Source: Phyllobates terribilis | Lineage: Eukaryota | NCBI RefSeq assembly: GCF_046119375.1 | Contig: NW_027362765.1 | Coordinates: forward strand, 16,430,001 to 16,494,000 | Reading direction: 5' to 3' | DNA: 64,000 bases | Part shown: one piece after another, positions 1 to 64,000 of the stretch | How the letters are laid out: each line of letters starts with the position of its first letter | Position numbering within the stretch: position 1 is the stretch's first letter | The notes under the pieces: generated by a model | Databases searched by the model: none | What the model saw: only the letters and a program-made list of their open reading frames with translations | What the model was told of the DNA's origin: nothing | Made by a program: the position numbers and the translations under genes

Positions 1-545
1 TTACGGAGGGCTATGTGGGGTTATTACACTGTATGGAGGACTATGTGGGGTCATTATTCTGTATGGAGGACTATGTGGGGCCCATTATACTGTATGGAGG
101 ACTATGTGGGGCCTATTCTGTATGGAGGAAAATGTGGGGCCCATTATTCTGTATGGGGGACTATGTGGGGCCCATTATTCTGTATGGAGGACTATGTGAG
201 GCCCATTATTCAGTATGGAGGACTATGTGGGGCCCATTATACTGTATGGAGGACTATGTGGGGCCTATTCTGTATGGAGGACTATGTGGGGCCCATTATT
301 CTGTATGGAGGACTATGTGGGGCCCATTATTCTGTATGGAGGACTATGTGGGGCCCATTATTCTGTATGGAGGACTATGTGGGGCCCACTATACTGTATG
401 GAGGACTATGTGGGGCCTATTCTGTATGGAGGGCTATGTGAGGCCCATTATACTGTATGGAGGACTATGTGGGGCCAATTATACTGTATGGAGGACTATG
501 TGGGGCCTATTCTGTATGGAGGACTATGTGGGGCCCATTGTACTG
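1..545. repeat. 29-31 bp G-rich minisatellite (TATGGAGGACTATGTGGGGCCCATTATTCTG and variants), runs off the left edge
   Basis: About 18 tandem units visible; ORFs in three frames are repeat translations. Confidence 0.95.
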
Positions 546-704
546 TAACTAACCCTTTTATAATGTTGCTACAATTTTTCTGGTTGTAATTTTTGACCAC
601 CCATTCATGGTCAAATTCGCAAGTTTTTTTTGTTGCTTGACTGTTCTATTTGCCTGCCGAATCAGTCCTGATACTGCTAGACCTCAGCACTGTTTCCTGA
701 AAAT

Positions 705-1590
705 GCATGTTGACAATTTGTAACAAAACCTACAAAAGACAAAAGACAAAAATATATCTCATACCCTACCATCATTATATATAAATGTAAAGCAAAATTG
801 CATAATAAATATAGGGTACTTAGTGAACTATTTTTGATCAAAAAAAGTATACAAGCCGTCCCACCAGCGGGAAGGTGACCCTAAATTGGGACGGTACCTA
901 TACTGCCTATATTAAAAACCTTACTGTATATCAAAGTTGAAGCAATGCATATAAAAGGGTAGACAAATAGGACCGGGTCCCAACTCCAGACCACCCAGGC
1001 CCGTGGTAAGCTACATATAACCAGTCAGCTCAACAAAGGGGATGCCACACCCTTAAATTGCACAGAATGCAAACAAGACAAAAAAACAGGCAATGTGAAC
1101 TGAGGTCTAAGATGGTAGACATGCAAGAAATAGGAGCATGTTCACACTAGCAAAAAAGAAACAAAACCTACAAAAGACAAAAGACAAAAATATATCTCAT
1201 ACCCTACCATCATTATATATAAATGTAAAGCAAAATTGCATAATAAATATAGGGTACTTAGTGAACTATTTTTGATCAAAAAAAGTATACAAGCCGTCCC
1301 ACCAGCGGCAAGGTGACCCTAAATTGGGACGGTACCTATACTGCCTATATTAAAAACCTTACTGTATATCAAAGTTGAAGCAATGCATATAAAAGGGTAG
1401 ACAAATAGGACCGGGTCCCAACTCCAGACCACCCAGGCCCGTGGTAAGCTACATATAACCAGTCAGCTCAACAAAGGGGATGCCACACCCTTAAATTGCA
1501 CAGAATGCAAACAAGACAAAAAACCAGGCAATGTGAACTGAGGTCTAAGATGGTAGACATGCAAGAAATAGGAGCATGTTGACAATTTGT
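705..1590. repeat. Near-identical tandem duplication (723-1140 / 1161-1578, period 438 bp) flanked by a 17-bp direct repeat; probable retroelement 3' fragment in minus orientation
   Basis: Copies differ at 2 positions that I could find; GCATGTTGACAATTTGT at 705-721 and 1574-1590. Confidence 0.75.
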
Positions 1591-1859
1591 GCAGTCCTGT
1601 ACATACTGTATGCCAGGACAGTAAGGTTCGTGTATATAATCGTCTCATGTGGATTTTTATCTGCATCTTCTGTTGAATATTAAAATATCTGATCAGTAAT
1701 TTGCATGTTATTTTTTAACTAACAAATTAGTATTAAGTTCAAATCCCTTAATCTTTCACACCATGCCACACAGTTCAGTATTTATTTTGACATTACTATA
1801 GTTATGGAAATATGACAATTTAACTCTGCAATTAAAATCATCATTTACTAACCAGAATC

Positions 1860-2845
1860 CCACAATGTCTGTCCGCTATTTCATCCTTCTTCAACGCCAG
1901 ATTTCTAAAGCTTAACATGGACAAAACTGAATTCATCATCTTTCCCCCACCTCACTCAACCCCAACTGACCTATCCATCAAAGTTAATGACTGCCCACTC
2001 TCCCCAGTAACACAAGCTTGCTGCCTCGGTGTAACCCTGGATTCTGATCTCTCCTTCAAACCACATATCCAAGCCCTCTCCACTTCCTGCCGACTCCAAC
2101 TCAGAAATATCTCCCGGATTCGCACACTCCTCAGCAAAGACTCTGCAAAAACACTAGTGCACGCTCTCATCATCTCCCCCTCGACTACTGCAATCACCTG
2201 CTCTGTGGCCTCCCTTCTAACACTCTCACACCCCTCCAATCTACCCTAAACTCTGCTGCCCGAGTAATCCAACTGTCCCCCCGCTATTCCCCGGCCTCTC
2301 CTCTTTGTCAATCCCTTCACTGGTTCCCCATTGCCCAGAGATTCCAGTTCAAAACCATAACCATGGCATACAAAGCCATCCACAACCTGTCTCCTCCAAA
2401 CATCTGTGACCTAGTCTCCCGGTACTTACCTGCACGCAACCTCCGATCCTCACAAGATCTCCTTCTCTACTCCCCTCTTCGCACAATCGCATACAATACT
2501 TCTGTTGTGCATCCCCCCTACTCTGGAACTCTCCACGCCAACATATCAGACTCTCGCCAACCGTGGAAACCTTCAAAAGAAACCTGAAGACCCACCTCTT
2601 CCGACAAGCATACAACCTGCAGTAACCACCGCTCCACCATACCGCTGCATGACCAGCTCTACCCCCACCTACTGTATCCTCACCCATCTCTTGTAGATTA
2701 TGAGCCCTCAAGGGCAGGGTTCTCTCTCCTCCTGTACCAGTCGCTGACTCGTTTTGTTCAAGATCATTGCAAGTGTATTTGCTATGTATACCCCTTTTCA
2801 CATGTAAAGCACCATGGAATAAATGGCGCTATAATAATAATATTA
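1860..2845 (+). mobile_element. 5'-truncated L2-clade LINE (RT C-terminal region plus 3' tail), degenerate
   Basis: ORF 1917-2249 DKTEFIIFP...CLGVTLDSDLSFKPHI...LRNISRIR is L2-type; 3' stem CACCATGGAATAAATGGCG followed by (TAA)n tail. Confidence 0.85.
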
Positions 2846-2900
2846 ATCATTGTTTGACATACAGTACAGACCAAAAGTTTGGACACACCTTTTCATTTAA

Positions 2901-5566
2901 CCCCTTAAGCCCCGAGGGTGGTTTGCACGTTAATGACCAGGCCAATTTTTACAACTCTGACCACTGTCACTTTATGAGGTAATTACTTTGGAACGCTTCA
3001 ACGGATCCCCCTGATTCTGAGACTGTTTTTTCGTGACATATTGTACTTCATGATTGTGGTAAAATTTCTTCGATATCACTTGCGCTTATTTGTGAAAAAA
3101 AAACGGAAATTTGGCGAAAATTTTGAAAATTTTGCAATTTTCAAAATTTGAATTTTTACGCCTTTAAATCCGAGAGATATGTCACACAAAAGAGTTAATA
3201 AATAACATTTCCCACATGTCTACTTTACATCAGCACAATTTTGGAACCAAAATTTTTTTTGTTAGGGAGCTATAAGGGTTAAAAGTTGACCAGCGATTTC
3301 TCATTTTTCCAACAAAATTTACAAAACCATTTTTTTAGGGACCACATCACATTTGAAGTCACTTTGAGAGGTCTTTATGACAGAAAATACCCAAAAGTGA
3401 CACCATTCTAAAAACTGCACCCCTCAAGGTGCTCAAAACCACATTCAAGAACTTTATTACCCTTCAGGTGCTTCACAGGAATTTTTTGAATGTGGAAGAA
3501 AAAAATGAACATTTAACTTTTTTCACAAAAATGTTACTTTAGACCCAATTTTTTTTATTTTCACAGGGGTAACAAGAAAAAATGGACCCCAAAATTTGTT
3601 GTGCAATTTCCCCTGGGCACGCAGATACCCAATATGTGGGGAAAAAACACTGTTTGGGCGCACGGCAGGGCTCGGAAGGGAAGGAGCGCCATTTGACTTT
3701 TTGATTGTAAAATTTGCTTGAATAATTAGCAGACTCCATGTTGTGTTTGGAGAGCCCCTGTGTGCCCAAACATTGGAGCTCCCCCACAAGTGACCCCATT
3801 TTGGAAACTAGACCCCCCAAGGCACCTATATAGATGCATAGTGAGCACTTGGAACCCCCAGGTGCTTCACAAATTGATTCGTAAAAATGAAAAAGTGTTT
3901 TTTTTTTCACTTTTTCATTTTTACGAATCAATTTGTGAAGCACCTAGGGGTTCCAAGTGCTCACTATGCATCTAGATAGGTGCCTTGGGGGTTCTAGTTT
4001 CCAAAATGGGGTCACTTGTGGGGGAGCTCCAATGTTTGGGCACACAGGGACTCTCCAAATGCAACATGGCATCCGCTGACAAATTGAATATAAAATCGGC
4101 TCAAATTGTTAGTGGACACCATGTTGCGTTTGGAGAGCCCCTGTGTGCCCACACATTGGAGCTCCCCCACAAGTGACCCCATTTTGGAAACTAGACCCCC
4201 CAAGGCACCTATCTAGATGCATGGTAAGCACTTGGAACCCCCAGGTGCTTCACAAATTGATTCATAAAAATGAAAAAGTGAAAAAAAAACACTTTTTCAT
4301 TTTTATGAATCAATTTGTGAAGCACCTGGGGGTTCCAAGTGCTCCAAGTGCTTTTTCCAGATTTTGGCAGACAGTCATGTGACGGCTTGTTTTTTGCGGG
4401 ATGAGTTGACGTTGTTATTGGTGCCATTTTCAGGCATGTGACATTTTTTGATCGCTTTCTATTCCGATTTTTGGGAGGCAGAATAAACAAAAACCAACAA
4501 TTCAGGAATTGTGTTTTTTTTGTTTTTTTTTATTCTGTTCCACGTGTGGTAAAATTGATAAGGTAGCTTTATTCTTCGGGTCAGTACATTTACAGTGGTA
4601 CCACATTTATATCGGTTTTCTATGTTTTGCACTTTTACATAATAAAAGCAATTTTATAGAAAAAATTATTTTTTAGCATAGCTTTATTCTGAGAGCTATA
4701 ACTTTTTTATTTTTCGGCTGATGGAGCTGTATGTTGGCTTGTTTTTTGCGGGACGAGATGACGTTTTCAGCGGTACCATTTTTATTTATATTTGTCTTTT
4801 TGATCGCGTGTTATTCCATTTTTTGTTTGGCGGTATGGTGATAAAGCATTGTTTTTTGCTTTGTTTTTTTTGTTTTTTTTTACCATGTTCACTGAAGGGG
4901 TTAACTAGTGGGACAGTTTTATAGGTCAAGTTGTTCCGGACGCGGCGATACCAAATATGTGTACTTTTATTGTTTTTTTTTTTTTTTTTATAATAATATT
5001 TATTGATGGGTACATTATATTTTTATTTTTGGTGGATTATTTTTTATTTTTATTTTTTTCACTTTCTGGGTGTTTTTACACTTTTTTACTCTGTCCCACT
5101 CTGGGACTTTCACTTTTTTTTCTCTGATCGCCTGCATGGCACAGGAATGCAGCACCATCCCTGTGTCATGCAGGCTGTCAGCGCTGGACGGGGAGAAGAT
5201 TGTTTGGAGATGCACTGCGCATGTCCAAACAATCTTCCTGCTGCCTGGTGACCCGGATGTTGTCATGACGACATCGGGTCGTCATGGCAACACCCGGGAA
5301 GCCTTTGCAGACAGCGCTGGAAGCCGGAAGAGGAGGAGGAGGTGACTTCGATCGCAGCATCGCGGGGGTTAATGTGCTGGGAGCAGTGCAGGGCCGCTCC
5401 CTGCATATAGTATCGGGTGTCAGCTGTGACAATCAGCTGACACCCGGCGGCGATCGCGCCCGCACAGCCTGTGTGCGCACGCGATCGCCATGACGTACTA
5501 ATATGGGTCTGGCTCTTAAGTCCCAGGGCACAGACGCGTATTAGTACGTCAGATGTTGTTAAGGGG
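2901..5566. mobile_element. Non-autonomous piggyBac-like element, TTAA TSD
   Basis: TTAA|CCCCTTAA (2897-2908) ... TTAAGGGG|TTAA (5559-5570); removing it restores the Tc1 TIR; no transposase ORF. Confidence 0.85.
3736..4343. repeat. Two long palindromes inside the piggyBac-like element (about 162-bp arms 3736-3897/3908-4069; second unit 4119-4343, right arm truncated)
   Basis: Direct arm-by-arm reverse-complement comparison; units repeat with 383-bp period. Confidence 0.9.
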
Positions 5567-6397
5567 TTAAAGATTTTTCTATATTTTCATGACTATAAAA
5601 ATTGTACATTCACACTGAAGGCATCAAAACTATAAATTAACACATGTGGAATTATATACTTAACAAAGAAGTGTGAAACAACTGAAAATATGTCTTTTCT
5701 TCTAGGTTCTTCAAAGTAGCCACCTTTTGCTTTGATGACTGCTTTGCACACTCTTGGCATTCTCTTTAAATGAAGGTGTGTCCAAACTTTTGGTCTGTAC
5801 TGTAGATGGGACTTGAGTAACACCAGTTTGCAGGAAGGGTGTAGTGATTTTACTTTTAATTACCATTAGGACGCAGACAGACTGTCATATGAATCAGAGT
5901 GTAGTGCACAGCCAGGCCAGCCGGTCAGCCAAGTGAGACAGCTGCATAGAAATACATGCAGCTGTCACACTCAGGTCAGGAGAGACGTTGGCCAAAACGT
6001 GCACTGTTCTGATCTCACTCCAATTTATTTTTTTTCAACTGTTTGACTGCGCCCCTACTTGTATATGTTTGAGTAAAAGGTGTGTGTAAATGTGTGTGCA
6101 TTAAAAAGGGTGTGGCTTTAAAAAATGGGTGTGGCTTTTCTACACACAAACACAGAACCTGTTGTTAAAAAATTAAATCCCACCCCTGGATTGTACCATA
6201 TTGTGTGTAGGGGGCAGTACTGTGGGAAAACCCCCCTAAAGTAAAATCTTAAATTTTTATTAAATATATGCATTAAAAACTGGACTAACAACATATATAC
6301 TTAAAACTAGCAAAATTACAAGCTCAATGACTTGTTGTGAATGTATATAAACAGATGTAAACAATGATGCTGCTGAATAACAAATACAGTCACTACC

Positions 6398-6770
6398 TGT
6401 CACGATGGTGTTGGTACTTTGGGTGCTAACCAGGTCCCTAGTTTTTCCCTGTCAACCGGATTACTCCTGAAGGTTGCGACACTGGGATCTCGTTCCTTCC
6501 TATGCTCCTATATCTACCAAGATCTGTCCCCTCCACCACCCAGGGTATTGGGAAGCTGAAGTGTATAGGAACACAATAACCAGACAAACAAGAGAAAACA
6601 GACAGGGATAAATGAAAATACAAATCATCTACACACACTAAACAACAGAGTGTTGGGACACAGGGGAGTTAAGGGAAGGAGAATACAAATTAGGAGAGGA
6701 AGAGGATAAGTACACAGACAAAAACTCCAAGCAATAATCTCCAGACCAATCACCAAACTCTTAACTCCAA
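6398..6770 (-). mobile_element. Truncated solo LTR (paralog of 50228-50909)
   Basis: Starts CTACC|TGTCACGATGG as at 50228; cut by a deletion at 6770/6771. Confidence 0.75.
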
Positions 6771-7412
6771 CTATCTGCGACAAAAACAAGTATTGCACAT
6801 CCTCCAATCATGGAATAGGCATGTAGATCTACTTTATCAATATAAAAAATATGGGATGATGCCCCTCAATATATTCCATAATGGTCATATTTGACCCACA
6901 TTGCATAATTAAAGCTACACAAGGATCACACACTTGTTAGTTGCTAAATAGTATATGTGGGATATAACTGATAAGAAATAATTCTGATATAGAAGCTCAG
7001 ATATCTCGATGAAGTACAACACTATGTGAAACCCATTCACAGGGAACTGAGTATCAATGAATAGAGTATAAAATCCAAAGATGTAATCCAGAATGGGGCT
7101 GTATACACACAAAACAGGCATAGGAAATTTGCACATTGAGCCCCTCAGGGGCTAGTGAATCCAGTCTGGAAATCCACTCCCTTTGCTTTTTGAGTATACA
7201 TCTGTTATGATCACCTCCTCCCACATTGGGTTTAACCACCTCAATGATACAAAAGGAGATGTCTCCTGTTTCTCCTGGATGTACACTGTTCATGTGTTCC
7301 ACTAATGGGGTGTCCCGACCATTGCGTGAATCACCAAAATGCTCCCCCACCCTCCTCCTAGACTCCCTCTTGGTCTTGCCTACATAGTCTAGGGGGCAGG
7401 TGCATGAGATCA
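6771..7412 (-). pseudogene. Penelope-like element, GIY-YIG endonuclease end and 3' region
   Basis: MISCTCPLDYVGKTKRESRRRVGEH...EWISRLDSLAPEGLN in ORF 7054-7677. Confidence 0.85.
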
Positions 7413-7676
7413 TACACTGCTCAAAAAAAATAGAGGGAACACTCAAATAACACATCCTAGATCTGAATGAATGACATATTCTCATTGAATACTTTGTTCT
7501 GTACAAAGTTGAATGAGCTGACAACAAAATCACACAAAAATCATCAATGGAAATCAAATTTATCAACCAATGGAGGCCTGGATTTGGAGTCACCCCCAAA
7601 ATTAAAGTGGAAAAACACACTACAGGCTGATCCAACTTTGATGTTATGGCCTTAAAACAAGTCAAAATGAGGCTCA

Positions 7677-8521
7677 TTATTGTGTGTGGCCTCCACGTGC
7701 CTGTATGACCTCCCTACAACGCCTGGGCATGCTCCTGATGAGGGTGCGGATGGTCTCCTGTGGGATCTCTTCCCAGACCTGGACTAAAGCATCCGCCAAC
7801 TCCTGGACAGTCTGTGGTGCAACGTGACGTTGGTGAATGGAGCGAGACATGATGTCCCAGATGTGCTCAATCAGATTCAGGTATGGGGAATGGGTGGGCC
7901 AGTCCATAGCTTCTATGCCTTCATCTTGCAGGAACTGCTGACACACTCCAGCCACGAGGTCTGGCATCGTCCTGCATTAGGAGGAACCCAGGGCCAACCG
8001 CACCTGCATATGGTCTCACAAGGGGTCTGAGGATCTCACCTCGGTACCCAATGCCAATCAAGCTACCTCTGGCGAGCACATGGAGGGCTGTGTGGCCCTC
8101 CAAAGAAATGCCACCCCACACTATTACTAATCTACTGCCAAACCGGTCATGCTAAAGGATGTTGCAGGCAACTGATCGCTCTCCACGGCGTCTCCAGACT
8201 CTGTCACATCTGTCACATGTGCTCAGTGTGAACCTGCTTTCATCTGTGAAGAGCACAGGGCGCCAGTGGAGACTTTGCCAATCCTGGTGTTCTGTGGCAA
8301 ATGCCAAGCGTCCTGCACGGTGTTGTGCTGTAAGCACGACCTCCATCTGTGGACGTCGGGCCCTCATACCACCCTCATGGAGTCGATTTCTAACTCTTTG
8401 TGCAGACACATGCACATTCGTGGCATGCTGGAGGTCATTTTGCAGGGCCCTGGCAGTGCTCCTCCTATGCCTCCTTGCACAAAGGCGGAGGTAGCAGCCC
8501 TTCTGCTGGGTTGTTGCCCTT
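7677..8521 (-). pseudogene. Tc1 transposase C-terminal two thirds (N-terminus lies at about 14251-14420)
   Basis: ORF pieces 8152-8586, 7921-8121, 7677-7967 in different frames. Confidence 0.9.
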
Positions 8522-8748
8522 CTATGTGTAACATCCCTGGCGGCGTGCTTGCATAGTGCACCACCTCCCACCATGCAAGATCGCAATCTTACCTGTCAGT
8601 CCATGCTGCACTCTTTGCTCCATTACTTGCTGTGTCCATGTCTCTTGTCTGATTGCTTAGGGCGTCGGCACGGCTTTCTGCTTGTTTCTTATAGCTACTG
8701 TGTGCACAGTCCTAATGCGTCCCCAGCCTATTGCTGTGAGTCACTGGA

Positions 8749-8788
8749 TACTTAAACCCCCTCCACCCAGTAGGAGGTGCCTGAGCAA
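8749..8788 (+). promoter_or_regulatory. LTR TATA-like box (TACTTAAA) and predicted transcription start / self-primer GCCTGAGCAA
   Basis: 8779-8788 lies 30 nt after the TATA-like box and is the exact reverse complement of the PBS 10623-10632. Confidence 0.7.
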
Positions 8789-9285
8789 CACTTTCTCTCA
8801 GTTTGTCCTTTGCAACTGAATTGCCAGGTCCTGTCCTGTATCTAGTCTGTTCCGCCACCCTGAGGGCTGTATACCCAGGCCTGTTACCTGTCTGTTCTGC
8901 CACCCTGGGGGCTGTATACCCACGCCTGTTACCTGTCTGTTTCCGCCACCCTGGGGGCTGAGTTCCCAGGCTCGTTTCTGTATCTTGTTTCTGTTTCAGT
9001 TCCTGTCTGAACAGTGTCCTAGCCCGTTTCTTGTTTGTTTCCATGTTTGTACCTTCCCTTTTCCTGCAGTGTCTGAACCTGCACCTAACTCCAACTCCTT
9101 GTCTCTGTACTTCTATTTGTGAGTTTTGTGTCCACTCGCTACTTCATTGTAAGTACCTTGTGTGTATCTGGTTCTGCGCGTTCTGTTTCCCTGCCTCCGT
9201 ATTTACCTCCTGTGTTCTAGCTATCTTCCTGTATCTTCCAGTCTGTTCCATGTGAACAGAGCCCTGTCCTGTCTGCCTTCACCTT

Positions 9286-10190
9286 CTGCTCTGCTTGTTC
9301 ACCGCTCCGGCGGTTCCGCACTGCTCCGCTTGTTTACTGCACCTGCGGTTCCGCTCTGCTCCGCTTGTTCACTGCACATGCGGTTTTGCTCCGCTTGTTC
9401 ACTGCACATGCGGTTTTGCTCCGCTCTGTTTGTTCACCACACCTGCGGTTTTGCTCCGCTCTGCTTGTTCACCGCACCTGCGGTTTTGCTCCGCTCTGCT
9501 TGTTCACTGCTCCTGCGGTTTTGCTCTGCTAGTCCACCGCAGAACAGAGCCCTGTCCTGTCTGCCTTCACCTTCTGCTCTGTTTTGCTTGCTCACCGCTC
9601 CAGCGGATCCGCTCTGCTCCGCTTGTTTACCGCACCTGCGGTTCCGATCTGCTCCGCTTGCTCACCGCTCCAATGGTTCCGCTCTGCTCCGCTTGTTTAC
9701 CGCACCTGCGGTTCCACTTTGCTCTGCTTGTTCACCGCTCCGGCGGTTCCGCTCTGCTCCGCTTGTTTACCGCACCTGCGATTCCACTCTGCTCTGCTTG
9801 TTTATCGCACCTGCGGTTCCGCTCTGCTTGTTTACCGCTCTGGCGGTTCCGCTCTGCTCTGCTTGTTTACCGCTCCGGCGGTTCCGCTATGCTCCGCTTG
9901 TTTACCGCACCTGCGGTTCTGCTCTGCTCCGCTTGTTTACCGCACCTGCGGTTCTGCTCTGCTCCGCTTGTTTACTGCTCCGGTGATTCCGCTCTGCTCT
10001 GCTTGTTTACCGCTCCGGCGGTTCCACTCTGCTCTGCTTGTTCACCGCACCTGCGGTTTTGCTCCGCTCTGCTTGTTCACCGCGCCTGCGGTTTTGCTCC
10101 GCTCTGCTTGTTCACCACACCTGTGGTTTTGCTCCGCTCTGCTTGTTCACCGCTCCTGCGGTTTTGCTCTGCTAGTCCACCGCACCTGCA
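9286..10190. repeat. 35/30-bp tandem array in the 5' LTR with ACCGC-N4-GCGGT hairpin per unit
   Basis: Unit CTGCTCCGCTTGTTTACCGCACCTGCGGTTCCGCT. Confidence 0.92.
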
Positions 10191-10584
10191 GCTCTGTTCC
10201 TGTATCCAAGTCTGTACTGGTCCCTATCCAGCCTGCGTTCATACCTGCCAGTATCTGCCTGTCTGCATTCCAGCTGTGCCTGTCAGCACCCACCTGTCTT
10301 CATACCAGCCGTGCCTGCTAGTACCCACCTGCCTTCATACCAGCCGTGCCTGCCAGTGCCCACCTGTCTGCATACCAGCTAACCTGCCTGTTCCTGCATT
10401 CCCCAGTGTGGGTCAACAGCTGTGACCGGGGTCTGACCTGGAGTAGCACCTGGTCCCTCTGCTCGGTTCCGCCCTGGTTCACGGAGTCGACTGAGCCGCT
10501 GTGTGACCTTGGTCGGATCGGGTTGATACTTAGTTACACCCCTCCAGGCACTCCTCGGTTCATGGTATAGTGGGATCACTAATC

Positions 10585-10632
10585 ACGCTCACGCCAGTCA
10601 GTCCGGGCGTGAGCGTAACAGTTTGCTCAGGC
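10585..10632 (+). promoter_or_regulatory. U5 stem-loop (11-bp perfect stem) plus non-tRNA primer-binding site
   Basis: ACGCTCACGCC/GGCGTGAGCGT at 10585-10616; TTGCTCAGGC 2 nt after the LTR end. Confidence 0.7.
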
Positions 10633-10831
10633 CATGGTTCCCGTTGAGCCCCACGGCTCTTCGCTCTCAGAGACATTTGAATCCTTGTCTGGCGAATACA
10701 TGCACTAAGAAAATTTTTTTTCTCAAGCTGAGGTTCAGGCGATTTACGCACCAGCCCAAATGGAGATATCAGCACTCGTTCCTGCGGATCCACCACGGTA
10801 CTATGGGGATCCAAAATGAAGCCGTGCATTT

Positions 10832-11720
10832 ATGGAGCAATGCATGCTGCATTTCAAATTCTATGCTCAATATTTTCCTACCGATTGGGTTAAAGTAGCA
10901 TTCATGATGTCCTACCTAGCGGGTGATGCCTTGAAATGGATCACCCCCCTATGGGAAGATTGGGATCCTATCGTCTCTGACCTGCAGGCCTTCCTGGTGG
11001 CCTTTCTAATGGTCTTCAATGACCCTAATCCTGAAGCTTCTGCTAAAGCTTCCCTTCCCAATATCCTGGAGCAGCCCCGATGGGTGATGTGTGTAGGTAG
11101 CCTACCAGTTCTCCAGCCTGAAGAGAATGCTGCCCACACAGAATGACAATGCTCCACAGAATACTTCCCTTCCCAACCTCAAGAGGCAGTCCAGACGTGG
11201 AAGGTGTAGAGGTAAACCGTCACGCCGCGTTCTGTCCTCCCAAAGACCTCCTGTTCCCCAGCCTGTGGAGGTAGCTATCCGCACAGAGTCCATGAAGGAT
11301 GACTATGTTCGTCAGGCAAAGCAGGGGCCAGAACTCAGTCACAAAGTCGGATTGCGGTCCCACTGCGGTTGTTTGGGACCCCCGGGCGGTCTTTGTCCAG
11401 CAAAGGTTGGAGAATCCCAAGACATTAGGCCTGTGGGAGAGGCTGCCCTTGGCCTTAGTGTTTCCTCTCCACAGATGACCATGACTGTCTCCGTGGCAAG
11501 TGAAGGCCTCGGATTAACCGGAAGTTTCGGGCTGAAAGCCTTGAAGCGTCGGTGTCTGATTCCCGTCCAACAACTCCAGAAGCTGATTTGGGCATTGTCA
11601 GCGTAAGGACGAGCCCTACTCAGAAACAGTCAAAATATGTCTGTACAAATTAAGCTCCAGATTGGAGCATTACACATGAAGAAGTTCACATTTCAGGTGC
11701 TGTCTGGTTTACCCACAGGT
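10832..11720 (+). pseudogene. gag: Degenerate gag (capsid-like, PEG10/RTL-type) with decayed zinc knuckle and protease remnant
   Basis: KVAFMMSYLAGDALKWITPLWE...FLVAFLMVFNDP; frameshifted downstream; no RT or IN. Confidence 0.75.
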
Positions 11721-13316
11721 CGTCCAGAGCTGAGAGATCTAGTGCCCGCTCAGGTCTGGAGATCCTGCATGGTGTTTCCTGGGGGACTGCTGAGGTGCAA
11801 GGGGTGTCCAGTCCCCATATCTTCAGGACAGTCAGCAGTTTCTTCTTCTTCTTCACCAGACCTGCTAGTCGCTGACTCGCTGTGCACTGAAGTCTCCGAA
11901 GGAAGGGAAGCGGAGGCATTGTCCCCACACAGTCTCGACGATTGTACCAATGATCTGGCTTTAGGCACCGCACCGCCTCGCAGACGTGTCATCTCAGAAA
12001 CCAGACTGAAGTTGGTCCCTAAGCAAGGATCCTCCATCTTTAACAAATCTGGCAATAAGTCCATCAAGGCGGTGGCTACCTCCAAGTCTCTGCACCCCTC
12101 CAACAAGACGGAGGATCTCCAGTTGCCTCCTGAATCCTCCGGGGTGCTATGATAACAAATGGAGAGAGACTTTTCTGCACCCTGTACCTGGTACTTCGCC
12201 CACTTCATCCAGTAAGCTTGGCAAAGTGTACGTCAAAGCGGTGGTTAACCCAGAGTCTCTGCACCCCTTCAACCAGGCGGAGGACTTCCAGTTGTCTCCT
12301 GAATCCTCCAGGGTGCTACCCGATATTAATAAGTGGAGAGAGACTTTCCTGTGTCCTGTTCCTGGTACCTCGCCCACCTCATTTGTTGCTGAGGATGGCC
12401 CGATGGAAGGAAGCATCCTAGTTACCAAGATGATGAGACCAGCTTTGTTCCCTCTAGTGGACAGAAGAGGAAATCTTCTTGACAAGGATCGGCCTCCAAA
12501 TTCTCTGCAGAAAATCCTTACTGGCTGGAGGAAGAGGGGGCGTAAAGGGGTGGGTACTGCAACATCCCTGGCGGCGTGCTTGCATGGTGCACCACCTCCC
12601 ACCATGCAAGATCGCAATCTTACCTGTCAGTCCATGCTGCACTCTTTGCTCCATTACCTGCTGTGTCCATGTCTCTTGTCTGATTGCTTAGGGAGTCGGC
12701 ATGGCTTTCTGCTTGTTTCTTATAGCTACTGTGTGCACAGTCCTAATGCGTCCCCAGCCTATTGCTGTGAGTCACTGGATACTTAAACCCCCTCCACCCA
12801 GTAGGAGGTGCCTGAGCAACACTTTCTCTCAGTTTATTCTTTGCAACTGAATAGCCAGGTCCTGTCCTGTATCTAGTCTGTTCCGCCACCCTGAGGGCTG
12901 TATACCCAGGCCTGTTACCTGTTTGTTCTGCCACCCTGGGGGCTGTATACCCAGGCCTGTTACCTGTCTGTTTCCGCCACCCTGGGGGCTGAGTTCCCAG
13001 GCTCATTTCTGTATCTTGTTTCTGTTTCAGTTCCTGTCTGAACAGTGTCCTAGCCTGTTTCTTGTTTGTTTCCATGTTTGTACCTTCCCTTTTCCTGCAG
13101 TGTCTGAACCTGCACCTAACTCCAACTCGTTGTCTCTGTACTTCTGTTTGTGAGTTTCGTGTCCACTTGCTACTTCATTGTAAGTACCTTGGGTGTATCT
13201 GGTTCTGTGCGTTCTGTTTCCCTTCCTCCGTATTTACCTCCTGTGTTCTAGCTATCTTCCTTTATCTTCCAGTCTGTTTCATGTGAACAGACCCCTGTCC
13301 TGTCTGCCTTCACCTT

Positions 13317-13825
13317 CTGCTCGGTTCTGCTTGCTCACAGCTCCGGAGGTTCCGCTCTTCTCCGCTTGTTTACCGCACCGGCGGTTCCGCTTTGCTCCGC
13401 TTGTTTACCGCACTGGCGGTTCCGCTCTGCTCTGCTTGCTCATCGCTCAGGCGGTTCCGCTTTGCTCCGCTTGTTTACCGCACCTGCGGTCCCACTCTGC
13501 TCTGCTTGTTTACCGCACCTGCGGTTCCGCTCTGCTCTGCTTGTTTACCGCTCCGGCGGTTCTGCTCTGCTCGGCTTGTTTACCGCTCCGGCGGTTCCGC
13601 ACTGCTCCGCTTGTTCACCGCACCTGCGGTTTTGCTCCGCTCTGCTTGTTCACCGCACCTGCGGTTTTGCTCTGCTTGTTCACCGCACCTGCGGTTTTGC
13701 TCTGCTTGTTCACCGCACCTGCGGTTTTGCTCCGCTCTGCTTGTTCACCGCACCCGCGGTTTTGCTCCGCTCTGCTTGTTCACCGCTCCTGCGGTTTTGC
13801 TCTGCTAGTCCACCGCACCTGCGGC
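13317..13825. repeat. 35/30-bp hairpin array in the 3' LTR (shorter allele)
   Basis: Same unit as 9286-10190; accounts for most of the 406-bp LTR length difference. Confidence 0.92.
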
Positions 13826-14713
13826 TCTGTTCCTGTATCCCAGTCTGTACTGGTCCCTATCCAGCCTATGTTCATACCTGCCAGTATCTGCATTCCAGCC
13901 GTGCCTGTCAGCACCCGCCTGTCTTCATACCAGCCGTGCCTGCTAGTACCCACCTGCCTTCATACCAGCCGTGCCTGCCAGTGTCCACCTGTCTGCATAC
14001 CAGCTAACCTGCCTGTTCCTGCATTCCCCGGTGTGGGTCAACAGCTGTGACCGGGGTCTGACCTGGACTAGCACCTGGTCCCTCTGCTCGGTTCCTCCCT
14101 GGTTCATGGAGTCGACTGAGCCGCCGTGTGACCTTGGTCGGATCGGGTTGATTCTTAGTTACGCCCATCCAAGCACTCCTCGGTTCATGGTACAGTGGGA
14201 TCACTAATCACGCTCATGCCAGTCAGTCCGGGCGCAAGCGTAACACTATGGCCCCCTCCATGTCTGATGGTATACTGGCCTGACTCCTGGTAGCGCCTCC
14301 AGCCTCTGGACTCTACGCTGACGGACACAGCAAACCTTCTTGCCACAGCTCACATTGATGTGCCATCCTGGATGAGCTGCACTACCAGAGCAACTTCTGT
14401 AGAGTCCGTCTCATGCTACCATGAGTGTGAAACCACAACCAACATTCAAAAGTGACTAAAACATCAGCCAGAAAGCATTGGTACTGAGATGTGGTCTGTG
14501 GTCCCCACCTGCAGAAAAACTCCTTTATTGAGTGTGTCTTGATAATTGCCAATAATTTCCATCTATAGTCTATTCCATTTGCACAACAGCATGTGAAATT
14601 GATTGTCAATCAGTGTTGCTTCCTAAGTGGTCAGTTTGATTTCACAGAAGTTTGATTTACTTGGAGTTCTATTCTGTTGTTTTAGTGTTCCCTTTATTTT
14701 TTTCAGCAGTGTA

Positions 14714-15785
14714 TATACAAGTCGTGAGGTTTTACAGTAGGAATAATCCCTCTGGAAAAAGGTTTTATCCATGGAGGAGCTCAAGAAAGATTTACATGGT
14801 CTCATCCAATTACATGTACAACATTCTCCACATCTAAAGAAACCGCAGATTCTTCTATCTAGCCAAGTCCCCGTGTGCAGTTTTTTTTTTTATAGAAACT
14901 ATGCACTAAATGATCCCTAATTGACAGACCCTTTCTGAAAATTATTGTGGGAGTAGATCCCATGAGCACCTCTCAGCTCGGGTCAGCCACAAGTATATTC
15001 CAGTGTCTTCTGAGGACAGTAAAGATACGGTCACTCTGATTGTTGTCAATTCCTATTACTTGTGTTATCCCATCTTTTTCTTGGTCTCTTGGTTTGGTAT
15101 GGAGAAGTGTCTGTCTCTGTCACTTTTCTGCAAACGATTTTGCAGAAACGAAAAAGTACTGTGGATACCTTTTTCCCTTAATATGATATTCATGTCAATT
15201 GCCTGTATATTAAAATCTGTGACATTAGAACAGTTCCTTCTCAACCATAAAAATTGTCCCTTTGGTTTTCCTTTTTTATGGGCATGGGGTGGTGGCTATC
15301 CAACTTAAATACACTATTAGTGCTTGTAAATTTATGGAAGATGAGTGTCTCTAGGGTCCCATCCTGTTCCTTCTAGATTAGGACATCCAGGAAATGCAAC
15401 AGGAAACAATTAACCTCCGACATAAATCGAAGGCCATTGCCCCACTATCAGTTTTTGGTCAGTATTTTTTCTCGGAGTGGGAGACAAAACCAGGAGTGGG
15501 TGATAAATGCAAAACTGTTTAAAAGAAAGAAGTTATGAGTAAGAGTGAATGTTAGATCCTCCATGAAGTCATTATGTCTGCTACACTCTACTGATCTCGA
15601 TTTCAAGAAATGTCTTACTCCTCTGATACCATCCTCATGCAGTATATTACTGTACAAAGTCTCGATATCTAGTAAGGTCTGCTCCCCTACATGCATGTAC
15701 ACATGCTCGAGGGTTATACATGTAGGGGAGAAGGTGAAGGGAAAACCATTTTCCAGAGGAATTATTCCAAGTGCAGGACCTCAGG
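14714..15785 (-). pseudogene. Penelope-like RT/linker fragments, degenerate
   Basis: LLDIETLYSNILHEDGIRGVRHFL...FTLTHNFFLLN (15448-15702); contiguous with 7412 once the Tc1 is removed. Confidence 0.8.
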
Positions 15786-15803
15786 TGGTACTTTTGGGAA
15801 AAT

Positions 15804-16230
15804 TATACTGTGTGGGGGCTTCACACATACTGCATAAGGGACATAATGGGGGCATTACACTGTGTGGGGGCATCATACACACTGCATAAGGGGCATATGG
15901 GGGCATTACACTGTGTGGGGGCATCATACATCCTGCATAAGGGGCATAATGGGGGCATTACACTGTGTGGGGCATCATACATACTGCATAAGGGGCATAT
16001 GGGGGCATTACACTGTGTGGGGGCATCATACACACTGTATAAGGGGCATAATGGGGGCATTACACTGTGTGGGGGGCATCATACACACTGTATAAGGGGC
16101 ATAATGGGGGCATTACACTGTGTGGGGGCATCATATATCCTGCATAAGGGGCATAATGGGGGCCTTACACTGTGTGGGGGTATCATACATCCTGCATAAG
16201 GGGCATAATGGGGGCATTACACTGTGGGGG
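15804..16230. repeat. About 52-bp G-rich minisatellite (GGGGCATTACACTGTGTGGGGGCATCATACATACTGCATAAGGGGCATAATG)
   Basis: About 8 units; paralog at 59308-59885. Confidence 0.93.
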
Positions 16231-16405
16231 TCCTGTACTATGAGAACAATACGTTTCCTCACTTTCTGTCTCCATAGTTGGGTCGTATGTATCTATTACA
16301 GGAAACAGAACAAAAACCTTATGATTCTTATAAAGGGGCAACACAAGACCCCAAAAGAGTCTCCGTGCTGAAGGGCTTAATGCCCCCTGCGCCAGTAATG
16401 GGGAA

Positions 16406-16569
16406 TCTCCACATACCTCCACCTGCAGAGCCGCCACCACATATATGGCTGTTCTGTGCGCACAGGACCTGTGATGAGGTCACAGGAGGGGAGGAGTCAG
16501 GGGTCACATGATCAGGGGCCTCAGTGGATGCAGGACTCTGCTGTGCTGGTTGTCATGGTGCTGGATGAG
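16406..16569 (-). promoter_or_regulatory. Putative core promoter / non-coding first exon, copy 1 (donor GAG|GTATGT at 16417/16416)
   Basis: 164 bp identical to 60071-60234; E-box GTCACATGAT, TGACCTCA, GGGGAGGAG motifs. Confidence 0.55.
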
Positions 16570-16615
16570 GTGAAGTTTATGTGTGTGGTCAGGAGGGGTT
16601 TACAGTGTGGATGTA

Positions 16616-18817
16616 GCAGAGTCGTGTGTGTACGAGGTGTACGGAGCGGAGCCGCGCGTGTACGAGGTGTACGGAGCGGAGCCGCGCGTGTACGAGGCGT
16701 ACGGAGCGGAGGCGCGCGTGTACGAGGCGTACGGAGCGGAGGCGCGCGTGTACGAGGCGTACGGAGCGGAGGCGCGCGTGTACGAGGCGTACGGAGCGGA
16801 GGCGCGCGTGTACGAGGCGTACGGAGCGGAGGCGCGCGTGTACGAGGCGTACGGAGCGGAGGCGCGCGTGTACGAGGCGTACGGAGCGGAGGCGCGCGTG
16901 TACGAGGCGTACGGAGCGGAGGCGCGCGTGTACGAGGCGTACGGAGCGGAGGCGCGCGTGTACGAGGCGTACGGAGCGGAGGCGCGCGTGTACGAGGCGT
17001 ACGGAGCGGAGCCGCGCGTGTACGAGGCGTACGGAGCGGAGCCGCGCGTGTACGAGGCGTACGGAGCGGAGCCGCGCGTGTACGAGGCGTACGGAGCGGA
17101 GCCGCGCGTGTACGAGGCGTACGGAGCAGAGCCGCGCGTGTACGAGGTGTGCGGAGCCGCGTGTGTGCGAGGTGTACGGAGCCGAGCGGCGTGTGTACGA
17201 GGCGTACGGAGCCGAGCGGCGTGTGTACGAGGCGTACGGAGCGGAGGCGCGCGTGTACGAGGCGTACGGAGCGGAGGCGCGCGTGTACGAGGCGTACGGA
17301 GCGGAGGCGCGCGTGTACGAGGCGTACGGAGCGGAGGCGCGCGTGTACGAGGCGTACGGAGCGGAGCCGCGCGTGTACGAGGCGTACGGAGCGGAGCCGC
17401 GCGTGTACGAGGCGTACGGAGCGGAGCCGCGCGTGTACGAGGCGTACGGAGCGGAGCCGCGCGTGTACGAGGCGTACGGAGCAGAGCCGCGCGTGTACGA
17501 GGTGTGCGGAGCCGCGTGTGTGCGAGGTGTACGGAGCCGAGCGGCGTGTGTACGAGGCGTACGGAGCCGAGCGGCGTGTGTACGAGGCGTACGGAGCCGA
17601 GCGGCATGTGTACGAGGAGTACGGAGCAGAGCGGCGTGTGTACGAGGCATACGGAGCAGAGCGGCGTGTGTACGAGGCGTACGGAGCGGAGCGGCGTGTG
17701 TACGAGGCGTACGGGGTGGAGCCGCGCGTGTACGAGGTGTACGGAGCGGAGCCGCGCGTGTACGAGGTGTACGGACCGCAGCCGCATGTGTAAGAGGTGA
17801 GCGGAGCCGCGTGTGTACGAGGTGTACGGAGCGGAGCCGCGTGTGTGCGAGGTGTACGGAGCCGAGCGGTGTGTGTACGAGGCGTACGGAGCCGAGCGGC
17901 GTGTGTACGAGGCGTACGGAGCAGAGCGGCGTGTGTACGAGGCGTACGGAGCAGAGCGGTGTGTGTACGAGGCGTACGGAGCAGAGCCGCGTGTGTGCGA
18001 GGCGTACGGAGCAGAGCCGCGTGTGTGCGAGGCGTACGGAGGCGAGCGGCGTGTGTACGAGGCGTACGGAGCCGAGCGGCGTGTGTACGAGGCGTACGGA
18101 GCAGAGCGGCGTGTGTACGAGGCGTACGGAGCAGAGCCGCGTGTGTACGAGGCGTACGGAGCAGAGCCGCGTGTGTACGAGGCGTACGGAGCGGAGCCGC
18201 GCGTGTACGAGGTGTACGGACCGGAGCCGCATGTGTACGAGGTGAGCGGAGCCGCGTGTGTACGAGGTGTACGGAGCGGAGCCGCGTGTGTGCGAGGCGT
18301 ACGGAGCCGAGCGGCGTGTGTACGAGGCGTACGGAGCAGAGCGGCGTGTGTACGAGGCGTACGGAGCAGAGCGGCGCGTGTACGAGGCGTACGGAGCAGA
18401 GCGGCGCGTGTACGAGGCGTACGGAGCAGAGCGGCGCGTGTACGAGGCATACGGAGCGGAGTCGCGCGTGTACGAGGCGTACGGAGCGGAGCCGCGCGTG
18501 TATGAGGCGTACGGAGCGGAGCCGCGCGTGTACGAGGTGTACGGAGCGGAGCCGCGCGTGTACGAGGCGTACGGAGCGGAGCCGCGCGTGTACGAGGCGT
18601 GCGGAGCCGTGTGTGTACGAGGTGTACGGAGCGGAGCCGCGCGTGTACGAGGTGAACGGAGCAGAGCCGCGTGTGTACGAGGTGTATGGAGCAGAGCCGC
18701 GTGTGTACGAGGCGTACGGAGCAGAGCCATGTGTGTACGAGGTGTACGGAGTCGAGCAGCGTGTGTACGAGGTGTACGGAGTGGAGCCGCGCGTGTAGGA
18801 GGTGTACGGAGTGGAGC
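16616..18817. repeat. CpG-dense 30-bp satellite, about 73 units
   Basis: Unit GAGCCGCGTGTGTACGAGGCGTACGGAGCG and variants. Confidence 0.97.
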
Positions 18818-18824
18818 CCCCTTT

Positions 18825-20599
18825 GGGGGCTAAGTGGTTTTCTAACCTTGACCTTAGAGGGGCTTATTAGAATTTGATTCCCATCCAGAAGGGTGATGGG
18901 TGGGAATCGGCGTTCTTAATGTCTCAGAGTTTACTCAATAATCTCGTCCTGCCATTTGGATTCTCCAAAGCACCAACAGGATTTCACCACTTTCTGAATG
19001 ATATTTCTCTGATTACATTGGGAGATTTGTTGTGATTTACCTTGATGATATATAATTTTTTCACCTGGTTTGGATTCTCACCAGGAACATGTCCGTGTTG
19101 TATTACAAAGATTGAGGGAGAATTCTTTGTTTGCTAAAATTGAGAAATGTATTTTTCGGTTCAGGGAGTTTCATTCCTGGGGATCATTTTATTGGCTGAT
19201 GGGTTTAAGCTGGATCCTGGGAACGTGAAAGCCATAATAGATTGGGTCCAACCCAGTGAACGGAAAGCGTTGCAACATTTTTTGGGATTCGCCAACTATA
19301 ATAGGAAATTCATTAGTGGTTTTTCTCTGATTGCTGAACCTCTTACCGACCTCACACATAAAGGGATGGATATCGTGGTTTAGCCACTGAATGCTATGAG
19401 GGCTTTTGAAAAATTGAAAGTGTTTTAATGTCTGCTCCTGTTCTAATCCAACCTGATCTCCAAGAACCATTCACTGTGGATGCTTCTTGGTTCAAAGTAG
19501 AGGCCCTTTTATCTCAAGTCTCCTAAACTCTGACCAATTTGATGCCATGTGCTCTTTTCGCGAGAATATTTTTGTTTGCTGAAAGAAATTATGATGTTAG
19601 GAATCGTGAGTTACTTGCTAAAAAATTAGCCTTTGAGGAATGAAGACATTTTATGAAAGGGGAAGTTCATCAAGTCACTGACCATAAGAATTTAGCGTAT
19701 ATTGAATCAGCTAAGCGGCTAACTCCTAGACAGGCCAGAAGGTCCTTTATTTTCTCTAGATTCAATTGCTTTCAGGCCAGGGTCCAAGATTGTGAAGGCT
19801 GATGCCCTATCACATGGTTTTAGTTCAGTTTCTCCTTCAGAACCTCCATTCTTCCTAAGGGCATTGTGGTTTCTGTGGTATCCTTGGAGTTGGAAGCGGA
19901 GATCGTTAAAGTCCAATCATTGGCATTTTCCGCCACTCCTAGGTCCAAATTATATCATGCAGGAGTTTCATGATTCCATCTTGACTGGTCATCTCGGGGT
20001 CACAACTATGCTGGTAGCTATTGCTAGGCTTTTTTGGTTCCGTCTATGAATAATGATATTAAAGATTTTGTATCCGCTTGTGAAGTTTGTGCACGCGATA
20101 AAGCCTGTCATAACCGGCCGGCCCTTGGCTCCATTGCCAATTCCAGAAAGACCGTGGACTCATCAGTCCATGGATTTAATCGCGGTTTGCCGCCGTCTCG
20201 TGTTTTTGGGTGGTGGTTGGCCGATTCAGTAAACGGGCTCATTTTATTCCTTTGTCAGGGTTACCTAATGCTGAGACACTTTCTATGTTGCAATTTGTCT
20301 CCAAATTCTGGAGAGCTTTTTGTGAAAAACTGGGGATTGACTTGTCATTTTCCTGTGCCAACAACCCTGAAACCAACAGTCAGACAGAGAGGGAAAATCA
20401 ATCATTGGAACAAATTTTAATGTGTTTTGTTGCAACTCCGCAGAGGGACTGGTCTTCATTCTTATCTCTTGCTGAGTTTGCCTTTAACAGTCAGATCAAT
20501 CCGTCCACTGGAAACTCTGCATTTTTTTGTAATTATGGTTTTCATCCCCATTATGGTGAATTTTCTCAGATACATTCTGAATGTCCTGGAGTGAAAGTC
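18825..20599 (+). pseudogene. pol: Gypsy (sushi-like) pol fragment: RT, RNase H, integrase; many stops and frameshifts
   Basis: GAKWFSNLDLRGAY, IYLDDI (about 19035), LQHFLGFANY, integrase RFSKRAHFIPL...PETNSQTERENQSLEQ. Confidence 0.9.
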
Positions 20600-21897
20600 T
20601 GTCATAGAAAAATTTAAAAACTTTTCTTCTCCCATGTCACAGATATTAAGAATTCTCTCTCCTAAACCCCTCTTCGCTCTCACCCCTCCCTTATCCACCA
20701 TTTGTCACAAGAGAATAGATTACAATCTAAAGTGGCTCCTATGCAAACTGACACCCACAGCAGAAGTGGCTTAGATAGATGCTGGCACAAAGGGAGGTGC
20801 TACAGACCCATTTAGCAGGCGAGTGTGTTTTCCTCTGACACAGAGAAGAAGATGCAGCTCGTTAAGATCAAAGGCACTAACTAAGACAATTCCCCAGCTG
20901 CAAACTGCAGGATTTTCGGCTCCGATACGAAATATGGAATAACTAAAGTTCCATACATCCGATAATAATGGAACCTATATTTTTAGTGGCAGGGTCAGCC
21001 AAGGAACAATATGGATATTTTCCGTCGCTGTAGACCCCTACGGGGAGCGGTAATGCAAAAGTACCAGAATAACGGATCGCAACTATGCGTAGTCTCTAAA
21101 GAAAAGTAAATTTATAATGGAAAATATGGCGTCACTTGCAAGCTTCTGCGAGCAACAAGCAATGAGTTATCACAGAAGTTAGCATTTTTAATAAAAACAT
21201 GAAGGGTGAAGCCGAGCCCACATGATGTCATCCAAGGGGGTGTGTGGGCAGATCTCCCACTTCAGCATAAAAGATCCAACTGAAGGTTGATCCATATTCA
21301 TTGCCAAAGGGCTATAGATACTATAAGCAACGGATCACATTCGATAACGCTCAAATCGAATCGCGGAGCCCCTCCTCCAGCTATACTGAATCGTCTCAGA
21401 AATCTTATAGTAAGTTTCTGGTTTAATCCTTAGTATTTTGTGTAACTGCATTTGTATTGTAATTGTCCCCTTTTGTAAAATCTTGTATATTTTTCCTAAA
21501 CACTGCCTTCCTTTTGGATTAAATATAAAATTTAATAGTCTTGTTTCTTTTGCTCTGTAATCGTTCCCTCCCCCAAAGCAATATGCTACCAGAAAGCAGG
21601 CGTCCGGCCAGGCCTGTATCATAGTTCAAACGTGGTCGGTGGTGGCAGTGAATAATATTAATTGGGCTATCGTGAAGCCGGCAGTAACCATACGATGGAT
21701 TATACACATATTACACAAGTTGGAGTCTGGAGGTATGACGCCATACACTTTCTGCTCGCTTCCAATAGCTACATAGTGAGTAATCGAGATTGTGTGCTCG
21801 CGAATCCCTGCTCAATCCTGTGAAAACCGGATAGAGTGATGGGAGCGGCGAGATATTGCGTGATCTCCCTGGTCCCGACCCTGTGCGTTCCATGACA
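20600..21897 (+). mobile_element. Solo LTR, about 1.3 kb
   Basis: TGTCA...TGACA termini; near-TSD AAGTC/AGGTC; shares blocks with 51101-57296. Confidence 0.7.
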
Positions 21898-21925
21898 AGG
21901 TCGCCATACAGAAACAAGTGGGGAT

Positions 21926-22185
21926 GTTACATAGGTTGAAAAAAGACCTAGGTCAATCAAGTTCAACCTTTCTCCACCAATTATACATTTGTTGTCACTA
22001 ATTTATCTATAACCCACAATGTTATGTGTACTGAGGAAATCATTCAGCCCTTTCTTAAAAGTTGTTATAGTGTGTCATTACTACCTCCTGTGGTAGGGTG
22101 TTCTATAGTCTGAGTGTTCCAACAACCTTTCCTGTTTGCTGGAATGGCCATTCTTCCACCCACAATGAGTGCCCCTCTTCCTTGG
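21926..22185 (-). mobile_element. CR1 LINE 3' fragment
   Basis: 3' hairpin AGGTTGAA...TTCAACCT with TATGTAAC tail; minus strand encodes a degenerate TLPQEVVM..TFKKGLNDFL-type RT end. Confidence 0.75.
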
Positions 22186-22194
22186 TTCCATATT

Positions 22195-22560
22195 TAAATT
22201 CATTTATCTCAGACGTTTTACTAATTACTGCCGCAAGAGGTTCAATTGCTATTGCAAACAATAAGGGAGACAGAGCCATCCTTGTCTTGTACGTCTGTGC
22301 AACAAAAATTAATTAGACATAGAGCCATTCACTCTTATTTTGGCAATTGGGTCTGAACAAAGCAATTGCATCCATCTTATAAAACGGTCACCGAAATTTA
22401 TCTACCGCAACATAGACCAGAAATATTGCCATTCTACTCTTTCACAGGCCTTAGCGGTGTCCAAAGGCAGGATCATCCTTTAACCAATATTATCAGCCAT
22501 TGCTTGCATATTAACAAAAAGCCTTTTGAGATTGATCACAGTGGACTTATTGGACACAAA
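22195..22560 (-). pseudogene. Highly degenerate L1-type RT fragment
   Basis: LDTAKACERVEWQY and a decayed RQGCPLSPLLFA motif. Confidence 0.65.
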
Positions 22561-22587
22561 CTCAGACTGATCCGGGTGTATTATTAA

Positions 22588-22795
22588 CCCCTTTCTGATG
22601 TATGACCTAATAGTACGTCATGGTGACCTGGGCCGATTGGACCAATGACGTATTATTAGGTCATACGGCGATCGCGCCCGCACACAAGCGGTGCTAGACG
22701 ATCGCCACCGGGTGTCAGCTGATAGTCACAGCTGACACCCGGTGCTCTGTGCAGGGAGTGGTCCCGAACAGCTCCCGGCACATTAACCCCCAGGG
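22588..22795. mobile_element. Terminal fragment of the piggyBac-like family, opposite orientation to the 5566 end
   Basis: TTAA|CCCC start; similar to the reverse complement of 5360-5566. Confidence 0.75.
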
Positions 22796-23229
22796 GACGC
22801 CAAGCCTGTGCAAAACCAAGAGGATAAAACTACATTTCCCTGCAATCAGGCCTCTACTATGGTCCATACAGTTATGTATTGATTTACTTTTCTTTTTTAA
22901 CAATGAGTTTTTATTAGAAATTTTTAAAACATAACAAAGGAAAAAGGACATCAGATACATCACATACGATATTTAGTGTACAATAATGCTTCTGAGAGCA
23001 AGTAGCAAAGAAACTTTAAATGTCATGAACCTGAGGAACAGGAGAGGAAGGGTAGCAGGATATAAGCCAACCTCTCAATTGTGGAAGGGAGAAGAGGGGG
23101 GGAGTAAACCAGGGAAGGGTATATTCTCCAAAATGGATACTGTCAGGAATTATACATAGAAAAGGAACTAAGTCCAGATTCTACAAAAGCAAGAAGTGTG
23201 GAGTAATGGTAATCATGAACATAATATAC

Positions 23230-26200
23230 TCAAGAATCTTGGTTATGAAAAAATGCTTTAACTTCCGGCCATGCAGACCACCGTTGTTGGGTCTTATCTT
23301 TTTTTGAAACGTCCCATGACAGAATCATTTCATAGGAATTATATAAATCGACTCTCCACCAGATGTCATCCGTTGATGGAGCAGAGTGGGATTTCCACTT
23401 AGAGGCAAGGGCTAGTCTGGCCGCAGTTAATATAAAAGAACAGAGCCATCTATTCTTGTACGGGAGGTCGGTAATGCCTATGTTCAGTAAAGCTAATGCT
23501 GGATTCATTGGGATGTCAGTTCCAGCACAGTATGATAACATCTTATATACCTCCTTCCAAAAGCTATTTAATTTAGAGCAAGACCACCAAGAATGCAAGA
23601 GTGTGCCTGTTTCTCTACAATTTTTCCAACATAAAGGGGATGCTCCCTGGGATAGGTGAGCTATACGGTTTGGGGGTAAATACCAACGGAGTTGGATTTT
23701 TTTTTGCAATTTCTAGGTAGTTTATGCATGACGAACCTTTAATGGGCCAAGACAGAGCTAATTGCCACTGTTCATACGTGAACTAAGTGCCCAAATCTGA
23801 TTCCCATTTAACCATGTACGGGAGCTTAGCATTGTCAGAGGGAGAATTGAGATAATTATATGCTACCGAGACACCCCTGGAGAATCCCCTCTTCCCCAAG
23901 ATAAAATGTTGTATTGTGGATGGAGCCAGTCAAGACATAATTGCTGGAGAAGAGGATAAAAAACTCTTCAGTTGAATATAGGAAAAGAGAAGATTGCCGG
24001 GGAGTTGATAAATGGAAGAAAGTTCATCAAACGTTTTGATAGAACTAGCTGAAAACATAAGACTGCAAATTAGGAATGCCATGATCTTCCCAAAGATGGA
24101 ATTGGGAGAATGGGACCACCAAATCAACGCTCCTAAATGAGATATATTTCAACGGAATATGTATAATCCTTTTAAAAATCAACTCTCTCCACATTTTAAG
24201 AGCGTGTATCATTGTAGGGAGAGAACAAGATTGAGACCCCGGGATCAGAAATTCCGCTTCCAATATAAATCTAGTAGAATGAAGTTTAGTGTCCGATTTT
24301 TCCATTTGAACCCAGGAGAGATTGGACTTAGCGTCCCACCACTCTCTAAGAGAATCAATCGTGCATGCTTTATAGTAGAGGTGCATATTCGGTAGTCCAA
24401 AACCTCCCTCTCCCATTCTATAAAACAGCAAAGAGCTCTGGAATCTGTTTTTTTTGCCACCCCAAATAAAACGAAATAGTAGAGCTTGGATTTCGTCTAG
24501 TTATTTTGTATGGGAAGTGGTATACATCTTAAAAGATATAGAATTTTAGGTAAAAATGTCATTTTACATGTTTGTATACGGGCCATCCAAGAAAATTCTA
24601 AAGTGCTCAGTCTTTTGAGTTCTGGTTTGATAGAATTTAGTAATTCTGAAATATTTTTAGAGACTAAATTTTTAGAGGGGGATACTAGGTGAATTCCCAG
24701 GTAGAGAATTGAGTTTTTAGCCCACGTAAATGGCAGAATTATTTTTAAATCAGAAATTAATCTAGAGGGACAGCCAATCGGGAGGGCCATTGATTTTGTA
24801 GAGTTCAATTTGTAGAGAGATACTTCTGAGAACTGAGAGAGAATGGATAGCAGTGCTCGGAGGGAGGTTTCGGGGTGTGTTACAGAAATAATTACATCAT
24901 CTGCATACAGACCAACTGGGTGGGCTACGGATCCTATTTTTATTCCAGAAATATCTTCACAAGTACGAATCCTCTGCGCCAAGGGCTCCATTATCAATGC
25001 AAAAATTGTAGGTGACAACGGACACCCCTGGCGAGTTCCATTCGAGATGTGAAACCGTTTTGAGCTAAAGCCAGCTGCTAATACTTTCGCACTCGGGGAG
25101 GAATACAATGCCATTATATCCTTTTGTATGTGTCCAATGAACCCAAATTTAGTCAAGACTGCTTGAAGATATCCCCAGTGTACTCGATCAAACGCTTTTT
25201 CTGCGTCCAGCGAAACGAGCACACTGGGGACTTCAGATTTTTCTGCTCTATGGATCAAGTTTAGAACACGTCGAGTGGCATCTCTAGTTTGTCTCCCCGG
25301 TACAAAACCCATTTGATCCGGCGCTATCAGTTGAGGAAGGACCGAATTAATTCTTTGAGCTAGGATCTTAGAGTACAATTTAAGATCACAATTCAGTAGT
25401 GAGATAGGTCAGAAGTTCTCAGGTTTATTTGGGGGTTTGCCTGGTTTTGGAAGGGTAACTATAGTCGCTTCCAAGAATAATGGATTAATTTTACCCTTGA
25501 TTCTCCAGTCCAAAAATAATCGCTGTAAGTACGGGGATAACTGCTCCGAAAGCAGTTTATAAAATTCATTAGCAAAGCCATCTGGCCCTGGAGTGGAATT
25601 TAGAAGCTTTAATTGCACTTATTATTTCTCCAACCTGTATAGGTGAGTTCAAAGATTCAAGTTGGGATTGTGAGATTTTGGGTAAATCAATAGGTTTTAA
25701 AAATTGTTCTATATGTGGAGTCGAGGGATGTCGGATGGCATGATCCGTATTCAGATTATATAACTGAGAGTAATAGTCCGCAAATGTGTTGGCAATTTCT
25801 GTTGGGTCATAAATTTTGTCCCCATTCGGCTGAAGCAAATGGTCAATCCTCCCCTTAGCAGTCAGTTTTATCACTCTACAGGCTAATATGGCGCTTGCTC
25901 TATCCCCCAAAGCATAGTATTTTGCTTTAACACGTTTTAAATTATGCTCATAATTAAATAACAGGAGTTTCCGAAGATCATTTCTGCTTTCTAACAAAGC
26001 GCTATTAATTGCCGGAGTCTTTTGTTTCGGGTTATTTTCCAAGATTTTAATTTTATTTATGACTGATTGCACTTCGCATTCTCTGCGTTTCTTTTCTCGT
26101 GAGGCCAATTTTATACATAAACCTCTCATAAAAGCTTTTCGTGATAGCCATAAAGTCTCGTCGGAAACTTCTCCATTGTCATTAATTTCAAGAAAATGTT

Positions 26201-26988
26201 TCAGTTCCTTAGAGAGATATTCCCTATTATGAGCAGATTTTAACAGAAGTGTTCAAGCACCAAGTAAACGCAGAGGATGGAGCGCCGCCATCAGCGAGTT
26301 CTAATATAATTGGGGCATGATCGGACCAGGTTATTGAACCTATATGTGAGGATTTACATAGTGATAAAGCTGTTCTATTTACTAAGAAATAATCTGTTCG
26401 AGAAAGATATGAAAACCTAGGAGAAAAGAACGTATAGTCCCTTTCGTTGGCATGGTGGTATCTCCAAACATCATGGAGAGCTTCTTCTGCTATAATTCAT
26501 TTTAGATCCTCCCGACCCGTAGCTCGATCCGAGTCCGTGTCTAAATCTCTAGATATAGGGGCGTTGAAGTCTCCACAAATTATCAATGGTCCCTGACAAA
26601 TGGAGTGAATTTTTTTAAGAACTTTAGAGAAGAAAATTTGGGGTTTGTTATTAGGGCTATATAAGGTCACAATCGTGTATTGGGAGTTATTTAGTAGACA
26701 AGATAGGACTGTGTATCTCCCTCTGGGGTCAGTATAAAGGGACAACATGGAATATGATATGGTATGTTTTATGAGTATTGCAACACCCGCTTTTTTATGT
26801 GGAGCATTGGCTTGAATTATTGTGGGGAAGTGAATATTGGATAATCTGGATGCATCTTGGGGAAGCAAATGAGTCTCTTGTAAACAAATAACTTCGCATT
26901 TAGATGACCCTATCTCTTTCCAAAGAAGAGACCTCTTAAAAGGGGAGTTTAAACCCCTCACATTAAAAGATAAGACCTTAATACCCAT
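23230..26988 (-). pseudogene. L1-A ORF2 (APE endonuclease, RT with YADD), multiply frameshifted
   Basis: VLSFNVRGLN, CLQETH, GDFN, LDAEKAFDRV, RQGCPLSP, LYADD spread over several ORF pieces. Confidence 0.92.
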
Positions 26989-27376
26989 GGCGGTGTATCA
27001 AAATTCTCAAATATGATCAGAGGGAAAAACATTTGTACGTCAATACATATTCCTGACATGGAGAAGGATAGAACAGTGCAATTCCGAGCATTTGGAGAAT
27101 AGGGACCCAGAGGGTGAGGGTTAATTAACCAGACATAAACATATCTAACAAAAAGGTAAAATAGAACAAAAAACACACATATGGAACAAATATTCAAATG
27201 ATAGCGAACCATCTGGATATACAGTGGGGGTATTTAAGGGATACGGACACAACAAGGAAGGACAACCGAAGTCATCAGGTCCGCACACCTGTGTCCAGGC
27301 CACAGGAGGAAACAGCAATTACAGAATCGGAAAATAGAGGTGGACTCCTAGAAAAAAAAAAAACAGGTTACAGACC

Positions 27377-28354
27377 TCAACGGTTTACAGTAATCCAATC
27401 AGTTGGAATTTTTTTATATTGTTGCTCTGGGGGAAGAGGTGAGACAAACCCCTCCGGAAGAAGCTTCCATTTGCCAAGTAGTTTTTCTGCATGCCGCGGT
27501 GACAGGCAGACCACCACATCATCATCCTTAATGATTAGCAGTTTGACCGGGTGTCCCCAGCGGTAGGGAATGCCGACGTTTCTTAAAATTGCTGTGTGAG
27601 GAGCAAATTCCTTACGTTTTGCTAAGGTAGCGGCTGATAAATCTTGAAAAATAGTGATCTCTTGAAACGGAGCCGATAGATCTGGTTTATCTCTGATGCC
27701 GCGTAAAAAAATTTCTTTGATGGTAAAAAAGTGAATCCTTGCTAGAGTATCTCTAGGCAGTGAGGGATTTACATGTTTAGGTTTGGGAACCCTGTGAATT
27801 CTGTCCACTACCAACTCAGAGTCAGATGGGTCTGGAAGTACAGACTGCAGCAGGTTGTGAAAAAATTGGGGCAAATCCGAATTTTTAACACTTTCTGGAA
27901 TCCCACGTAGTCTCATGTTATTCCTACGAGATCTGTCCTCTTGGTCCCCCATTATATTTCTGAGATATTCTGAGGAATCTTTTAATTCGTAGTATGCGTC
28001 AACCAGAGAATTGTGAGAGTCCGCAAAATCTACCAGTTTGTCCTCCAACCGTGAGGTACGCTCCTCCAGGTTTCTCACATCTTTTTTCAAGGCACTCACC
28101 ATTTGTTTCATGTCATCTTTTAAAGATTTACGCAGAGCGCTCAGTAACTCTTGCATAATGTTTTTAGTTAACGGAGCATCTGCAGTCCCTGGATCTTCTC
28201 CCATAGTTGAGCTTTCACGGGAGGAGCGACCCGAAGGTGGCGAGGAGTCCCGTTGTGTCTCACTCTGAATGGAAGTAGATTGTGCTGCTCCCCGTGAAAA
28301 AAATTCAGTCAGTTTAGTAGGTGACGCTGTTTTACGAGGTCTGCCTCTGGTCAT
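27377..28354 (-). CDS. L1-A ORF1p (coiled coil plus RRM), open 325-aa frame
   Basis: MTRGRPRK...RSRRNNMRLRGIPES...DRIHRV; no internal stops. Confidence 0.85.
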   Translation of the reverse strand: MTRGRPRKTASPTKLTEFFSRGAAQSTSIQSETQRDSSPPSGRSSRESSTMGEDPGTADAPLTKNIMQELLSALRKSLKDDMKQMVSALKKDVRNLEERTSRLEDKLVDFADSHNSLVDAYYELKDSSEYLRNIMGDQEDRSRRNNMRLRGIPESVKNSDLPQFFHNLLQSVLPDPSDSELVVDRIHRVPKPKHVNPSLPRDTLARIHFFTIKEIFLRGIRDKPDLSAPFQEITIFQDLSAATLAKRKEFAPHTAILRNVGIPYRWGHPVKLLIIKDDDVVVCLSPRHAEKLLGKWKLLPEGFVSPLPPEQQYKKIPTDWITVNR

Positions 28355-29899
28355 TTTTACTTTTATTAATGGGAACAAGATATAGAGTTATTAAGCTTAT
28401 TCTCTATTTTGAAGCATTAGCTTAGCTTCACTGTTCACTTTGAATAGAAATGCGTCGTGTCGCTTTTATAGAGGTCTGTGCAGTAGGAGTCACCTCATCT
28501 TGGGATCAGCATAATGAGGTTAGATACTGGACAAAGCCATGTCACTATATATTGGGAAAAAACTGGGAGTTTTCTGTTTTTCCCAAAAGTTCCAGCAGGT
28601 GGCAGTCTTGCAGTAGGCAACACTGGTGAAGATTCACATAGCAGTAGATTGGGAATTTACACCTGGGAACTATGTTTAGACAGCTTGTTAACTCCCTGTG
28701 GTATGGCAAAATGGCGGCCGTCTTTCTTATATGGAGATGGCGGGAACTTTTGGCGCCAAAAGATGGAGAGGCTTACAGTGCCGTTCCCGGTCAGTGTCCC
28801 GCTCTGCAAGCAAGGAGCAACAGGGGAGAGGAGGTCCAGGGGGCACCAGGGTAATCTCTCCCAAGAGTGGTGATCCTGCTCCCTCACTCCGGGCACGGTG
28901 CACTTCCTCCTCCAGCACCACAAGGCAAAGCGCGGCCTCAGGCTCTCCCACCCCCACCTCCCTCAAGCGAAGGCTCCGTTCTCTATTACCCCAGAGTTCA
29001 GCGGATTGGGTAAGGAGGACCGTAGCCGCGGGGTAGAAGGAGGGGAGAGGAGGGGTAAACTCACAAAGTCTCTTCCGTGATCCGACGGTCCCGCCACTTG
29101 CCACCTTCGGAGGAGCGCTACCACACCAGCAGTTCGGCCGCCGCGGCCCACCGACAGGAGATCTCATTCCTCCTCCACCCCACGCAGGTCTCCGGGTTCG
29201 AGTTCTCAAGCAGGTCACGTTCCTCCACAGCTCCCAGGCAGCGAGATGGGTAAGCAGAGAAGTTGAAATGCAGCCTTCTCTGTGTCCACACGCCGCTTGA
29301 TTCCACTGCGTTCCAGCTTAGATAGGGCCTAGGTTTCTTACGTCCGAACCACTGGGGTCTTTACGTTTTTCCTTCTCTCCTTATCCTTTAGTCTCTTGGC
29401 TCTGTGGGCACGGGACCCCTAAGGAACTTCTCAGGCCCCAAAAAAAAGATTTCCAGTTTGGAATTGTATATATAGATATATATAGCGCATAGGAACAGGT
29501 GTCTGCACGTCCTTTCCTGCCTGTGCCCAGGACACGCCCCCCTTACTTTTCTTTTTTAAATCAAATATTTTTTCATTGTTAAAACTCTTTTTGTAACACA
29601 ACAGCGAAACAAATAAAACAACCCAACCAAAGAAGGGACCCAGTCCCTATTCTGTCCCTCTCCCCACAACACATTGCCTTTTCAAACAAAACCTTTTGAG
29701 TTAAATGTTCCACAGTTCTGTCCACAGCAAATTAACAATCTTGCAGTATGAATAGTCACAATTGTATTAAGGGGTATCTAACTCTTGCTTTGGAGCAGTT
29801 GTATACGTGCCTAAAGCAGTCCAATGTAGGATTTTGCACCTGTCAAGTAATCTATACACCAATCATAGCAGACCAAGTCGAAATCTATGTAGTTCTCTG

Positions 29900-32800
29900 G
29901 ATGCTCGGCTGGAGCCGTCAATCCATGGAGCCCATATTTTTTCAAATTTGGAGATGGCCTTCCTTTTCAAATATATACTTTTTCACAGATTTAATAACCA
30001 ATTAATCTTATTTATAAATTCCGTCACTGTGGGCGCCTGCTCTGATAACCAATGTTGGGCTATTAGTTTCCTAGCCATGTATAACATGCGTGCCACCGCT
30101 ATTTTGCCATGTTCCTCAGTGCTTAGATCTTCTATATATGCCAGTATACATACTAATGGTGAGGGATCTGAATCGACTGAGTATGTTCTATCAATGATCG
30201 TTATTACATCCCTCCAGAAGTTTTCCAGAGCAGGGCAGGTCCACATCATATGAAGCATGTTAGCCGGGGATGTTTTACATCTAGCACATAGGGAGTCTGG
30301 TCGAAGCCCTATATCGTGGAGAAATTAGGGTGTTCTATATCAGGGTTCCCCAACTCCAGTCCTCAAGGCCCACCAACAGGTCATGTTTTCAGGATTTCCT
30401 TAGTATTGCACAGGTGATAATTCCATCATCAGCACAGGCAATAGTTACATCACCTGTGCAATACTAAGGAAATCCTGAAAACATGACCTGTTGGTGGGCC
30501 TTGAGGACTGGAGTTGGGGAACCCTGTTCTATATGACTGGTGTAGCACCTGTAAGTGGGAAAATCTATGGGACTCACTCAAGAGATAACTGGGGAACTCT
30601 TTCCAGTATTTCAGACCACAGCCCCTCTTCAATAGGGCCTATCAAGCCCTCCCATTTTTCTTTTGATCTTATGGGGTGTTTAGCTAATACTAGGTCCAGC
30701 AGACCCCTATAAAGCAATGAGATTAGCCCCCCAGAATTATGTGAGCTAGCCAATCTCTGTATTACAGCATTTTGAGGAACTCCGTTACTTAGGATAAGAC
30801 TCTCTGCCTGATATGCATGTCGTAACTGAAGGTACTTATAAAATTCGGTGTTGGGCAGTCCATATTCATTTTGTATCTGTGAAAACTCCTTGAATGAATC
30901 TCCCGCTAAAACATGAGTGAATCTTTCTAGTCCTTTTAGACTCCAATTTTTAAACCCTTCCAATTTATATAGGTTAGGGAGCAATGGTGTTTCCCACAGT
31001 GATGTAAATTGTGAGATCCCTTGTATCCCCTGTAATTTCCTCACTGCCCACCAAAGTTTGTGTATTAACAGCGTAGTTGGGGTTCTACAAGAGGGTGTCT
31101 TAAATTTGTGAGCCTCCAATGCTCCATAGAGTCTGAGTGATTTAAAATGTGATTGGAGTAGAAGACATTGAGCCCCCCTCCCCCTCCAGGGTCGTCCCAC
31201 CCACGAATGTGCTGGAGCTGAGCTGCCATATAATAAACCCACGGATTTGGGACAGCAAGGCCACCCATTGTTTTATCTCTTTGCAAAGTTTCCAGTTTAA
31301 TTCTTGGAGTTTGTTTTCCCCAGATTAAGTCCCTGAACATGCTGTTTACTTTAAGGAAATAACTCTGGGGAAGCCATATTGGAGAATTATGCAATACATA
31401 TAGCAATTGTGGCATCCAGATCATCTTGACCAAGTTAGTGCGGCCCACCACTGACAGTGGCAATTTAGACCACGTGTCCAGTTTACACTTGAATCTGGCC
31501 AGTATTGGGTTGAGATTTAGTTTCTCATAGTCAGTTGCTTTAGATGTTACATTAATACCCAAATATTTAAATTCATTGACCACTTGTAAGCCTGAGTCAG
31601 TATAGTGAGGTGCATTAATGTTCCCATTATCTATTGGAAGCAGTACCAACTTAGTACAATTAATCAGCAAACCCGAAAATTTCCCAAACTTCTCGATTGT
31701 CTCCATAGCTACAGATAATGTTTTGGAGGCTTCTGCTAAAAATAGTAGTGCATCGTCAGCATAAAGCGCAATTTTCTCCTCTATATTCCCTCTGCGAAAT
31801 CCCGTTATGCCAGGGTGCATCCTGATAGCCGCAGCTAGTGGTTCAATGGCCAGTGCAAACAGTAAAGGGGACAACGGGCAGCCCTGCCGGGTGCCCCTCC
31901 CCAGTTCAAAGGCTGAAGTAAGACGCCCATTTACCCTTAATCTTGTCAATGGCCTCTCATATAGTAGCTTGATCCATGAAATAAATGCAGCACCCATACC
32001 AAATTTCTCCAAAACTACCCATAGATATTTCCATTCAACAGAGTCAAATGCTTTAGCAGCGTCTAGCGAGCAAATAACCCTGTCTCCTGCATTGTCCACT
32101 GGCAGCTGAAGATTAAGAAATAGTCTATGGATATTAACGGCTGTAGACCTAGCTGGCATAAAGCCCGATTGATCACTATGTATAACATTAGATATTATGT
32201 TATTTAACCTGGAGGCCAGAACTTTTGCTATTATTTTAATGTCCGTAGGTAGCAGGGATATAGGCCTATAGGATTCGGGAAGCAATGGATCCTTACCCGG
32301 TTTGGGTATCACTACTATAACTGCTTCTCTCATTGAGAGTGGCAGAATGCCTTCCTTGGCTGCCTCCTGGAAGGTGCACAGCAATTGAGGTAGTAATATA
32401 TCCCCAAATTTCTTGTATATTTCCATAGGGAACCCGTCCAACCCTGGTGATTTATTATTGGCCATTGAAGCTGTGGCCATTTGTAACTCCTCTAATTGCA
32501 GGGGACTATTTAAGTATTTTTTTATCTGCTTCAGAGATAGCTGGAAGATCAATCCCCTCCAAATAAGTCAGGATTCGTTCTCTGCTAAACCCTGTTTTGG
32601 TTCTGTATAAGTCCTGATAAAATTCTCTGAAAGTATTTGATATTTGATCTGGCTGATTAACCATTGCACCTTCCTTATTTTTTAAAGCGCCTATAAAGGA
32701 TGTCCCTATTTGAGCCCTTGCAATCATAGACAGTAAATGCCCTGCCTTTTCCCCTTCTTCATAAAAATGTGTTTGGGAAAATAGTCGCTTATTCTTGTCT

Positions 32801-33858
32801 TCTCCCTAATGTGTGTAGAGTATGCCTCCTGCGCCTCTTTCCAGGTCATCAGGTCCTCCTCTGTACCTGATTGGACAAATTTATTTTCCGTGAGTCTAAC
32901 CCTGTCTTGCAAGAATTCCCCAAATTGGTTAGTTTTAGTTTTGGATCTATTTATAGCTGGTATCAGGACTCCCCTCAGACAGACCTTCATAGCGTCCCAT
33001 AGTGAGTTCTGCATCACAGAGCCGTTATTTTCTATAAAATAATTTTGAAGAGCTGATGTAATCAAATTTATGTCTATGATTTGCAACCAAAAGGGATTCC
33101 CGGACCATCTAGTAAGGGTAGCTTCCAATCTAGGCAAAAGGCATAGGCTCATCATCAGGGGTGAGTGGTCCGACAGTACTCTAGGTAAATATTCCACCCT
33201 TTCCACTAAAGGGAGAATGTGTTCTGTTCCCAGTACTAAATCTATGTGGGAGAGGGTGTTATGTGATTTAGAGTAGCAGGAGAATTGTTGTGTTTTGGGA
33301 TATTTAAGACGCCATATATCAGTCAAGGATAACTCTGACAAGAGCTCACCAAACTTAGTTATGGGGGTAGCCTCTGTAGCTGTGTCTGATCTGAATCTAT
33401 CCCAGTATGGGTGTACAATATTGTTAAAATCTCCCATGCATAGCACAGGGACCCCCGGTACTTTGTCTATGAGTGACTGACGCAATTTCCTTCATAATGA
33501 TATTATTATAGGGAAGGGGAATGTAGACTGCCACTAGTAATAATTCTTTGGTGAATATTCTACAATGAATCCCAATGAATCTGCCCTCCTCATCCACCTT
33601 AGCGGATATCAATTCAAAAGGGATAGATCTATGTACTAAAATACTGACGCCCCTCGAGTAACTTGAAAAGGTAGAATGAAAACTATGGCTGATCCATGAA
33701 CGCTTTAGGGCCGCTATATTACTTTTTTCTAGATGCGTTTCCTGCAGACATACCACTGCTGGTGAATTTCCCCGTATATATTCCATGACAGCCGTCCTCT
33801 TTAAGGGGTCTCCCAACCCTCTCACGTTCCAAGAAAGGAATTTTACTTGGTTAGCCAT
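29900..33858 (-). pseudogene. L1-B ORF2
   Basis: FLSWNVRGLG, LDAAKAFDSV, RQGCPLSP, LYADD, C-terminal cysteine-rich region interrupted by a MITE. Confidence 0.9.
30341..30526. mobile_element. 186-bp hAT-type MITE
   Basis: 78-bp perfect inverted arms; 8-bp TSD TTCTATAT (30333-30340, 30527-30534). Confidence 0.93.
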
Positions 33859-35544
33859 TAGGATATAACGCATAGGGGATGGACAGGATACGTATGACAA
33901 GCGTTAACATAACTCCGGTTCCCAAATACAAGGCTATGATAATACCCCCTTTTACATACAAGATCACTGTAATCCATACAGGTGGCAGAACTGCGTAGCA
34001 CAATCTATAAACATACAACTTACAAAAACATACAAACAGAAAAATACCGATCCATCCAGAAAAACCAGATGAATGGGGATACCAGTCCAACTCACATCCG
34101 CACATGAAGCAAGCGAACAACCTACAAAAAGAGAAAAATAAACGTTTCTTGGGAGCCTGCCATTTTAGGATAATAGACAGAATATCCATTTTCCACTGGG
34201 CCGTGGGTAACTTGGTAAGAATTATGACTCCAACAGTCAATCAGATATCTTCTGATGCACATGACTTAAGTTATACGTCTTCATTAAGCGTTGTGGGTTC
34301 TGGCGAAGTAGCTGTTCATTTAGATCAAGCCAGCGGAGTGCTTCCTTGGAATTTTCAAAAAAGGAGGTCGCTCCCAGGGCGGCCACTCTGAGTTTCGCCG
34401 GCTAAAGCATGGAATATGGTATTTGTAGCTGGCGTAGCCGACGTTTCACATCCACAAATTGTGCCCTGCGTTTTGACACTTCAATGGAGTAGTCAGGGAA
34501 AAAGGACACCTTTTGGCCGTTGACGGAGATGTCCCCTTAATCACAAGCTGCTTTAAGGATGTTGTCATGGTCCTTATAGTGGAGCAGCTTCATTAGGACT
34601 GGCCGCAGCGGGGCTCCGGGTAACAGCCGAGTAGGAACTCTGTGCGCCCTTTCCATAGCAAATAGAGGGGTCAGGTGTTCTGCCCCAAACAGGGAGAGCA
34701 GCCATTTCTCAAAATACTCAGTAGGGTTATTGCGCTCGGTTTTTTCAGGGATGCCAATAACCCTTATATTATTCCGCCTGAGTCTGTTCTCCAGATCGTC
34801 AGTTTTAGTTAGCAATGCCAGGATCTGTTGGTCATGTCTGTGATAGTCACTGATAATTTGGGGCTGTTTATCCTCCAAATCACTAATTCTCCCTTCAGCT
34901 GCTGTGGTGCGATCTGTGACTTTCTGCAGCCCCTGTCTCATATAGGAAAGTTCTTCCTTAATCTCACGCATTTGATTACTAAGTGAGGACAGGACAGATC
35001 CATACTGTGCAACAGCCATGAAAATATCCTTAATTGTAGGGTCTTCTGGGTTGAGAGAGTGCTGAAGGGGTTAACCTCTGGCCGAAGCTGCAGGCTGCTA
35101 TCTGAGGTGTCAGTGTTATCTGCATTGTCACATTCTCCTGAAAGAGCAGAGAAGCATTAGCCATCTCCCTCATCTGTGTCTGCACTGTATTACTCAAGGG
35201 GGCTGCTCTGTTTGTCCTAGCATAATTAGCTAGTTTAACTGTAGCGTTCATGGAAGTAGACTTGCCTGGTGCATCTAGGGATGTGGAAAGCTCCGGCCTC
35301 TCGGCGCCATCTTGAGATTGTCTGTCTGCTCCTGCAGTCACCTCACGGAGCCTTCTGCCTGCTTTCCCAGCCATAAAGAAACTCCTCTGTTGAGCACCGA
35401 TGGTTACAGGAGCTCAGAGGGAGATGTTATCTTTGGTTTTATTACTATTTAGGGCCCAGTGGAGACTTTTACAGGCTATTGCTCCTGGAGCTGATCTGTC
35501 CTGCGACCGCTCAGCCAAGCCACGCCCCAGATTTACTTTTCTTT

Positions 35545-35599
35545 AACCTGCATGCCCAGAGTAGAGTTCTGATATTTCCCAGGGGGTGACAGATTCCCT
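35545..35599. mobile_element. End of a T2/Kolobok-like MITE that hosts both L1s (probably continues at 22800-22880)
   Basis: TGACAGATTCCCT|TTAA, i.e. TTAA-AGGG terminus on the minus strand; other end not found. Confidence 0.55.
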
Positions 35600-36009
35600 T
35601 TAATGTGGCTGCCTGTCCCATCTCCTCCTCACCCGATTCCTTCATCCGGAGCCTGTGCACAGGTGCAAGGTAGCTGCTATAAAAAGGCCACCATCACCTG
35701 GTGAGACCTGTGCTTCTGTGCGGGCAAATCGCTCCAGCATGGCCACCACTTCCATCTTCCTCATCTCCCCTGCTTAATCTGTCTTCAGAGTGACGACCGC
35801 AGTGTCATCTTGGAGCCGAGGACCAGCTTATACCACTGTCTTTCTCTGGCTTTTCCAGGTCATTTTTTCCCGCTGAGCAAAGTACCTCCACACTCAGCAA
35901 GATATCTGGCATATGTATGGCGATTTTCAGGATGATCTTCAGGTCCTACATTGGATAAATAGCTAAATGCTTGGCAGCAGATCCTCCATCTGCTTGTCCT
36001 CACATTACA

Positions 36010-36757
36010 TCAAGGTGGTTGCCTTCTAACTTGGTCTCCAGGGTGGATATACAAAGTACTGCTGCTTTCTGTGTGAGTGGGAGAGTCATGCAAGAGAATA
36101 TCACTATAATAATAGAGACTGGCCTCTGTGACATTCACTTCACCAAGGGAATAAAAATGTCCTGCATCAAGCACTTGATCCACATAAAATTGTGTTAAAA
36201 CCATTGCATATCAAGTTGGGCCTAATGAAGAACTGTGTAAAGGCAATAGATAAAAATGTAAAAGCATTCAAGTATCTCATTGATACATTTACAAGGTTAA
36301 GTGAAGCAAAGATAAAGGAAGGAGTCTTTATTGGACCTCAGATTTTAAGCTTCTTCAAAATTAGTTTCTCCGTTTGTTGCAGGGCAAAGAAAAGGCTGCA
36401 TGAGTAGCATTCGCATTAGTGGTAACTAATTTTTTGGGAAACTCAAGAGCAGATGCCTATAAAGAGTTGGTGGAAAATTTCTTCAAAACTTATAAGGATA
36501 TTGGCTGTAACATGACCTTAAAGATTAATTTCTTATATTCACATCTAGACTCTTTTCCACCAAACTGCGGCACTTTGAGTAACAAGCACGGTGAGATTTC
36601 ACCAAGATATTGCGGCTATGGAGAAAAGATATCAAGGAAAATGGAATCCATCAATGCTTGCAGATTAGTGTCATGCAATTTTAAGACAAGATCTGTTGCA
36701 GGAGTACAAGAGACAAGCGAAAAAGAGTTGGCACTGAATGAGGACCACATTTTGTAG
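36010..36757 (+). pseudogene. Chapaev3-like (CMC) transposase C-terminal fragment, frameshifted
   Basis: LGLQGGYTKYCCFLCEW, PLHIKLGLMKN, EAKIKEGVFIGPQI, VTNFLGN, YSHLDSFPPNCG. Confidence 0.75.
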
Positions 36758-36937
36758 TGCAATTTCTGTAACTTTATAATTTGCAATAGTGTTTAGACAG
36801 GTTTTAGTGATTTCAATTGTTGCTCAGTTTTCTCTAAATAAAGAACAGAAAATTGGCAAAACAAAATATTCTGTATCTTTATATTTGCAAAAATAATGTT
36901 TCAAAGTATTGAAAGTTTTATGCACTAATTATATGTA

Positions 36938-38352
36938 CTGTATTTTTCGGACTATAAGAAACTTTTTTCCTCCAAAATTTTGGAGGAAATTGGGGGGGGT
37001 GCGTCTTATAGTCCGAATATACTGTTGTTGTACTGTTGCTGTGGATGGTGGGGGGAGCGGCAGAGGAGACAGCAGCTGCCTGCTGTAGCCCGCTGCTAAA
37101 AAAAATGAATATTCACTCTTCCTCATGCCCATGGGTGTGTGGAACACTGAATATTCATTCTCCTTAAAAGCGGGCGCACAGCTGCAGCGGCTTGGCAGTC
37201 ATGTGAGCCCGCTATTAAAGGGCATAAATATTCATTACTCCCCACTCCCATGGGCGTGGAGAGTAGTGAATATTCATGTTCTTTAATAGCGCCACAGCAT
37301 GAGCAGCAGCTGCGGCTACAGTATGCACCCACTATTAAGGAGAATGAAGTCACTACTCCCCACACCTATAGTCCTAGCGTGGGGAGCAGTGACTATTCCG
37401 GCAGCTCATCTCACCGTGTAAGGGCACATGGCAGTGACGTCATGCGCTGCCCACAAAGTGAGATCATCTGCTGGCAGCAGAACAGGATGCAGCGCTGGAG
37501 CAGAGTGAAGGAAGGTAAGTAGAATCCTTTATTTCTGTGCAGCGTGATGGGGATGGAGGTGCCATACATATCAGGATGAGGGGTGCCATGCATACCAGGA
37601 TGAGGGGTGCCATGCATACCAGGATGAGGGATGTGGGGTGCCATGCATACCAGGATGGGGGATGTGGGGTGCCATGCATACCAGGATGGGGATGAGGGGT
37701 GCCATGCATACCAGGATGGGGCTGGAGGCTAGGCATACCAGGATGGGGATGAGGGGTGCCATGCATTCCAAGATGGGGATGGTGGTGCCAAGCATACAAG
37801 GATGAGGAATGAAGGGTGCCATTCATACAAGGATGAGGGGTGCCATACATACCAGGATGGGGGGTGCCATGCATACCATGATGGGGATGAGGGGTGCCAT
37901 GCATACCAGGATGGAGGATGGGCGTGCCATGCATACCAGGATGGGGATTGGGATGCCATGCATACCAAGATGGGGATCAGGGGTGCCATGCATACCAGGA
38001 TGAGGGGTGCCATGCATACCAGGATGAGGGGTGCCATGCATACCAGGATTGGGGATGAGGATGCCATGTTTACCAGGATGGGGATGAGGGGTGCCATGCA
38101 TACCAGGATGGGGATGAGGGGTGCCATGCATACCAGCATGGGGATGGGGGGGCCATGTTTAACAAGAAGGGGGAACCATATATACCAGGATGAGGAATAT
38201 TAACAGAATTGGGGACATTACCCCTATAACAGTGTCAGCAGCAGACCCCCTCCCCCAATGCATCATGACCACATTTTTTGCTTTCTATTTTCCTCCTCTA
38301 AAACCTAGCTGCATCTTATGGTCCGGCGTGTCTTATAGTCTGAAAAATATGG
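36938..38352. mobile_element. Tc2/pogo-like MITE with internal 23-29 bp minisatellite (about 37540-38190)
   Basis: TIR C(T/C)GTATTTTTCGGACTATAAG with TA TSD at 36936 and 38353. Confidence 0.85.
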
Positions 38353-38769
38353 TAATCGTAAAAGGAAAACTCTTTGATATCATAGAAACAATAGCCAACA
38401 AAAATTTTCATTGTCAGACATGAATTCAGGAGGTCAAAATCATAAAGAAATGGCTCATTTCATAACTGAACCTGACAACTTTTGAGCTCGTCGGGTGGAA
38501 GGTTCTTCAGCTGCTCACTCAGGACATACAGCTTCTGTGCAGTTCCCTGTAGCTTCCTCTCCTGCTCTGTACCAATCAGTTAGATAAGTGTGGGGCTGGA
38601 GGATAGAGAGCAGTTCTCAGGAAGATCAGTGATCAGGAAGGAAACTGTCTCATTGTTCTCATCTGTCACTGGAAGCAGCCTCCAGTATAAGACGCGCACA
38701 CTTACTAGCAAGATTTTTTTCTTGCTAAAAGTGTGTATTTCCAAGTAAAATATTTCCCACGTTAAGAAT

Positions 38770-39950
38770 TTAAAAAAGCTTCTCTCCTGTGTGACTGCTC
38801 TGGTGACTAAGCAGAGATGATTTCTTCACAAAACATTTTCCACATTCTGAACAGGAAAAAGGTTTTTGCCTTGTGTGACTTGTCTGATGTCTATCAAAAT
38901 GCGTTTTCTGGTTAAAACATTTCCCACATTCTGAACAGGAAAAAGGCTTCTTCCCTGTGTGGGTTTTCTGGTGCTGAACAAAATATGATTTCTGCTTAAA
39001 AGATTTTCCACATTCTGAACATGAAAAAGGCTTCTCCCCCGAGTGAATTCTCTGGTGCTTAACAAAATATGATTTCTGGTTAAAACATTTCCCACATTCT
39101 GAACATCTAAAAGGCTTCTCCCCTGTGTGAGTTCTCTGGTGCTTAACAAAATTTGATTTCTGGTTAAAACATTTCCCACATTCTGAACATGAAAAAGGCC
39201 TCTCCCCTGTGTGAGTTCTTTGATGTATAACAAGAAACCATTTCTGATTAAAACATTTCCCACATTCTGAACATCTAAAAGGCTTCTCCCCTGTGTGCGT
39301 TTTCTGGTGCTTAACAACATTTGATTTATGTGTAAAACATTTCCCACATTCTGAACATGAAAATGGCTTCTCCCCTGTGTGAGTTCTCTGGTGACTAACC
39401 AGATCAGTTTTCTGGTTAAAACATTTCCCACATTCTGAACATGAAAATGGCTTTTCCCCTGTGTGAGTTCTCTGGTGCCTAACAAAATCTGATTTCTGGT
39501 TAAAACATCTCCCACATTCTGAACAGGAAAATGGCTTCTCCCCTGTGTGAATTCTCTGGTGGTTAACAAGATTTGATTTCTGGTTAAAACATTTCCCACA
39601 CTTGGAACAAGAAAATATATTCTCCGCTGTGTGAAATTTTTGATCTTTAAGAAAAGACTTTTCGAGTGGAAAAGTATCTCCATATTCGGAAAATGAAAAT
39701 GCCTTCTTTGCTCTAGGAGATATTTGTTTTTTAATGCTGATTTCGTGCCTTTGATTTTCCTTAGTAGTCGGTAATGAATCAGAATATGGGACCGGTTTCA
39801 TAGGATCAGATGATAGATCTTTGCTGTGAAGGGATGATAGTATATCTGGAGTAATGGCATTCACTTCAATTGTATCTAGTGGGATCTCATGATTATCTGA
39901 TTTAAAAATTGAAGATGTCAGCTGTCCCTCTACTCTCCTGGTACAGTCAT
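38770..39950 (-). CDS. ZNF terminal exon: spacer, 1 decayed plus 10 intact C2H2 fingers
   Basis: CSECGKCF..H...HTGEKPF repeats; acceptor TTGGCAG at 39951. Confidence 0.97.
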
Positions 39951-42900
39951 CTGCCAAGAATAAAACCAATTATCATTTTTGAATAAAATAAAAAAAAAAA
40001 ATTTTTTTAATGATAACATTTCTAATTAAACAGTCCATAAAAATTAAAAAATATTGAATTATTCACCAAGAAAACCTCATAGGATGAACCAGTAGAAAGT
40101 GGTGTTCAACTGTTTGTTCATTCTGCCTCCCAGATATGGAACAAAAAGGCACCAAACAATGTTATGTAGGTGAAAATAATAACAATAAAAACTTCTACTC
40201 TTCTCACAAAAAACAAGTCCCCACGCAGGTTCTTCATCCGTCAGTGGAAAACAGAGGTTTCCACATTAGAGGCTCATTCTGTTGAAAAGCAACATGGCTT
40301 CCATAAACCAATCCAGCAATATCCGCTCTCCCAAACTCAAATCTCCCCCTCGTTCTGAGCCTTGCAGTGCGCCCAAACCACATTTAGCATCCATGTATTT
40401 GGCATTACTATAGTGAGAAGAACCCAATTAATTTACGGTGTGTGTCTCCTGGAGCACAATCTAGGCACTATGTGTTGTGTAATAAAATGGAAATGTGTAA
40501 TTTTCACTCTCCAACATCCACTGGGTGCTAATTTCTGGAAAGTGTCTGTGGAGTCAAAATAGTCACTACTCCTATAGATTAATTCACTCAGTATATAATG
40601 TCCACAATTGAGTCACTTTATGGGGATTTCTACTGCTCTGGGTTTCTGTCATATTAGGGCTTCTGTAAATGGTGTGTCCCATCTCCTCTGGGATCTGCTC
40701 CTGCGACATCTGCTTCTGTCATCTGGAGCCGCCTTATTCATTCTGCAGGCGCGCTGGTGATGGAGATGTCAGAACCAGAAGCTCCGGGCGGCGCAGGCTC
40801 TGTCAAGCCAGTAAGATTAGGGTGCCTGGAACCTATAGTACCTTCCAGTCTGGCAGTATGGGTGTGTGTTCTGTCCAGCTGGAGTAATCTGCTCCCTGTT
40901 TCAGCCAACTAGAAAACACTGCACTCTAATAAAGCTGGAAGCTGCCAGATCCAGCCTTGTTCTCCTCTGGTTCAGTCCTTTGTGCTCAGCTCTCGGCTTG
41001 TGTATTCGTCTCCTGCTGTGACCCCGGCCCGTTTATTGACTACTCTTGTGTCTTCTGATTTAGTATTTTCTCTGCTCTCCTGGTTCTGACTCAACTACCT
41101 GACTATTCTTCTTGCCATCTCACACCACAGAACAGCAGGTAACACCGTGGCCCAAGCCTAAGGGTCTCTGTGTAAGTCCAGATCTATGTAGAGCAAGTCT
41201 TGGCAATCTGCGGCCCATGGATCACATCCAGCCCTCTGACATTCTCAGCCAGAGGGCCGCAGAAAACCGGAGCTACGATTCTGATTTGCCCCCGTATTTT
41301 CACTGGTGAATGTGGGGCTGCTTAGTAACTTGTTTGCAGAGCTGCTGGCCTCAAACTTCCACAGGAGAGAAGCAGGGACTAAAACTCCCATCTTTGCAGA
41401 TAATGGGCAAGTAATTTCTAAGTGGAGCCCAGATAACACCTAGGAGGCAGCATTGTGTGTCTGCTGATCAGGTTACAGCACCTGTGATGCCTCTTTTCAC
41501 ACTAACTGTGGAATAAAAGCTGGTACTGCGGTTTACCTTCAGGGCGAGCCGCTAATTAGTAGCCACTGTATCTCCCTGGGTCTTCCTGGCAGGTGATGGG
41601 AGATAGGACACTTGGGCTGAGTTTTCCTACTGAATACAGGGTCCAGCACCTCCACTACATGCAGCCATTAGATGGGATATTCTATGTGCTCCCCAAATTG
41701 CTTTTCTGCTTCACCATGTACTCTGCTGCCACCTCACCTTTGTATGTGAAGGTTAACCCTTTCCTCACCCCTTTGCATCTAGCAGGTGAGGTAAGGGATA
41801 GCCCCTCACAGTGCTCCCTCCTGTGATCTGTGGTTTATCACATTCACACCATAGGCTGCAATAAAGATCCCCGCCTTCCTTTCCTGTCACCACCTGCACC
41901 ACATGTGATGTGGATCTATGCTTGTGAAACAGGAGTGGGAGAACAACTTTTTTTCCAATGCTCCCAATTTATTTATTGCCTGATCAACAGCTAATACTTG
42001 TTACAATAACCTTTTTTTGCAACAAATATTTAGGCTATGTTCACACGACTGAGAAAGATCACAAGCACATACTGGTCTCTTCTGTAATTCGGATGATTCT
42101 CGCCTATTGAAGTCAATGGGTGTGCAAAAAAAAAAACCCGAAGGTGAATTTCATACTAAATGTCTATTTAATTCAATAATGTAATCACTTAGTCATTTGA
42201 ACAGATTTTGGTGGAGGATAATATTGTGGTCAAGAGGCAAAATGGTGACCGCACGATTATGATACATCCAGACTATATAACCGATAAAACAGCCACAGCC
42301 TGTGACTGAGAAGAATCTGCGACTTCTGTGCATTTAGTGGCTACTACTCACCTGGGTAGTCATATGTAGGAATCTCCACTTTACACCGCTCATCACCCCT
42401 CACATATGTCTCTGTAGTATTAATATGGGTCAGATCTTCACCCTGAAACAAATATTGTAAAAGTCGCAGACAGATGGAGAAGTCACATCTATGATCAGCT
42501 CTAATCCTGCCATCTCCACCGTTCTCATTACACAAGTATAAAACATATAATACTGGTGGATAAAACAAGACCAAACACAAGACCTTCACAGCCGTCTACA
42601 CATTATAGGGGAGAACCTATGACATGACAATGTCTCTCCATCTACCTGATGATCCTGAGGAACATTGGGATCTTCTTGTTTACAGTCAGGTGGAAGAAAA
42701 GCATGGGGAGATCTCTCTGGTGTTGTCCTTTTACTGGATAGAACTGGAGGAAACACATACAGGGACTGAATTCATTCTTTACGTACAGATAATTATAGGC
42801 CGTGTGTATTTAGTCCCGTCTATTACCTGGTGACGTGAGAAGCTCGGGAACCTCCATCATGACGTCCTTGTACAGATGTTTGTGTCCTTCTAAATACTCC

Positions 42901-43420
42901 CACTCTTCCATGGAGAAATAGACAGCGACATCCTGACACCTTATAGGAACCTGACACATACAATGATAGAGTCATACCACCGATCCCTTCATAGCATTAC
43001 TGTATAATGTCCCAGCATTCTCAGCAGTGTCACCTCTCCAGTCAGCAGCTCAATCATTATATAGGTGAGTTCTAGGATCTTCTGGTCATTGATGTCCTCA
43101 TGTATCAGACGGTGAGGTGGAGGCCCTGTGATTGGGCTCAGGGGTCTTTCCCATCCCTCAGACACAGGGTCCTGACAGCGCTCACTAGAGGTCTTCTTCA
43201 CTACTGTGTAATCCTGGTTATGGAGAGACACATTAATAAATATCACTACAGACATTTCCAGAGTCCTCACCTCTCCAGTTCTGTCTATCTGTTATTCCCA
43301 TAGATAAGAAAGATGTAATGTGACGTCATCAGAATCTCTCACCTCTCCAGTAAGCCGGAAGAGGATCTCTAGGGTGAGGTGTAATATCCTCTCAGCCATC
43401 TTGTCCCTGTCCATATCCAT
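38770..43420 (-). CDS. FAX/KRAB-like C2H2 zinc-finger protein (XlCOF/XlCGF-like), 583 aa, 6 coding exons
   Basis: Exons 43420-43343, 43213-43034, 42950-42827, 42743-42646, 42442-42352, 39950-38770; all GT-AG, phases 0,0,1,0,1 consistent; 1752 nt total, open. Confidence 0.92.
42352..42442 (-). CDS. ZNF coding exon 5 ([10 protein letters not shown]...YDYP)
   Basis: TTTCAG acceptor, GTGAGT donor, 91 nt. Confidence 0.85.
42646..42743 (-). CDS. ZNF coding exon 4 ([10 protein letters not shown]...PQDHQ)
   Basis: CTCCAG acceptor, GTAGAT donor, 98 nt. Confidence 0.85.
42827..42950 (-). CDS. ZNF coding exon 3, KRAB-A-like box ([33 protein letters not shown])
   Basis: DVAVYFS.EEW.YL...LYKDVM motif; 124 nt. 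Confidence 0.9.
43034..43213 (-). CDS. ZNF coding exon 2 (DYTVVKKTS...[16 protein letters not shown])
   Basis: AACCAG acceptor, GTGACA donor, 180 nt; FAX-type box. Confidence 0.88.
43343..43420 (-). CDS. ZNF coding exon 1 ([26 protein letters not shown]); exon extends as UTR to an acceptor at 43493
   Basis: ATG at 43420, GTGAGA donor; upstream ATTCAG acceptor implies a further 5' exon. Confidence 0.85.
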
Positions 43421-44903
43421 CTTTGATGGGTAAATAAGGAAAAATTTCTTATATAGAAGATCTTCACTGAGAGGATCTGATATTGTAGAGACCTGAATGA
43501 GAAGATGAGCCGATGTAACATCATAAAAATCCAATGTAATAATACAATTACTGGAGATAATAATGGGAAACATGGGAGATTTATTATTTTACACTATTTA
43601 GTTTTTTTTATTTACATCTAGCAATAAAACCTATATATTTTAGGCTGCAGACAAGAAGCAGTTTCTTCCTCTGAGTCAGCAACTGAATACGTTTCTCATA
43701 GACTCATCGTCCATAACGTTAATTGTCGTCTCATTTACTGACAATGGAATAGTCATTAGCAATACTGCAGGAGATATTCATTACAAGTGACATGAGAAAT
43801 AACTACTTCATTATGAAGACGACATCCTCATCTTCTATTAAGGCTCTATAATCATATTTGGCCAGAGTCACTTACTACATCACCACCGGCCGTCTAAATG
43901 AATGTTTCCCGTCTTCCCCGGACTATAATCTTCTATAACGTTAGATCTTATGTCTGACTTACACACAGAAGTTTGAGGCATTTCTAAAAGCTTTTTTGTT
44001 TGTACATACACCGCTGACAGAAATGATTTGATACCAAAGTCTCCATGTACAGTGTTTTATGTGGTTTATTTTTGGCCTTAGGCTTTCCTATTTTTCAAGA
44101 AAACACCAGAAAAAGCAGATATTAAAAGGTTTCAAAAGTAAATTGACACCAACAATTCTTGTAAAAAGAAAAAAACATGCAAAAAGCATAAGATTCATTT
44201 TTTTATTTTTTTTAATACGTTAAACATTTATTTAAAAATTAACTCTTTTGAGCACCAGAACATAGATGTACACCGCAGGGATGGCACAGGTGCGGCTGCA
44301 CAAAAACCCTGGCAGTTTAAACACTTGCTGCTGTCAAAAGCAAACATATCATCCAAGAAGGTTTGAGAGAGCTCAGCTGAATGCCCCTCCCCCTCCTCCA
44401 AGTACTCAATAATATGGGGCCGCCTAGTTACTATAATACTTAAATGCCTAATGGTGTCTGGGCCTGCAATATATGAAAGTCTCAAACCAAAAGTAAAGGG
44501 CAGAGTAAAAAAGCCAATATATAGTAGTATAAATCTATAATAATATATAAAGGAGACCCATAGAACCAAGGGATAGGAAACCATGAACAATATTTATTAA
44601 TTTAATTCATATACATCATAGAATTGCAACATAGACATTGGTGAAAGAAGACAGCTAAAAAATTGTCAGGAGATGGAATTAAACCTGCAGAAAGAGACAG
44701 CCCTTTCAATACATGGGTCTCCCCAACAAACTCAGTACACTTCGGTCCTAAAGATTAATATAATCAATAATGCCTCACACCATTAGAATATATCTGTCCA
44801 TTTCATAGATATCACCAAAAGGTAACACCTAAATGCGCCTCTTCGTTAGGAATACTAGTGTGGCATCATCGCCAGGTAATAGCAGTAATGTAGTATACAC
44901 ATA

Positions 44904-46076
44904 CTGTATTTTTCGGACCATAAGACGCACTTTTTTCCCCCTAAATTTGGGAGGAAAATGGGGGGTGCGTCTTATGGTCCAAATGTTACGTGCGGTGGTG
45001 GTGGTGGAGCGGGATCGCAGGGCGGTAGCGGCAGCAGAGGTGAGGCAGAGCAGCTGGGGCTGGGACCTGTGCCTGGCCGGTGTCGGGCTGTGAGCGGCAT
45101 CGGGCGGCGAAGCAGAGTGGCCTGCAAAGCTTTCCGGTGTGCGTGGCCATCTTCCTAGAGCTGTGATCTACAGGAAAATGGCTGCCTGAGCCGGCGCATG
45201 TCCAGAACGGTAGCTCCAGCGGCCATTTTCCTTCGCCGCTCACAGCCGGGCACCAGCCCCAGCCCGGTAAAGGCCCCAGTCTCGGCCCCAGCCAGAGGCC
45301 TCGGCCTCGGCCGCAGGCCCCAGCCTCGGCCTCAGCCGCAGGCCCCGGCATCAGCCACAGGCCCCAGCCTCAGGCCCCGGCATCAGCCACAGGCCCCGGC
45401 ATCGGCCACAGGCCCCGGCCTCGGCCGCAGGCCTCGGCATCAGCCGCAGGCCCCGGCCTCAGCCGCAGGCCCCGGCCTCAGCAGCAGGCCCCGGCCTCAG
45501 CCGCAGGCCCCGGCCTCAGCAGCAGGCCCCGGCATCAGCCACAGGCCCCGGCCTCGGGCCCGGCCTCAGGCCCCGGCATCGGCCTCAGCCACAGGCCCCG
45601 GCATCGGCCTCAGAAGCAGGCCGTGGCATGAGCCGCAGGCCTCGGCATCGGCCGCAGGCCTCGGCATTAGCCGCAGGCCTCGGCATCAGCCGCAGGCCCC
45701 GGCATCAGCCGCAGGCCCCGGCATCAGCCGCAGCCCTCAGCATCAGCCGCAGGCCCCGGCCTCAGCCGCAGGCCTCGGCATCAGCCGCAGGCCCCGGCCT
45801 CAGCCGCAGGCCAAGGCCTCAGCCACAGGCCCCAGCACAGGAACCGGCCAGTCTAAGGTCCCAAGCCAGGCACAGGCTCCACAACATCTCAGCTCTTCTT
45901 CTGCAGCCGCCAGCTTCGTGAGGGACCCTGCCTCCTGTGACCCTCGCTCCACCGCCCCCCAGGTAAGGTACCGTACATATAAAGACTATACGATGGACCC
46001 CCATCTTATAAAAATTATTTTTTTTCTATTTTCCACCCCAAAACTTGGGGTGCGTCTTATAGTCTGAAAAATACGG
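44904..46076. mobile_element. Tc2/pogo-like MITE with internal GC-rich 19-20 bp minisatellite (about 45250-45830)
   Basis: Same TIR as 36938; TA on the left, right TSD altered (AA). Confidence 0.82.
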
Positions 46077-46613
46077 AATATGAATAAATATATATCAAGT
46101 TACCTTGATAGGCACAGTGTAACTTCAGATTAATTGTTATTTCAATTCTGATCACTTACAACTATCAGAGCATCTGGGTATTCATATATGTATCTACTGC
46201 ATAACTGCTATTACCTTGCGATGATGCCGTTTGTTCTTCCAGTAGTTAATCCTCTGCTAGAGGAGTCTGGAGGTGACTCTCATACAGACCACAGGAAAGC
46301 TGGAATATTTGTGTGTATAGGGGAGTCAAGAGAGATAGCCGTCTGCCAAATGACCATTCAGCCAACACTTATCTCATGTGTATGGGGCCGTTAGAATTAC
46401 ATTGACAGGCAGTGATAATACACCGCACTACAGTAGTACAGTGCATCACCTGAGCAATCAGAAGCTTGTATGTTGTACAACTGCACTAATGAGAGTTGTT
46501 TAAAAAAGTTTTAAGAACAAGAAATATCCATCACTATAGGTAAAACAGACTCACTGCACAATGTTAGTTAAGTCACGTCCGTAACAACTTTATTATACTG
46601 TATTATCCTATAC

Positions 46614-47818
46614 CAGTGATGGCGAACCTTTTAGAGACCGAGTGCCCAAACTCCAACCCAAAATCCACTTATTTATAGCAAAGAGCCCAACATGGCAATT
46701 TAACCTGAATGCTGTTGTTTTATTTTAGAAAAAACAACTCATACATTAGCATGTCACTAGAGCACCCGCAATACTCGGTGTATACCCGAGTAGCTGATGC
46801 AAAATCGAGTAGTGAGCACTTGCGCTCAACACTAGTCGTCATATCGCCATCATTTTTTTTTTTTTTTACTTTTGAAAAAATCCAATCCTGACCCCAACAC
46901 ATAACAAAAACACAGCCCTAACCCCAATTGTAAACCTAACACAGCCTAGCCCCAACCGTAACCCTGACACAACCCTATCCTCAACCCTAACACAACCCTA
47001 ATACAACCCTATCCCCAACCCTAACCCTACTATAACACAACCCTAACACAGCCCCAACCCAAACCCTAGTATAACGAAATCCCAACATAGCCCTAGCCCT
47101 AACCCCAACCCTACTATAACGCAACCCCAACACAGTCCTAGCTGTAACCCTAACCCTATGTCCAACCCTATCCTCAAAACACCCCTAACACAACCCTACT
47201 ACAGATGGACGGCCAAGCACCGCAGGTAAGGACTTCCGGCCAGTGGCAGCTGCCGCCAGAACCAATGAAAGCTGATCGGCGGGGGTGCCGGGTGCGGGAC
47301 CCCGGCCGATTATAAGTAGTGGACAACTTTTTTAACGGACTGCTGGGGCGCCACACGGGTACAGGACACAGCGTGCGGGCACAGGTGACGGCGCTGGCTC
47401 ATTAGACTGGTGGCAGTGCTTGTGCTGAACCGATTGGGTGCGTGACCACAGGGAGGGCTCTGCATGCCACCCTCCGGCACGCGTATCATAGGTTCGCCAC
47501 AGCTGACCTAGGGGAAACAGTGTGGAAAAACATAGTTCAAAATTGTGTACTGCTATTTATTTCTAAGATTAGTTATACCTAATGTTTACCCTGGGACCTT
47601 CAAATTTGACTAGCTGTCCTAGTCAAGTGGCGTGCAGGCTGATGGGGAGGCTCATGGGTATAAGAGACGTCACGGCACAGGACACAGCGCAGTCGCAGGT
47701 GATGGAAGTAGCTCAGGAGGCTGGCGGCAGTGCTTGTGCTGATCCTATGGCTCGCGTGCCAACAGGGAGGGCTCTGCGTGCCACCTGTGGCATGCGTGCC
47801 ATAGGTTCGCCACCGCTG
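46614..47818. mobile_element. Non-autonomous hAT element with degenerate (CCCTAA)-like tract (46950-47205)
   Basis: TIR CAGTGATGGCGAACCT / AGGTTCGCCACCGCTG; 8-bp TSD TCCTATAC. Confidence 0.9.
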
Positions 47819-48444
47819 TCCTATACACATCCTATACACAGTGGCGTAGATAGAAATCACAGGTCTCACAGCAATAGCTGTAATTGGGCCCAGCAATCTC
47901 AAAAGGGAAAAATATATATATATATTTGGTGGAGTCATATCCCACAACTCTGTAGACCGCATGCTGCTGTTGTACTTGGCAGGCCCGGACCAGATGGAAT
48001 GGAGATAAATAAGGGAGACCAAAGTCAAAAAATAAACTTTTCTTTACTTAAAAGAACTTGATGAGAAGGATATACATCAAATAGCGGGCACAACACTTGG
48101 TAAATGCTTTGGCATTATGCATAGTCAGGAACACAACATTTTTTTTTTACAAGCTACAACAGTCCAGCAAACCATTCTGGGAAGGCCCATCATCCCCTAT
48201 GGAGACCACTAGATGTATCGCTATGGCACCTCAGAGCAACTCACAGCTCTCAGTTTATTATTGAGGACCTCACTGGCTGAGGTTACGACTCCTCACTAGT
48301 ACTCTCAAAGTCCATTCAATGAAGGTTACACACTCCTTGCTGTGGCTCTGCATCTTTAGCTCTCCGTAGGAGAACTGGTGTCCCAGTTTGGCGACACTGT
48401 GGCTTCTTCTCTAGTATAGACAATAGTTTGCATAAATCCTGGTC

Positions 48445-49053
48445 TTAGCGATGCAGCAGCGATCCCGACAACGATACGACCTGTCAGGGATCGTTGCTGC
48501 ATCGCTAATACATCGCTGGTGAGCTGTCAAACAGGCAGGCTCACCAGCGATCAGGGGAGCAGCGATATCGTGGAAAGAATCGTTCCATGATGTCCTGCTC
48601 CCGTTACCAGCCTGCTGCAAGCAGGAGCAGGCTGGTAACTATGGTAAACATCGGGTTACTAAGTGCGCGTGTGCCCCTAGTAACCCGCTGTTTACCATGG
48701 ATACCACTCTGCTACGGTGCGCGGGAGCCTCCGCGCACCGTAGCAGAGTGGTATCCATGGTTTACAGCGGGTTACTAAGTGCGCGCGTGCCCCTAGTAAC
48801 CCGATGTTTACCATAGTTACCAGCCAGATCGTTGGTCCCGCTGGTCACACACAGCGATGTGTGCTGGCCAGCGGGAGGCCAACGACCAAAAAATGGTCCA
48901 GGACACTTTGCAGCGATCAGCGACCTCACAGCAGGGGCCTGATCGTTGCAAAGTGTCACACATAGCGACATCGCTGGTGAGGTCGCTGGTGAGTCACCAA
49001 AACCGTGACACAGCAGCGATCTCGCTAGCGATATCGCTATGTGAGACGGGGGC
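48445..49053. mobile_element. Palindrome-rich Harbinger-like MITE, left end missing
   Basis: Right end GTGAGACGGGGGC|TTA; nested inverted repeats, including a 30-bp perfect stem near 48696-48761. Confidence 0.6.
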
Positions 49054-50227
49054 TTAAGACAAGGAATCCTTCCTTAACTTAATCCCCTATAATTAGGCCT
49101 CCTGGCCTGATCTAAGGACCTCACTCTGCTCTTTGTCTCCACTATGCTCCCTGCATGGAATATGGATTCCCACTGCTATTCTATCTTTGCTTTCCCTAAG
49201 AACGTACTATCTGATGTCTCCCTCCTGGCACACAACACCATATCAATTCAAGTCTGCAACCAGATAGACTAAAAGTCTGTATTTCTCACTTACTTATTCA
49301 CATTTTACTCATCACCAGGAAATTGTTGTCCTGTGTGCCCATGTATCTCAGTACGAGGGCTCCCACACAGTATGATGGTCCCCATAGCACCTCACACAGT
49401 ATTATGGCCTGCTACACTAAATGAACAAAATGAGGACCCTTACTCAGTATAGAGGCCCTTACAGTCCACCACGGCCCCACACTCATGGCCCCCACCATCC
49501 GCCCACTCAGTATGGTGGCCCCCACAGCCCTTGAAATAATATGATGCTCTCACAAGTCCTTATATAAAAAAAAAAAAGAAACACTCCTGAGGTGTGCTGC
49601 TCCGATGCCTGTGCAGTGTGTGTACTGAGGCTCCATACTACATATCTGATCTAGTGACATCATTGTGCCTGCAGTGCAAGAAGTCTCGGACTCACAGGCG
49701 AAGGCTGAATTGTGAATTAGTGAGCTTTCGAATCCCTGATTCACTATTCTATTCAATTGTATCACCATCATGGGAATGTGGATATCACTGAAATTGTTAT
49801 GATGGGGAAGGAGAAGGTGCCCAATCCCGAGCTGCACCGAGCCCTCTCAATTCACGAACATTATAGCGGCCATGTGGGCTGCCACTATGGATGCTACGCC
49901 CCTGCCTATCCAACTAGTGTGTGCTAAATATATCGTAGGTCCTGGGTTTTTAGTATATGCACGAAAAATGGGGCTAAGTGAGTATTTATTATTTGCCGTC
50001 AGGTAGCCGGTGGGGCGGATTGTACCATATTGTGTATAGGGGGCAGTACTGTGGGAAAAAAAACCCTAAAGTAAAATCTTAAATGTTTATTAAATATATG
50101 CATTAAAGACTGGACTAACAACATATATACTTAAAGCTAGCAAAATTACAAGCCCAATGGCTTTTTGTGAATGTATATAAACAGATGTAAACAATGATGC
50201 TGCTGAATAACTGATACAGTCACTACC

Positions 50228-50909
50228 TGTCACGATGGTGTTGAGACTTTGGGTGCTAACCAGGTCCCTAGAACTAGGGGTGCCCTAGTTTTTCCCTGTC
50301 AACCGAATTACTCCTGAAGATGGAGACAATGGGATCTCATTCCTTCCTATGCTCCTATATCTACCCAGATCAGTCCCCTCCACCACCCAGGGTATTGGGA
50401 AGCTGAAGTGCATAAGAACACAATAACCAGAAAAACAAGGGAAGACAGACAGGGATAAATGAAAATACCAACCATATACACACACACCAAACAACAGAGT
50501 GTTGGGACACAGGGGAGTTAAGGGAAGGAAAATACAAATTAGGAGAGGAAGAGGATAAGTACACAGACAAAAACTCAAAGCAACAATCTCCAGACCAATC
50601 ACCAAACTCTAACTCCAACCACATACTTCACCTCCAGCTCCAGAACCAGGTAGTAAGAACTAACACTGGTTATCCCTAAGTGCCAGAGGCAAGCATATAT
50701 AGCAGGGGGGAGTGGCCAATACCGAATAGCTGAGACAATCCAATTAGGAAACCTCTAGGAGCTCAACTGAACAGATTAACCTCTGCACTACTAACAAGGA
50801 AAAAACAGCACTGTTTAATACGATGAGGACATACTTCTATCCAGTGAAGGAGTTTGTGAAACCAGACGCTGCAATCGTCTGGCCTCTCTGTTGCTGTATC
50901 TCCATGACA
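50228..50909 (-). mobile_element. Solo LTR, 682 bp
   Basis: TGTCA...TGACA; near-TSD CTACC/CTACT; TATA on the minus strand near 50695. Confidence 0.78.
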
Positions 50910-51440
50910 CTACTTTACCCCGTACCTAAACAAAGCTGATACTGCCCAGCCGCAGAGGTTGGCACCCTAATGAACAACAATGGCGCCGCCCCTCAAAAGC
51001 CATAGTGAACCCTGATAAATATATATATATAAAATACACTGATACATTAAGTAGGACCAGATATGTATCTAGGTATACAGAAAGGAAAGGGTATGGTACT
51101 TGTCAAGGGATTTATCACAATATCACAGCCCAGGAACCACCCGCTGTGATATTTGGGGCGAACAGCTCTCTGCTTCCCCCTATCGTTCGGACAATCACAC
51201 GATTGGCAGAAAAATAACGGAGGAGGCCACATGCTGTTTGCAGTAACAGGCCGGTTATCAGAAAAACTAACAGTGAGATATACAGTACAGACCAAAAGTT
51301 TGGACACACCTCATTTAATGATTTTTCTGTATTTTCATGACTTTGAAAATTGTACATTCACACTGAAGGCATCAAAACTATGAATTAACACGTGGAAATA
51401 TATACTTAACAAAAAAGTGTGAAACAACTGAAAATATGTC

Positions 51441-54400
51441 TTATATTCTAGGTTCTTCAAAGTAGCCACCTTTTGCTTTGATGACTGCTTTGCACACTCT
51501 TGGCATTCTCTTGATGAGCTTCAAGAGGTAGTCACCAGAAATGGTCTTCCAACAATCTTGAAGGAGTTTCCAGAGATGCTTAGCACTTGTTGGCCCTTTT
51601 GCCTTCACTCTGCGGTCCAGCTCACCCCAAACCATCTCGATTGGGTTCAGGTCTGGTGACTGTGGAGGCCAAGTAATCTGGCGTAGCACCCCATCACTCT
51701 CCTTCTTGGTCAAATAGCCCATACACAGCCTGGAGGTGTGTTTGGGGTCATTGTCCTGTTGAAAAATAAATGATGGTCCAACTAAAAGCAAACCGGATGG
51801 GATAGCATGCCGCTGCAAGATGCTGTGGTAGCCATGTTGGTTCAGTATACCTTCAATTTTGAATAAATCCCCAACAGTGTCACCAGCAAAGCACCCCCAC
51901 ACCATCACACCTTCTCCTCCATGCTTCACGGTGGGAACCAGGCATGTAGAGTCCATCCATTCACCTTTTCTGTATCGCACAAAGACACGGTGGTTGGAAC
52001 CAAAGATCTCAAATTTGGACTCATCAGACCAAAGCACAGATTTCCACTGGTCTAATGTCCATTCCTTGTGTACTTTAGCCCAAACAAGTCTCTTCTGCTT
52101 GTTGCCTGTCCTTAGCAGTGGTTTCCTAGCAGCAGGGGCGTACATAGGAATCATGGGGCCCCATAGCAGAAGCTCTAATTGGGCCCCCCTCCCCCCACCC
52201 AAAAAAAGTAAATAATTGTCGGGGTCACCAAAGATCAGATCTCACAACTTTCCATCCTTTACATAGTAATTTTCCTCCTGCTGATGTCCTAGATCTCTCT
52301 TTCATGGCCCCATAAAGTGTGATGCCAATAAAACGGCCCCCCAAACACAGTATGAAACCCCCATGGTGAATTCCTCCACATGCACAGTATAATGACCCTA
52401 CTGTACCCCACCTCAACTCCCAGGGTAAAGTATGCTGACCCCAACACAGTATGATCTCCCAACTGTGAGCCGCTAGAGAGGATGGTACATAATAAGGGAG
52501 GGTGTTATACATAATAAAAGAGGAAACTATATAACTAAGGATGGCGCTATACATAATAAGTGAGTGCACTATATACTAAGGGACTGTGCTATACATAATA
52601 AGGCTACATTCCTGCATCTGTGTGCAGTGTCAGTGTGCTGCCCTGTGTTAGAAACATTGAGCATGTCCTATTCTAATCCTCAAAATCTGATCAGAACAGG
52701 ACACTCTTTTACCCTCTTAGATCTCATTCTCAGATCCGTGATTTTCATGGATGTGTGAATGGATCTATCAAACTGTACGTAAATGTGAGAATGCAGCCTA
52801 AGGGATTTTACAGATAACATTATCACTCCAAGTCACACAGTGCAGATATAGAATAATATTTACATCCAGGCACTTACCGCTGACGTCTCATCTGATCAGA
52901 GCCGGTTTCTCGGGCTTCTTCTCCATCTGGTCAGACCTTCATGTCGACATCTCCCAGCCACGACTCGTCTTGTCACGATGATCTCCAGCCTAGAAAATAA
53001 CAAGGTCACATATTGTATCCATACATGTGTCTCCCCCGCTCTGCGTCCTCGACTACAGATATGTAACCCCCCCCCCCCAATTAATATACTATTAGCCACT
53101 TAGTAATCGAAATATAAAGTCATAAGCAGCACTGTGCCCCCCATTAACTATAATCTGCACCGGACAGTCTCTGTGACTCTCCCCAATTAACTGTAAGGCT
53201 ATGTGCACACGGAAAATATACAAGGCTTTACAGTACAAGCAAAGTGAAACCCCCATAATTGCTCTCTCCCAGCACCCCCATCATTGCTCTCTCCCAGCAC
53301 CCTCGTCATTGCTCTCTCCCAGCACCTCCGTCATTGCTCTCTCCCACCACCTCCATCATTGCTCTCTCTCAGCACCCCCATCATTACTCTCTCCCAGCAC
53401 CCCGTCATTGCTCTGTCCCAGCACCCTCGTCATTGCTCCCTCCCAGCACCCCCATCATTGCTCTCTCTCAGCACCCGCATCATTGCTCTGTCCCATCACC
53501 CCCATCATTGCTCTCTCCCAGCCCCCATCATTGCTCTGTCCCAGCACCCCCATCATTGCTCTGTCCCAGTACCTCCATCACTGCTTCTCTCAGAACTCCC
53601 ATCATTGCTCTCTCCCAGCACCCCCATCATTGCGCTCCCCCAGCACCCCCATCATTTCCTCTCAGCACCCCATCATTACTCTGTCCCAGCACCTCCATCA
53701 TTGCTCTCTCCTAGCCCCACATCATTGCTCTCTCCCAGACCCCCACCATTGCTTTGTCCCAGCACGCCCAATCATTGCTCTCTCCGAGCAACACGTCATT
53801 GCTCTCCCCAGCTCTATCAGCCCCATTATTGCTCTTCCCAGCCCCATCATTCCTCTCCCCAGCCCCATCAGCCCCATTATTGCTCTTCCCAGCCCCATCA
53901 TTCCTCTCCCCAGCCCCATCAGCTCCATTATTGCTCTCCCCAGCCCCATCACCCCATCATTCCTTTCCCCAGCCCCATCAACTCCATTATTCCTCTCCCC
54001 AGCCCCATCAGCCCCATTATTGCTCAACCCAGCCCCACCATCCCATCACTGCTATCCCCAGCCCCACCATCCCCAACATTGCTCTCCCTAGCCCAATCAT
54101 TCCTCTCCCCAGCCCCATCATTGCTCTCCTTAGCCCCACTATCCCATTATTCCTCTCCCCAGCTCCATCAACCCCATTATTCCTCTCCCCAGTCCCATCA
54201 TTCCTCTCCCCAGCCCCACTATTGCTCTTCCCAGCCCCATTAGTCCCATTATTCTTATCCCAAGCCCCATCATTCCTCTCCCCAGCCCCATCAGCCCCAT
54301 TATTGCTCTCCCCAGCCCCATCAACCCAATTATTCCTCTCCCCAGCCCCATCAGCCCCATTATTCCTCTCCCCAGCCCCATCAGCCCCATTATTGCTCTC

Positions 54401-55312
54401 CCCAGCCCCATCAGCCTTCTCCCCAGCCCCATCATAGCTCTCCCCAGTCCCATCAGCCCCCTTATTGCTCTTCCCAGCCCCATCATTCCTCTCCCCAGCC
54501 CCACCATCCCACCATTGCTCTTCCCCCACCTCCCCTCCCCAGCATTTCAGTAAAAAAAAAAAAAAAAACACAACTTACCTCAGCTCGCTCCCCTGCAGCA
54601 GCATTCTCCTGGTTGCCGGCAACTTTCTTCCTGACCCAGGCGTGCGCTGCATGATGACGTCATCAAGCTGCGCGCGCCTGGGTCAGGGAGGAAGCAGAGG
54701 ACGAACCCTCCAGCTCCGCTGCTATTCTCCTCCTGACAGCAGCGGAGCTGCAGGGATCGCTCCCCGACCGCCGCGTGCAGGGAGCAGCTGCACCTTGCGG
54801 GCCCCTTGGTGCAGCAGCATGGTGGGGACCCGGCGCAGCTGCACCGGCGGCAGTATGTCCACCCCTGGACTGCTATGGGGCCCCCACGGCTCACGGGCCC
54901 CATAGCAGTCGCGTGGTCTGCCGCCATTGGCGGTACGCCGCTGCCTAGCAGCTATTTTACCATGAAGACCTGCTGCACAAATTCTCCTCTTGACAGTTGT
55001 TGTAGAGATGTGTCTGCTGCTAGAACTCTGTGTGGCATTGACCTGGTCTCTAATCTGAGCTGCTGTTAACCTGCGATTTCTGAGGCTGGTGACTCGGATA
55101 AACTTATCCTCAGAAGCAGAGGTGACTCTTGGTCTTCCTTTCCTGGGGCGGTCCTCATGTGAGCCAGTTTCTTTGTAGCGCTTGATGGTTTTTGCAACTG
55201 CACTTGGGGACACTTTCAAAGTTTGCCCAATTTTTCGGACTGACTGACCTTCATTTCTTAAAGTAATGATGGCCACTCGTTTTTCTTTACTTAGCTGCTT
55301 TTTTCTTACCAT
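51441..55312 (-). pseudogene. DD38E transposase, 350 aa if the hAT insertion is removed (55312-54944 joined to 52124-51441)
   Basis: 123 plus 227 codons join in frame with no stops; WSDESKF, QQDNDPKH-38 aa-E. Confidence 0.9.
52133..54943. mobile_element. Non-autonomous hAT element with internal minisatellites (about 53270-54520)
   Basis: TIR CAGGGGCGTAC / GTACGCCGCTG; 8-bp TSD CCTAGCAG (52125-52132, 54944-54951). Confidence 0.93.
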
Positions 55313-57559
55313 AATACAAATTCTAACAGTCTATTCAGTAGGACTATCAGCTGTGTATCCACCTGACTTCTGCACAACACAACTGATGCTCCGAACCCCA
55401 TTTATAAGCCAAGAAATCCCACTTATTAAACCTGACAGGGCACACCTGTGAAGTGAAAAGTGAAAACCATTTCTGGTGATTACTTCTTGAAGCTCATCAA
55501 GAGAATGCCAAGAGTGTGCAAAGCAGCCATCAAAGCAAAAGGTGGCTACTTTGAAGAACCTAGAATATAAGACATATTTTCAGTTGTTTCACACTTTTTT
55601 GTTAACTATATAATTCCACATGTGTTAATTCATAGTTTTGATGCCTTGAGTGTGAATGTACAATTTTCAAAGTCATGAAAATACAGAAAAATCTTTAAAT
55701 GAGAAGGTGTGTCTAAACATTTGGTCTGTACTGTACACCTCTGGATTCCAACACATGGAATCTGTGTAAATGCCCCCGTATGATCACCGCTAACTCCACG
55801 ATAACCCCAGACTACTCGCTGCCACCACCAGCCGTGTTTTAATCAGGCTGACTGGACATCTGATAGCGTATGGCTTTGAGGTGCGATTACAGAACAAAAC
55901 TATTAAATTTTATATTTACTCTAAAGGAAGGCAGTGTTTATGAGGACAGCAGGGTTGTGGGCTGTCCTCAGCCATTCAAGATTTTAGCAGGCGAGCACCA
56001 GTGAGGAGCATACCTTTAGCCACTGTGGTTGTAAGTATACTTTTACGATGTATGTCACACTGTGTACGCTGCCATTTGGAATTTTTCCCATGTATGTGAG
56101 CGTTCCAATCTATAGTTGAGGTATCATGGCAATATCTTGGGCACATGCTTCTATATTAGAATCCCTACAGGGCAGAAATCTTTATTGATCATACCTCTTA
56201 TTGATCTTTCCATGACTTACCTTCTTTGTAATTCCATTCCACTCTAATGCTCTATTATTTTGATATTGAACATACTTTGGTTTGGCAGCATATTTCCTCT
56301 GATTGACAAATGTTTTTTGCTCCACACTGGTGCTCCTCCATTGTTTTATTTTTTGAGGTCTGAGTTTGTGATTTTCATTTCCGATTTATTTTTCACCAAT
56401 AAAATTTTGTAATTTTATGATTCAGGACGTTTTTCGAAGTCTTTTTGCTCTCTTTTTCTTCTATGTAATTTACATTGCTTCGTTAGTCCTCACCACGTCT
56501 GTCTATATGTCGTTTACTGGGGTATTACCAATTAGGTTTAGATATATCATCTACCCCTCTTTTCCAATTTCTGTGTTATTTAAGTATTTTATGAAATCCC
56601 AACTGCAATAACTCATCGCCAGACTATCGCAGAAGTTCGAGATTGCCGCCATATTTTCCATCAGGATTTTATCTTTACTTAGAGACCAAACATGACATAG
56701 CTATTGTTAGTTATCTGTCTACTATTGATTTTTGGATTATAGGCAGGTATCACACATGAAAAAATATGCATATTTTTACCCTCTTTGCTCCGGCGGTGAA
56801 AATGTATATCCTATCCCTATCAGTTTTATAAAAACTCCAATATTCAAAGTTTTCTATTGGTGCCTCAGCGTATAGCAAATATGTTTGGATGAAAGGAATG
56901 TGCGCCTGTGAAGGACAATAGCTATCTCTATCACTTGTGAGGTATCTCCTTTAATCCTCTTGAAACTTAAAAGGGCTTCCACTGCCCTGTTTATGTAAAA
57001 ACACATGTACCCTTTTTGTTGTTCAACTCTTTGAAAACAGTTCTCCTGTCTATTTTAAATGTCTTTGTCTTTCTCAAAAAAGGTATCTTCTTTCAGTCAT
57101 CTGGGCATCAAAAGGGACTCAATGCATTTTAACTAAGATGGTTCACATGTCTTTGTCTATGGTACAATCCTGCATCTAAGAGTGTCAGTTGCTTGTCTTA
57201 CTGGAAATCTGTGTGATAAGAAAAAGGATGGAGCCCCCTCCTTTTTCTTTTTTTTGAAGTGAGTGACTTCAGAGATTTTTAATATTTTCTATGACTGTAC
57301 TCATCAGAGAATGTTTCAATAATCCAAATTGACATGTTTCCCAAACAGGATCATCTGGAGACTTGATACAGGGATGATAATTCATGATGTTCATAATAGC
57401 CAGGTGTCCAGGTTTAAATATCCAAACTTCAGCAAAAACCACTCCCCAGACTAGGAGACCTATTCCCATTTCTAGAGGTGAATTGTCATCGGATATATAG
57501 AATGGAGTCTGTCTACAATAATGTACTGCGCCTGCGCTACATCTCATACGCTAGAGGTC

Positions 57560-59280
57560 CGATAATGTCCATGCCCTAGTGTGCATGTCCCGAGGTGACA
57601 TGCTTTAAACTGTAACGCCAGATAAACTGTTTGCCACGGCGCCACTCGTACCCGTAACTGCGCATGCCCATAGTTATGTGTTCCACTCCGGAGCGCGTCT
57701 AGGATCATTGTCCGCGATTGAGCATGCCCTGATGTGTGCGGTTTACACCAAAGCGCATCACGATCTATCTGCGACAAAAACAAGTATTGCACATCCTCCA
57801 ATCATGCAATAGGCATGTAGATCTACTTTATCACTATAAAAAATATGGGATGGTGGCCCACAGTATATTCCTAAATGGTCATATTTGTCCCCTATTGCAT
57901 AATTAAAGCTACACAAGGATCACCACACTTGTTAGTTACTAAATAGTATATGTGGGATATAACTGATAAGAGATAATTCTGATATGGAAACTCAGATATC
58001 TCGATGAAGTAGAACAATATGTGAACCCAATTCAAAAGGAACTGAGTAGCAATGAATAGAGTATGAAATCCAAAAATATAATCCAGAATAGGGCTGTATT
58101 CACATAAAACAGGCATAGGAAATTTGCACATTGAGTCCCTCAGAGGCTAGTGAATCCAGTGTGGAAATCCACTCATTTTCCTTTTTGAGGATACATCTAT
58201 TGCGATCACTTCCTCCCACATTGGGTTTAACCACCTCGATGATACAAAAGGAGATGTCTCCTGTTTCTCCTCGATGTACACTGTTCATGTGTTCCACTAA
58301 TGGGGTGTCCCGACCATGGAGTATATAGCCCACAAGCTCCCCCAACCTCCTCCTAGACTCCCTCTTGGTCGTGCCTACATAATGTAGGGACAGGTGCATG
58401 TGATCATATATACAAGTCCTGAGGTTTTACAGTTGGAATAATCCCTCTGGAAAAAGGTTTTATCCATGGAGGAACCCAAGAAAGATTTACATGGTCTCAT
58501 CCAATTACATGTACAACATTCTCCACATCTAAAGAAACTGCAGATTCTTCTATCTAGCCAAGTCCCCTTGGGTGCAGTTTTTTTTTTTTATAGATACTAT
58601 GCACTAAATGATCCCTAATTGACAGACCCTTTCTGAAAATTATTGTGGGAGTAGATCCCATGAGCACCCCTCAGCTCGGGTCAGCCAGAAGTATATTCCA
58701 ATGTCTTCTGAGGAAAGTAAAGATACGGTCACTCTGATTGTCATCAATTCCTATTACTTGTGTTATCCCATCTTTTTCTTGGTCTCTTGGTTTGTTATGG
58801 AGAAGTGTCTGTCTCTTATTTTTTTGCAAACGAATGTGCGTAAACGAAAAAGTATTGTGGATACCTTTTTCCCTGAATATGATATTCATGTCAATTGCCT
58901 GTATATTAAAATCTGTGACATTAGAACAGTTCCTTCTCAACCGCAAAAATTGTCCCTTTGGTTTTCCTTTTTTTTATGGGCATGGGGTGTTGGCTATCCA
59001 GCTTAAATACACTATTAGTGCTTGTAAATTTATGGAAGATGAGTGTCTCTAGGGTCCCATCCTGTTCTTTCTAGATTAGGACATCCAGGAAAGGCCACAG
59101 GTAACAGGTAATCCCCGACAGGCAGTATATTATTGTACAAAGCCTTGATATCTAGAAAGGCCTGCACCCTACATGAATGTATACATGCTCAAGGGTATAC
59201 ATGGAGGGGAGCAGGTGAAGGGAAAATCATTTTCCAGAGAGATTATTTCAACTGTAAATCCTCAGGACTTATTCCAACTA
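57560..59280 (-). pseudogene. Penelope-like element fragment (RT remnant, linker, GIY-YIG, 3' region), copy 2
   Basis: YVGTTKRESRRRLGE...NEWISTLDSLASEGLN; FLRRHWNILLADPS. Confidence 0.82.
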
Positions 59281-59307
59281 CAGGACCTCAGGTGGTACTG
59301 TGGGAAC

Positions 59308-59885
59308 ATTATACCGTGTGGGGGCATCATACATACTGCATAAGGGGCATAATGGGGGCATTACACTGTGTGGGGGCATCATACATACTGCATAAGGGGC
59401 ATAATGGGGGCATTACACTGTGGGGGCATCATACATACTGCATAAGGGGCATAATGGGGGCATTACATGTGTAGGGGCATCATACATCCTGCATAAGGGG
59501 CATAATGGGGGCATTACACTGTGTGGGGGCATCATACATACTGCATAAGGGGCATAATGGGGGCATTACACTGTGTGGGGGCATCAAACATACTGCATAA
59601 GGGGCATAATGGGGGCATTACACTGTGTGGGGGCATCATACATACTGCATAAGGGGCATAATGGGGGCATTACACTGTGGGGGCATCACACATACTACAT
59701 AAGGGGCATAATGAGGGCATTACACTGTGTGGGGGCATCATACATACTGCATAAGGGGCATAATGGGGGCATTACACTGTGGGGGCATCATACATACTGT
59801 ATAAGGGGCATAATGGGGGCATTACACTGTGGGGGCATCACACATACTACATAAGTGGCATAATAGGGGCATTACACTGTGGGGC
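59308..59885. repeat. About 51-53 bp G-rich minisatellite, about 11 units
   Basis: Paralog of 15804-16230. Confidence 0.93.
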
Positions 59886-60070
59886 CAGTAAAGGGGCCCT
59901 GTACTATGAGAACAATACGTTTCCTCCCTTCCTGTCTCCATAGTTGGGTCGTATGTATCTATTACAGGAACCAGAACAAAACCTTATGATTCTTATAAAG
60001 AGGCAACACAAGACCCCAAAAGAGTCTCCGTGCTGAAGGGGTTAATGCCCCCTGCGCCCAGTAATGGGGG

Positions 60071-60234
60071 TCTCCACATACCTCCACCTGCAGAGCCGCC
60101 ACCACATATATGGCTGTTCTGTGCGCACAGGACCTGTGATGAGGTCACAGGAGGGGAGGAGTCAGGGGTCACATGATCAGGGGCCTCAGTGGATGCAGGA
60201 CTCTGCTGTGCTGGTTGTCATGGTGCTGGATGAG
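60071..60234 (-). promoter_or_regulatory. Putative core promoter / non-coding first exon, copy 2 (donor GAG|GTATGT at 60082/60081); candidate 5' exon of the ZNF gene
   Basis: Identical to 16406-16569; same strand as the ZNF gene, whose first coding exon has an otherwise unpartnered acceptor. Confidence 0.55.
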
Positions 60235-60280
60235 CTGAAGTTTATGTGTGGGGTCAGGAGGGGTTTACAGTGTGGATGTA

Positions 60281-63200
60281 GCAGAGCCGCGTGTGTACGA
60301 GGCGTACGGAGCGGAGCCGCGTGTGTACGAGGCGTACGGAGCGGGGCCGCGTGTGTACGAGGCGTACGGAGCGGGGCCGCGTGTGTACGAGGCGTACGGA
60401 GCGGGGCCGCGTGTGTACGAGGCGTACGGAGCGGGGCCGCGTGTGTACGAGGCGTACGGAGCGGGGCCGCGTGTGTACGAGGCGTACGGAGCGGGGCCGC
60501 GTGTGTACGAGGCGTACGGAGCGGGGCCGCGTGTGTACGAGGCGTACGGAGCGGGGCCGCGTGTGTACGAGGCGTACGGAGCGGGGCCGCGTGTGTACGA
60601 GGCGTACGGAGCGGGGCCGCGTGTGTACGAGGCGTACGGAGCGGGGCCGCGTGTGTACGAGGCGTACGGAGCGGGGCCGCGTGTGTACGAGGCGTACGGA
60701 GCGGGGCCGCGTGTGTACGAGGCGTACGGAGCGGGGCCGCGTGTGTACGAGGCGTACGGAGCGGGGCCGCGTGTGTACGAGGCGTACGGAGCGGGGCCGC
60801 GTGTGTACGAGGCGTACGGAGCGGGGCCGCGTGTGTACGAGGCGTACGGAGCGGGGCCGCGTGTGTACGAGGCGTACGGAGCGGGGCCGCGTGTGTACGA
60901 GGCGTACGGAGCGGGGCCGCGTGTGTACGAGGCGTACGGAGCGGGGCCGCGTGTGTACGAGGCGTACGGAGCGGGGCCGCGTGTGTACGAGGCGTACGGA
61001 GCGGGGCCGCGTGTGTACGAGGCGTACGGAGCGGGGCCGCGTGTGTACGAGGCGTACGGAGCGGGGCCGCGTGTGTACGAGGCGTACGGAGCGGGGCCGC
61101 GTGTGTACGAGGCGTACGGAGCGGGGCCGCGTGTGTACGAGGCGTACGGAGCGGGGCCGCGTGTGTACGAGGCGTACGGAGCGGGGCCGCGTGTGTACGA
61201 GGCGTACGGAGCGGGGCCGCGTGTGTACGAGGCGTACGGAGCGGGGCCGCGTGTGTACGAGGCGTACGGAGCGGGGCCGCGTGTGTACGAGGCGTACGGA
61301 GCGGAGCCGCGTGTGTACGAGGCGTACGGAGCGGAGCCGCGTGTGTACGAGGCGTACGGAGCGGAGCCGCGTGTGTACGAGGCGTACGGAGCGGAGCCGC
61401 GTGTGTACGAGGCGTACGGAGCGGAGCCGCGTGTGTACGAGGCGTACGGAGCGGAGCCGCGTGTGTACGAGGCGTACGGAGCGGAGCCGCGTGTGTACGA
61501 GGCGTACGGAGCGGAGCCGCGTGTGTACGAGGCGTACGGAGCGGAGCCGCGTGTGTACGAGGCGTACGGAGCGGAGCCGCGTGTGTACGAGGCGTACGGA
61601 GCGGAGCCGCGTGTGTACGAGGCGTACGGAGCCGAGCCGCGTGTGTACGAGGCGTACGGAGCCGAGCCGCGTCTGTACGAGGCGTACGGAGCCGAGCCGC
61701 GTGTGTACGAGGCGTACGGAGCCGAGCCGCGTCTGTACGAGGCGTACGGAGCCGAGCCGCGTGTGTACGAGGCGTACGGAGCCGAGCCGCGTGTGTACGA
61801 GGCGTACGGAGCCGAGCCGCGTGTGTACGAGGCGTACGGAGCCGAGCCGCGTGTGTTCGAGGCGTACTGAGCCGAGCCGCGTGTGTACGAGGCGTACGGA
61901 GCCGAGCCGCGTGTGTTCGAGGCGTACTGAGCCGAGCCGCGTGTGTACGAGGCGTACGGAGCCGAGCCGCGTGTGTACGAGGCGTACGGAGCCGAGCCGC
62001 GTGTGTACGAGGCGTACGGAGCCGAGCCGCGTGTGTACGAGGCGTACGGAGCCGAGCCGCGTGTGTACGAGGCGTACGGAGCCGAGCCGCGTGTGTACGA
62101 GGCGTACGGAGCCGAGCCGCGTGTGTACGAGGCGTACGGAGCCGAGCCGCGTGTGTACGAGGCGTACGGAGCCGAGCCGCGTGTGTACGAGGCGTACGGA
62201 GCCGAGCCGCGTGTGTACGAGGCGTACGGAGCCGAGCCGCGTGTGTACGAGGCGTACGGAGCCGAGCCGCGTGTGTACGAGGCGTACGGAGCCGAGCCGC
62301 GTGTGTACGAGGCGTACGGAGCCGAGCCGCGTGTGTACGAGGCGTACGGAGCCGAGCCGCGTGTGTACGAGGCGTACGGAGCCGAGCCGCGTGTGTACGA
62401 GGCGTACGGAGCCGAGCCGCGTGTGTACGAGGCGTACGGAGCCGAGCCGCGTGTGTACGAGGCGTACGGAGCCGAGCCGCGTGTGTACGAGGCGTAAGGA
62501 GCCGAGCCGCGTGTGTACGAGGCGTAAGGAGCCGAGCCGCGTGTGTACGAGGCGTAAGGAGCCGAGCCGCGTGTGTACGAGGCGTAAGGAGCCGAGCCGC
62601 GTGTGTACGAGGCGAACGGAGCAGAGCCGCGTGTGTACGAGGCGTACGGAGCAGAGCCGCGTGTGTACGAGGCGTACGGAGCCGAGCCGCGTGTGTACGA
62701 GGCGTACGGAGCCGAGCCGCGTGTGTACTAGGCGTACGGAGACGAGCCGCGTGTGTACGAGGCGTACGGAGCCGAGCCGCGTGTGTACGAGGCGTACGGA
62801 GCCGAGCCGCGTGTGTACGAGGCGTAAGGAGCCGAGCCGCGTGTGTACGAGGCGTAAGGAGCCGAGCCGCGTGTGTACGAGGCGTAAGGAGCCGAGCCGC
62901 GTGTGTACGAGGCGTAAGGAGCCGAGCCGCGTGTGTACGAGGCGTAAGGAGCCGAGCCGCGTGTGTACGAGGCGTAAGGAGCCGAGCCGCGTGTGTACGA
63001 GGCGTAAGGAGCCGAGCCGCGTGTGTACGAGGCGTAAGGAGCCGAGCCGCGTGTGTACGAGGCGTAAGGAGCCGAGCCGCGTGTGTACGAGGCGTAAGGA
63101 GCCGAGCCGCGTGTGTACGAGGCGAACGGAGCAGAGCCGCGTGTGTACGAGGCGTACGGAGCAGAGCCGCGTGTGTACGAGGCGTACGGAGCAGAGCCGC

Positions 63201-64000
63201 GTGTGTACGAGGCGTACGGAGCCGAGCCGCGTGTGTACGAGGCGTACGGAGCCGAGCCGCGTGTGTACTAGGCGTACGGAGACGAGCCGCGTGTGTACGA
63301 GGCGTACGGAGCCGAGCCGCGTGTGTACGAGGCGTACGGAGCCGAGCCGCGTGTGTACGAGGCGTAAGGAGCCGAGCCGCGTGTGTACGAGGCGTAAGGA
63401 GCCGAGCCGCGTGTGTACGAGGCGTAAGGAGCCGAGCCGCGTGTGTACGAGGCGTAAGGAGCCGAGCCGCGTGTGTACGAGGCGTAAGGAGCCGAGCCGC
63501 GTGTGTACGAGGCGTAAGGAGCCGAGCCGCGTGTGTACGAGGCGTAAGGAGCCGAGCCGCGTGTGTACGAGGTGTACGGAATGGAGCCGTGTGTGTACGA
63601 GGTGTACGGAGCAGAGCCGTGTGTGTACGAGGCGTACGGAGCAGAGCCGTGTGTGTACGATGTGTACGGAGCGGAGCCGTGCGTGTAAGAGGTGTACAAA
63701 GCAGAGCCGCGCGTGTAAGAGGTGTACAGAGAGGAGCCACGCGTGTACGGAGCGAAGCCGCGTGTGTACGAGGTGTACGGAGCGGAGCCGCGTGTGTACG
63801 AGGTGTACGGAGCGGAGCCGTGTGTGTACGAGGTGTACGGAGCGGAGCCGCGCGTGTAAGAGGTGTACAAAGCGGAGCCGCGCGTGTAAGAGGTGTACAA
63901 AGCGGAGCCGCGCGTGTAAGAGGTGTACAAAGCGGAGCCGCGCGTGTAAGAGGTGTACAAAGCGGAGCCGCGCGTGTACGCGGTGTACAAAGCGGAGCCG
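60281..64000. repeat. CpG-dense 30-bp satellite, at least 120 units, runs off the window
   Basis: Exact 30-bp periodicity with blocks of variant units. Confidence 0.98.

Follow-up and report, generated by a model that had tools for sequence, protein, structure and literature searches.

Paired primer and primer binding site changes point to self-primed reverse transcription in a non-autonomous frog LTR retrotransposon family

In tRNA-primed Ty3/gypsy elements, the primer binding site (PBS) starts with TGG and is complementary to the 3′ end of a mature tRNA. This is not so for an LTR retrotransposon in a 64,000 nt stretch of the Phyllobates terribilis genome (contig NW_027362765.1, positions 16,430,001 to 16,494,000; termed the window), and the question arises what primes its reverse transcription. 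A preliminary description of the window had proposed that the element primes itself in the manner of Tf1 from fission yeast. From the sequences of this element and its relatives we consider it highly likely that the family uses the 10-base 5′ end of its own RNA, and not a tRNA, as the primer for reverse transcription.

The features of the window copy are listed in Table 1. Its LTRs are 95.4% identical and differ in length by about 400 nt, the 5′ LTR being the longer one, and its internal region is 1937 nt long. Comparison by tblastx with autonomous relatives revealed remnants of the protease, the RT N-terminus, and the chromodomain region; RT core, RNase H, and integrase were not detected in the internal region by this comparison. 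As the LTRs have diverged to this extent and gag is broken, the window copy is dead. When three further copies of the family were analysed by tblastn, nothing beyond gag was found in any of them. A gag-derived reading frame has been retained in some copies, and the long reading frame of the family had no match among solved structures. The element had initially been described as a non-autonomous LTR retrotransposon. By its remnants, it is a decayed, enzyme-less, non-autonomous derivative of a chromodomain-type Ty3/gypsy LTR retrotransposon. A Tc1-like transposase region with matches to DDE_3 and HTH_Tnp_Tc3_2 represents the left flank (window 7054-8592, minus strand), which makes it probable that the element has been inserted into a Tc1 element.

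Table 1. Features of the retrotransposon copy in the window. Positions are those of the window.
Feature	Position	Strand	Remarks
5′ target-site duplication	8522-8526	+	CTATG
Whole element	8527-14245	+	LTR pair, polypurine tract, target-site duplication CTATG
5′ LTR	8527-10620	+	2094 nt, TGTAACA...CGTAACA
U3 (inferred)	8527-8778	+	252 nt
TATA-like box	8749-8756	+	TACTTAAA; 30 nt ahead of primer
Predicted self-primer	8779-8788	+	GCCTGAGCAA; would form RNA nt 1-10; G at +1, preceded by T at -1
R-U5 (inferred)	8779-10620	+	1842 nt, 11% A, without AATAAA-type hexamer
Three bases extending the duplex	8790-8792	+	onto 10620-10622 after a 1-nt bulge (folding prediction)
45-bp tandem array	8845-8971	+	in R-U5
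35-bp minisatellite	9285-10173	+	about 25 copies; main source of loop length
Second 35-bp array	10244-10379	+	region homologous to sister-clade LTRs, including full-pol L261
Possible U5 arm	10572-10578	+	GGGATCA; pairs with 10635-10641, weak in window copy
U5 hairpin	10585-10616	+	11 bp, arms 10585-10595/10606-10616
PBS	10623-10632	+	TTGCTCAGGC; reverse complement of 8779-8788; lacks complementarity to a tRNA CCA end
Internal region	10634-12557	+	remnants: broken gag (DUF4939), protease, RT N-terminal, chromodomain
Polypurine tract	12530-12554	+	precedes 3′ LTR
3′ LTR	12558-14245	+	1688 nt
Second primer copy	12810-12819	+	within 3′ LTR
3′ target-site duplication	14246-14250	+	CTATG

The PBS begins 2 nt past the LTR-terminal CA at position 10620. 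It does not start with TGG, the nearest TGG being located 14 nt downstream of the LTR. It had been claimed that the PBS is the perfect reverse complement of a 10-mer within the LTR and that this 10-mer starts 30 nt after a TATA-like box, and we found all coordinates and sequences to be correct. The TATA-like pattern that was used occurs at only 2 sites in the 2094 nt LTR, and the primer lies 30 nt behind one of them. Dinucleotide shuffling of the LTR of the window copy alone gave a perfect chance match of at least 10 nt at offsets 0-4 in 33 of 5000 trials.

Elements from the genome were then compared, with LTR ends set by the LTR pair, the polypurine tract, and the target-site duplication (TSD). 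By these means, 31 of 81 loci could be used and 50 were excluded. Among the 31 TSD-verified elements, which represent a handful of related families and thus do not count as independent events, 29 show a perfect reverse-complementary match of 10-11 nt starting 1-2 nt past the LTR; the matches of the remaining two have 8 and 9 nt. In controls, such a match was found for 2 of 930 internal positions and for none of 31 flanks. There are 8 primer types (GCCTGAGCAA, GCCTGAGCAT, GCCCGAGCAA, GCCTGAGTAT, GCTAGAGTAT, GCTTGAGTAT, GCTTGTGTAT, and GCTTCTGAAT), each with its own PBS. Paired changes of primer and PBS affect 6 of the 10 positions (3, 4, 5, 6, 8, and 10), so that the two 10-mers covary across related families. 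In 17 of 21 lineage representatives, the primer is located 30-32 nt behind a TATA-like box and has a T/G start, with T at -1. No TATA-spaced primer was found in the other four representatives, which are decayed or had been chosen on a mutated PBS.

One set of loci was initially contrary to self-priming. Most of the 30 loci that had been selected on the PBS of the window copy carry a primer with one mismatch. It was forecast beforehand that the true PBS of these loci holds a CpG, and this was borne out. The CpG-type PBS TTGCTCGGGC has 19,295 matches versus 641, and the primer GCCCGAGCAA, which matches this PBS, occurs in 29 of the 30 loci. The C-A mismatch in L200-L229 was thus rejected as a real exception; the search pattern had caught PBSs that suffered CpG decay. 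In the sister subfamily, the PBS ATGCTCAGGC is paired with the primer GCCTGAGCAT in 19 of the first 20 matches listed, a count made with a relaxed TATA filter; the stricter filter missed most sister-type primers. For the window type, TTGCTCAGGC is paired with GCCTGAGCAA in 15 of the first 20 matches listed, with one other letter in a single case and no primer found in four. One 3′ LTR site among the window-type copies has a T in place of A at position 10.

It was considered whether the PBS TTGCTCAAGC represents a separate family within the window clade, but this was rejected, with only 29 scattered matches. These PBSs are point mutants, since the primer is unchanged where it is in range (4 loci). 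The only 10-mer that matches TTGCTCAAGC (L174/L268) is outside the TATA spacing. Three near-identical copies (L330-L332), which are probably segmental duplicates, have a short deletion after the TATA-like box that removes the primer site, and their PBS is changed.

The exact junction of LTR end, PBS, and gag has 1,908 matches for the window type and 8,710 for the closest sister type. Complete pol and chromodomain are present in a sister clade that shares this junction, and the junction type most frequent in that clade has 19,295 matches. In the complete-pol, chromodomain sister elements, primer and PBS are the same or differ by one pair; in one of them, L261, both are the same as in the window copy. 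Two distant relatives (L072, L084) show the Ty3/gypsy order PR-RT-RH-IN-SH3_Tf2-1-Chromo, and a PEG10-like capsid match was obtained in more distant relatives. The first 20 DUF4939 loci are mostly decayed or rearranged. According to PMC4131045, chromodomains in frogs are reported in Amn-san elements only, and Amn-san is described as a member of the Tf1/Sushi-related V-clade (PMC6317226). The V-clade represents the vertebrate Tf1/sushi group and also includes Sushi-ichi. On the basis of the chromodomain, the PEG10 capsid match, and PMC4131045, the window family probably belongs with the Tf1/sushi group.

The paired changes, together with the descent from chromodomain Ty3/gypsy elements, support the view that priming is Tf1-like. 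By analogy with Tf1, Pol II would start transcription at G8779, and RNA nucleotides 1-10 would anneal to the PBS, closing a loop of 1-2 kb. RT/RNase H, provided by an autonomous relative, would cut after about nt 10, and the freed 10-mer would prime minus-strand strong-stop DNA of R-U5 length. Plus-strand synthesis would then copy the primer back into the PBS, and for this reason the two 10-mers would change together. When the whole predicted leader of 1.89 kb was folded, pair probabilities for the primer:PBS duplex were 0.82-1.0. The minimum-energy fold shows this duplex in only 12 of 21 leaders.

The primer could also be the same 10-mer but be taken, as a rule, from a second co-packaged RNA, so that priming occurs in trans and loop length is irrelevant. 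This fits with leader lengths that range widely, from about 200 to 2900 nt, and with two young non-autonomous copies that have the PBS of the abundant autonomous family while their own primer is kept. However, such helper-type PBSs are rare (2 versus about 8,700), so that priming by helper RNA would be at most occasional, and the duplex in cis is predicted to form even over 1.8-2.9 kb. Genome data do not distinguish cis priming from priming by a sibling RNA that stems from the same family. We regard priming in trans as the usual route as rather improbable.

The two exceptional copies, L321 (G000:C1:382548071, plus strand) and L328 (G000:C5:559103846, minus strand), are young and of the sister type, and their PBS is that of the autonomous family with 19,295 matches. 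Their own primer GCCTGAGCAT, U5, spacer, and gag start have been kept. The U5 is 98-100% identical to that of 8 of the 9 sister copies compared and about 54% identical to that of the helper. The two copies fall into different sublineages. In non-autonomous families, a G at the seventh PBS position has 13 matches, and only these two carry both helper-type changes. Even when any non-A at both PBS positions is allowed (9 combinations), only L321 and L328 are found genome-wide. As a rough estimate, based on 8 single changes at one site and none in 100 at the other among the matches listed, fewer than 0.1 copies with the double change are expected from independent point changes.

If the primer of a helper is sometimes used, the passenger should gain the helper's PBS. 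In our view it is as likely as not that, in these non-autonomous elements with kilobase leaders, a co-packaged helper RNA now and then supplies its 10-nt 5′ primer and thereby overwrites the PBS of the passenger, so that self-priming would not always be intramolecular. This reading is weakened by the small number of such copies (two), by older intermediates that combine features (L162), and by the mismatch that the helper primer would have at its 3′ end. For Tf1, about half of the particle cDNA is described as carrying the PBS, copied into single-stranded DNA, at its end (PMC11042837), which is consistent with a primer that is copied back into the PBS. If helper priming does occur, L321 and L328 would be its traces in the genome: they would identify the helper family, set the primer length to 10 nt, and show that the PBS is templated by the RNA primer in a vertebrate.

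A further alternative accepts that the pairing is real but assigns it to folding, packaging, or translation control, with transcription starting elsewhere and the primer being made otherwise. In its favour, the start site at the primer is a predicted one, part of the clade has a hairpin that extends across it, and in several families the gag AUG can lie within a U5 stem. On the other hand, the pairing sits exactly at the priming position, 1-2 nt past the LTR, it is 10-11 nt long as in Tf1, and its distance of 30-32 nt from the TATA-like box is fixed in 17 of 21 representatives. This alternative is thus very unlikely.

The structures beside the PBS were analysed in the same set of elements. The 11 bp U5 stem, reported as perfect and directly before the PBS, is present in the window copy but is not conserved. 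It is perfect (11/11) in 6 of 29 close copies, 10/11 being the commonest state (13 of 29), and a strong U5 hairpin occurs in only 3 of 21 lineage representatives. Within this hairpin, the sister type has a T-A to A-T change. The hairpin and the 3 bp extension of the duplex are predicted for the window copy and in only part of the clade. Stems between U5 and leader have a mean energy of -16.5 kcal/mol for own pairs versus -14.1 kcal/mol for swapped pairs (permutation p 0.00015), in a test on 21 representatives that are related and thus not independent. The U5-leader stem of the window copy ranks 10th of 21 and has a probability of 0.0 in the whole-leader fold. In L071, L060, L180, L187, and L230, a U5 stem of 7-9 bp lies over the gag start, with letters that differ by family; it resembles retroviral U5:AUG pairing.

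The hairpin across the predicted start is located between TATA-like box and primer (window 8753-8781) and also occurs in L260-L263 and L175. It is strong in the autonomous sister clade, where it has 9 bp and covers the first 3 primer bases. Its sequence is different in L175, and it is absent from more distant families.

Priming by a host tRNA or a tRNA fragment, with an incidental match in the LTR, is extremely unlikely, although the comparison set, which includes tRNA halves, spans tRNA-Lys(TTT) genes alone, the sole type returned by the genome search. The PBS lacks TGG, its best pairing with tRNA-Lys(TTT) has 8 nt including G-U pairs and is internal, at offset 3, and eight PBS types that each match their own LTR are not expected under tRNA priming.

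The length of the leader raises the question whether the loop represents an intron, or has expanded only after insertion, and is missing from the RNA which is reverse transcribed. A donor-like GTAAGT at 9149 and, near 10405, an AG resembling an acceptor are present in the 5′ LTR of the window copy, which is longer than its own 3′ LTR. However, the acceptor-like AG is a minority variant due to CpG decay, most copies having CGG there. Furthermore, of 17 young, TSD-bounded sister copies, 12 have LTRs of equal length (1283-2140 nt) with 99.6-100% identity, so that the long form must have been copied. This largely refutes the alternative, and an intron through the arrays was rejected; either version is extremely unlikely. 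To judge from these LTR pairs, leaders of 1.0-1.9 kb really replicate.

We return to self-priming across a long leader. In the window copy, tandem arrays account for 1152 of the 1842 nt of R-U5 (63%), and the loop is long because A-poor tandem arrays have expanded in R-U5. The R-U5 of the non-autonomous family has only 10-14% A. The loop had been given as about 1.8 kb. Long loops are real in the young relatives, but as the 5′ LTR exceeds the 3′ LTR by about 400 nt, 1.84 kb may be too high for the window copy at insertion, the 3′ LTR indicating about 1.44 kb. The primer-to-PBS distance is 883-2564 nt (median 1525) in the window type, being measurable in 16 of the first 20 matches, and 1033-1890 nt (median 1577) in the sister type (19 of the first 20 matches). 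It amounts to 675-1063 nt in the autonomous sister clade and to about 200-880 nt in more distant families. The longest distance, 2.9 kb, is found in one older copy. U3 had been described as only about 250 bp; this holds for the window copy, but such a short U3 is normal for the clade, as it has 117-282 nt throughout. AATAAA or ATTAAA was found in R-U5 of none of the 31 TSD-verified elements and none of the 17 young sister LTR pairs.

Changes in LTR length were also seen elsewhere. In three independent insertions (L184, L185, L186), the 5′/3′ LTRs have 592/790, 603/799, and 1079/792 nt, the difference in each case being made up of complete units of about 195 bp. At L047:3001-7671, LTR tail, PBS, and gag start occur as four head-to-tail repeats with a period of about 1122 nt.

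Self-priming has been established for Tf1 (PMC7175516, PMC4600332, PMC5341516), which is described as requiring three duplexes, the 'pretzel' (PMC10085805). PMC10085805 and PMC6317226 present self-priming as a shared trait of the Tf1/sushi group, from its yeast to its vertebrate members. For vertebrate members it is described there as inferred from sequence, the bench demonstration being that for fission-yeast Tf1, and the signature is not present in every relative according to PMC2864245. Predictions of self-priming for individual elements, which may be relevant to loop lengths, are listed in the supplements of PMC6317226.

As described for Tf1 and Tf2 from Schizosaccharomyces pombe and Tj1 from S. 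japonicus, the PBS of the window family is located just past the 5′ LTR and is complementary to the predicted 5′ end of the RNA. Both Tf1 and the window family are from a chromodomain lineage, the primer having 11 nt in Tf1 as described and 10 nt here. Candidates for the side duplexes of Tf1 lie beside the PBS and are weak or patchy here. Unlike Tf1, Tf2, and Tj1, the family has a vertebrate host and is non-autonomous, its mechanism is read from sequence alone, and its primer-to-PBS distance is typically 1.0-1.9 kb and consists largely of tandem arrays. The LTR ends fit the Sushi motifs as published, TGTYANR (with one mismatch) and CNTNACA. The LTRs of fish Sushi elements likewise have a TATA-like stretch early, and they have a clear AATAAA late (PMC3601003). 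With a training length of about 570 nt, the Sushi LTR model described in this source places AATAAA close to the 3′ end, whereas in the window family AATAAA and ATTAAA are absent from R-U5 and the LTRs have 1.0-3.1 kb.

Non-autonomous LTR derivatives of the LARD type borrow enzymes from autonomous relatives. The likeness of the window family to them includes long LTRs, the retention of PBS, polypurine tract, and LTR ends, the loss of pol, and a high copy number. The family differs by a gag-derived frame in some copies and by a primer that would be self-made, so that no host tRNA would be needed.

The core mechanism of self-priming is already known for the Tf1/sushi group. Amphibian elements are reportedly covered by Butler et al. 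2001 on vertebrate members. Among the mostly non-subscription papers that were searched, none dealt with self-priming of frog elements, with self-priming loops of kilobase length, or with a helper RNA as the source of the primer. Less ordinary are the kilobase minisatellite leader, the absent poly(A) signal, and the two copies with a helper PBS, and we consider the family a modest variant. It provides comparative support on a large scale in a vertebrate, as copies number in the tens of thousands and eight types of primer are each matched by their PBS. Self-priming would tolerate a spacer of 1-2 kb, and strong-stop DNA would therefore be about that long. Elements that are primed in this way would escape control by host tRNA fragments. 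The primer of each family would represent a barcode, and rare PBS swaps could show which autonomous family mobilises which passenger.

Several other features are found in the window. Broken LINE (L1-like) pieces at 24497-35070 (minus strand) include two RT matches, endonuclease matches, and an ORF1-like coiled coil, and an array of about 10 C2H2 zinc fingers is located at 38770-39969 (minus strand). There are GC-rich 30-bp satellite arrays at 16628-18818 and 60280-64000. Each is preceded by a 52-bp array (15802-16230 and 59307-59881), which indicates a duplicated block. A degenerate, AACCCT-rich telomere-like repeat occurs at 46909-47158.

Follow-up and report, generated by a model that had tools for sequence, protein, structure and literature searches.

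Among the closest described parallels to the locus analysed here are Tx1L/Tx2L of Xenopus and other site-specific elements of the Tx1 clade, where, as here, the host of an L1-group LINE is a DNA-transposon-like repeat and one place is occupied by more than one element. The ORF1s of the Tx1 clade have been described as RRM/zf-CCHC variants, and multiple L1 lineages coexist in frogs and fish (PMC5203782); for Xenopus tropicalis, 35 L1 sequences have been analysed (PMC7140322). A second parallel comes from nested insertions in human, where sense-oriented hotspots occur at A-rich stretches of resident retroelements, the two L1 nicks keep a near-constant spacing of 15–16 bp, and the apparent target-site duplication (TSD) comes out shorter by the A/T stretch that served for priming (Levy et al. 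2010, PMC2836564). The consensus of the first nick is quoted in the same study as TTTT|AA. According to the snap-velcro rule, four terminal T and T-rich upstream bases prime best (PMC4014453).

The locus of Phyllobates terribilis described below lies in a stretch of 64,000 nucleotides (the window). Two L1 elements, L1-A and L1-B, are arranged there in tandem in the same orientation, both on the minus strand, within a short host sequence, and are bracketed by copies of one TSD string. The features are as follows.

22800–22895, no strand assigned: left host part, with the left inverted-repeat arm (~22846–22872) and a T-rich loop holding the target (reconstruction, by alignment).
22881–22895, plus strand: outer TSD copy 1, GATTTACTTTTCTTT, in which GAT is a remnant of the TSD of L1-B only and TTACTTTTCTTT is common to the TSD of L1-A.
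22896–29542, minus strand: L1-A, 6647 bp, structurally full-length, decayed.
23230–26988, minus strand: L1-A ORF2 remnants (EN, RT and C-terminal part), spread over at least 4 frame segments.
27377–28378, minus strand: L1-A ORF1, 333 aa open, with coiled coil, RRM and CTD (type II, Transposase_22-like).
29543–29557, plus strand: internal TSD copy TTACTTTTCTTT (29543–29554) with TTT (29555–57), a possible 15-bp TSD of L1-A (T-run counted by eye).
29555–35529, minus strand: L1-B, 5975 bp, structurally full-length, decayed.
30341–30526, no strand assigned: hairpin MITE nested in L1-B ORF2, with 83-nt arms, 98% complementary, and an 8-bp TSD, TTCTATAT.
35530–35544, plus strand: outer TSD copy 2, GATTTACTTTTCTTT, followed by AAC (the original CTTT/AAC nick context).
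35545–35603, no strand assigned: right host part, with the right inverted-repeat arm followed by GGTGACAGATTCCCT and TTAA.

A string search of the 64-kb window found the 15-mer GATTTACTTTTCTTT as exact matches at 22881–22895 and 35530–35544, and its 12-nt subset TTACTTTTCTTT at 29543–29554, between the two L1s, in agreement with the positions given in an initial annotation of this DNA; window shuffles gave a chance expectation of 0.00 matches for the 15-mer and 0.01 for the 12-mer. A fourth copy of the TSD string, ATTTACTTTTCTTTA, lies at 21097–21111 on the minus strand and is unoccupied. The TSD of L1-B is 15 bp long and that of L1-A is 12 bp, or 15 bp if the T-run is counted. Reading of the junction sequences bore out that both tails consist of about 3 A and that the target lies 55 bp inside a T2/Kolobok-like end, this being the distance from the B nick to the AGGGA/TTAA terminus (35599/35600–35603).

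The nick contexts are CTTT/AAC and T6/AA. The 3′ junction of L1-A reads C-T6-AA at 22892–22900 and that of L1-B reads C-T6-AA at 29551–29559, and the empty-site context is C-T3-AAC at 35541–35547. Because the two 3′ junctions have a 17-nt string in common (TTACTTTTCTTTTTTAA, starting at 22884 and 29543), the position of the second nick is ambiguous by 0–3 nt. The TTT at 29555–57 is the complement of the 3-A tail of L1-B, and the TTT at 22896–22898 is either the 3-A tail of L1-A or part of a 15-bp TSD. The two elements had been described as using exactly the same nick, which these junctions do not bear out: a nick by L1-A at TTTTTT/AA, on the edge of the 3-A tail of L1-B and 3 nt from the B nick, fits them just as well. 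That reading gives L1-A a 15-bp duplication, equal in length to that of L1-B. We infer that the apparent 12-bp TSD and 3-A tail of L1-A are a 15-bp TSD whose tail has merged into the T-run.

The order of the two insertions, on the pattern of the TSD copies, is B first, then A, since both outer copies retain the GAT of the 15-mer, which the middle copy lacks; the sequential scheme of the initial annotation thus stands. The reverse order was rejected, as it needs a 1/64 coincidence for GAT and four extra bases before the conserved GGGGCGTG start of L1-B. A single event, in which a B–A composite moved as a unit by read-through or template switch, or an artefact in which two haplotypes were joined in the assembly, is extremely unlikely. 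One composite insertion would indeed leave identical outer 15-bp TSDs, as found here, but a composite or template switch leaves unexplained the third, internal TSD copy of 12–15 nt lying exactly between the elements, and a haplotype mis-join would normally duplicate more flanking sequence than 12 nt.

L1-A and L1-B are indeed two different elements: no blastn similarity was found between them, and tblastx gave 26–44% amino-acid identity. The 3′ end of L1-A is AATAAAAACTCATTGTT plus A's and its 5′ end GGGGGGCGTGTCC; the corresponding ends of L1-B are TATTTGATTT plus A's and TGGGGCGTGGCTTGG. Both carry the 5′ start GGGGCGTG of the lineage. The ORF2 of L1-A aligns to residues 1–1250, and that of L1-B to residues 7–1248, of the 1251-aa ORF2 of an intact L1 from another frog. 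The ORF1 of L1-A aligns to that relative too, and the ORF1 of L1-B matches its ORF1 with 25% identity over 192 aa (E = 1.6e-13). From these ORF1/ORF2 alignments and the GGGGCGTG start on both, the elements are structurally full-length. The earlier description of them as full-length holds in this structural sense, although both are broken by stops and frameshifts: ORF2 of L1-A has no fewer than 11 in-frame stops and changes frame at least 3 times, ORF2 of L1-B has at least 7 stops as well as frame changes, and ORF1 of L1-B has 2 stops. The hairpin MITE at 30341–30526 is, by its arms and TSD, a young, hAT-like element that landed after L1-B and is separate from the L1.

Pfam domains of the APE-type endonuclease (PF03372) and of the reverse transcriptase (PF00078) were detected in L1-A (E = 3e-14 and 2e-30, respectively) and in L1-B (E = 7e-10 and 9e-39). 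In the solved-structure comparison, which took in the EN of A, the EN of B and the RT of B, human L1 EN/ORF2p was the best match for both endonucleases (E = 2.5e-23 for A, 9e-12 for B), and the RT of L1-B matched human ORF2p 8C8J with E = 5.6e-86 as compared to 1.8e-23 for R2. The ORF1 of L1-A matched human L1 ORF1p 2YKP over residues 99–290 (E = 1.8e-12); its match to PF02994 fell below the cut-off of that family, and zf-CCHC was absent from the Pfam scan. No PDB match was found for a 160-aa piece of L1-B ORF1. Since the ORF1 of A matches human L1 ORF1p and the tested EN and RT pieces match human L1 ORF2p best, A and B are, on these protein comparisons, L1 proper, as the term canonical L1s in the initial annotation had implied. 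The further traits point the same way: an APE endonuclease, an L1-like RT, an A-ended 3′ terminus, a TSD of ~15 bp and a TTTT/AA-like site were all found, with a type II ORF1p on A; for B, the 25% match to the ORF1 of the intact relative is indirect evidence of such an ORF1p. The Tx1-style ORF1 (RRM/zf-CCHC variants) came out against, the ORF1 of A being of the Transposase_22 type. A protein-atlas search for Tx1 versus L1 placement gave generic RT cluster names as its sole output. The locus differs from Tx1L/Tx2L in its type II ORF1 on A, and also in that the target is a generic TTTT/AA-like sequence and that the targets of related copies are varied.

As in other frogs and fish with coexisting L1 lineages, two lineages with less than 45% ORF2 identity, both short-tailed, are found here in one frog genome. 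Unlike those, the lineages A and B lack close relatives in the proteins searched, save one: the only close protein match of the L1-B RT piece is a 93% fragment within a Phyllobates terribilis gene model. The closest proteins found for L1-A have 53% identity (RT piece) and 45% (ORF1).

The host sequence was reconstructed as a 155-bp element by joining 22800–22895 to 35545–35603. Read on the minus strand, its right end is TTAA-AGGGAATCTGTCACC and is T2/Kolobok-like. Like the T2 MITEs/Kolobok of Xenopus, which are recognised by TTAA plus an AGGRR motif (PMC6004289), the host has TTAA followed by AGGGA (fitting AGGRR), is short and contains an internal inverted repeat; it differs from them in lacking a matching left terminus and in occurring only once in the 64 kb. 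The T2 hallmarks were found at the right end only (TTAA 35600–35603, AGGGA). With up to 3 mismatches allowed, the 19-nt host end had no partner, a left TIR was not found, and TTAAAGGRR does not occur on the plus strand of the whole window. The assignment to a TTAA-type MITE has support at the right end only, and the further claim of a high-copy MITE is not supported: neither the 64-kb window nor 92 kb of fetched loci held a second copy of the 155-bp element. Three candidates were discarded. The TTAA at 22783–22786 as host left end sits inside a different repeat with a copy at 5364–5570; a 1-mismatch TSD copy at 21098–21112, considered as the other arm of the host, has surroundings without similarity; and 3 metagenome-contig matches to the 19-mer, considered as host copies, are chance matches without further similarity. 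An Rfam scan (20–38 kb) and a tandem-repeat scan (22–36.5 kb) found nothing.

The inner inverted repeat of the host is 27 nt long and imperfect, with arms ATCAGGCCTCTACTATGGTCCATACAG and CTGCATGCCCAGAGTAGAGTTCTGAT (22/27 positions match, one gapped). It raises the possibility of a structural hotspot, in which extrusion or breathing of a T-rich hairpin loop of ~20–27 nt would expose single-stranded DNA to any L1 RNP, the tail of L1-B being irrelevant. As DNA, the core hairpin has a folding energy of -9.3 kcal/mol (z = -2.9 relative to shuffles), its loop takes in the entire TSD, and L1 RT priming requires a single-stranded 3′ end (PMC4014453). However, the fold z is modest, falling to -0.6 for the whole 155-nt element, this is a single locus, and the B tail alone is enough for the second insertion. 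We consider such a hotspot unlikely.

Searches for further copies bear on a different proposal, made in the initial annotation, namely that the L1s target the MITE as a safe haven; one or both lineages would then recognise it, by its sequence or through a bound factor, and use it as Tx1L does Tx1D. Two different full-length L1s only 0–3 nt apart, and a right flank of TTAA plus AGGGA as in T2/Kolobok MITEs, speak for this proposal. No same-family copies of A or B were reached by protein searches with the A RT piece, the A ORF1 and the B RT piece; a Ranitomeya imitator protein was among the matches of this search. One protein match spread over 27 contigs came down to a single transcribed locus without junctions, no usable L1 junctions were found at two further candidate loci, and a search with the 1251-aa ORF2 of the intact relative returned only that relative itself. 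That intact relative has a tail of 3–4 A and a TSD of 15–16 bp, and its two copies sit in A-rich targets with unlike flanks, AGAAATTAAGGGTTAT and AAGAAATAATAAATC; it is a distant lineage, with 42% ORF1 and 37–44% ORF2 identity to A. Unrelated A/T-rich flanks around other copies had been named as the observation that would overturn targeting, and these two copies supply it only indirectly. Against a safe haven stand also the Transposase_22-type ORF1 of A, which is that of L1 proper and not one of the Tx1-clade variants (PMC5203782), a host without a second copy in the window or the fetched loci and without an identifiable left TIR, the identical 15-mer ATTTACTTTTCTTTA left unoccupied, and a B-created site that fully explains the second insertion. 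Recognition of the MITE is very improbable. More broadly, that the T-rich apical loop of the T2-like element is a real preferred landing pad, whether as hotspot or safe haven, with B and A each choosing it for its own qualities and not for the improvement made by the tail of B, is quite improbable. A family-specific site preference of A or B may exist.

Ordinary re-use of a site improved by the first insertion is a better explanation of the locus than is deliberate homing to a small transposon. At a probability of roughly 80%, we favour two independent TPRT events in which unrelated L1-proper lineages used the same T-rich spot in succession, MITE recognition not being needed. As read from the junctions, the endonuclease of L1-B nicked the plus strand at TTACTTTTCTTT/AACCTG, with the second-strand break 15 nt away, and L1-B went in at full length, ending in 3 A and flanked by the 15-bp TSD GATTTACTTTTCTTT. 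The TSD copy and tail of L1-B would then read TTACTTTTCTTTTTT/AAATC, a perfect TTTT/AA site whose primer is T-rich throughout. L1-A would have nicked 0–3 nt from the B nick, most economically at exactly T6/AA, and integrated full-length after a second break again 15 nt away, so that the left border of its TSD would be shifted by the same 3 nt. Both L1s decayed afterwards, the hAT-like MITE entering L1-B later.

The gain in site quality can be followed in the sequence. The window contains 186 TTT/AA sites, only 4 of which combine TTTT with 9 or more T among the last 10 positions; two of these 4 are the junctions described here. Graded by the snap-velcro rule, ACTTTTCTTT/AA, the site before B inserted, ranks as fair and TTTCTTTTTT/AA, the site after B inserted, ranks in the top class, and the T6/AA site fits the TTTT|AA consensus better than TTT/TT. 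Here, as in the snap-velcro model (PMC4014453), the target is governed by the final 10 nt leading up to the nick, with an open snap, CTTT, turned into a closed one, TTTT, with 9/10 T; the model differs in having been measured with human L1 RNPs, and it is carried to frog L1s, like the human L1 endonuclease/RT priming rules in general, by inference only. The nested-element hotspots of Levy et al. (PMC2836564) resemble the locus in orientation at the T-run, in nick spacing and in the shortened TSD (here 12 + 3 = 15). They differ in that they concern mainly human Alu and L1 and not two unrelated full-length frog L1 lineages, and in that the tail here is only 3 A, so that the earlier TSD supplies most of the T-rich primer. 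Two points count against re-use: two full-length insertions within 3 nt are still rare for any single site, and the position of the target in an inverted-repeat loop with a T2-like end could contribute to site choice.

The evidence points to a textbook consequence of TPRT, in which an insertion regenerates, and here improves, its T-rich nick site and a second element follows. True targeting would predict an excess of A/B junctions with AAAGAAAAGTAAATC-like TSDs or lying 55 bp inside the host element. If homing to the MITE were real, it would be a new safe-haven case outside the Tx1 group and would bear on how frog genomes of very large size cope with many active LINE lineages. The locus offers a clean worked example of the 15-bp nick spacing and of the "TSD plus tail = 15" rule in amphibian L1s, and adds full-length representatives, one each, of two undescribed dendrobatid L1 lineages that have a 5′-terminal motif in common.

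The window contains exactly two copies of the 15-mer GATTTACTTTTCTTT, one at 22881-22895 and one at 35530-35544 (0.00 copies expected in shuffled windows), and its last 12 nt are found once more, at 29543-29554, between the outer two (0.01 expected). When the junctions are read in the sequence, these copies delimit two LINEs, L1-A and L1-B, arranged in tandem with the same orientation, both on the minus strand. With the 15-mer in two copies and its 12-nt subset between them, the head-to-tail stack with a shared target string proposed by the initial annotation is confirmed. No nucleotide similarity between the two elements was found in the DNA comparison, and at the amino-acid level they share only patches of 26-44% identity.

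Features of the window and of a distantly related L1 from another frog (Logan contigs L001-L010).
35529 down to 29555, minus strand: L1-B, 5975 bp, upstream element (junction reading)
29542 down to 22896, minus strand: L1-A, 6647 bp, downstream element (junction reading)
29531-29540 and 35519-35528, minus strand; also L003:1237-1250 and L004:203-215: GGGGCGTG(G/T)C motif
30341-30526 (region 30333-30534): hairpin MITE of 186 bp nested in ORF2 of L1-B, 8-bp target-site duplication (TSD) TTCTATAT
22584-22800, and 5364-5570 on the minus strand: ~210-bp repeat, starting TTAACCCCTT and ending ...CACATTAACCCCC, 83% identity between copies
L001:1-6487 (Logan SRR5149438), also L002, L003 and L004: relative L1, 5′ UTR of ~1.1 kb

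On the minus strand the layout reads AAAGAAAAGTAAATC, L1-B, AAAGAAAAGTAA, L1-A, AAAGAAAAGTAA-ATC, as expected if the insertion of L1-B came first and made a 15-bp TSD, and L1-A then entered the TSD copy on the 3′ side of L1-B. The reverse order would require ATC to be present at the 5′ start of L1-B by chance (1 in 64), as well as four bases ahead of its conserved GGGGCGTG start. Because of these two unlikely requirements we retain the order B then A, as previously proposed. Insertion as one composite unit and template switching were both rejected, since neither would leave an internal TSD copy, and a mis-join in the assembly is an unlikely source of the stacked elements.

Each element encodes an endonuclease of APE type together with an RVT_1 reverse transcriptase. 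Among solved structures, human L1 EN/ORF2p is the best match for the endonucleases of L1-A (E = 2.5e-23) and L1-B (E = 9e-12), and human L1 ORF2p for the reverse transcriptase of L1-B (E = 5.6e-86 versus 1.8e-23 for R2). ORF1 of L1-A remains open (333 aa); its match to the trimer structure of human L1 ORF1p (E = 1.8e-12) covers the coiled-coil end, RRM and CTD, making this a type II ORF1, of L1 proper. In contrast, ORF1s of the Tx1 clade are described as RRM/zf-CCHC variants (PMC5203782). No close relative of L1-A was found in the protein collections searched, and the only B-like sequence there was one fragment with 93% identity, part of a gene model of Phyllobates terribilis; this hit points to a dendrobatid genome. 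The Logan contigs yielded an apparently intact, distant relative with ORF1 of 335 aa and ORF2 of 1251 aa; its ORF1 is identical in 11 contigs from several runs, and the element is probably active. Its ORF2 aligns with L1-A over residues 1-1250 and with L1-B over residues 7-1248, so both are structurally complete. Both are nevertheless dead: ORF2 of L1-A is broken by ≥11 in-frame stops and ≥3 frame changes, and in L1-B there are ≥7 stops in ORF2 besides 2 in ORF1. "Full-length" is therefore correct, whereas "intact" would be wrong. The MITE nested in L1-B, with 83-nt arms (98% complementary) and termini CAGGGTTCCCC..., is young and, by its 8-bp TSD, hAT-like.

The 5′ starts (GGGGGGCGTGTCC in L1-A, TGGGGCGTGGC in L1-B, GGGGGGCGTGGCC in the relative) all open with GGGGCGTG(G/T)C, which independently supports full length at the 5′ end. 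GGGGCGTGKC is absent from the window beyond the 5′ ends of L1-A and L1-B (0.13 expected). This is probably a start-site or promoter block conserved across L1 lineages with <45% ORF2 identity. L1-B and the relative also have GATCAGCTCC in common, 25-35 nt further in.

That both L1s used exactly the same nick, as initially annotated, cannot be shown, since the junctions equally allow a nick 3 nt away. The empty site reads ...TTACTTTTC-TTT/AAC (35541-35547), and C-TTTTTT-AA is present at both 3′ junctions (22892-22900, 29551-29559), which have a 17-nt string in common, TTACTTTTCTTTTTTAA. Once L1-B had inserted, the plus strand would read ...TTACTTTTCTTTTTT/AAATC. L1-A would then nick T6/AA, 3 nt to the right of the nick of L1-B, at the border between the 3-A tail and the body of L1-B, and a second-strand break again 15 nt away would give exactly the observed sequence. 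The TSD of L1-A would be TTACTTTTCTTTTTT, 15 bp as for L1-B, its left border moved by the same 3 nt, hence the absence of GAT from the middle copy. This reading agrees with human L1, where the spacing between the two nicks is nearly constant at 15-16 bp (Levy et al., PMC2836564). A nick at the position used by L1-B would cut TTT/TT, which fits less well the first-nick consensus TTTT/AA quoted in the same paper. In human, the T stretch that serves for priming shortens the visible TSD, and A-rich stretches of resident elements are sense-oriented hotspots (PMC2836564). A nick at T6/AA is more economical than one identical to that of L1-B.

The snap-velcro rule gives most weight to the four bases directly preceding the nick (the snap, closed when TTTT), with T's in the six ahead of them also of help (PMC4014453). 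By this rule the site before L1-B, ACTTTTCTTT/AA, is fair (open snap, 7/10 T), whereas the site after it, TTTCTTTTTT/AA, is excellent (closed snap, 9/10 T). The window contains 186 TTT/AA sites on both strands, 77 of them with TTTT, and only 4 of the 186 combine TTTT with ≥9 T among the 10 bases before the nick; two of these are the 3′ junctions of L1-A and L1-B. By these counts, the insertion of L1-B created a site that ranks among the best for L1 landing within 128 kb of strand. The other two sites lie at 39732 and 44213 on the plus strand. We infer that the human nicking and priming rules carry over to frog L1s; the relative is alike in its tails of 3-4 A, behind the 3′ end AATAAAAATTGTGTTAAA(A), its TSD of 15-16 bp (AGAAATTAAGGGTTAT; 5′ flank in L003, 3′ flank in L001) and its A-rich targets.

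The right flank of the host ends, on the minus strand, in TTAA-AGGGAATCTGTCACC and at this end fits the T2/Kolobok hallmarks of a TTAA target and terminal AGGRR (PMC6004289); the nick lies 55 bp inside this end, in agreement with the distance first given. The reconstructed empty site (22800-22895 plus 35545-35603, 155 bp) contains an inner imperfect inverted repeat (22/27 positions match) with the TSD in its loop; the core hairpin has a folding energy of -9.3 kcal/mol (z = -2.9), and z is -0.6 for the full 155 nt. Other traits expected of a MITE are lacking. No left terminus was found: TTAAAGGRR is absent from the plus strand of the window, and the 19-nt end is without a partner at ≤3 mismatches. 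The TTAA at 22783 was rejected as left end, as it sits in the different, ~210-bp repeat, which abuts the host sequence and contains palindromes, at 22600-22666 and 22706-22744. Neither the window nor the 92 kb of fetched loci holds a second copy of the 155-bp element, and metagenome matches to its end were chance matches. A TTAA-type MITE end is plausible, but "high-copy" is unsupported.

Indirect evidence points against the idea that L1 lineages target this MITE-like element, possibly as a safe haven. In two copies of the related intact L1 the flanks are A-rich and unrelated, ORF1 of L1-A is not of Tx1 type, and the site made by L1-B suffices to account for the second hit. Furthermore, an exact 15-mer, ATTTACTTTTCTTTA, consisting of 14 nt of target plus the first base past the nick, is left unoccupied at 21097-21111 (minus strand), 1.8 kb away and in opposite orientation (BLAST E = 0.026); no MITE similarity was detected around it, and it may be a chance occurrence or a decayed relic. 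There is a small residual probability that the T-rich hairpin loop of the T2-like element is itself a preferred landing pad. The mechanism of these sequential insertions is probably ordinary: the second L1 used the run of T's which its predecessor had restored and extended, a phenomenon already known from mammalian nested-TE studies.

What the first reader, a model, noticed from the sequence alone, without database searches (positions are those of the whole stretch)
59308..64000. Repeat-promoter-repeat module: a CpG-dense satellite may act as a copy-number-variable CpG island for ZNF genes
Seen: in both duplicates the order is G-rich 52-bp minisatellite, conserved 164-bp core with splice donor, then about 45 bp later a 30-bp satellite with 5-6 CpG per unit and little CpG decay; array sizes are about 73 and at least 120 units. 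On the minus strand the satellite is directly upstream of the putative TSS, and the ZNF gene 16.6 kb downstream needs a 5' exon. Inference: a cluster-wide regulatory unit in which satellite length and methylation tune or silence each ZNF paralog, possibly with autoregulation by cluster ZNFs; I am not aware of a description of this.
Basis: partly seen in the sequence, partly recalled or inferred. Interest (0 to 1): 0.8.

Follow-up and report, generated by a model that had tools for sequence, protein, structure and literature searches.

The report
Shared ZNF promoter flanked by minisatellites
In a poison-frog-like genome, a short conserved stretch between two tandem-repeat arrays is a real promoter and non-coding first exon shared by a very large KRAB zinc-finger gene family, but nothing yet shows that the CpG-rich repeat array beside it controls the genes.

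Summary
Two copies (15802-18818 and 59307-64000) have the same order: a 52-bp minisatellite, a ~395-bp core, then a 30-bp satellite with 5-6 CpG per unit (73.9 and at least 124 units).

RNA-library contigs show the core holds a minus-strand leader exon, about 60146/60134 to 60082. Depth rises from ~200 to ~380,000 exactly at the GT donor. Seventeen contigs continue into a sequence that matches the FAX exon acceptor at 43492 at 27 of 30 bases. It is not shown for this particular gene: only 0.36 of its exon-2 sampled words occur in those RNA runs.

The satellite-as-CpG-island idea is untested, and some evidence weighs against it:
- The transcription start lies about 135-150 bp outside the array.
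- The core is CpG-poor (observed/expected 0.23-0.28).
- Array B consists of long runs of identical, recently expanded units.
- Older units (array A, distal B) carry CpG-to-TpG/CpA changes.

The two copies belong to a segmental duplication of at least 12 kb. Human ZNF genes have comparable neighbours (ZAV, SST1, beta-satellite).

Unchecked notes from this scan report the same module on other DNA of this genome (s1-211502, s1-225816, s1-232612, s1-218028).

The parts
60082..60146 (-). Leader (non-coding) exon 1, copy B. The 3' end is exact at 60082. The 5' end is approximate, at 60134-60146.
   Evidence: Summed contig depth in X1/X2 is ~200/~40 at 59860-60003, rises to 380,000/76,000 at 60084-60115, and falls to 2,000/700 by 60148-60163. 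Contig pieces end at 60138-60146. One loose end at 60126 runs 8 letters and then into a sequencing adapter. Seventeen contigs leave the genome just before 60080.
60080..60081 (-). GT splice donor of exon 1, copy B (minus strand reads GGAG|GTATGT)
   Evidence: Sequence. The depth step and loose ends fall at 60080-60082. The 2-base ambiguity arises because exon 2 also begins with GT.
60147..60279 (-). Proximal promoter, copy B. It has no TATA box, is CpG-poor, and carries an E-box-like CATGTG (60170-60175) about 25-40 bp upstream of the mapped 5' ends.
   Evidence: sequence; core CpG observed/expected 0.23; only 2 differences from copy A between 60235 and 60286.
60071..60234 (-). 164-bp island of perfect identity with 16406-16569. 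It covers the donor, exon 1 and about 90 bp of promoter.
   Evidence: 0 differences. Flanks are 91-94% identical. My calculation from those numbers gives an expected 0.001-0.03 runs this long.
60280..64000 (.). 30-bp CpG-rich satellite, copy B, at least 124 units, upstream of the promoter, running off the window
   Evidence: One search shows CpG observed/expected 1.71, runs of 32, 28 and 21 identical units, and a duplicated higher-order block. One search shows no C>T changes in the main body and many in 63541-64000.
59885..60079 (-). First ~195 nt of intron 1, copy B (unique sequence)
   Evidence: about 95% identical to copy A. One search shows low depth, with a 2-9k shoulder at 60004-60067.
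59307..59884 (.). 52-bp minisatellite, copy B. It is G-rich on the + strand, which is the template strand for this gene. It lies in intron 1, starting 198 bp past the donor.
   Evidence: 11.2 copies, 93% matches; 1 CpG in 578 bp.
16417..16481 (-). Leader exon 1, copy A, placed by the fixed offset of 43665 from copy B; identical in sequence
   Evidence: 16406-16569 identical to 60071-60234.
16482..16627 (-). Proximal promoter, copy A
16628..18818 (.). 30-bp CpG-rich satellite, copy A, 73.9 units. It is more diverged, and its majority unit differs from that of array B.
   Evidence: Its distal edge abuts a 5'-truncated Ty3/gypsy-like reverse-transcriptase fragment at 18819.
15802..16230 (.). 52-bp minisatellite, copy A (8.3 copies)
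43343..43492 (-). Exon 2 of the downstream KRAB/FAX ZNF gene. An AG acceptor lies at 43494-43493 and the main ATG at 43420-43418. It encodes [26 protein letters not shown].
   Evidence: The RNA loose-end consensus matches 43461-43490 at 27/30.
38770..43342 (-). Rest of the ZNF gene: exon 43213-43034, KRAB exon 42950-42827, further small exons, and the zinc-finger exon ending at 38770
   Evidence: Pfam KRAB E=1.2e-11 and ten C2H2 fingers. Relatives are dendrobatid 'XlCOF22-like' and 'XlCGF57.1-like' proteins.

Best explanation
The conserved core is the TATA-less, CpG-poor promoter plus a ~55-65-nt non-coding leader exon of a massively expanded KRAB/FAX zinc-finger gene family in a dendrobatid-like frog.

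Shown:
- Transcription runs on the minus strand, starting about 60134-60146.
- The exon ends at 60082 and is spliced to the FAX-type exon 2.
- Promoter and exon are kept identical between two duplicates that otherwise differ by 6-9%.
- The two copies in the window arose by segmental duplication of a whole gene unit (at least 12 kb is collinear). That unit carried the promoter, the 52-bp minisatellite 198 bp into intron 1, and the 30-bp CpG-rich array 45 bp beyond the conserved island.

Inferred:
- The two arrays are fast-turning-over minisatellites maintained by unequal exchange or slippage next to a promoter. Frogs appear to lack PRDM9, so recombination there is expected to target promoter-like features.
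- The upstream array is CpG-rich because its unit is CpG-rich and its bulk is very young or homogenised, not because it is a protected CpG island.
- Any effect on the promoter would more likely be methylation-linked dampening than activation. No effect of either kind has been demonstrated.
For: Promoter and exon: one search shows a ~1,800-fold depth step at the GT donor, 17 contigs in X1 and 8 in X2 leaving the genome at 60080, contig ends at 60138-60146, and an adapter read-through near 60134. Searches show the loose-end consensus equals 43461-43490 at 27/30, directly after an AG acceptor. One search shows the 164-bp perfect island exactly covering donor, exon and proximal promoter.

Family size: one search returns 7,610 hits at E<=1e-30, mostly dendrobatid frogs, and 908 contigs lay on 451 bp in X1.

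Segmental duplication: searches show collinear blocks 6188-6771, 6771-7414, 14712-15422 and 15636-16621 against 50017-50619, 57765-58408, 58407-59120 and 59119-60286, with different insertions between them.

Young, turning-over array: one search shows runs of 32, 28 and 21 identical units and a duplicated higher-order block. The majority units of arrays A and B differ.

Against a CpG island at the start site: one search gives core CpG observed/expected 0.23-0.28. Searches show decay transitions seen at 11 of 14 CpG positions, against transitions at 7 of 16 other positions, concentrated in array A and distal B.

Background: about 10.7% of Xenopus tropicalis chromosomes are tandem arrays tied to recombination (PMC10794172). 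PRDM9 was not found in three amphibians (PMC5519329).
Against: - The runs are labelled 'RNA?' (kind guessed) and are assembled contigs, so depth is a poor measure of expression.
- The link from this copy to this ZNF gene is not shown (share 0.36).
- The module appears to be retained next to many paralogs (unchecked notes s1-211502, s1-232612, s1-225816, s1-218028).
- The core-satellite junction is present at about 90% likeness in contigs of another species (X8 records 29, 31, 32). That retention could mean the array is maintained by selection.
- The enrichment of CpG decay is modest when counted as distinct events, and no methylation data could be examined.
Confidence: 0.5

Rival explanations
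1. The 30-bp array is an unmethylated, copy-number-variable CpG island that recruits CpG-binding chromatin factors and so licenses or tunes the adjacent CpG-poor ZNF promoter, paralog by paralog.
For: CpG observed/expected is 1.7-1.8 over 2.2 to more than 3.7 kb. The array lies only ~135-150 bp upstream of the mapped 5' ends. Length differs between paralogs, 74 versus at least 124 units. The main body of array B has no C>T decay. The junction is kept in another species (X8). Other windows reportedly show the same arrangement (unchecked notes).
Against: The start site and core are CpG-depleted (0.23-0.28), whereas known non-methylated islands span the start site. Lack of decay in array B is explained by runs of identical, recently expanded units. 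Older units in array A, distal B and the first units at the core junction of A carry TpG/CpA in place of CpG. Computational CpG-island calls in cold-blooded vertebrates predict non-methylated DNA poorly (PMC3583005).
Confidence: 0.15
2. The array is a methylated, heterochromatin-prone repeat that dampens or silences the neighbouring promoter in proportion to its length. This would be a per-gene rheostat analogous to repeat-induced or macrosatellite-linked silencing.
For: Methylation-type CpG decay is seen in older units. The neighbouring promoter is CpG-poor. KRAB-ZNF clusters are classic heterochromatin-marked regions (general knowledge; a regulatory role for arrays near ZNF genes is proposed in PMC3018141). 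This paralog, which has the longer array, has an exon 2 poorly represented in RNA runs, but that is a single weak data point.
Against: No methylation, chromatin or length-versus-expression data could be obtained. The family leader exon is very abundant in RNA contigs, so many copies of the module are active despite their arrays.
Confidence: 0.22
3. The core plus array is transposon-derived: a retroviral or LTR U3 carrying an internal VNTR, with the ZNF promoter head-to-head against it. The module would then spread with, or was captured from, a mobile element rather than by gene duplication.
For: An earlier unchecked note on another piece of this genome reads a CpG-rich 30-bp VNTR as lying inside a retroviral U3, head-to-head with ZNF promoters (s1-225816). 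Here a Ty3/gypsy-like pol fragment on the + strand directly follows array A.
Against: In this window the reverse-transcriptase reading frame runs right up to the array edge at 18819, with no LTR, primer-binding site or gag between them. No satellite units or core-like sequence occur elsewhere in or after that element. The A/B homology extends at least 10 kb into intron 1 through several unrelated repeats in the same order, which fits segmental duplication and not transposition.
Confidence: 0.08

Closest known systems
ZAV (ZFP37-associated VNTR), human 9q32 macrosatellite (Tremblay et al. 2010, PMC3018141)
   Same: [quoted passage not shown] Copy number is variable (3-31 units).
   Different: ZAV units are 5.3 kb, not 30 bp. 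It is a single locus rather than one array per paralog, it is absent in mouse, and the array itself is expressed. Polymorphism and expression of the frog array are untested here.
Beta-satellite blocks in the 19p12 ZNF91-type cluster and SST1 arrays at 19q13.12 (Eichler et al. 1998, cited in PMC3018141)
   Same: Tandem-repeat blocks are co-duplicated with KRAB-ZNF gene units in a growing cluster. A regulatory role for such arrays in ZNF clusters has been proposed.
   Different: The human blocks are tens of kb, lie between genes and are not positioned at each promoter. The frog array sits about 140 bp from the start site of each unit seen.
Xenopus rDNA spacer 60/81-bp enhancer repeats
   Same: A frog gene promoter is preceded by a variable number of short GC-rich tandem repeats.
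   Different: The rDNA repeats copy part of the gene promoter. Here the unit shows no similarity to the core beyond shuffled controls. The polymerase (I versus II) and the gene class also differ.
FAX/KRAB zinc-finger genes of Xenopus (XlCOF and XlCGF families)
   Same: The downstream gene has the FAX-type N-terminal exons, a KRAB box and a C2H2 array. Database relatives are named XlCOF22-like and XlCGF57.1-like.
   Different: The relatives found are dendrobatid (67-75% identity), not Xenopus. No open paper describing the leader exon or promoter of these genes was found.

Membership tests
Promoter plus first exon of a spliced Pol II gene (KRAB/FAX ZNF family) | Sharply bounded transcribed segment ending at a canonical GT donor | tested here: met
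   One search shows the depth step at 60080-60083.
Promoter plus first exon of a spliced Pol II gene (KRAB/FAX ZNF family) | Donor joined in RNA to the next exon of the gene family at an AG acceptor | tested here: met
   Seventeen contigs (X1) and 8 (X2) continue into a sequence matching 43461-43490 at 27/30, directly after the AG at 43494-43493. This is family-level evidence. This paralog's own junction was not seen.
Promoter plus first exon of a spliced Pol II gene (KRAB/FAX ZNF family) | Conservation above the neutral background between paralogs | tested here: met
   0 differences in 164 bp against 91-94% identity in the flanks.
CpG island / non-methylated island promoter | High GC and CpG observed/expected over several hundred bp | tested here: met
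   The satellite has GC 0.69 and observed/expected 1.7-1.8.
CpG island / non-methylated island promoter | The CpG-rich block spans the transcription start site | tested here: not met
   The 5' ends map to about 60134-60146 and the array starts at 60280. The core has 6 CpG in 395 bp, observed/expected 0.23.
CpG island / non-methylated island promoter | Unmethylated in germline and soma | not testable with these tools
   No methylation data were available. The indirect sign, CpG>TpG/CpA variants in older units, points the other way but is modest.
ZNF-associated VNTR or macrosatellite (ZAV type) | CpG-rich tandem array within 2 kb upstream of a KRAB-ZNF gene transcribed away from it | tested here: met
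   Definition from PMC3018141.
ZNF-associated VNTR or macrosatellite (ZAV type) | Kilobase-scale repeat unit | tested here: not met
   The unit is 30 bp.
ZNF-associated VNTR or macrosatellite (ZAV type) | Copy number polymorphic between individuals | not testable with these tools
   Only a difference between paralogs is seen (73.9 versus at least 124 units).
Promoter-derived spacer enhancer repeats (Xenopus rDNA 60/81 type) | Repeat unit shares sequence with the gene promoter | tested here: not met
   Local alignment of the unit against three parts of the core scores no better than shuffles.
LTR U3 with internal VNTR | Array lies inside an LTR that bounds a retroelement, with LTR remainder and primer-binding site next to it, or a matching second LTR | tested here: not met
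   The reverse-transcriptase frame abuts the array edge at 18819. No units or core-like sequence occur elsewhere. This was tested in this window only.
Segmental (gene-unit) duplication in a ZNF cluster | Collinear homology through unrelated sequence blocks, broken by copy-specific insertions | tested here: met

The most novel reading that the evidence does not exclude
Every paralog of a thousand-member frog KRAB-ZNF family keeps an invariant CpG-poor promoter and leader exon clamped between two hypervariable minisatellites. The CpG-dense upstream array would act as a heritable, length-dependent methylation or chromatin rheostat that gives each paralog, and each individual, its own expression set-point. 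This would be a regulatory use of minisatellite instability not described for ZNF clusters.
Probability: 0.15. Interest if true: 0.75.

Novelty: new variant of a known kind. Interest (0 to 1): 0.45.

Why it matters
How hundreds to thousands of near-identical KRAB-ZNF genes are individually regulated is an open question. This work defines, with RNA support, the shared promoter and leader exon of a very large frog ZNF family. It also shows that this promoter sits within 50-200 bp of two fast-evolving tandem arrays.

If array length or methylation turned out to set promoter output, it would be a natural, many-times-replicated experiment on copy-number-dependent epigenetic control. If not, it is a clear case of minisatellites accumulating at promoters in a PRDM9-less vertebrate and being carried along by gene duplication. 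It is also a warning that computational CpG-island calls in frog genomes can simply be satellites.

Tried and rejected
1. I tried to fetch paralogous loci from annotated dendrobatid genomes to test genome-wide co-occurrence. The census could not be done.
2. Searching earlier findings by sequence returned nothing. The operators warn that a blank there means nothing.
3. Three literature searches for the FAX domain or FAX-ZFP promoters found nothing relevant in the open library. The 1989-1993 Xenopus FAX papers I recall could not be read.
4. I tested whether the very high depth of the 48-nt exon segment could be a known small RNA or SINE head. There were no Rfam matches at E<=1 and no tRNA-like genes.
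5. I tested whether the core is decayed satellite, or the satellite copies the promoter. Neither holds.
6. The LTR/U3 origin is rejected for this window.
7. The GC-rich 19-bp array at 45283-45833, 1.8 kb upstream of exon 2, is a possible rival start site. It could not be tested because the one read-laying run was used on the core. Its CpG observed/expected is only 0.62.
8. Specific transcription of the satellite is not supported. Its depth in X1 (31-37k) is about what unit copy number times the ~200 background would give. That is a rough argument only.
Full report
**What is there.** TRF finds a 52-bp minisatellite at 15802-16230 (8.3 copies) and 59307-59884 (11.2 copies). It finds a 30-bp satellite at 16628-18818 (73.9 copies, 92% matches) and 60280-64000 (124.3 copies, 97% matches, cut by the window end). 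About 395 bp of unique sequence lies between the two arrays in each copy, and the two versions align at about 97%. Within that stretch, 16406-16569 and 60071-60234 are identical over 164 bp. The satellite starts 45 bp beyond the island.

**The duplicates are part of a larger duplication.** BLAST of the window against itself shows collinear homology:
- 6188-6771 with 50017-50619
- 6771-7414 with 57765-58408
- 14712-15422 with 58407-59120
- 15636-16621 with 59119-60286

Identity is 91-94%. A 7.3-kb insertion is present only in copy A and a 7.1-kb insertion only in copy B. This is the signature of a segmental duplication of a gene unit that later took up different transposons. It is not the signature of a compact mobile module.

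Against that 6-9% background, a perfect 164-bp run is unexpected. From these numbers I calculate about 0.001-0.03 such runs expected in about 3 kb of alignment.

**The gene.** On the minus strand the window holds one complete ZNF gene:
- Exon 2 is 43492-43343. It follows an AG at 43494-43493, has its ATG at 43420, and encodes the FAX-type [26 protein letters not shown].
- A further exon is 43213-43034.
- The KRAB exon is 42950-42827 (Pfam KRAB, E=1.2e-11).
- Several small exons follow.
- The last exon carries ten C2H2 fingers and ends at 38770.

The closest database proteins are 67-75% identical and come from Ranitomeya, Phyllobates and Dendrobates, with names such as 'oocyte zinc finger protein XlCOF22-like'. 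7,610 of 8,000 scored candidates pass E<=1e-30. The window is therefore from a dendrobatid-like frog with an enormous family of these genes.

**RNA evidence.** The 401-bp core shares 0.70-0.76 of its sampled 31-mers with RNA-labelled runs of one organism (A) and about 0.3 with three others (B, C, D).

In A:
- Summed contig depth is about 213 (X1) or 36-92 (X2) over 59860-60003.
- It jumps to about 380,000 (X1) and 76,000 (X2) at 60084-60115.
- It falls to about 2,000 and 700 by 60148-60163.
- The step sits on the minus-strand donor GGAG|GTATGT (GT = 60081-60080).
- Seventeen contigs in X1 and eight in X2 leave the genome exactly there.
- Their consensus continuation matches window 43461-43490 at 27 of 30 bases. 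That is the start of FAX exon 2, immediately after its AG acceptor.
- The apparent 2-base offset is explained by exon 2 itself beginning with GT.
- Contig pieces end at 60138-60146, and one loose end runs into a sequencing adapter about 8 nt past 60126. The 5' ends therefore lie near 60134-60146.

A DNA contaminant cannot produce an exon1-exon2 junction at canonical splice sites, so I treat the leader exon and its splicing as shown, with three caveats. The run type is a guess ('RNA?'). The data are assembled contigs. Summed depth reflects thousands of paralogs sharing the same words, not the expression of one gene.

Organism B shares the exon. In organism D, contigs at about 90% likeness bridge the core-satellite junction, so that adjacency predates the species split.

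**What is not shown.** The junction contigs differ from this window's exon 2 at three positions, so they come from paralogs. This gene's own exon 2 holds only 0.36 of its 14 sampled words in organism-A RNA runs. That is about what the conserved FAX coding part alone would give. So 60082 to 43492 is a sound inference from the family pattern and the local geometry, but it is not an observation.

Copy A has no FAX exon in the 16 kb available downstream. By collinearity its exon 2 would fall just beyond the window start.

**Is the satellite a CpG island for this promoter?** Composition gives a sharp contrast. The satellite has GC 0.69 and CpG observed/expected 1.7-1.8. The core, which contains the start site, has 6-7 CpG in about 395 bp (0.23-0.28). 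The minisatellite has 0-1 CpG. The start site is thus about 135-150 bp outside the CpG-rich block and sits in ordinary CpG-depleted DNA. Non-methylated island promoters do not look like this.

The absence of decay in array B has a simpler explanation. The array consists of runs of 32, 28, 21 and 12 identical units plus a duplicated higher-order block. Its bulk is therefore far younger than the 6-9% diverged duplication it sits in.

Where units are older, CpG-to-TpG/CpA changes are the commonest class. This applies to array A, the distal 460 bp of B, and the first units next to the core in A. About 6% and 16% of CpG positions are affected. Decay transitions occur at 11 of 14 CpG positions, against transitions at 7 of 16 other positions. 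That is suggestive of germline methylation, but it is modest evidence and the variant counts are inflated by unit inheritance.

The majority units of arrays A and B differ, which shows independent homogenisation after the duplication. The unit has no detectable similarity to the core, so this is not a promoter-derived enhancer repeat of the Xenopus rDNA type.

**Origin.** Array A ends at 18818. A degraded Ty3/gypsy-like reverse-transcriptase frame on the + strand begins at the very next bases, followed by integrase-like ORFs. There is no LTR remainder between them. No satellite unit occurs anywhere outside the two arrays, and nothing like the core occurs near that element. The 'VNTR inside a retroviral U3' reading made on another window of this genome is therefore not supported here. 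No Rfam family or tRNA-like head explains the abundant exon segment.

**Context.** Frog genomes are very rich in tandem arrays: 10.7% of X. tropicalis chromosomes, with array expansion attributed to recombination (PMC10794172). This one window gives 58 TRF rows. An array next to a promoter is not by itself remarkable, and the two copies here represent one duplication event, not two independent associations.

PRDM9 was not found in the three amphibians examined (PMC5519329). In PRDM9-less vertebrates, recombination tends to target promoter-like features. That gives a non-adaptive route to minisatellites flanking a promoter, and possibly to retention of G/C through biased gene conversion. This last step is my inference.

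In human, CpG-island-rich arrays next to KRAB-ZNF genes are known, and a regulatory role has been suggested for them: ZAV within 2 kb of ZFP37, which is transcribed away from it; SST1 arrays around 29 ZNF genes; and beta-satellite in 19p12 (PMC3018141). Computational CpG-island calls predict non-methylated DNA poorly in cold-blooded vertebrates (PMC3583005).

**Earlier notes of this scan.** First-stage notes on other pieces of the same genome describe the following:
- 'the same upstream module plus a CpG-dense 30-bp VNTR at very different copy number' at every ZNF paralog (s1-211502)
- CpG-dense 30-bp VNTRs between divergent paralog promoters (s1-232612)
- the U3 reading (s1-225816)
- VNTRs starting 150-195 bp into intron 1 of three promoters (s1-218028)

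In this window the 52-bp array starts 198 bp into intron 1. I could not see those sequences, so they are leads, not support. Together with the 908 contigs laid on the core, they make a family-wide module likely.

**Verdict.** The regulatory-satellite half remains open, and the sequence evidence leans towards a young, turning-over, probably methylated minisatellite carried along by gene-unit duplication.

The finding is a new variant of a known kind (VNTR-associated KRAB-ZNF genes). It is of moderate interest, mainly because it offers a highly replicated natural system for testing whether repeat length sets promoter output.

Noticed in passing
window 60105-60107 (minus strand) through 43492 to about 43375: The leader exon carries an upstream ATG (in CCATATATGTGG). 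After splicing to exon 2 it opens a ~58-codon reading frame that overlaps the main ATG at 43420 out of frame and stops 43 nt after it. Contigs of organism B carry a 1-base insertion behind 60099, inside this frame, so it is probably not a conserved peptide. It could still damp translation.
   Followed up: partly
window 44986-46067 (19-bp array at 45283-45833): A GC-rich block (GC about 0.70, CpG observed/expected 0.62) with a 19-bp tandem repeat lies in the putative intron 1, only about 1.8 kb upstream of FAX exon 2. It is a possible alternative start site and could not be tested.
   Followed up: no
window 18819-20700 (+ strand): A degraded, 5'-truncated Ty3/gypsy-like element (reverse transcriptase with in-frame stops, integrase-like ORFs) begins at the first base after satellite A. 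This marks either the duplication breakpoint or an old insertion site.
   Followed up: partly
window 7414-14712: A 7.3-kb insertion specific to copy A contains a ~4-kb tandem duplication. Each half has a 45-bp repeat (8845-8971; 12876-13002), a long 35-bp C/T-rich array (9285-10173; 13315-13824) and a second 35-bp repeat (10244-10379; 13887-14004).
   Followed up: no
window 60170-60175: An E-box-like CATGTG, within GATCATGTGACC on the minus strand, lies about 25-40 bp upstream of the mapped 5' ends, inside the perfectly conserved island. There is no TATA box.
   Followed up: no
window 5-547 and 37551-38192: Two further G-rich minisatellites (31-bp and 24/30-bp units with GGGG(C)CAT-type motifs) resemble the 52-bp array in composition. 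Such arrays seem to be a common repeat class in this genome.
   Followed up: no
window 60004-60067: The first ~78 nt of intron 1 have 10-40 times the depth of the next 140 nt in organism-A contigs. Loose ends at 60011 read ...CACAG before it. This may be unspliced precursors, or paralogs in which different sequence (possibly the minisatellite) starts closer to the donor.
   Followed up: no
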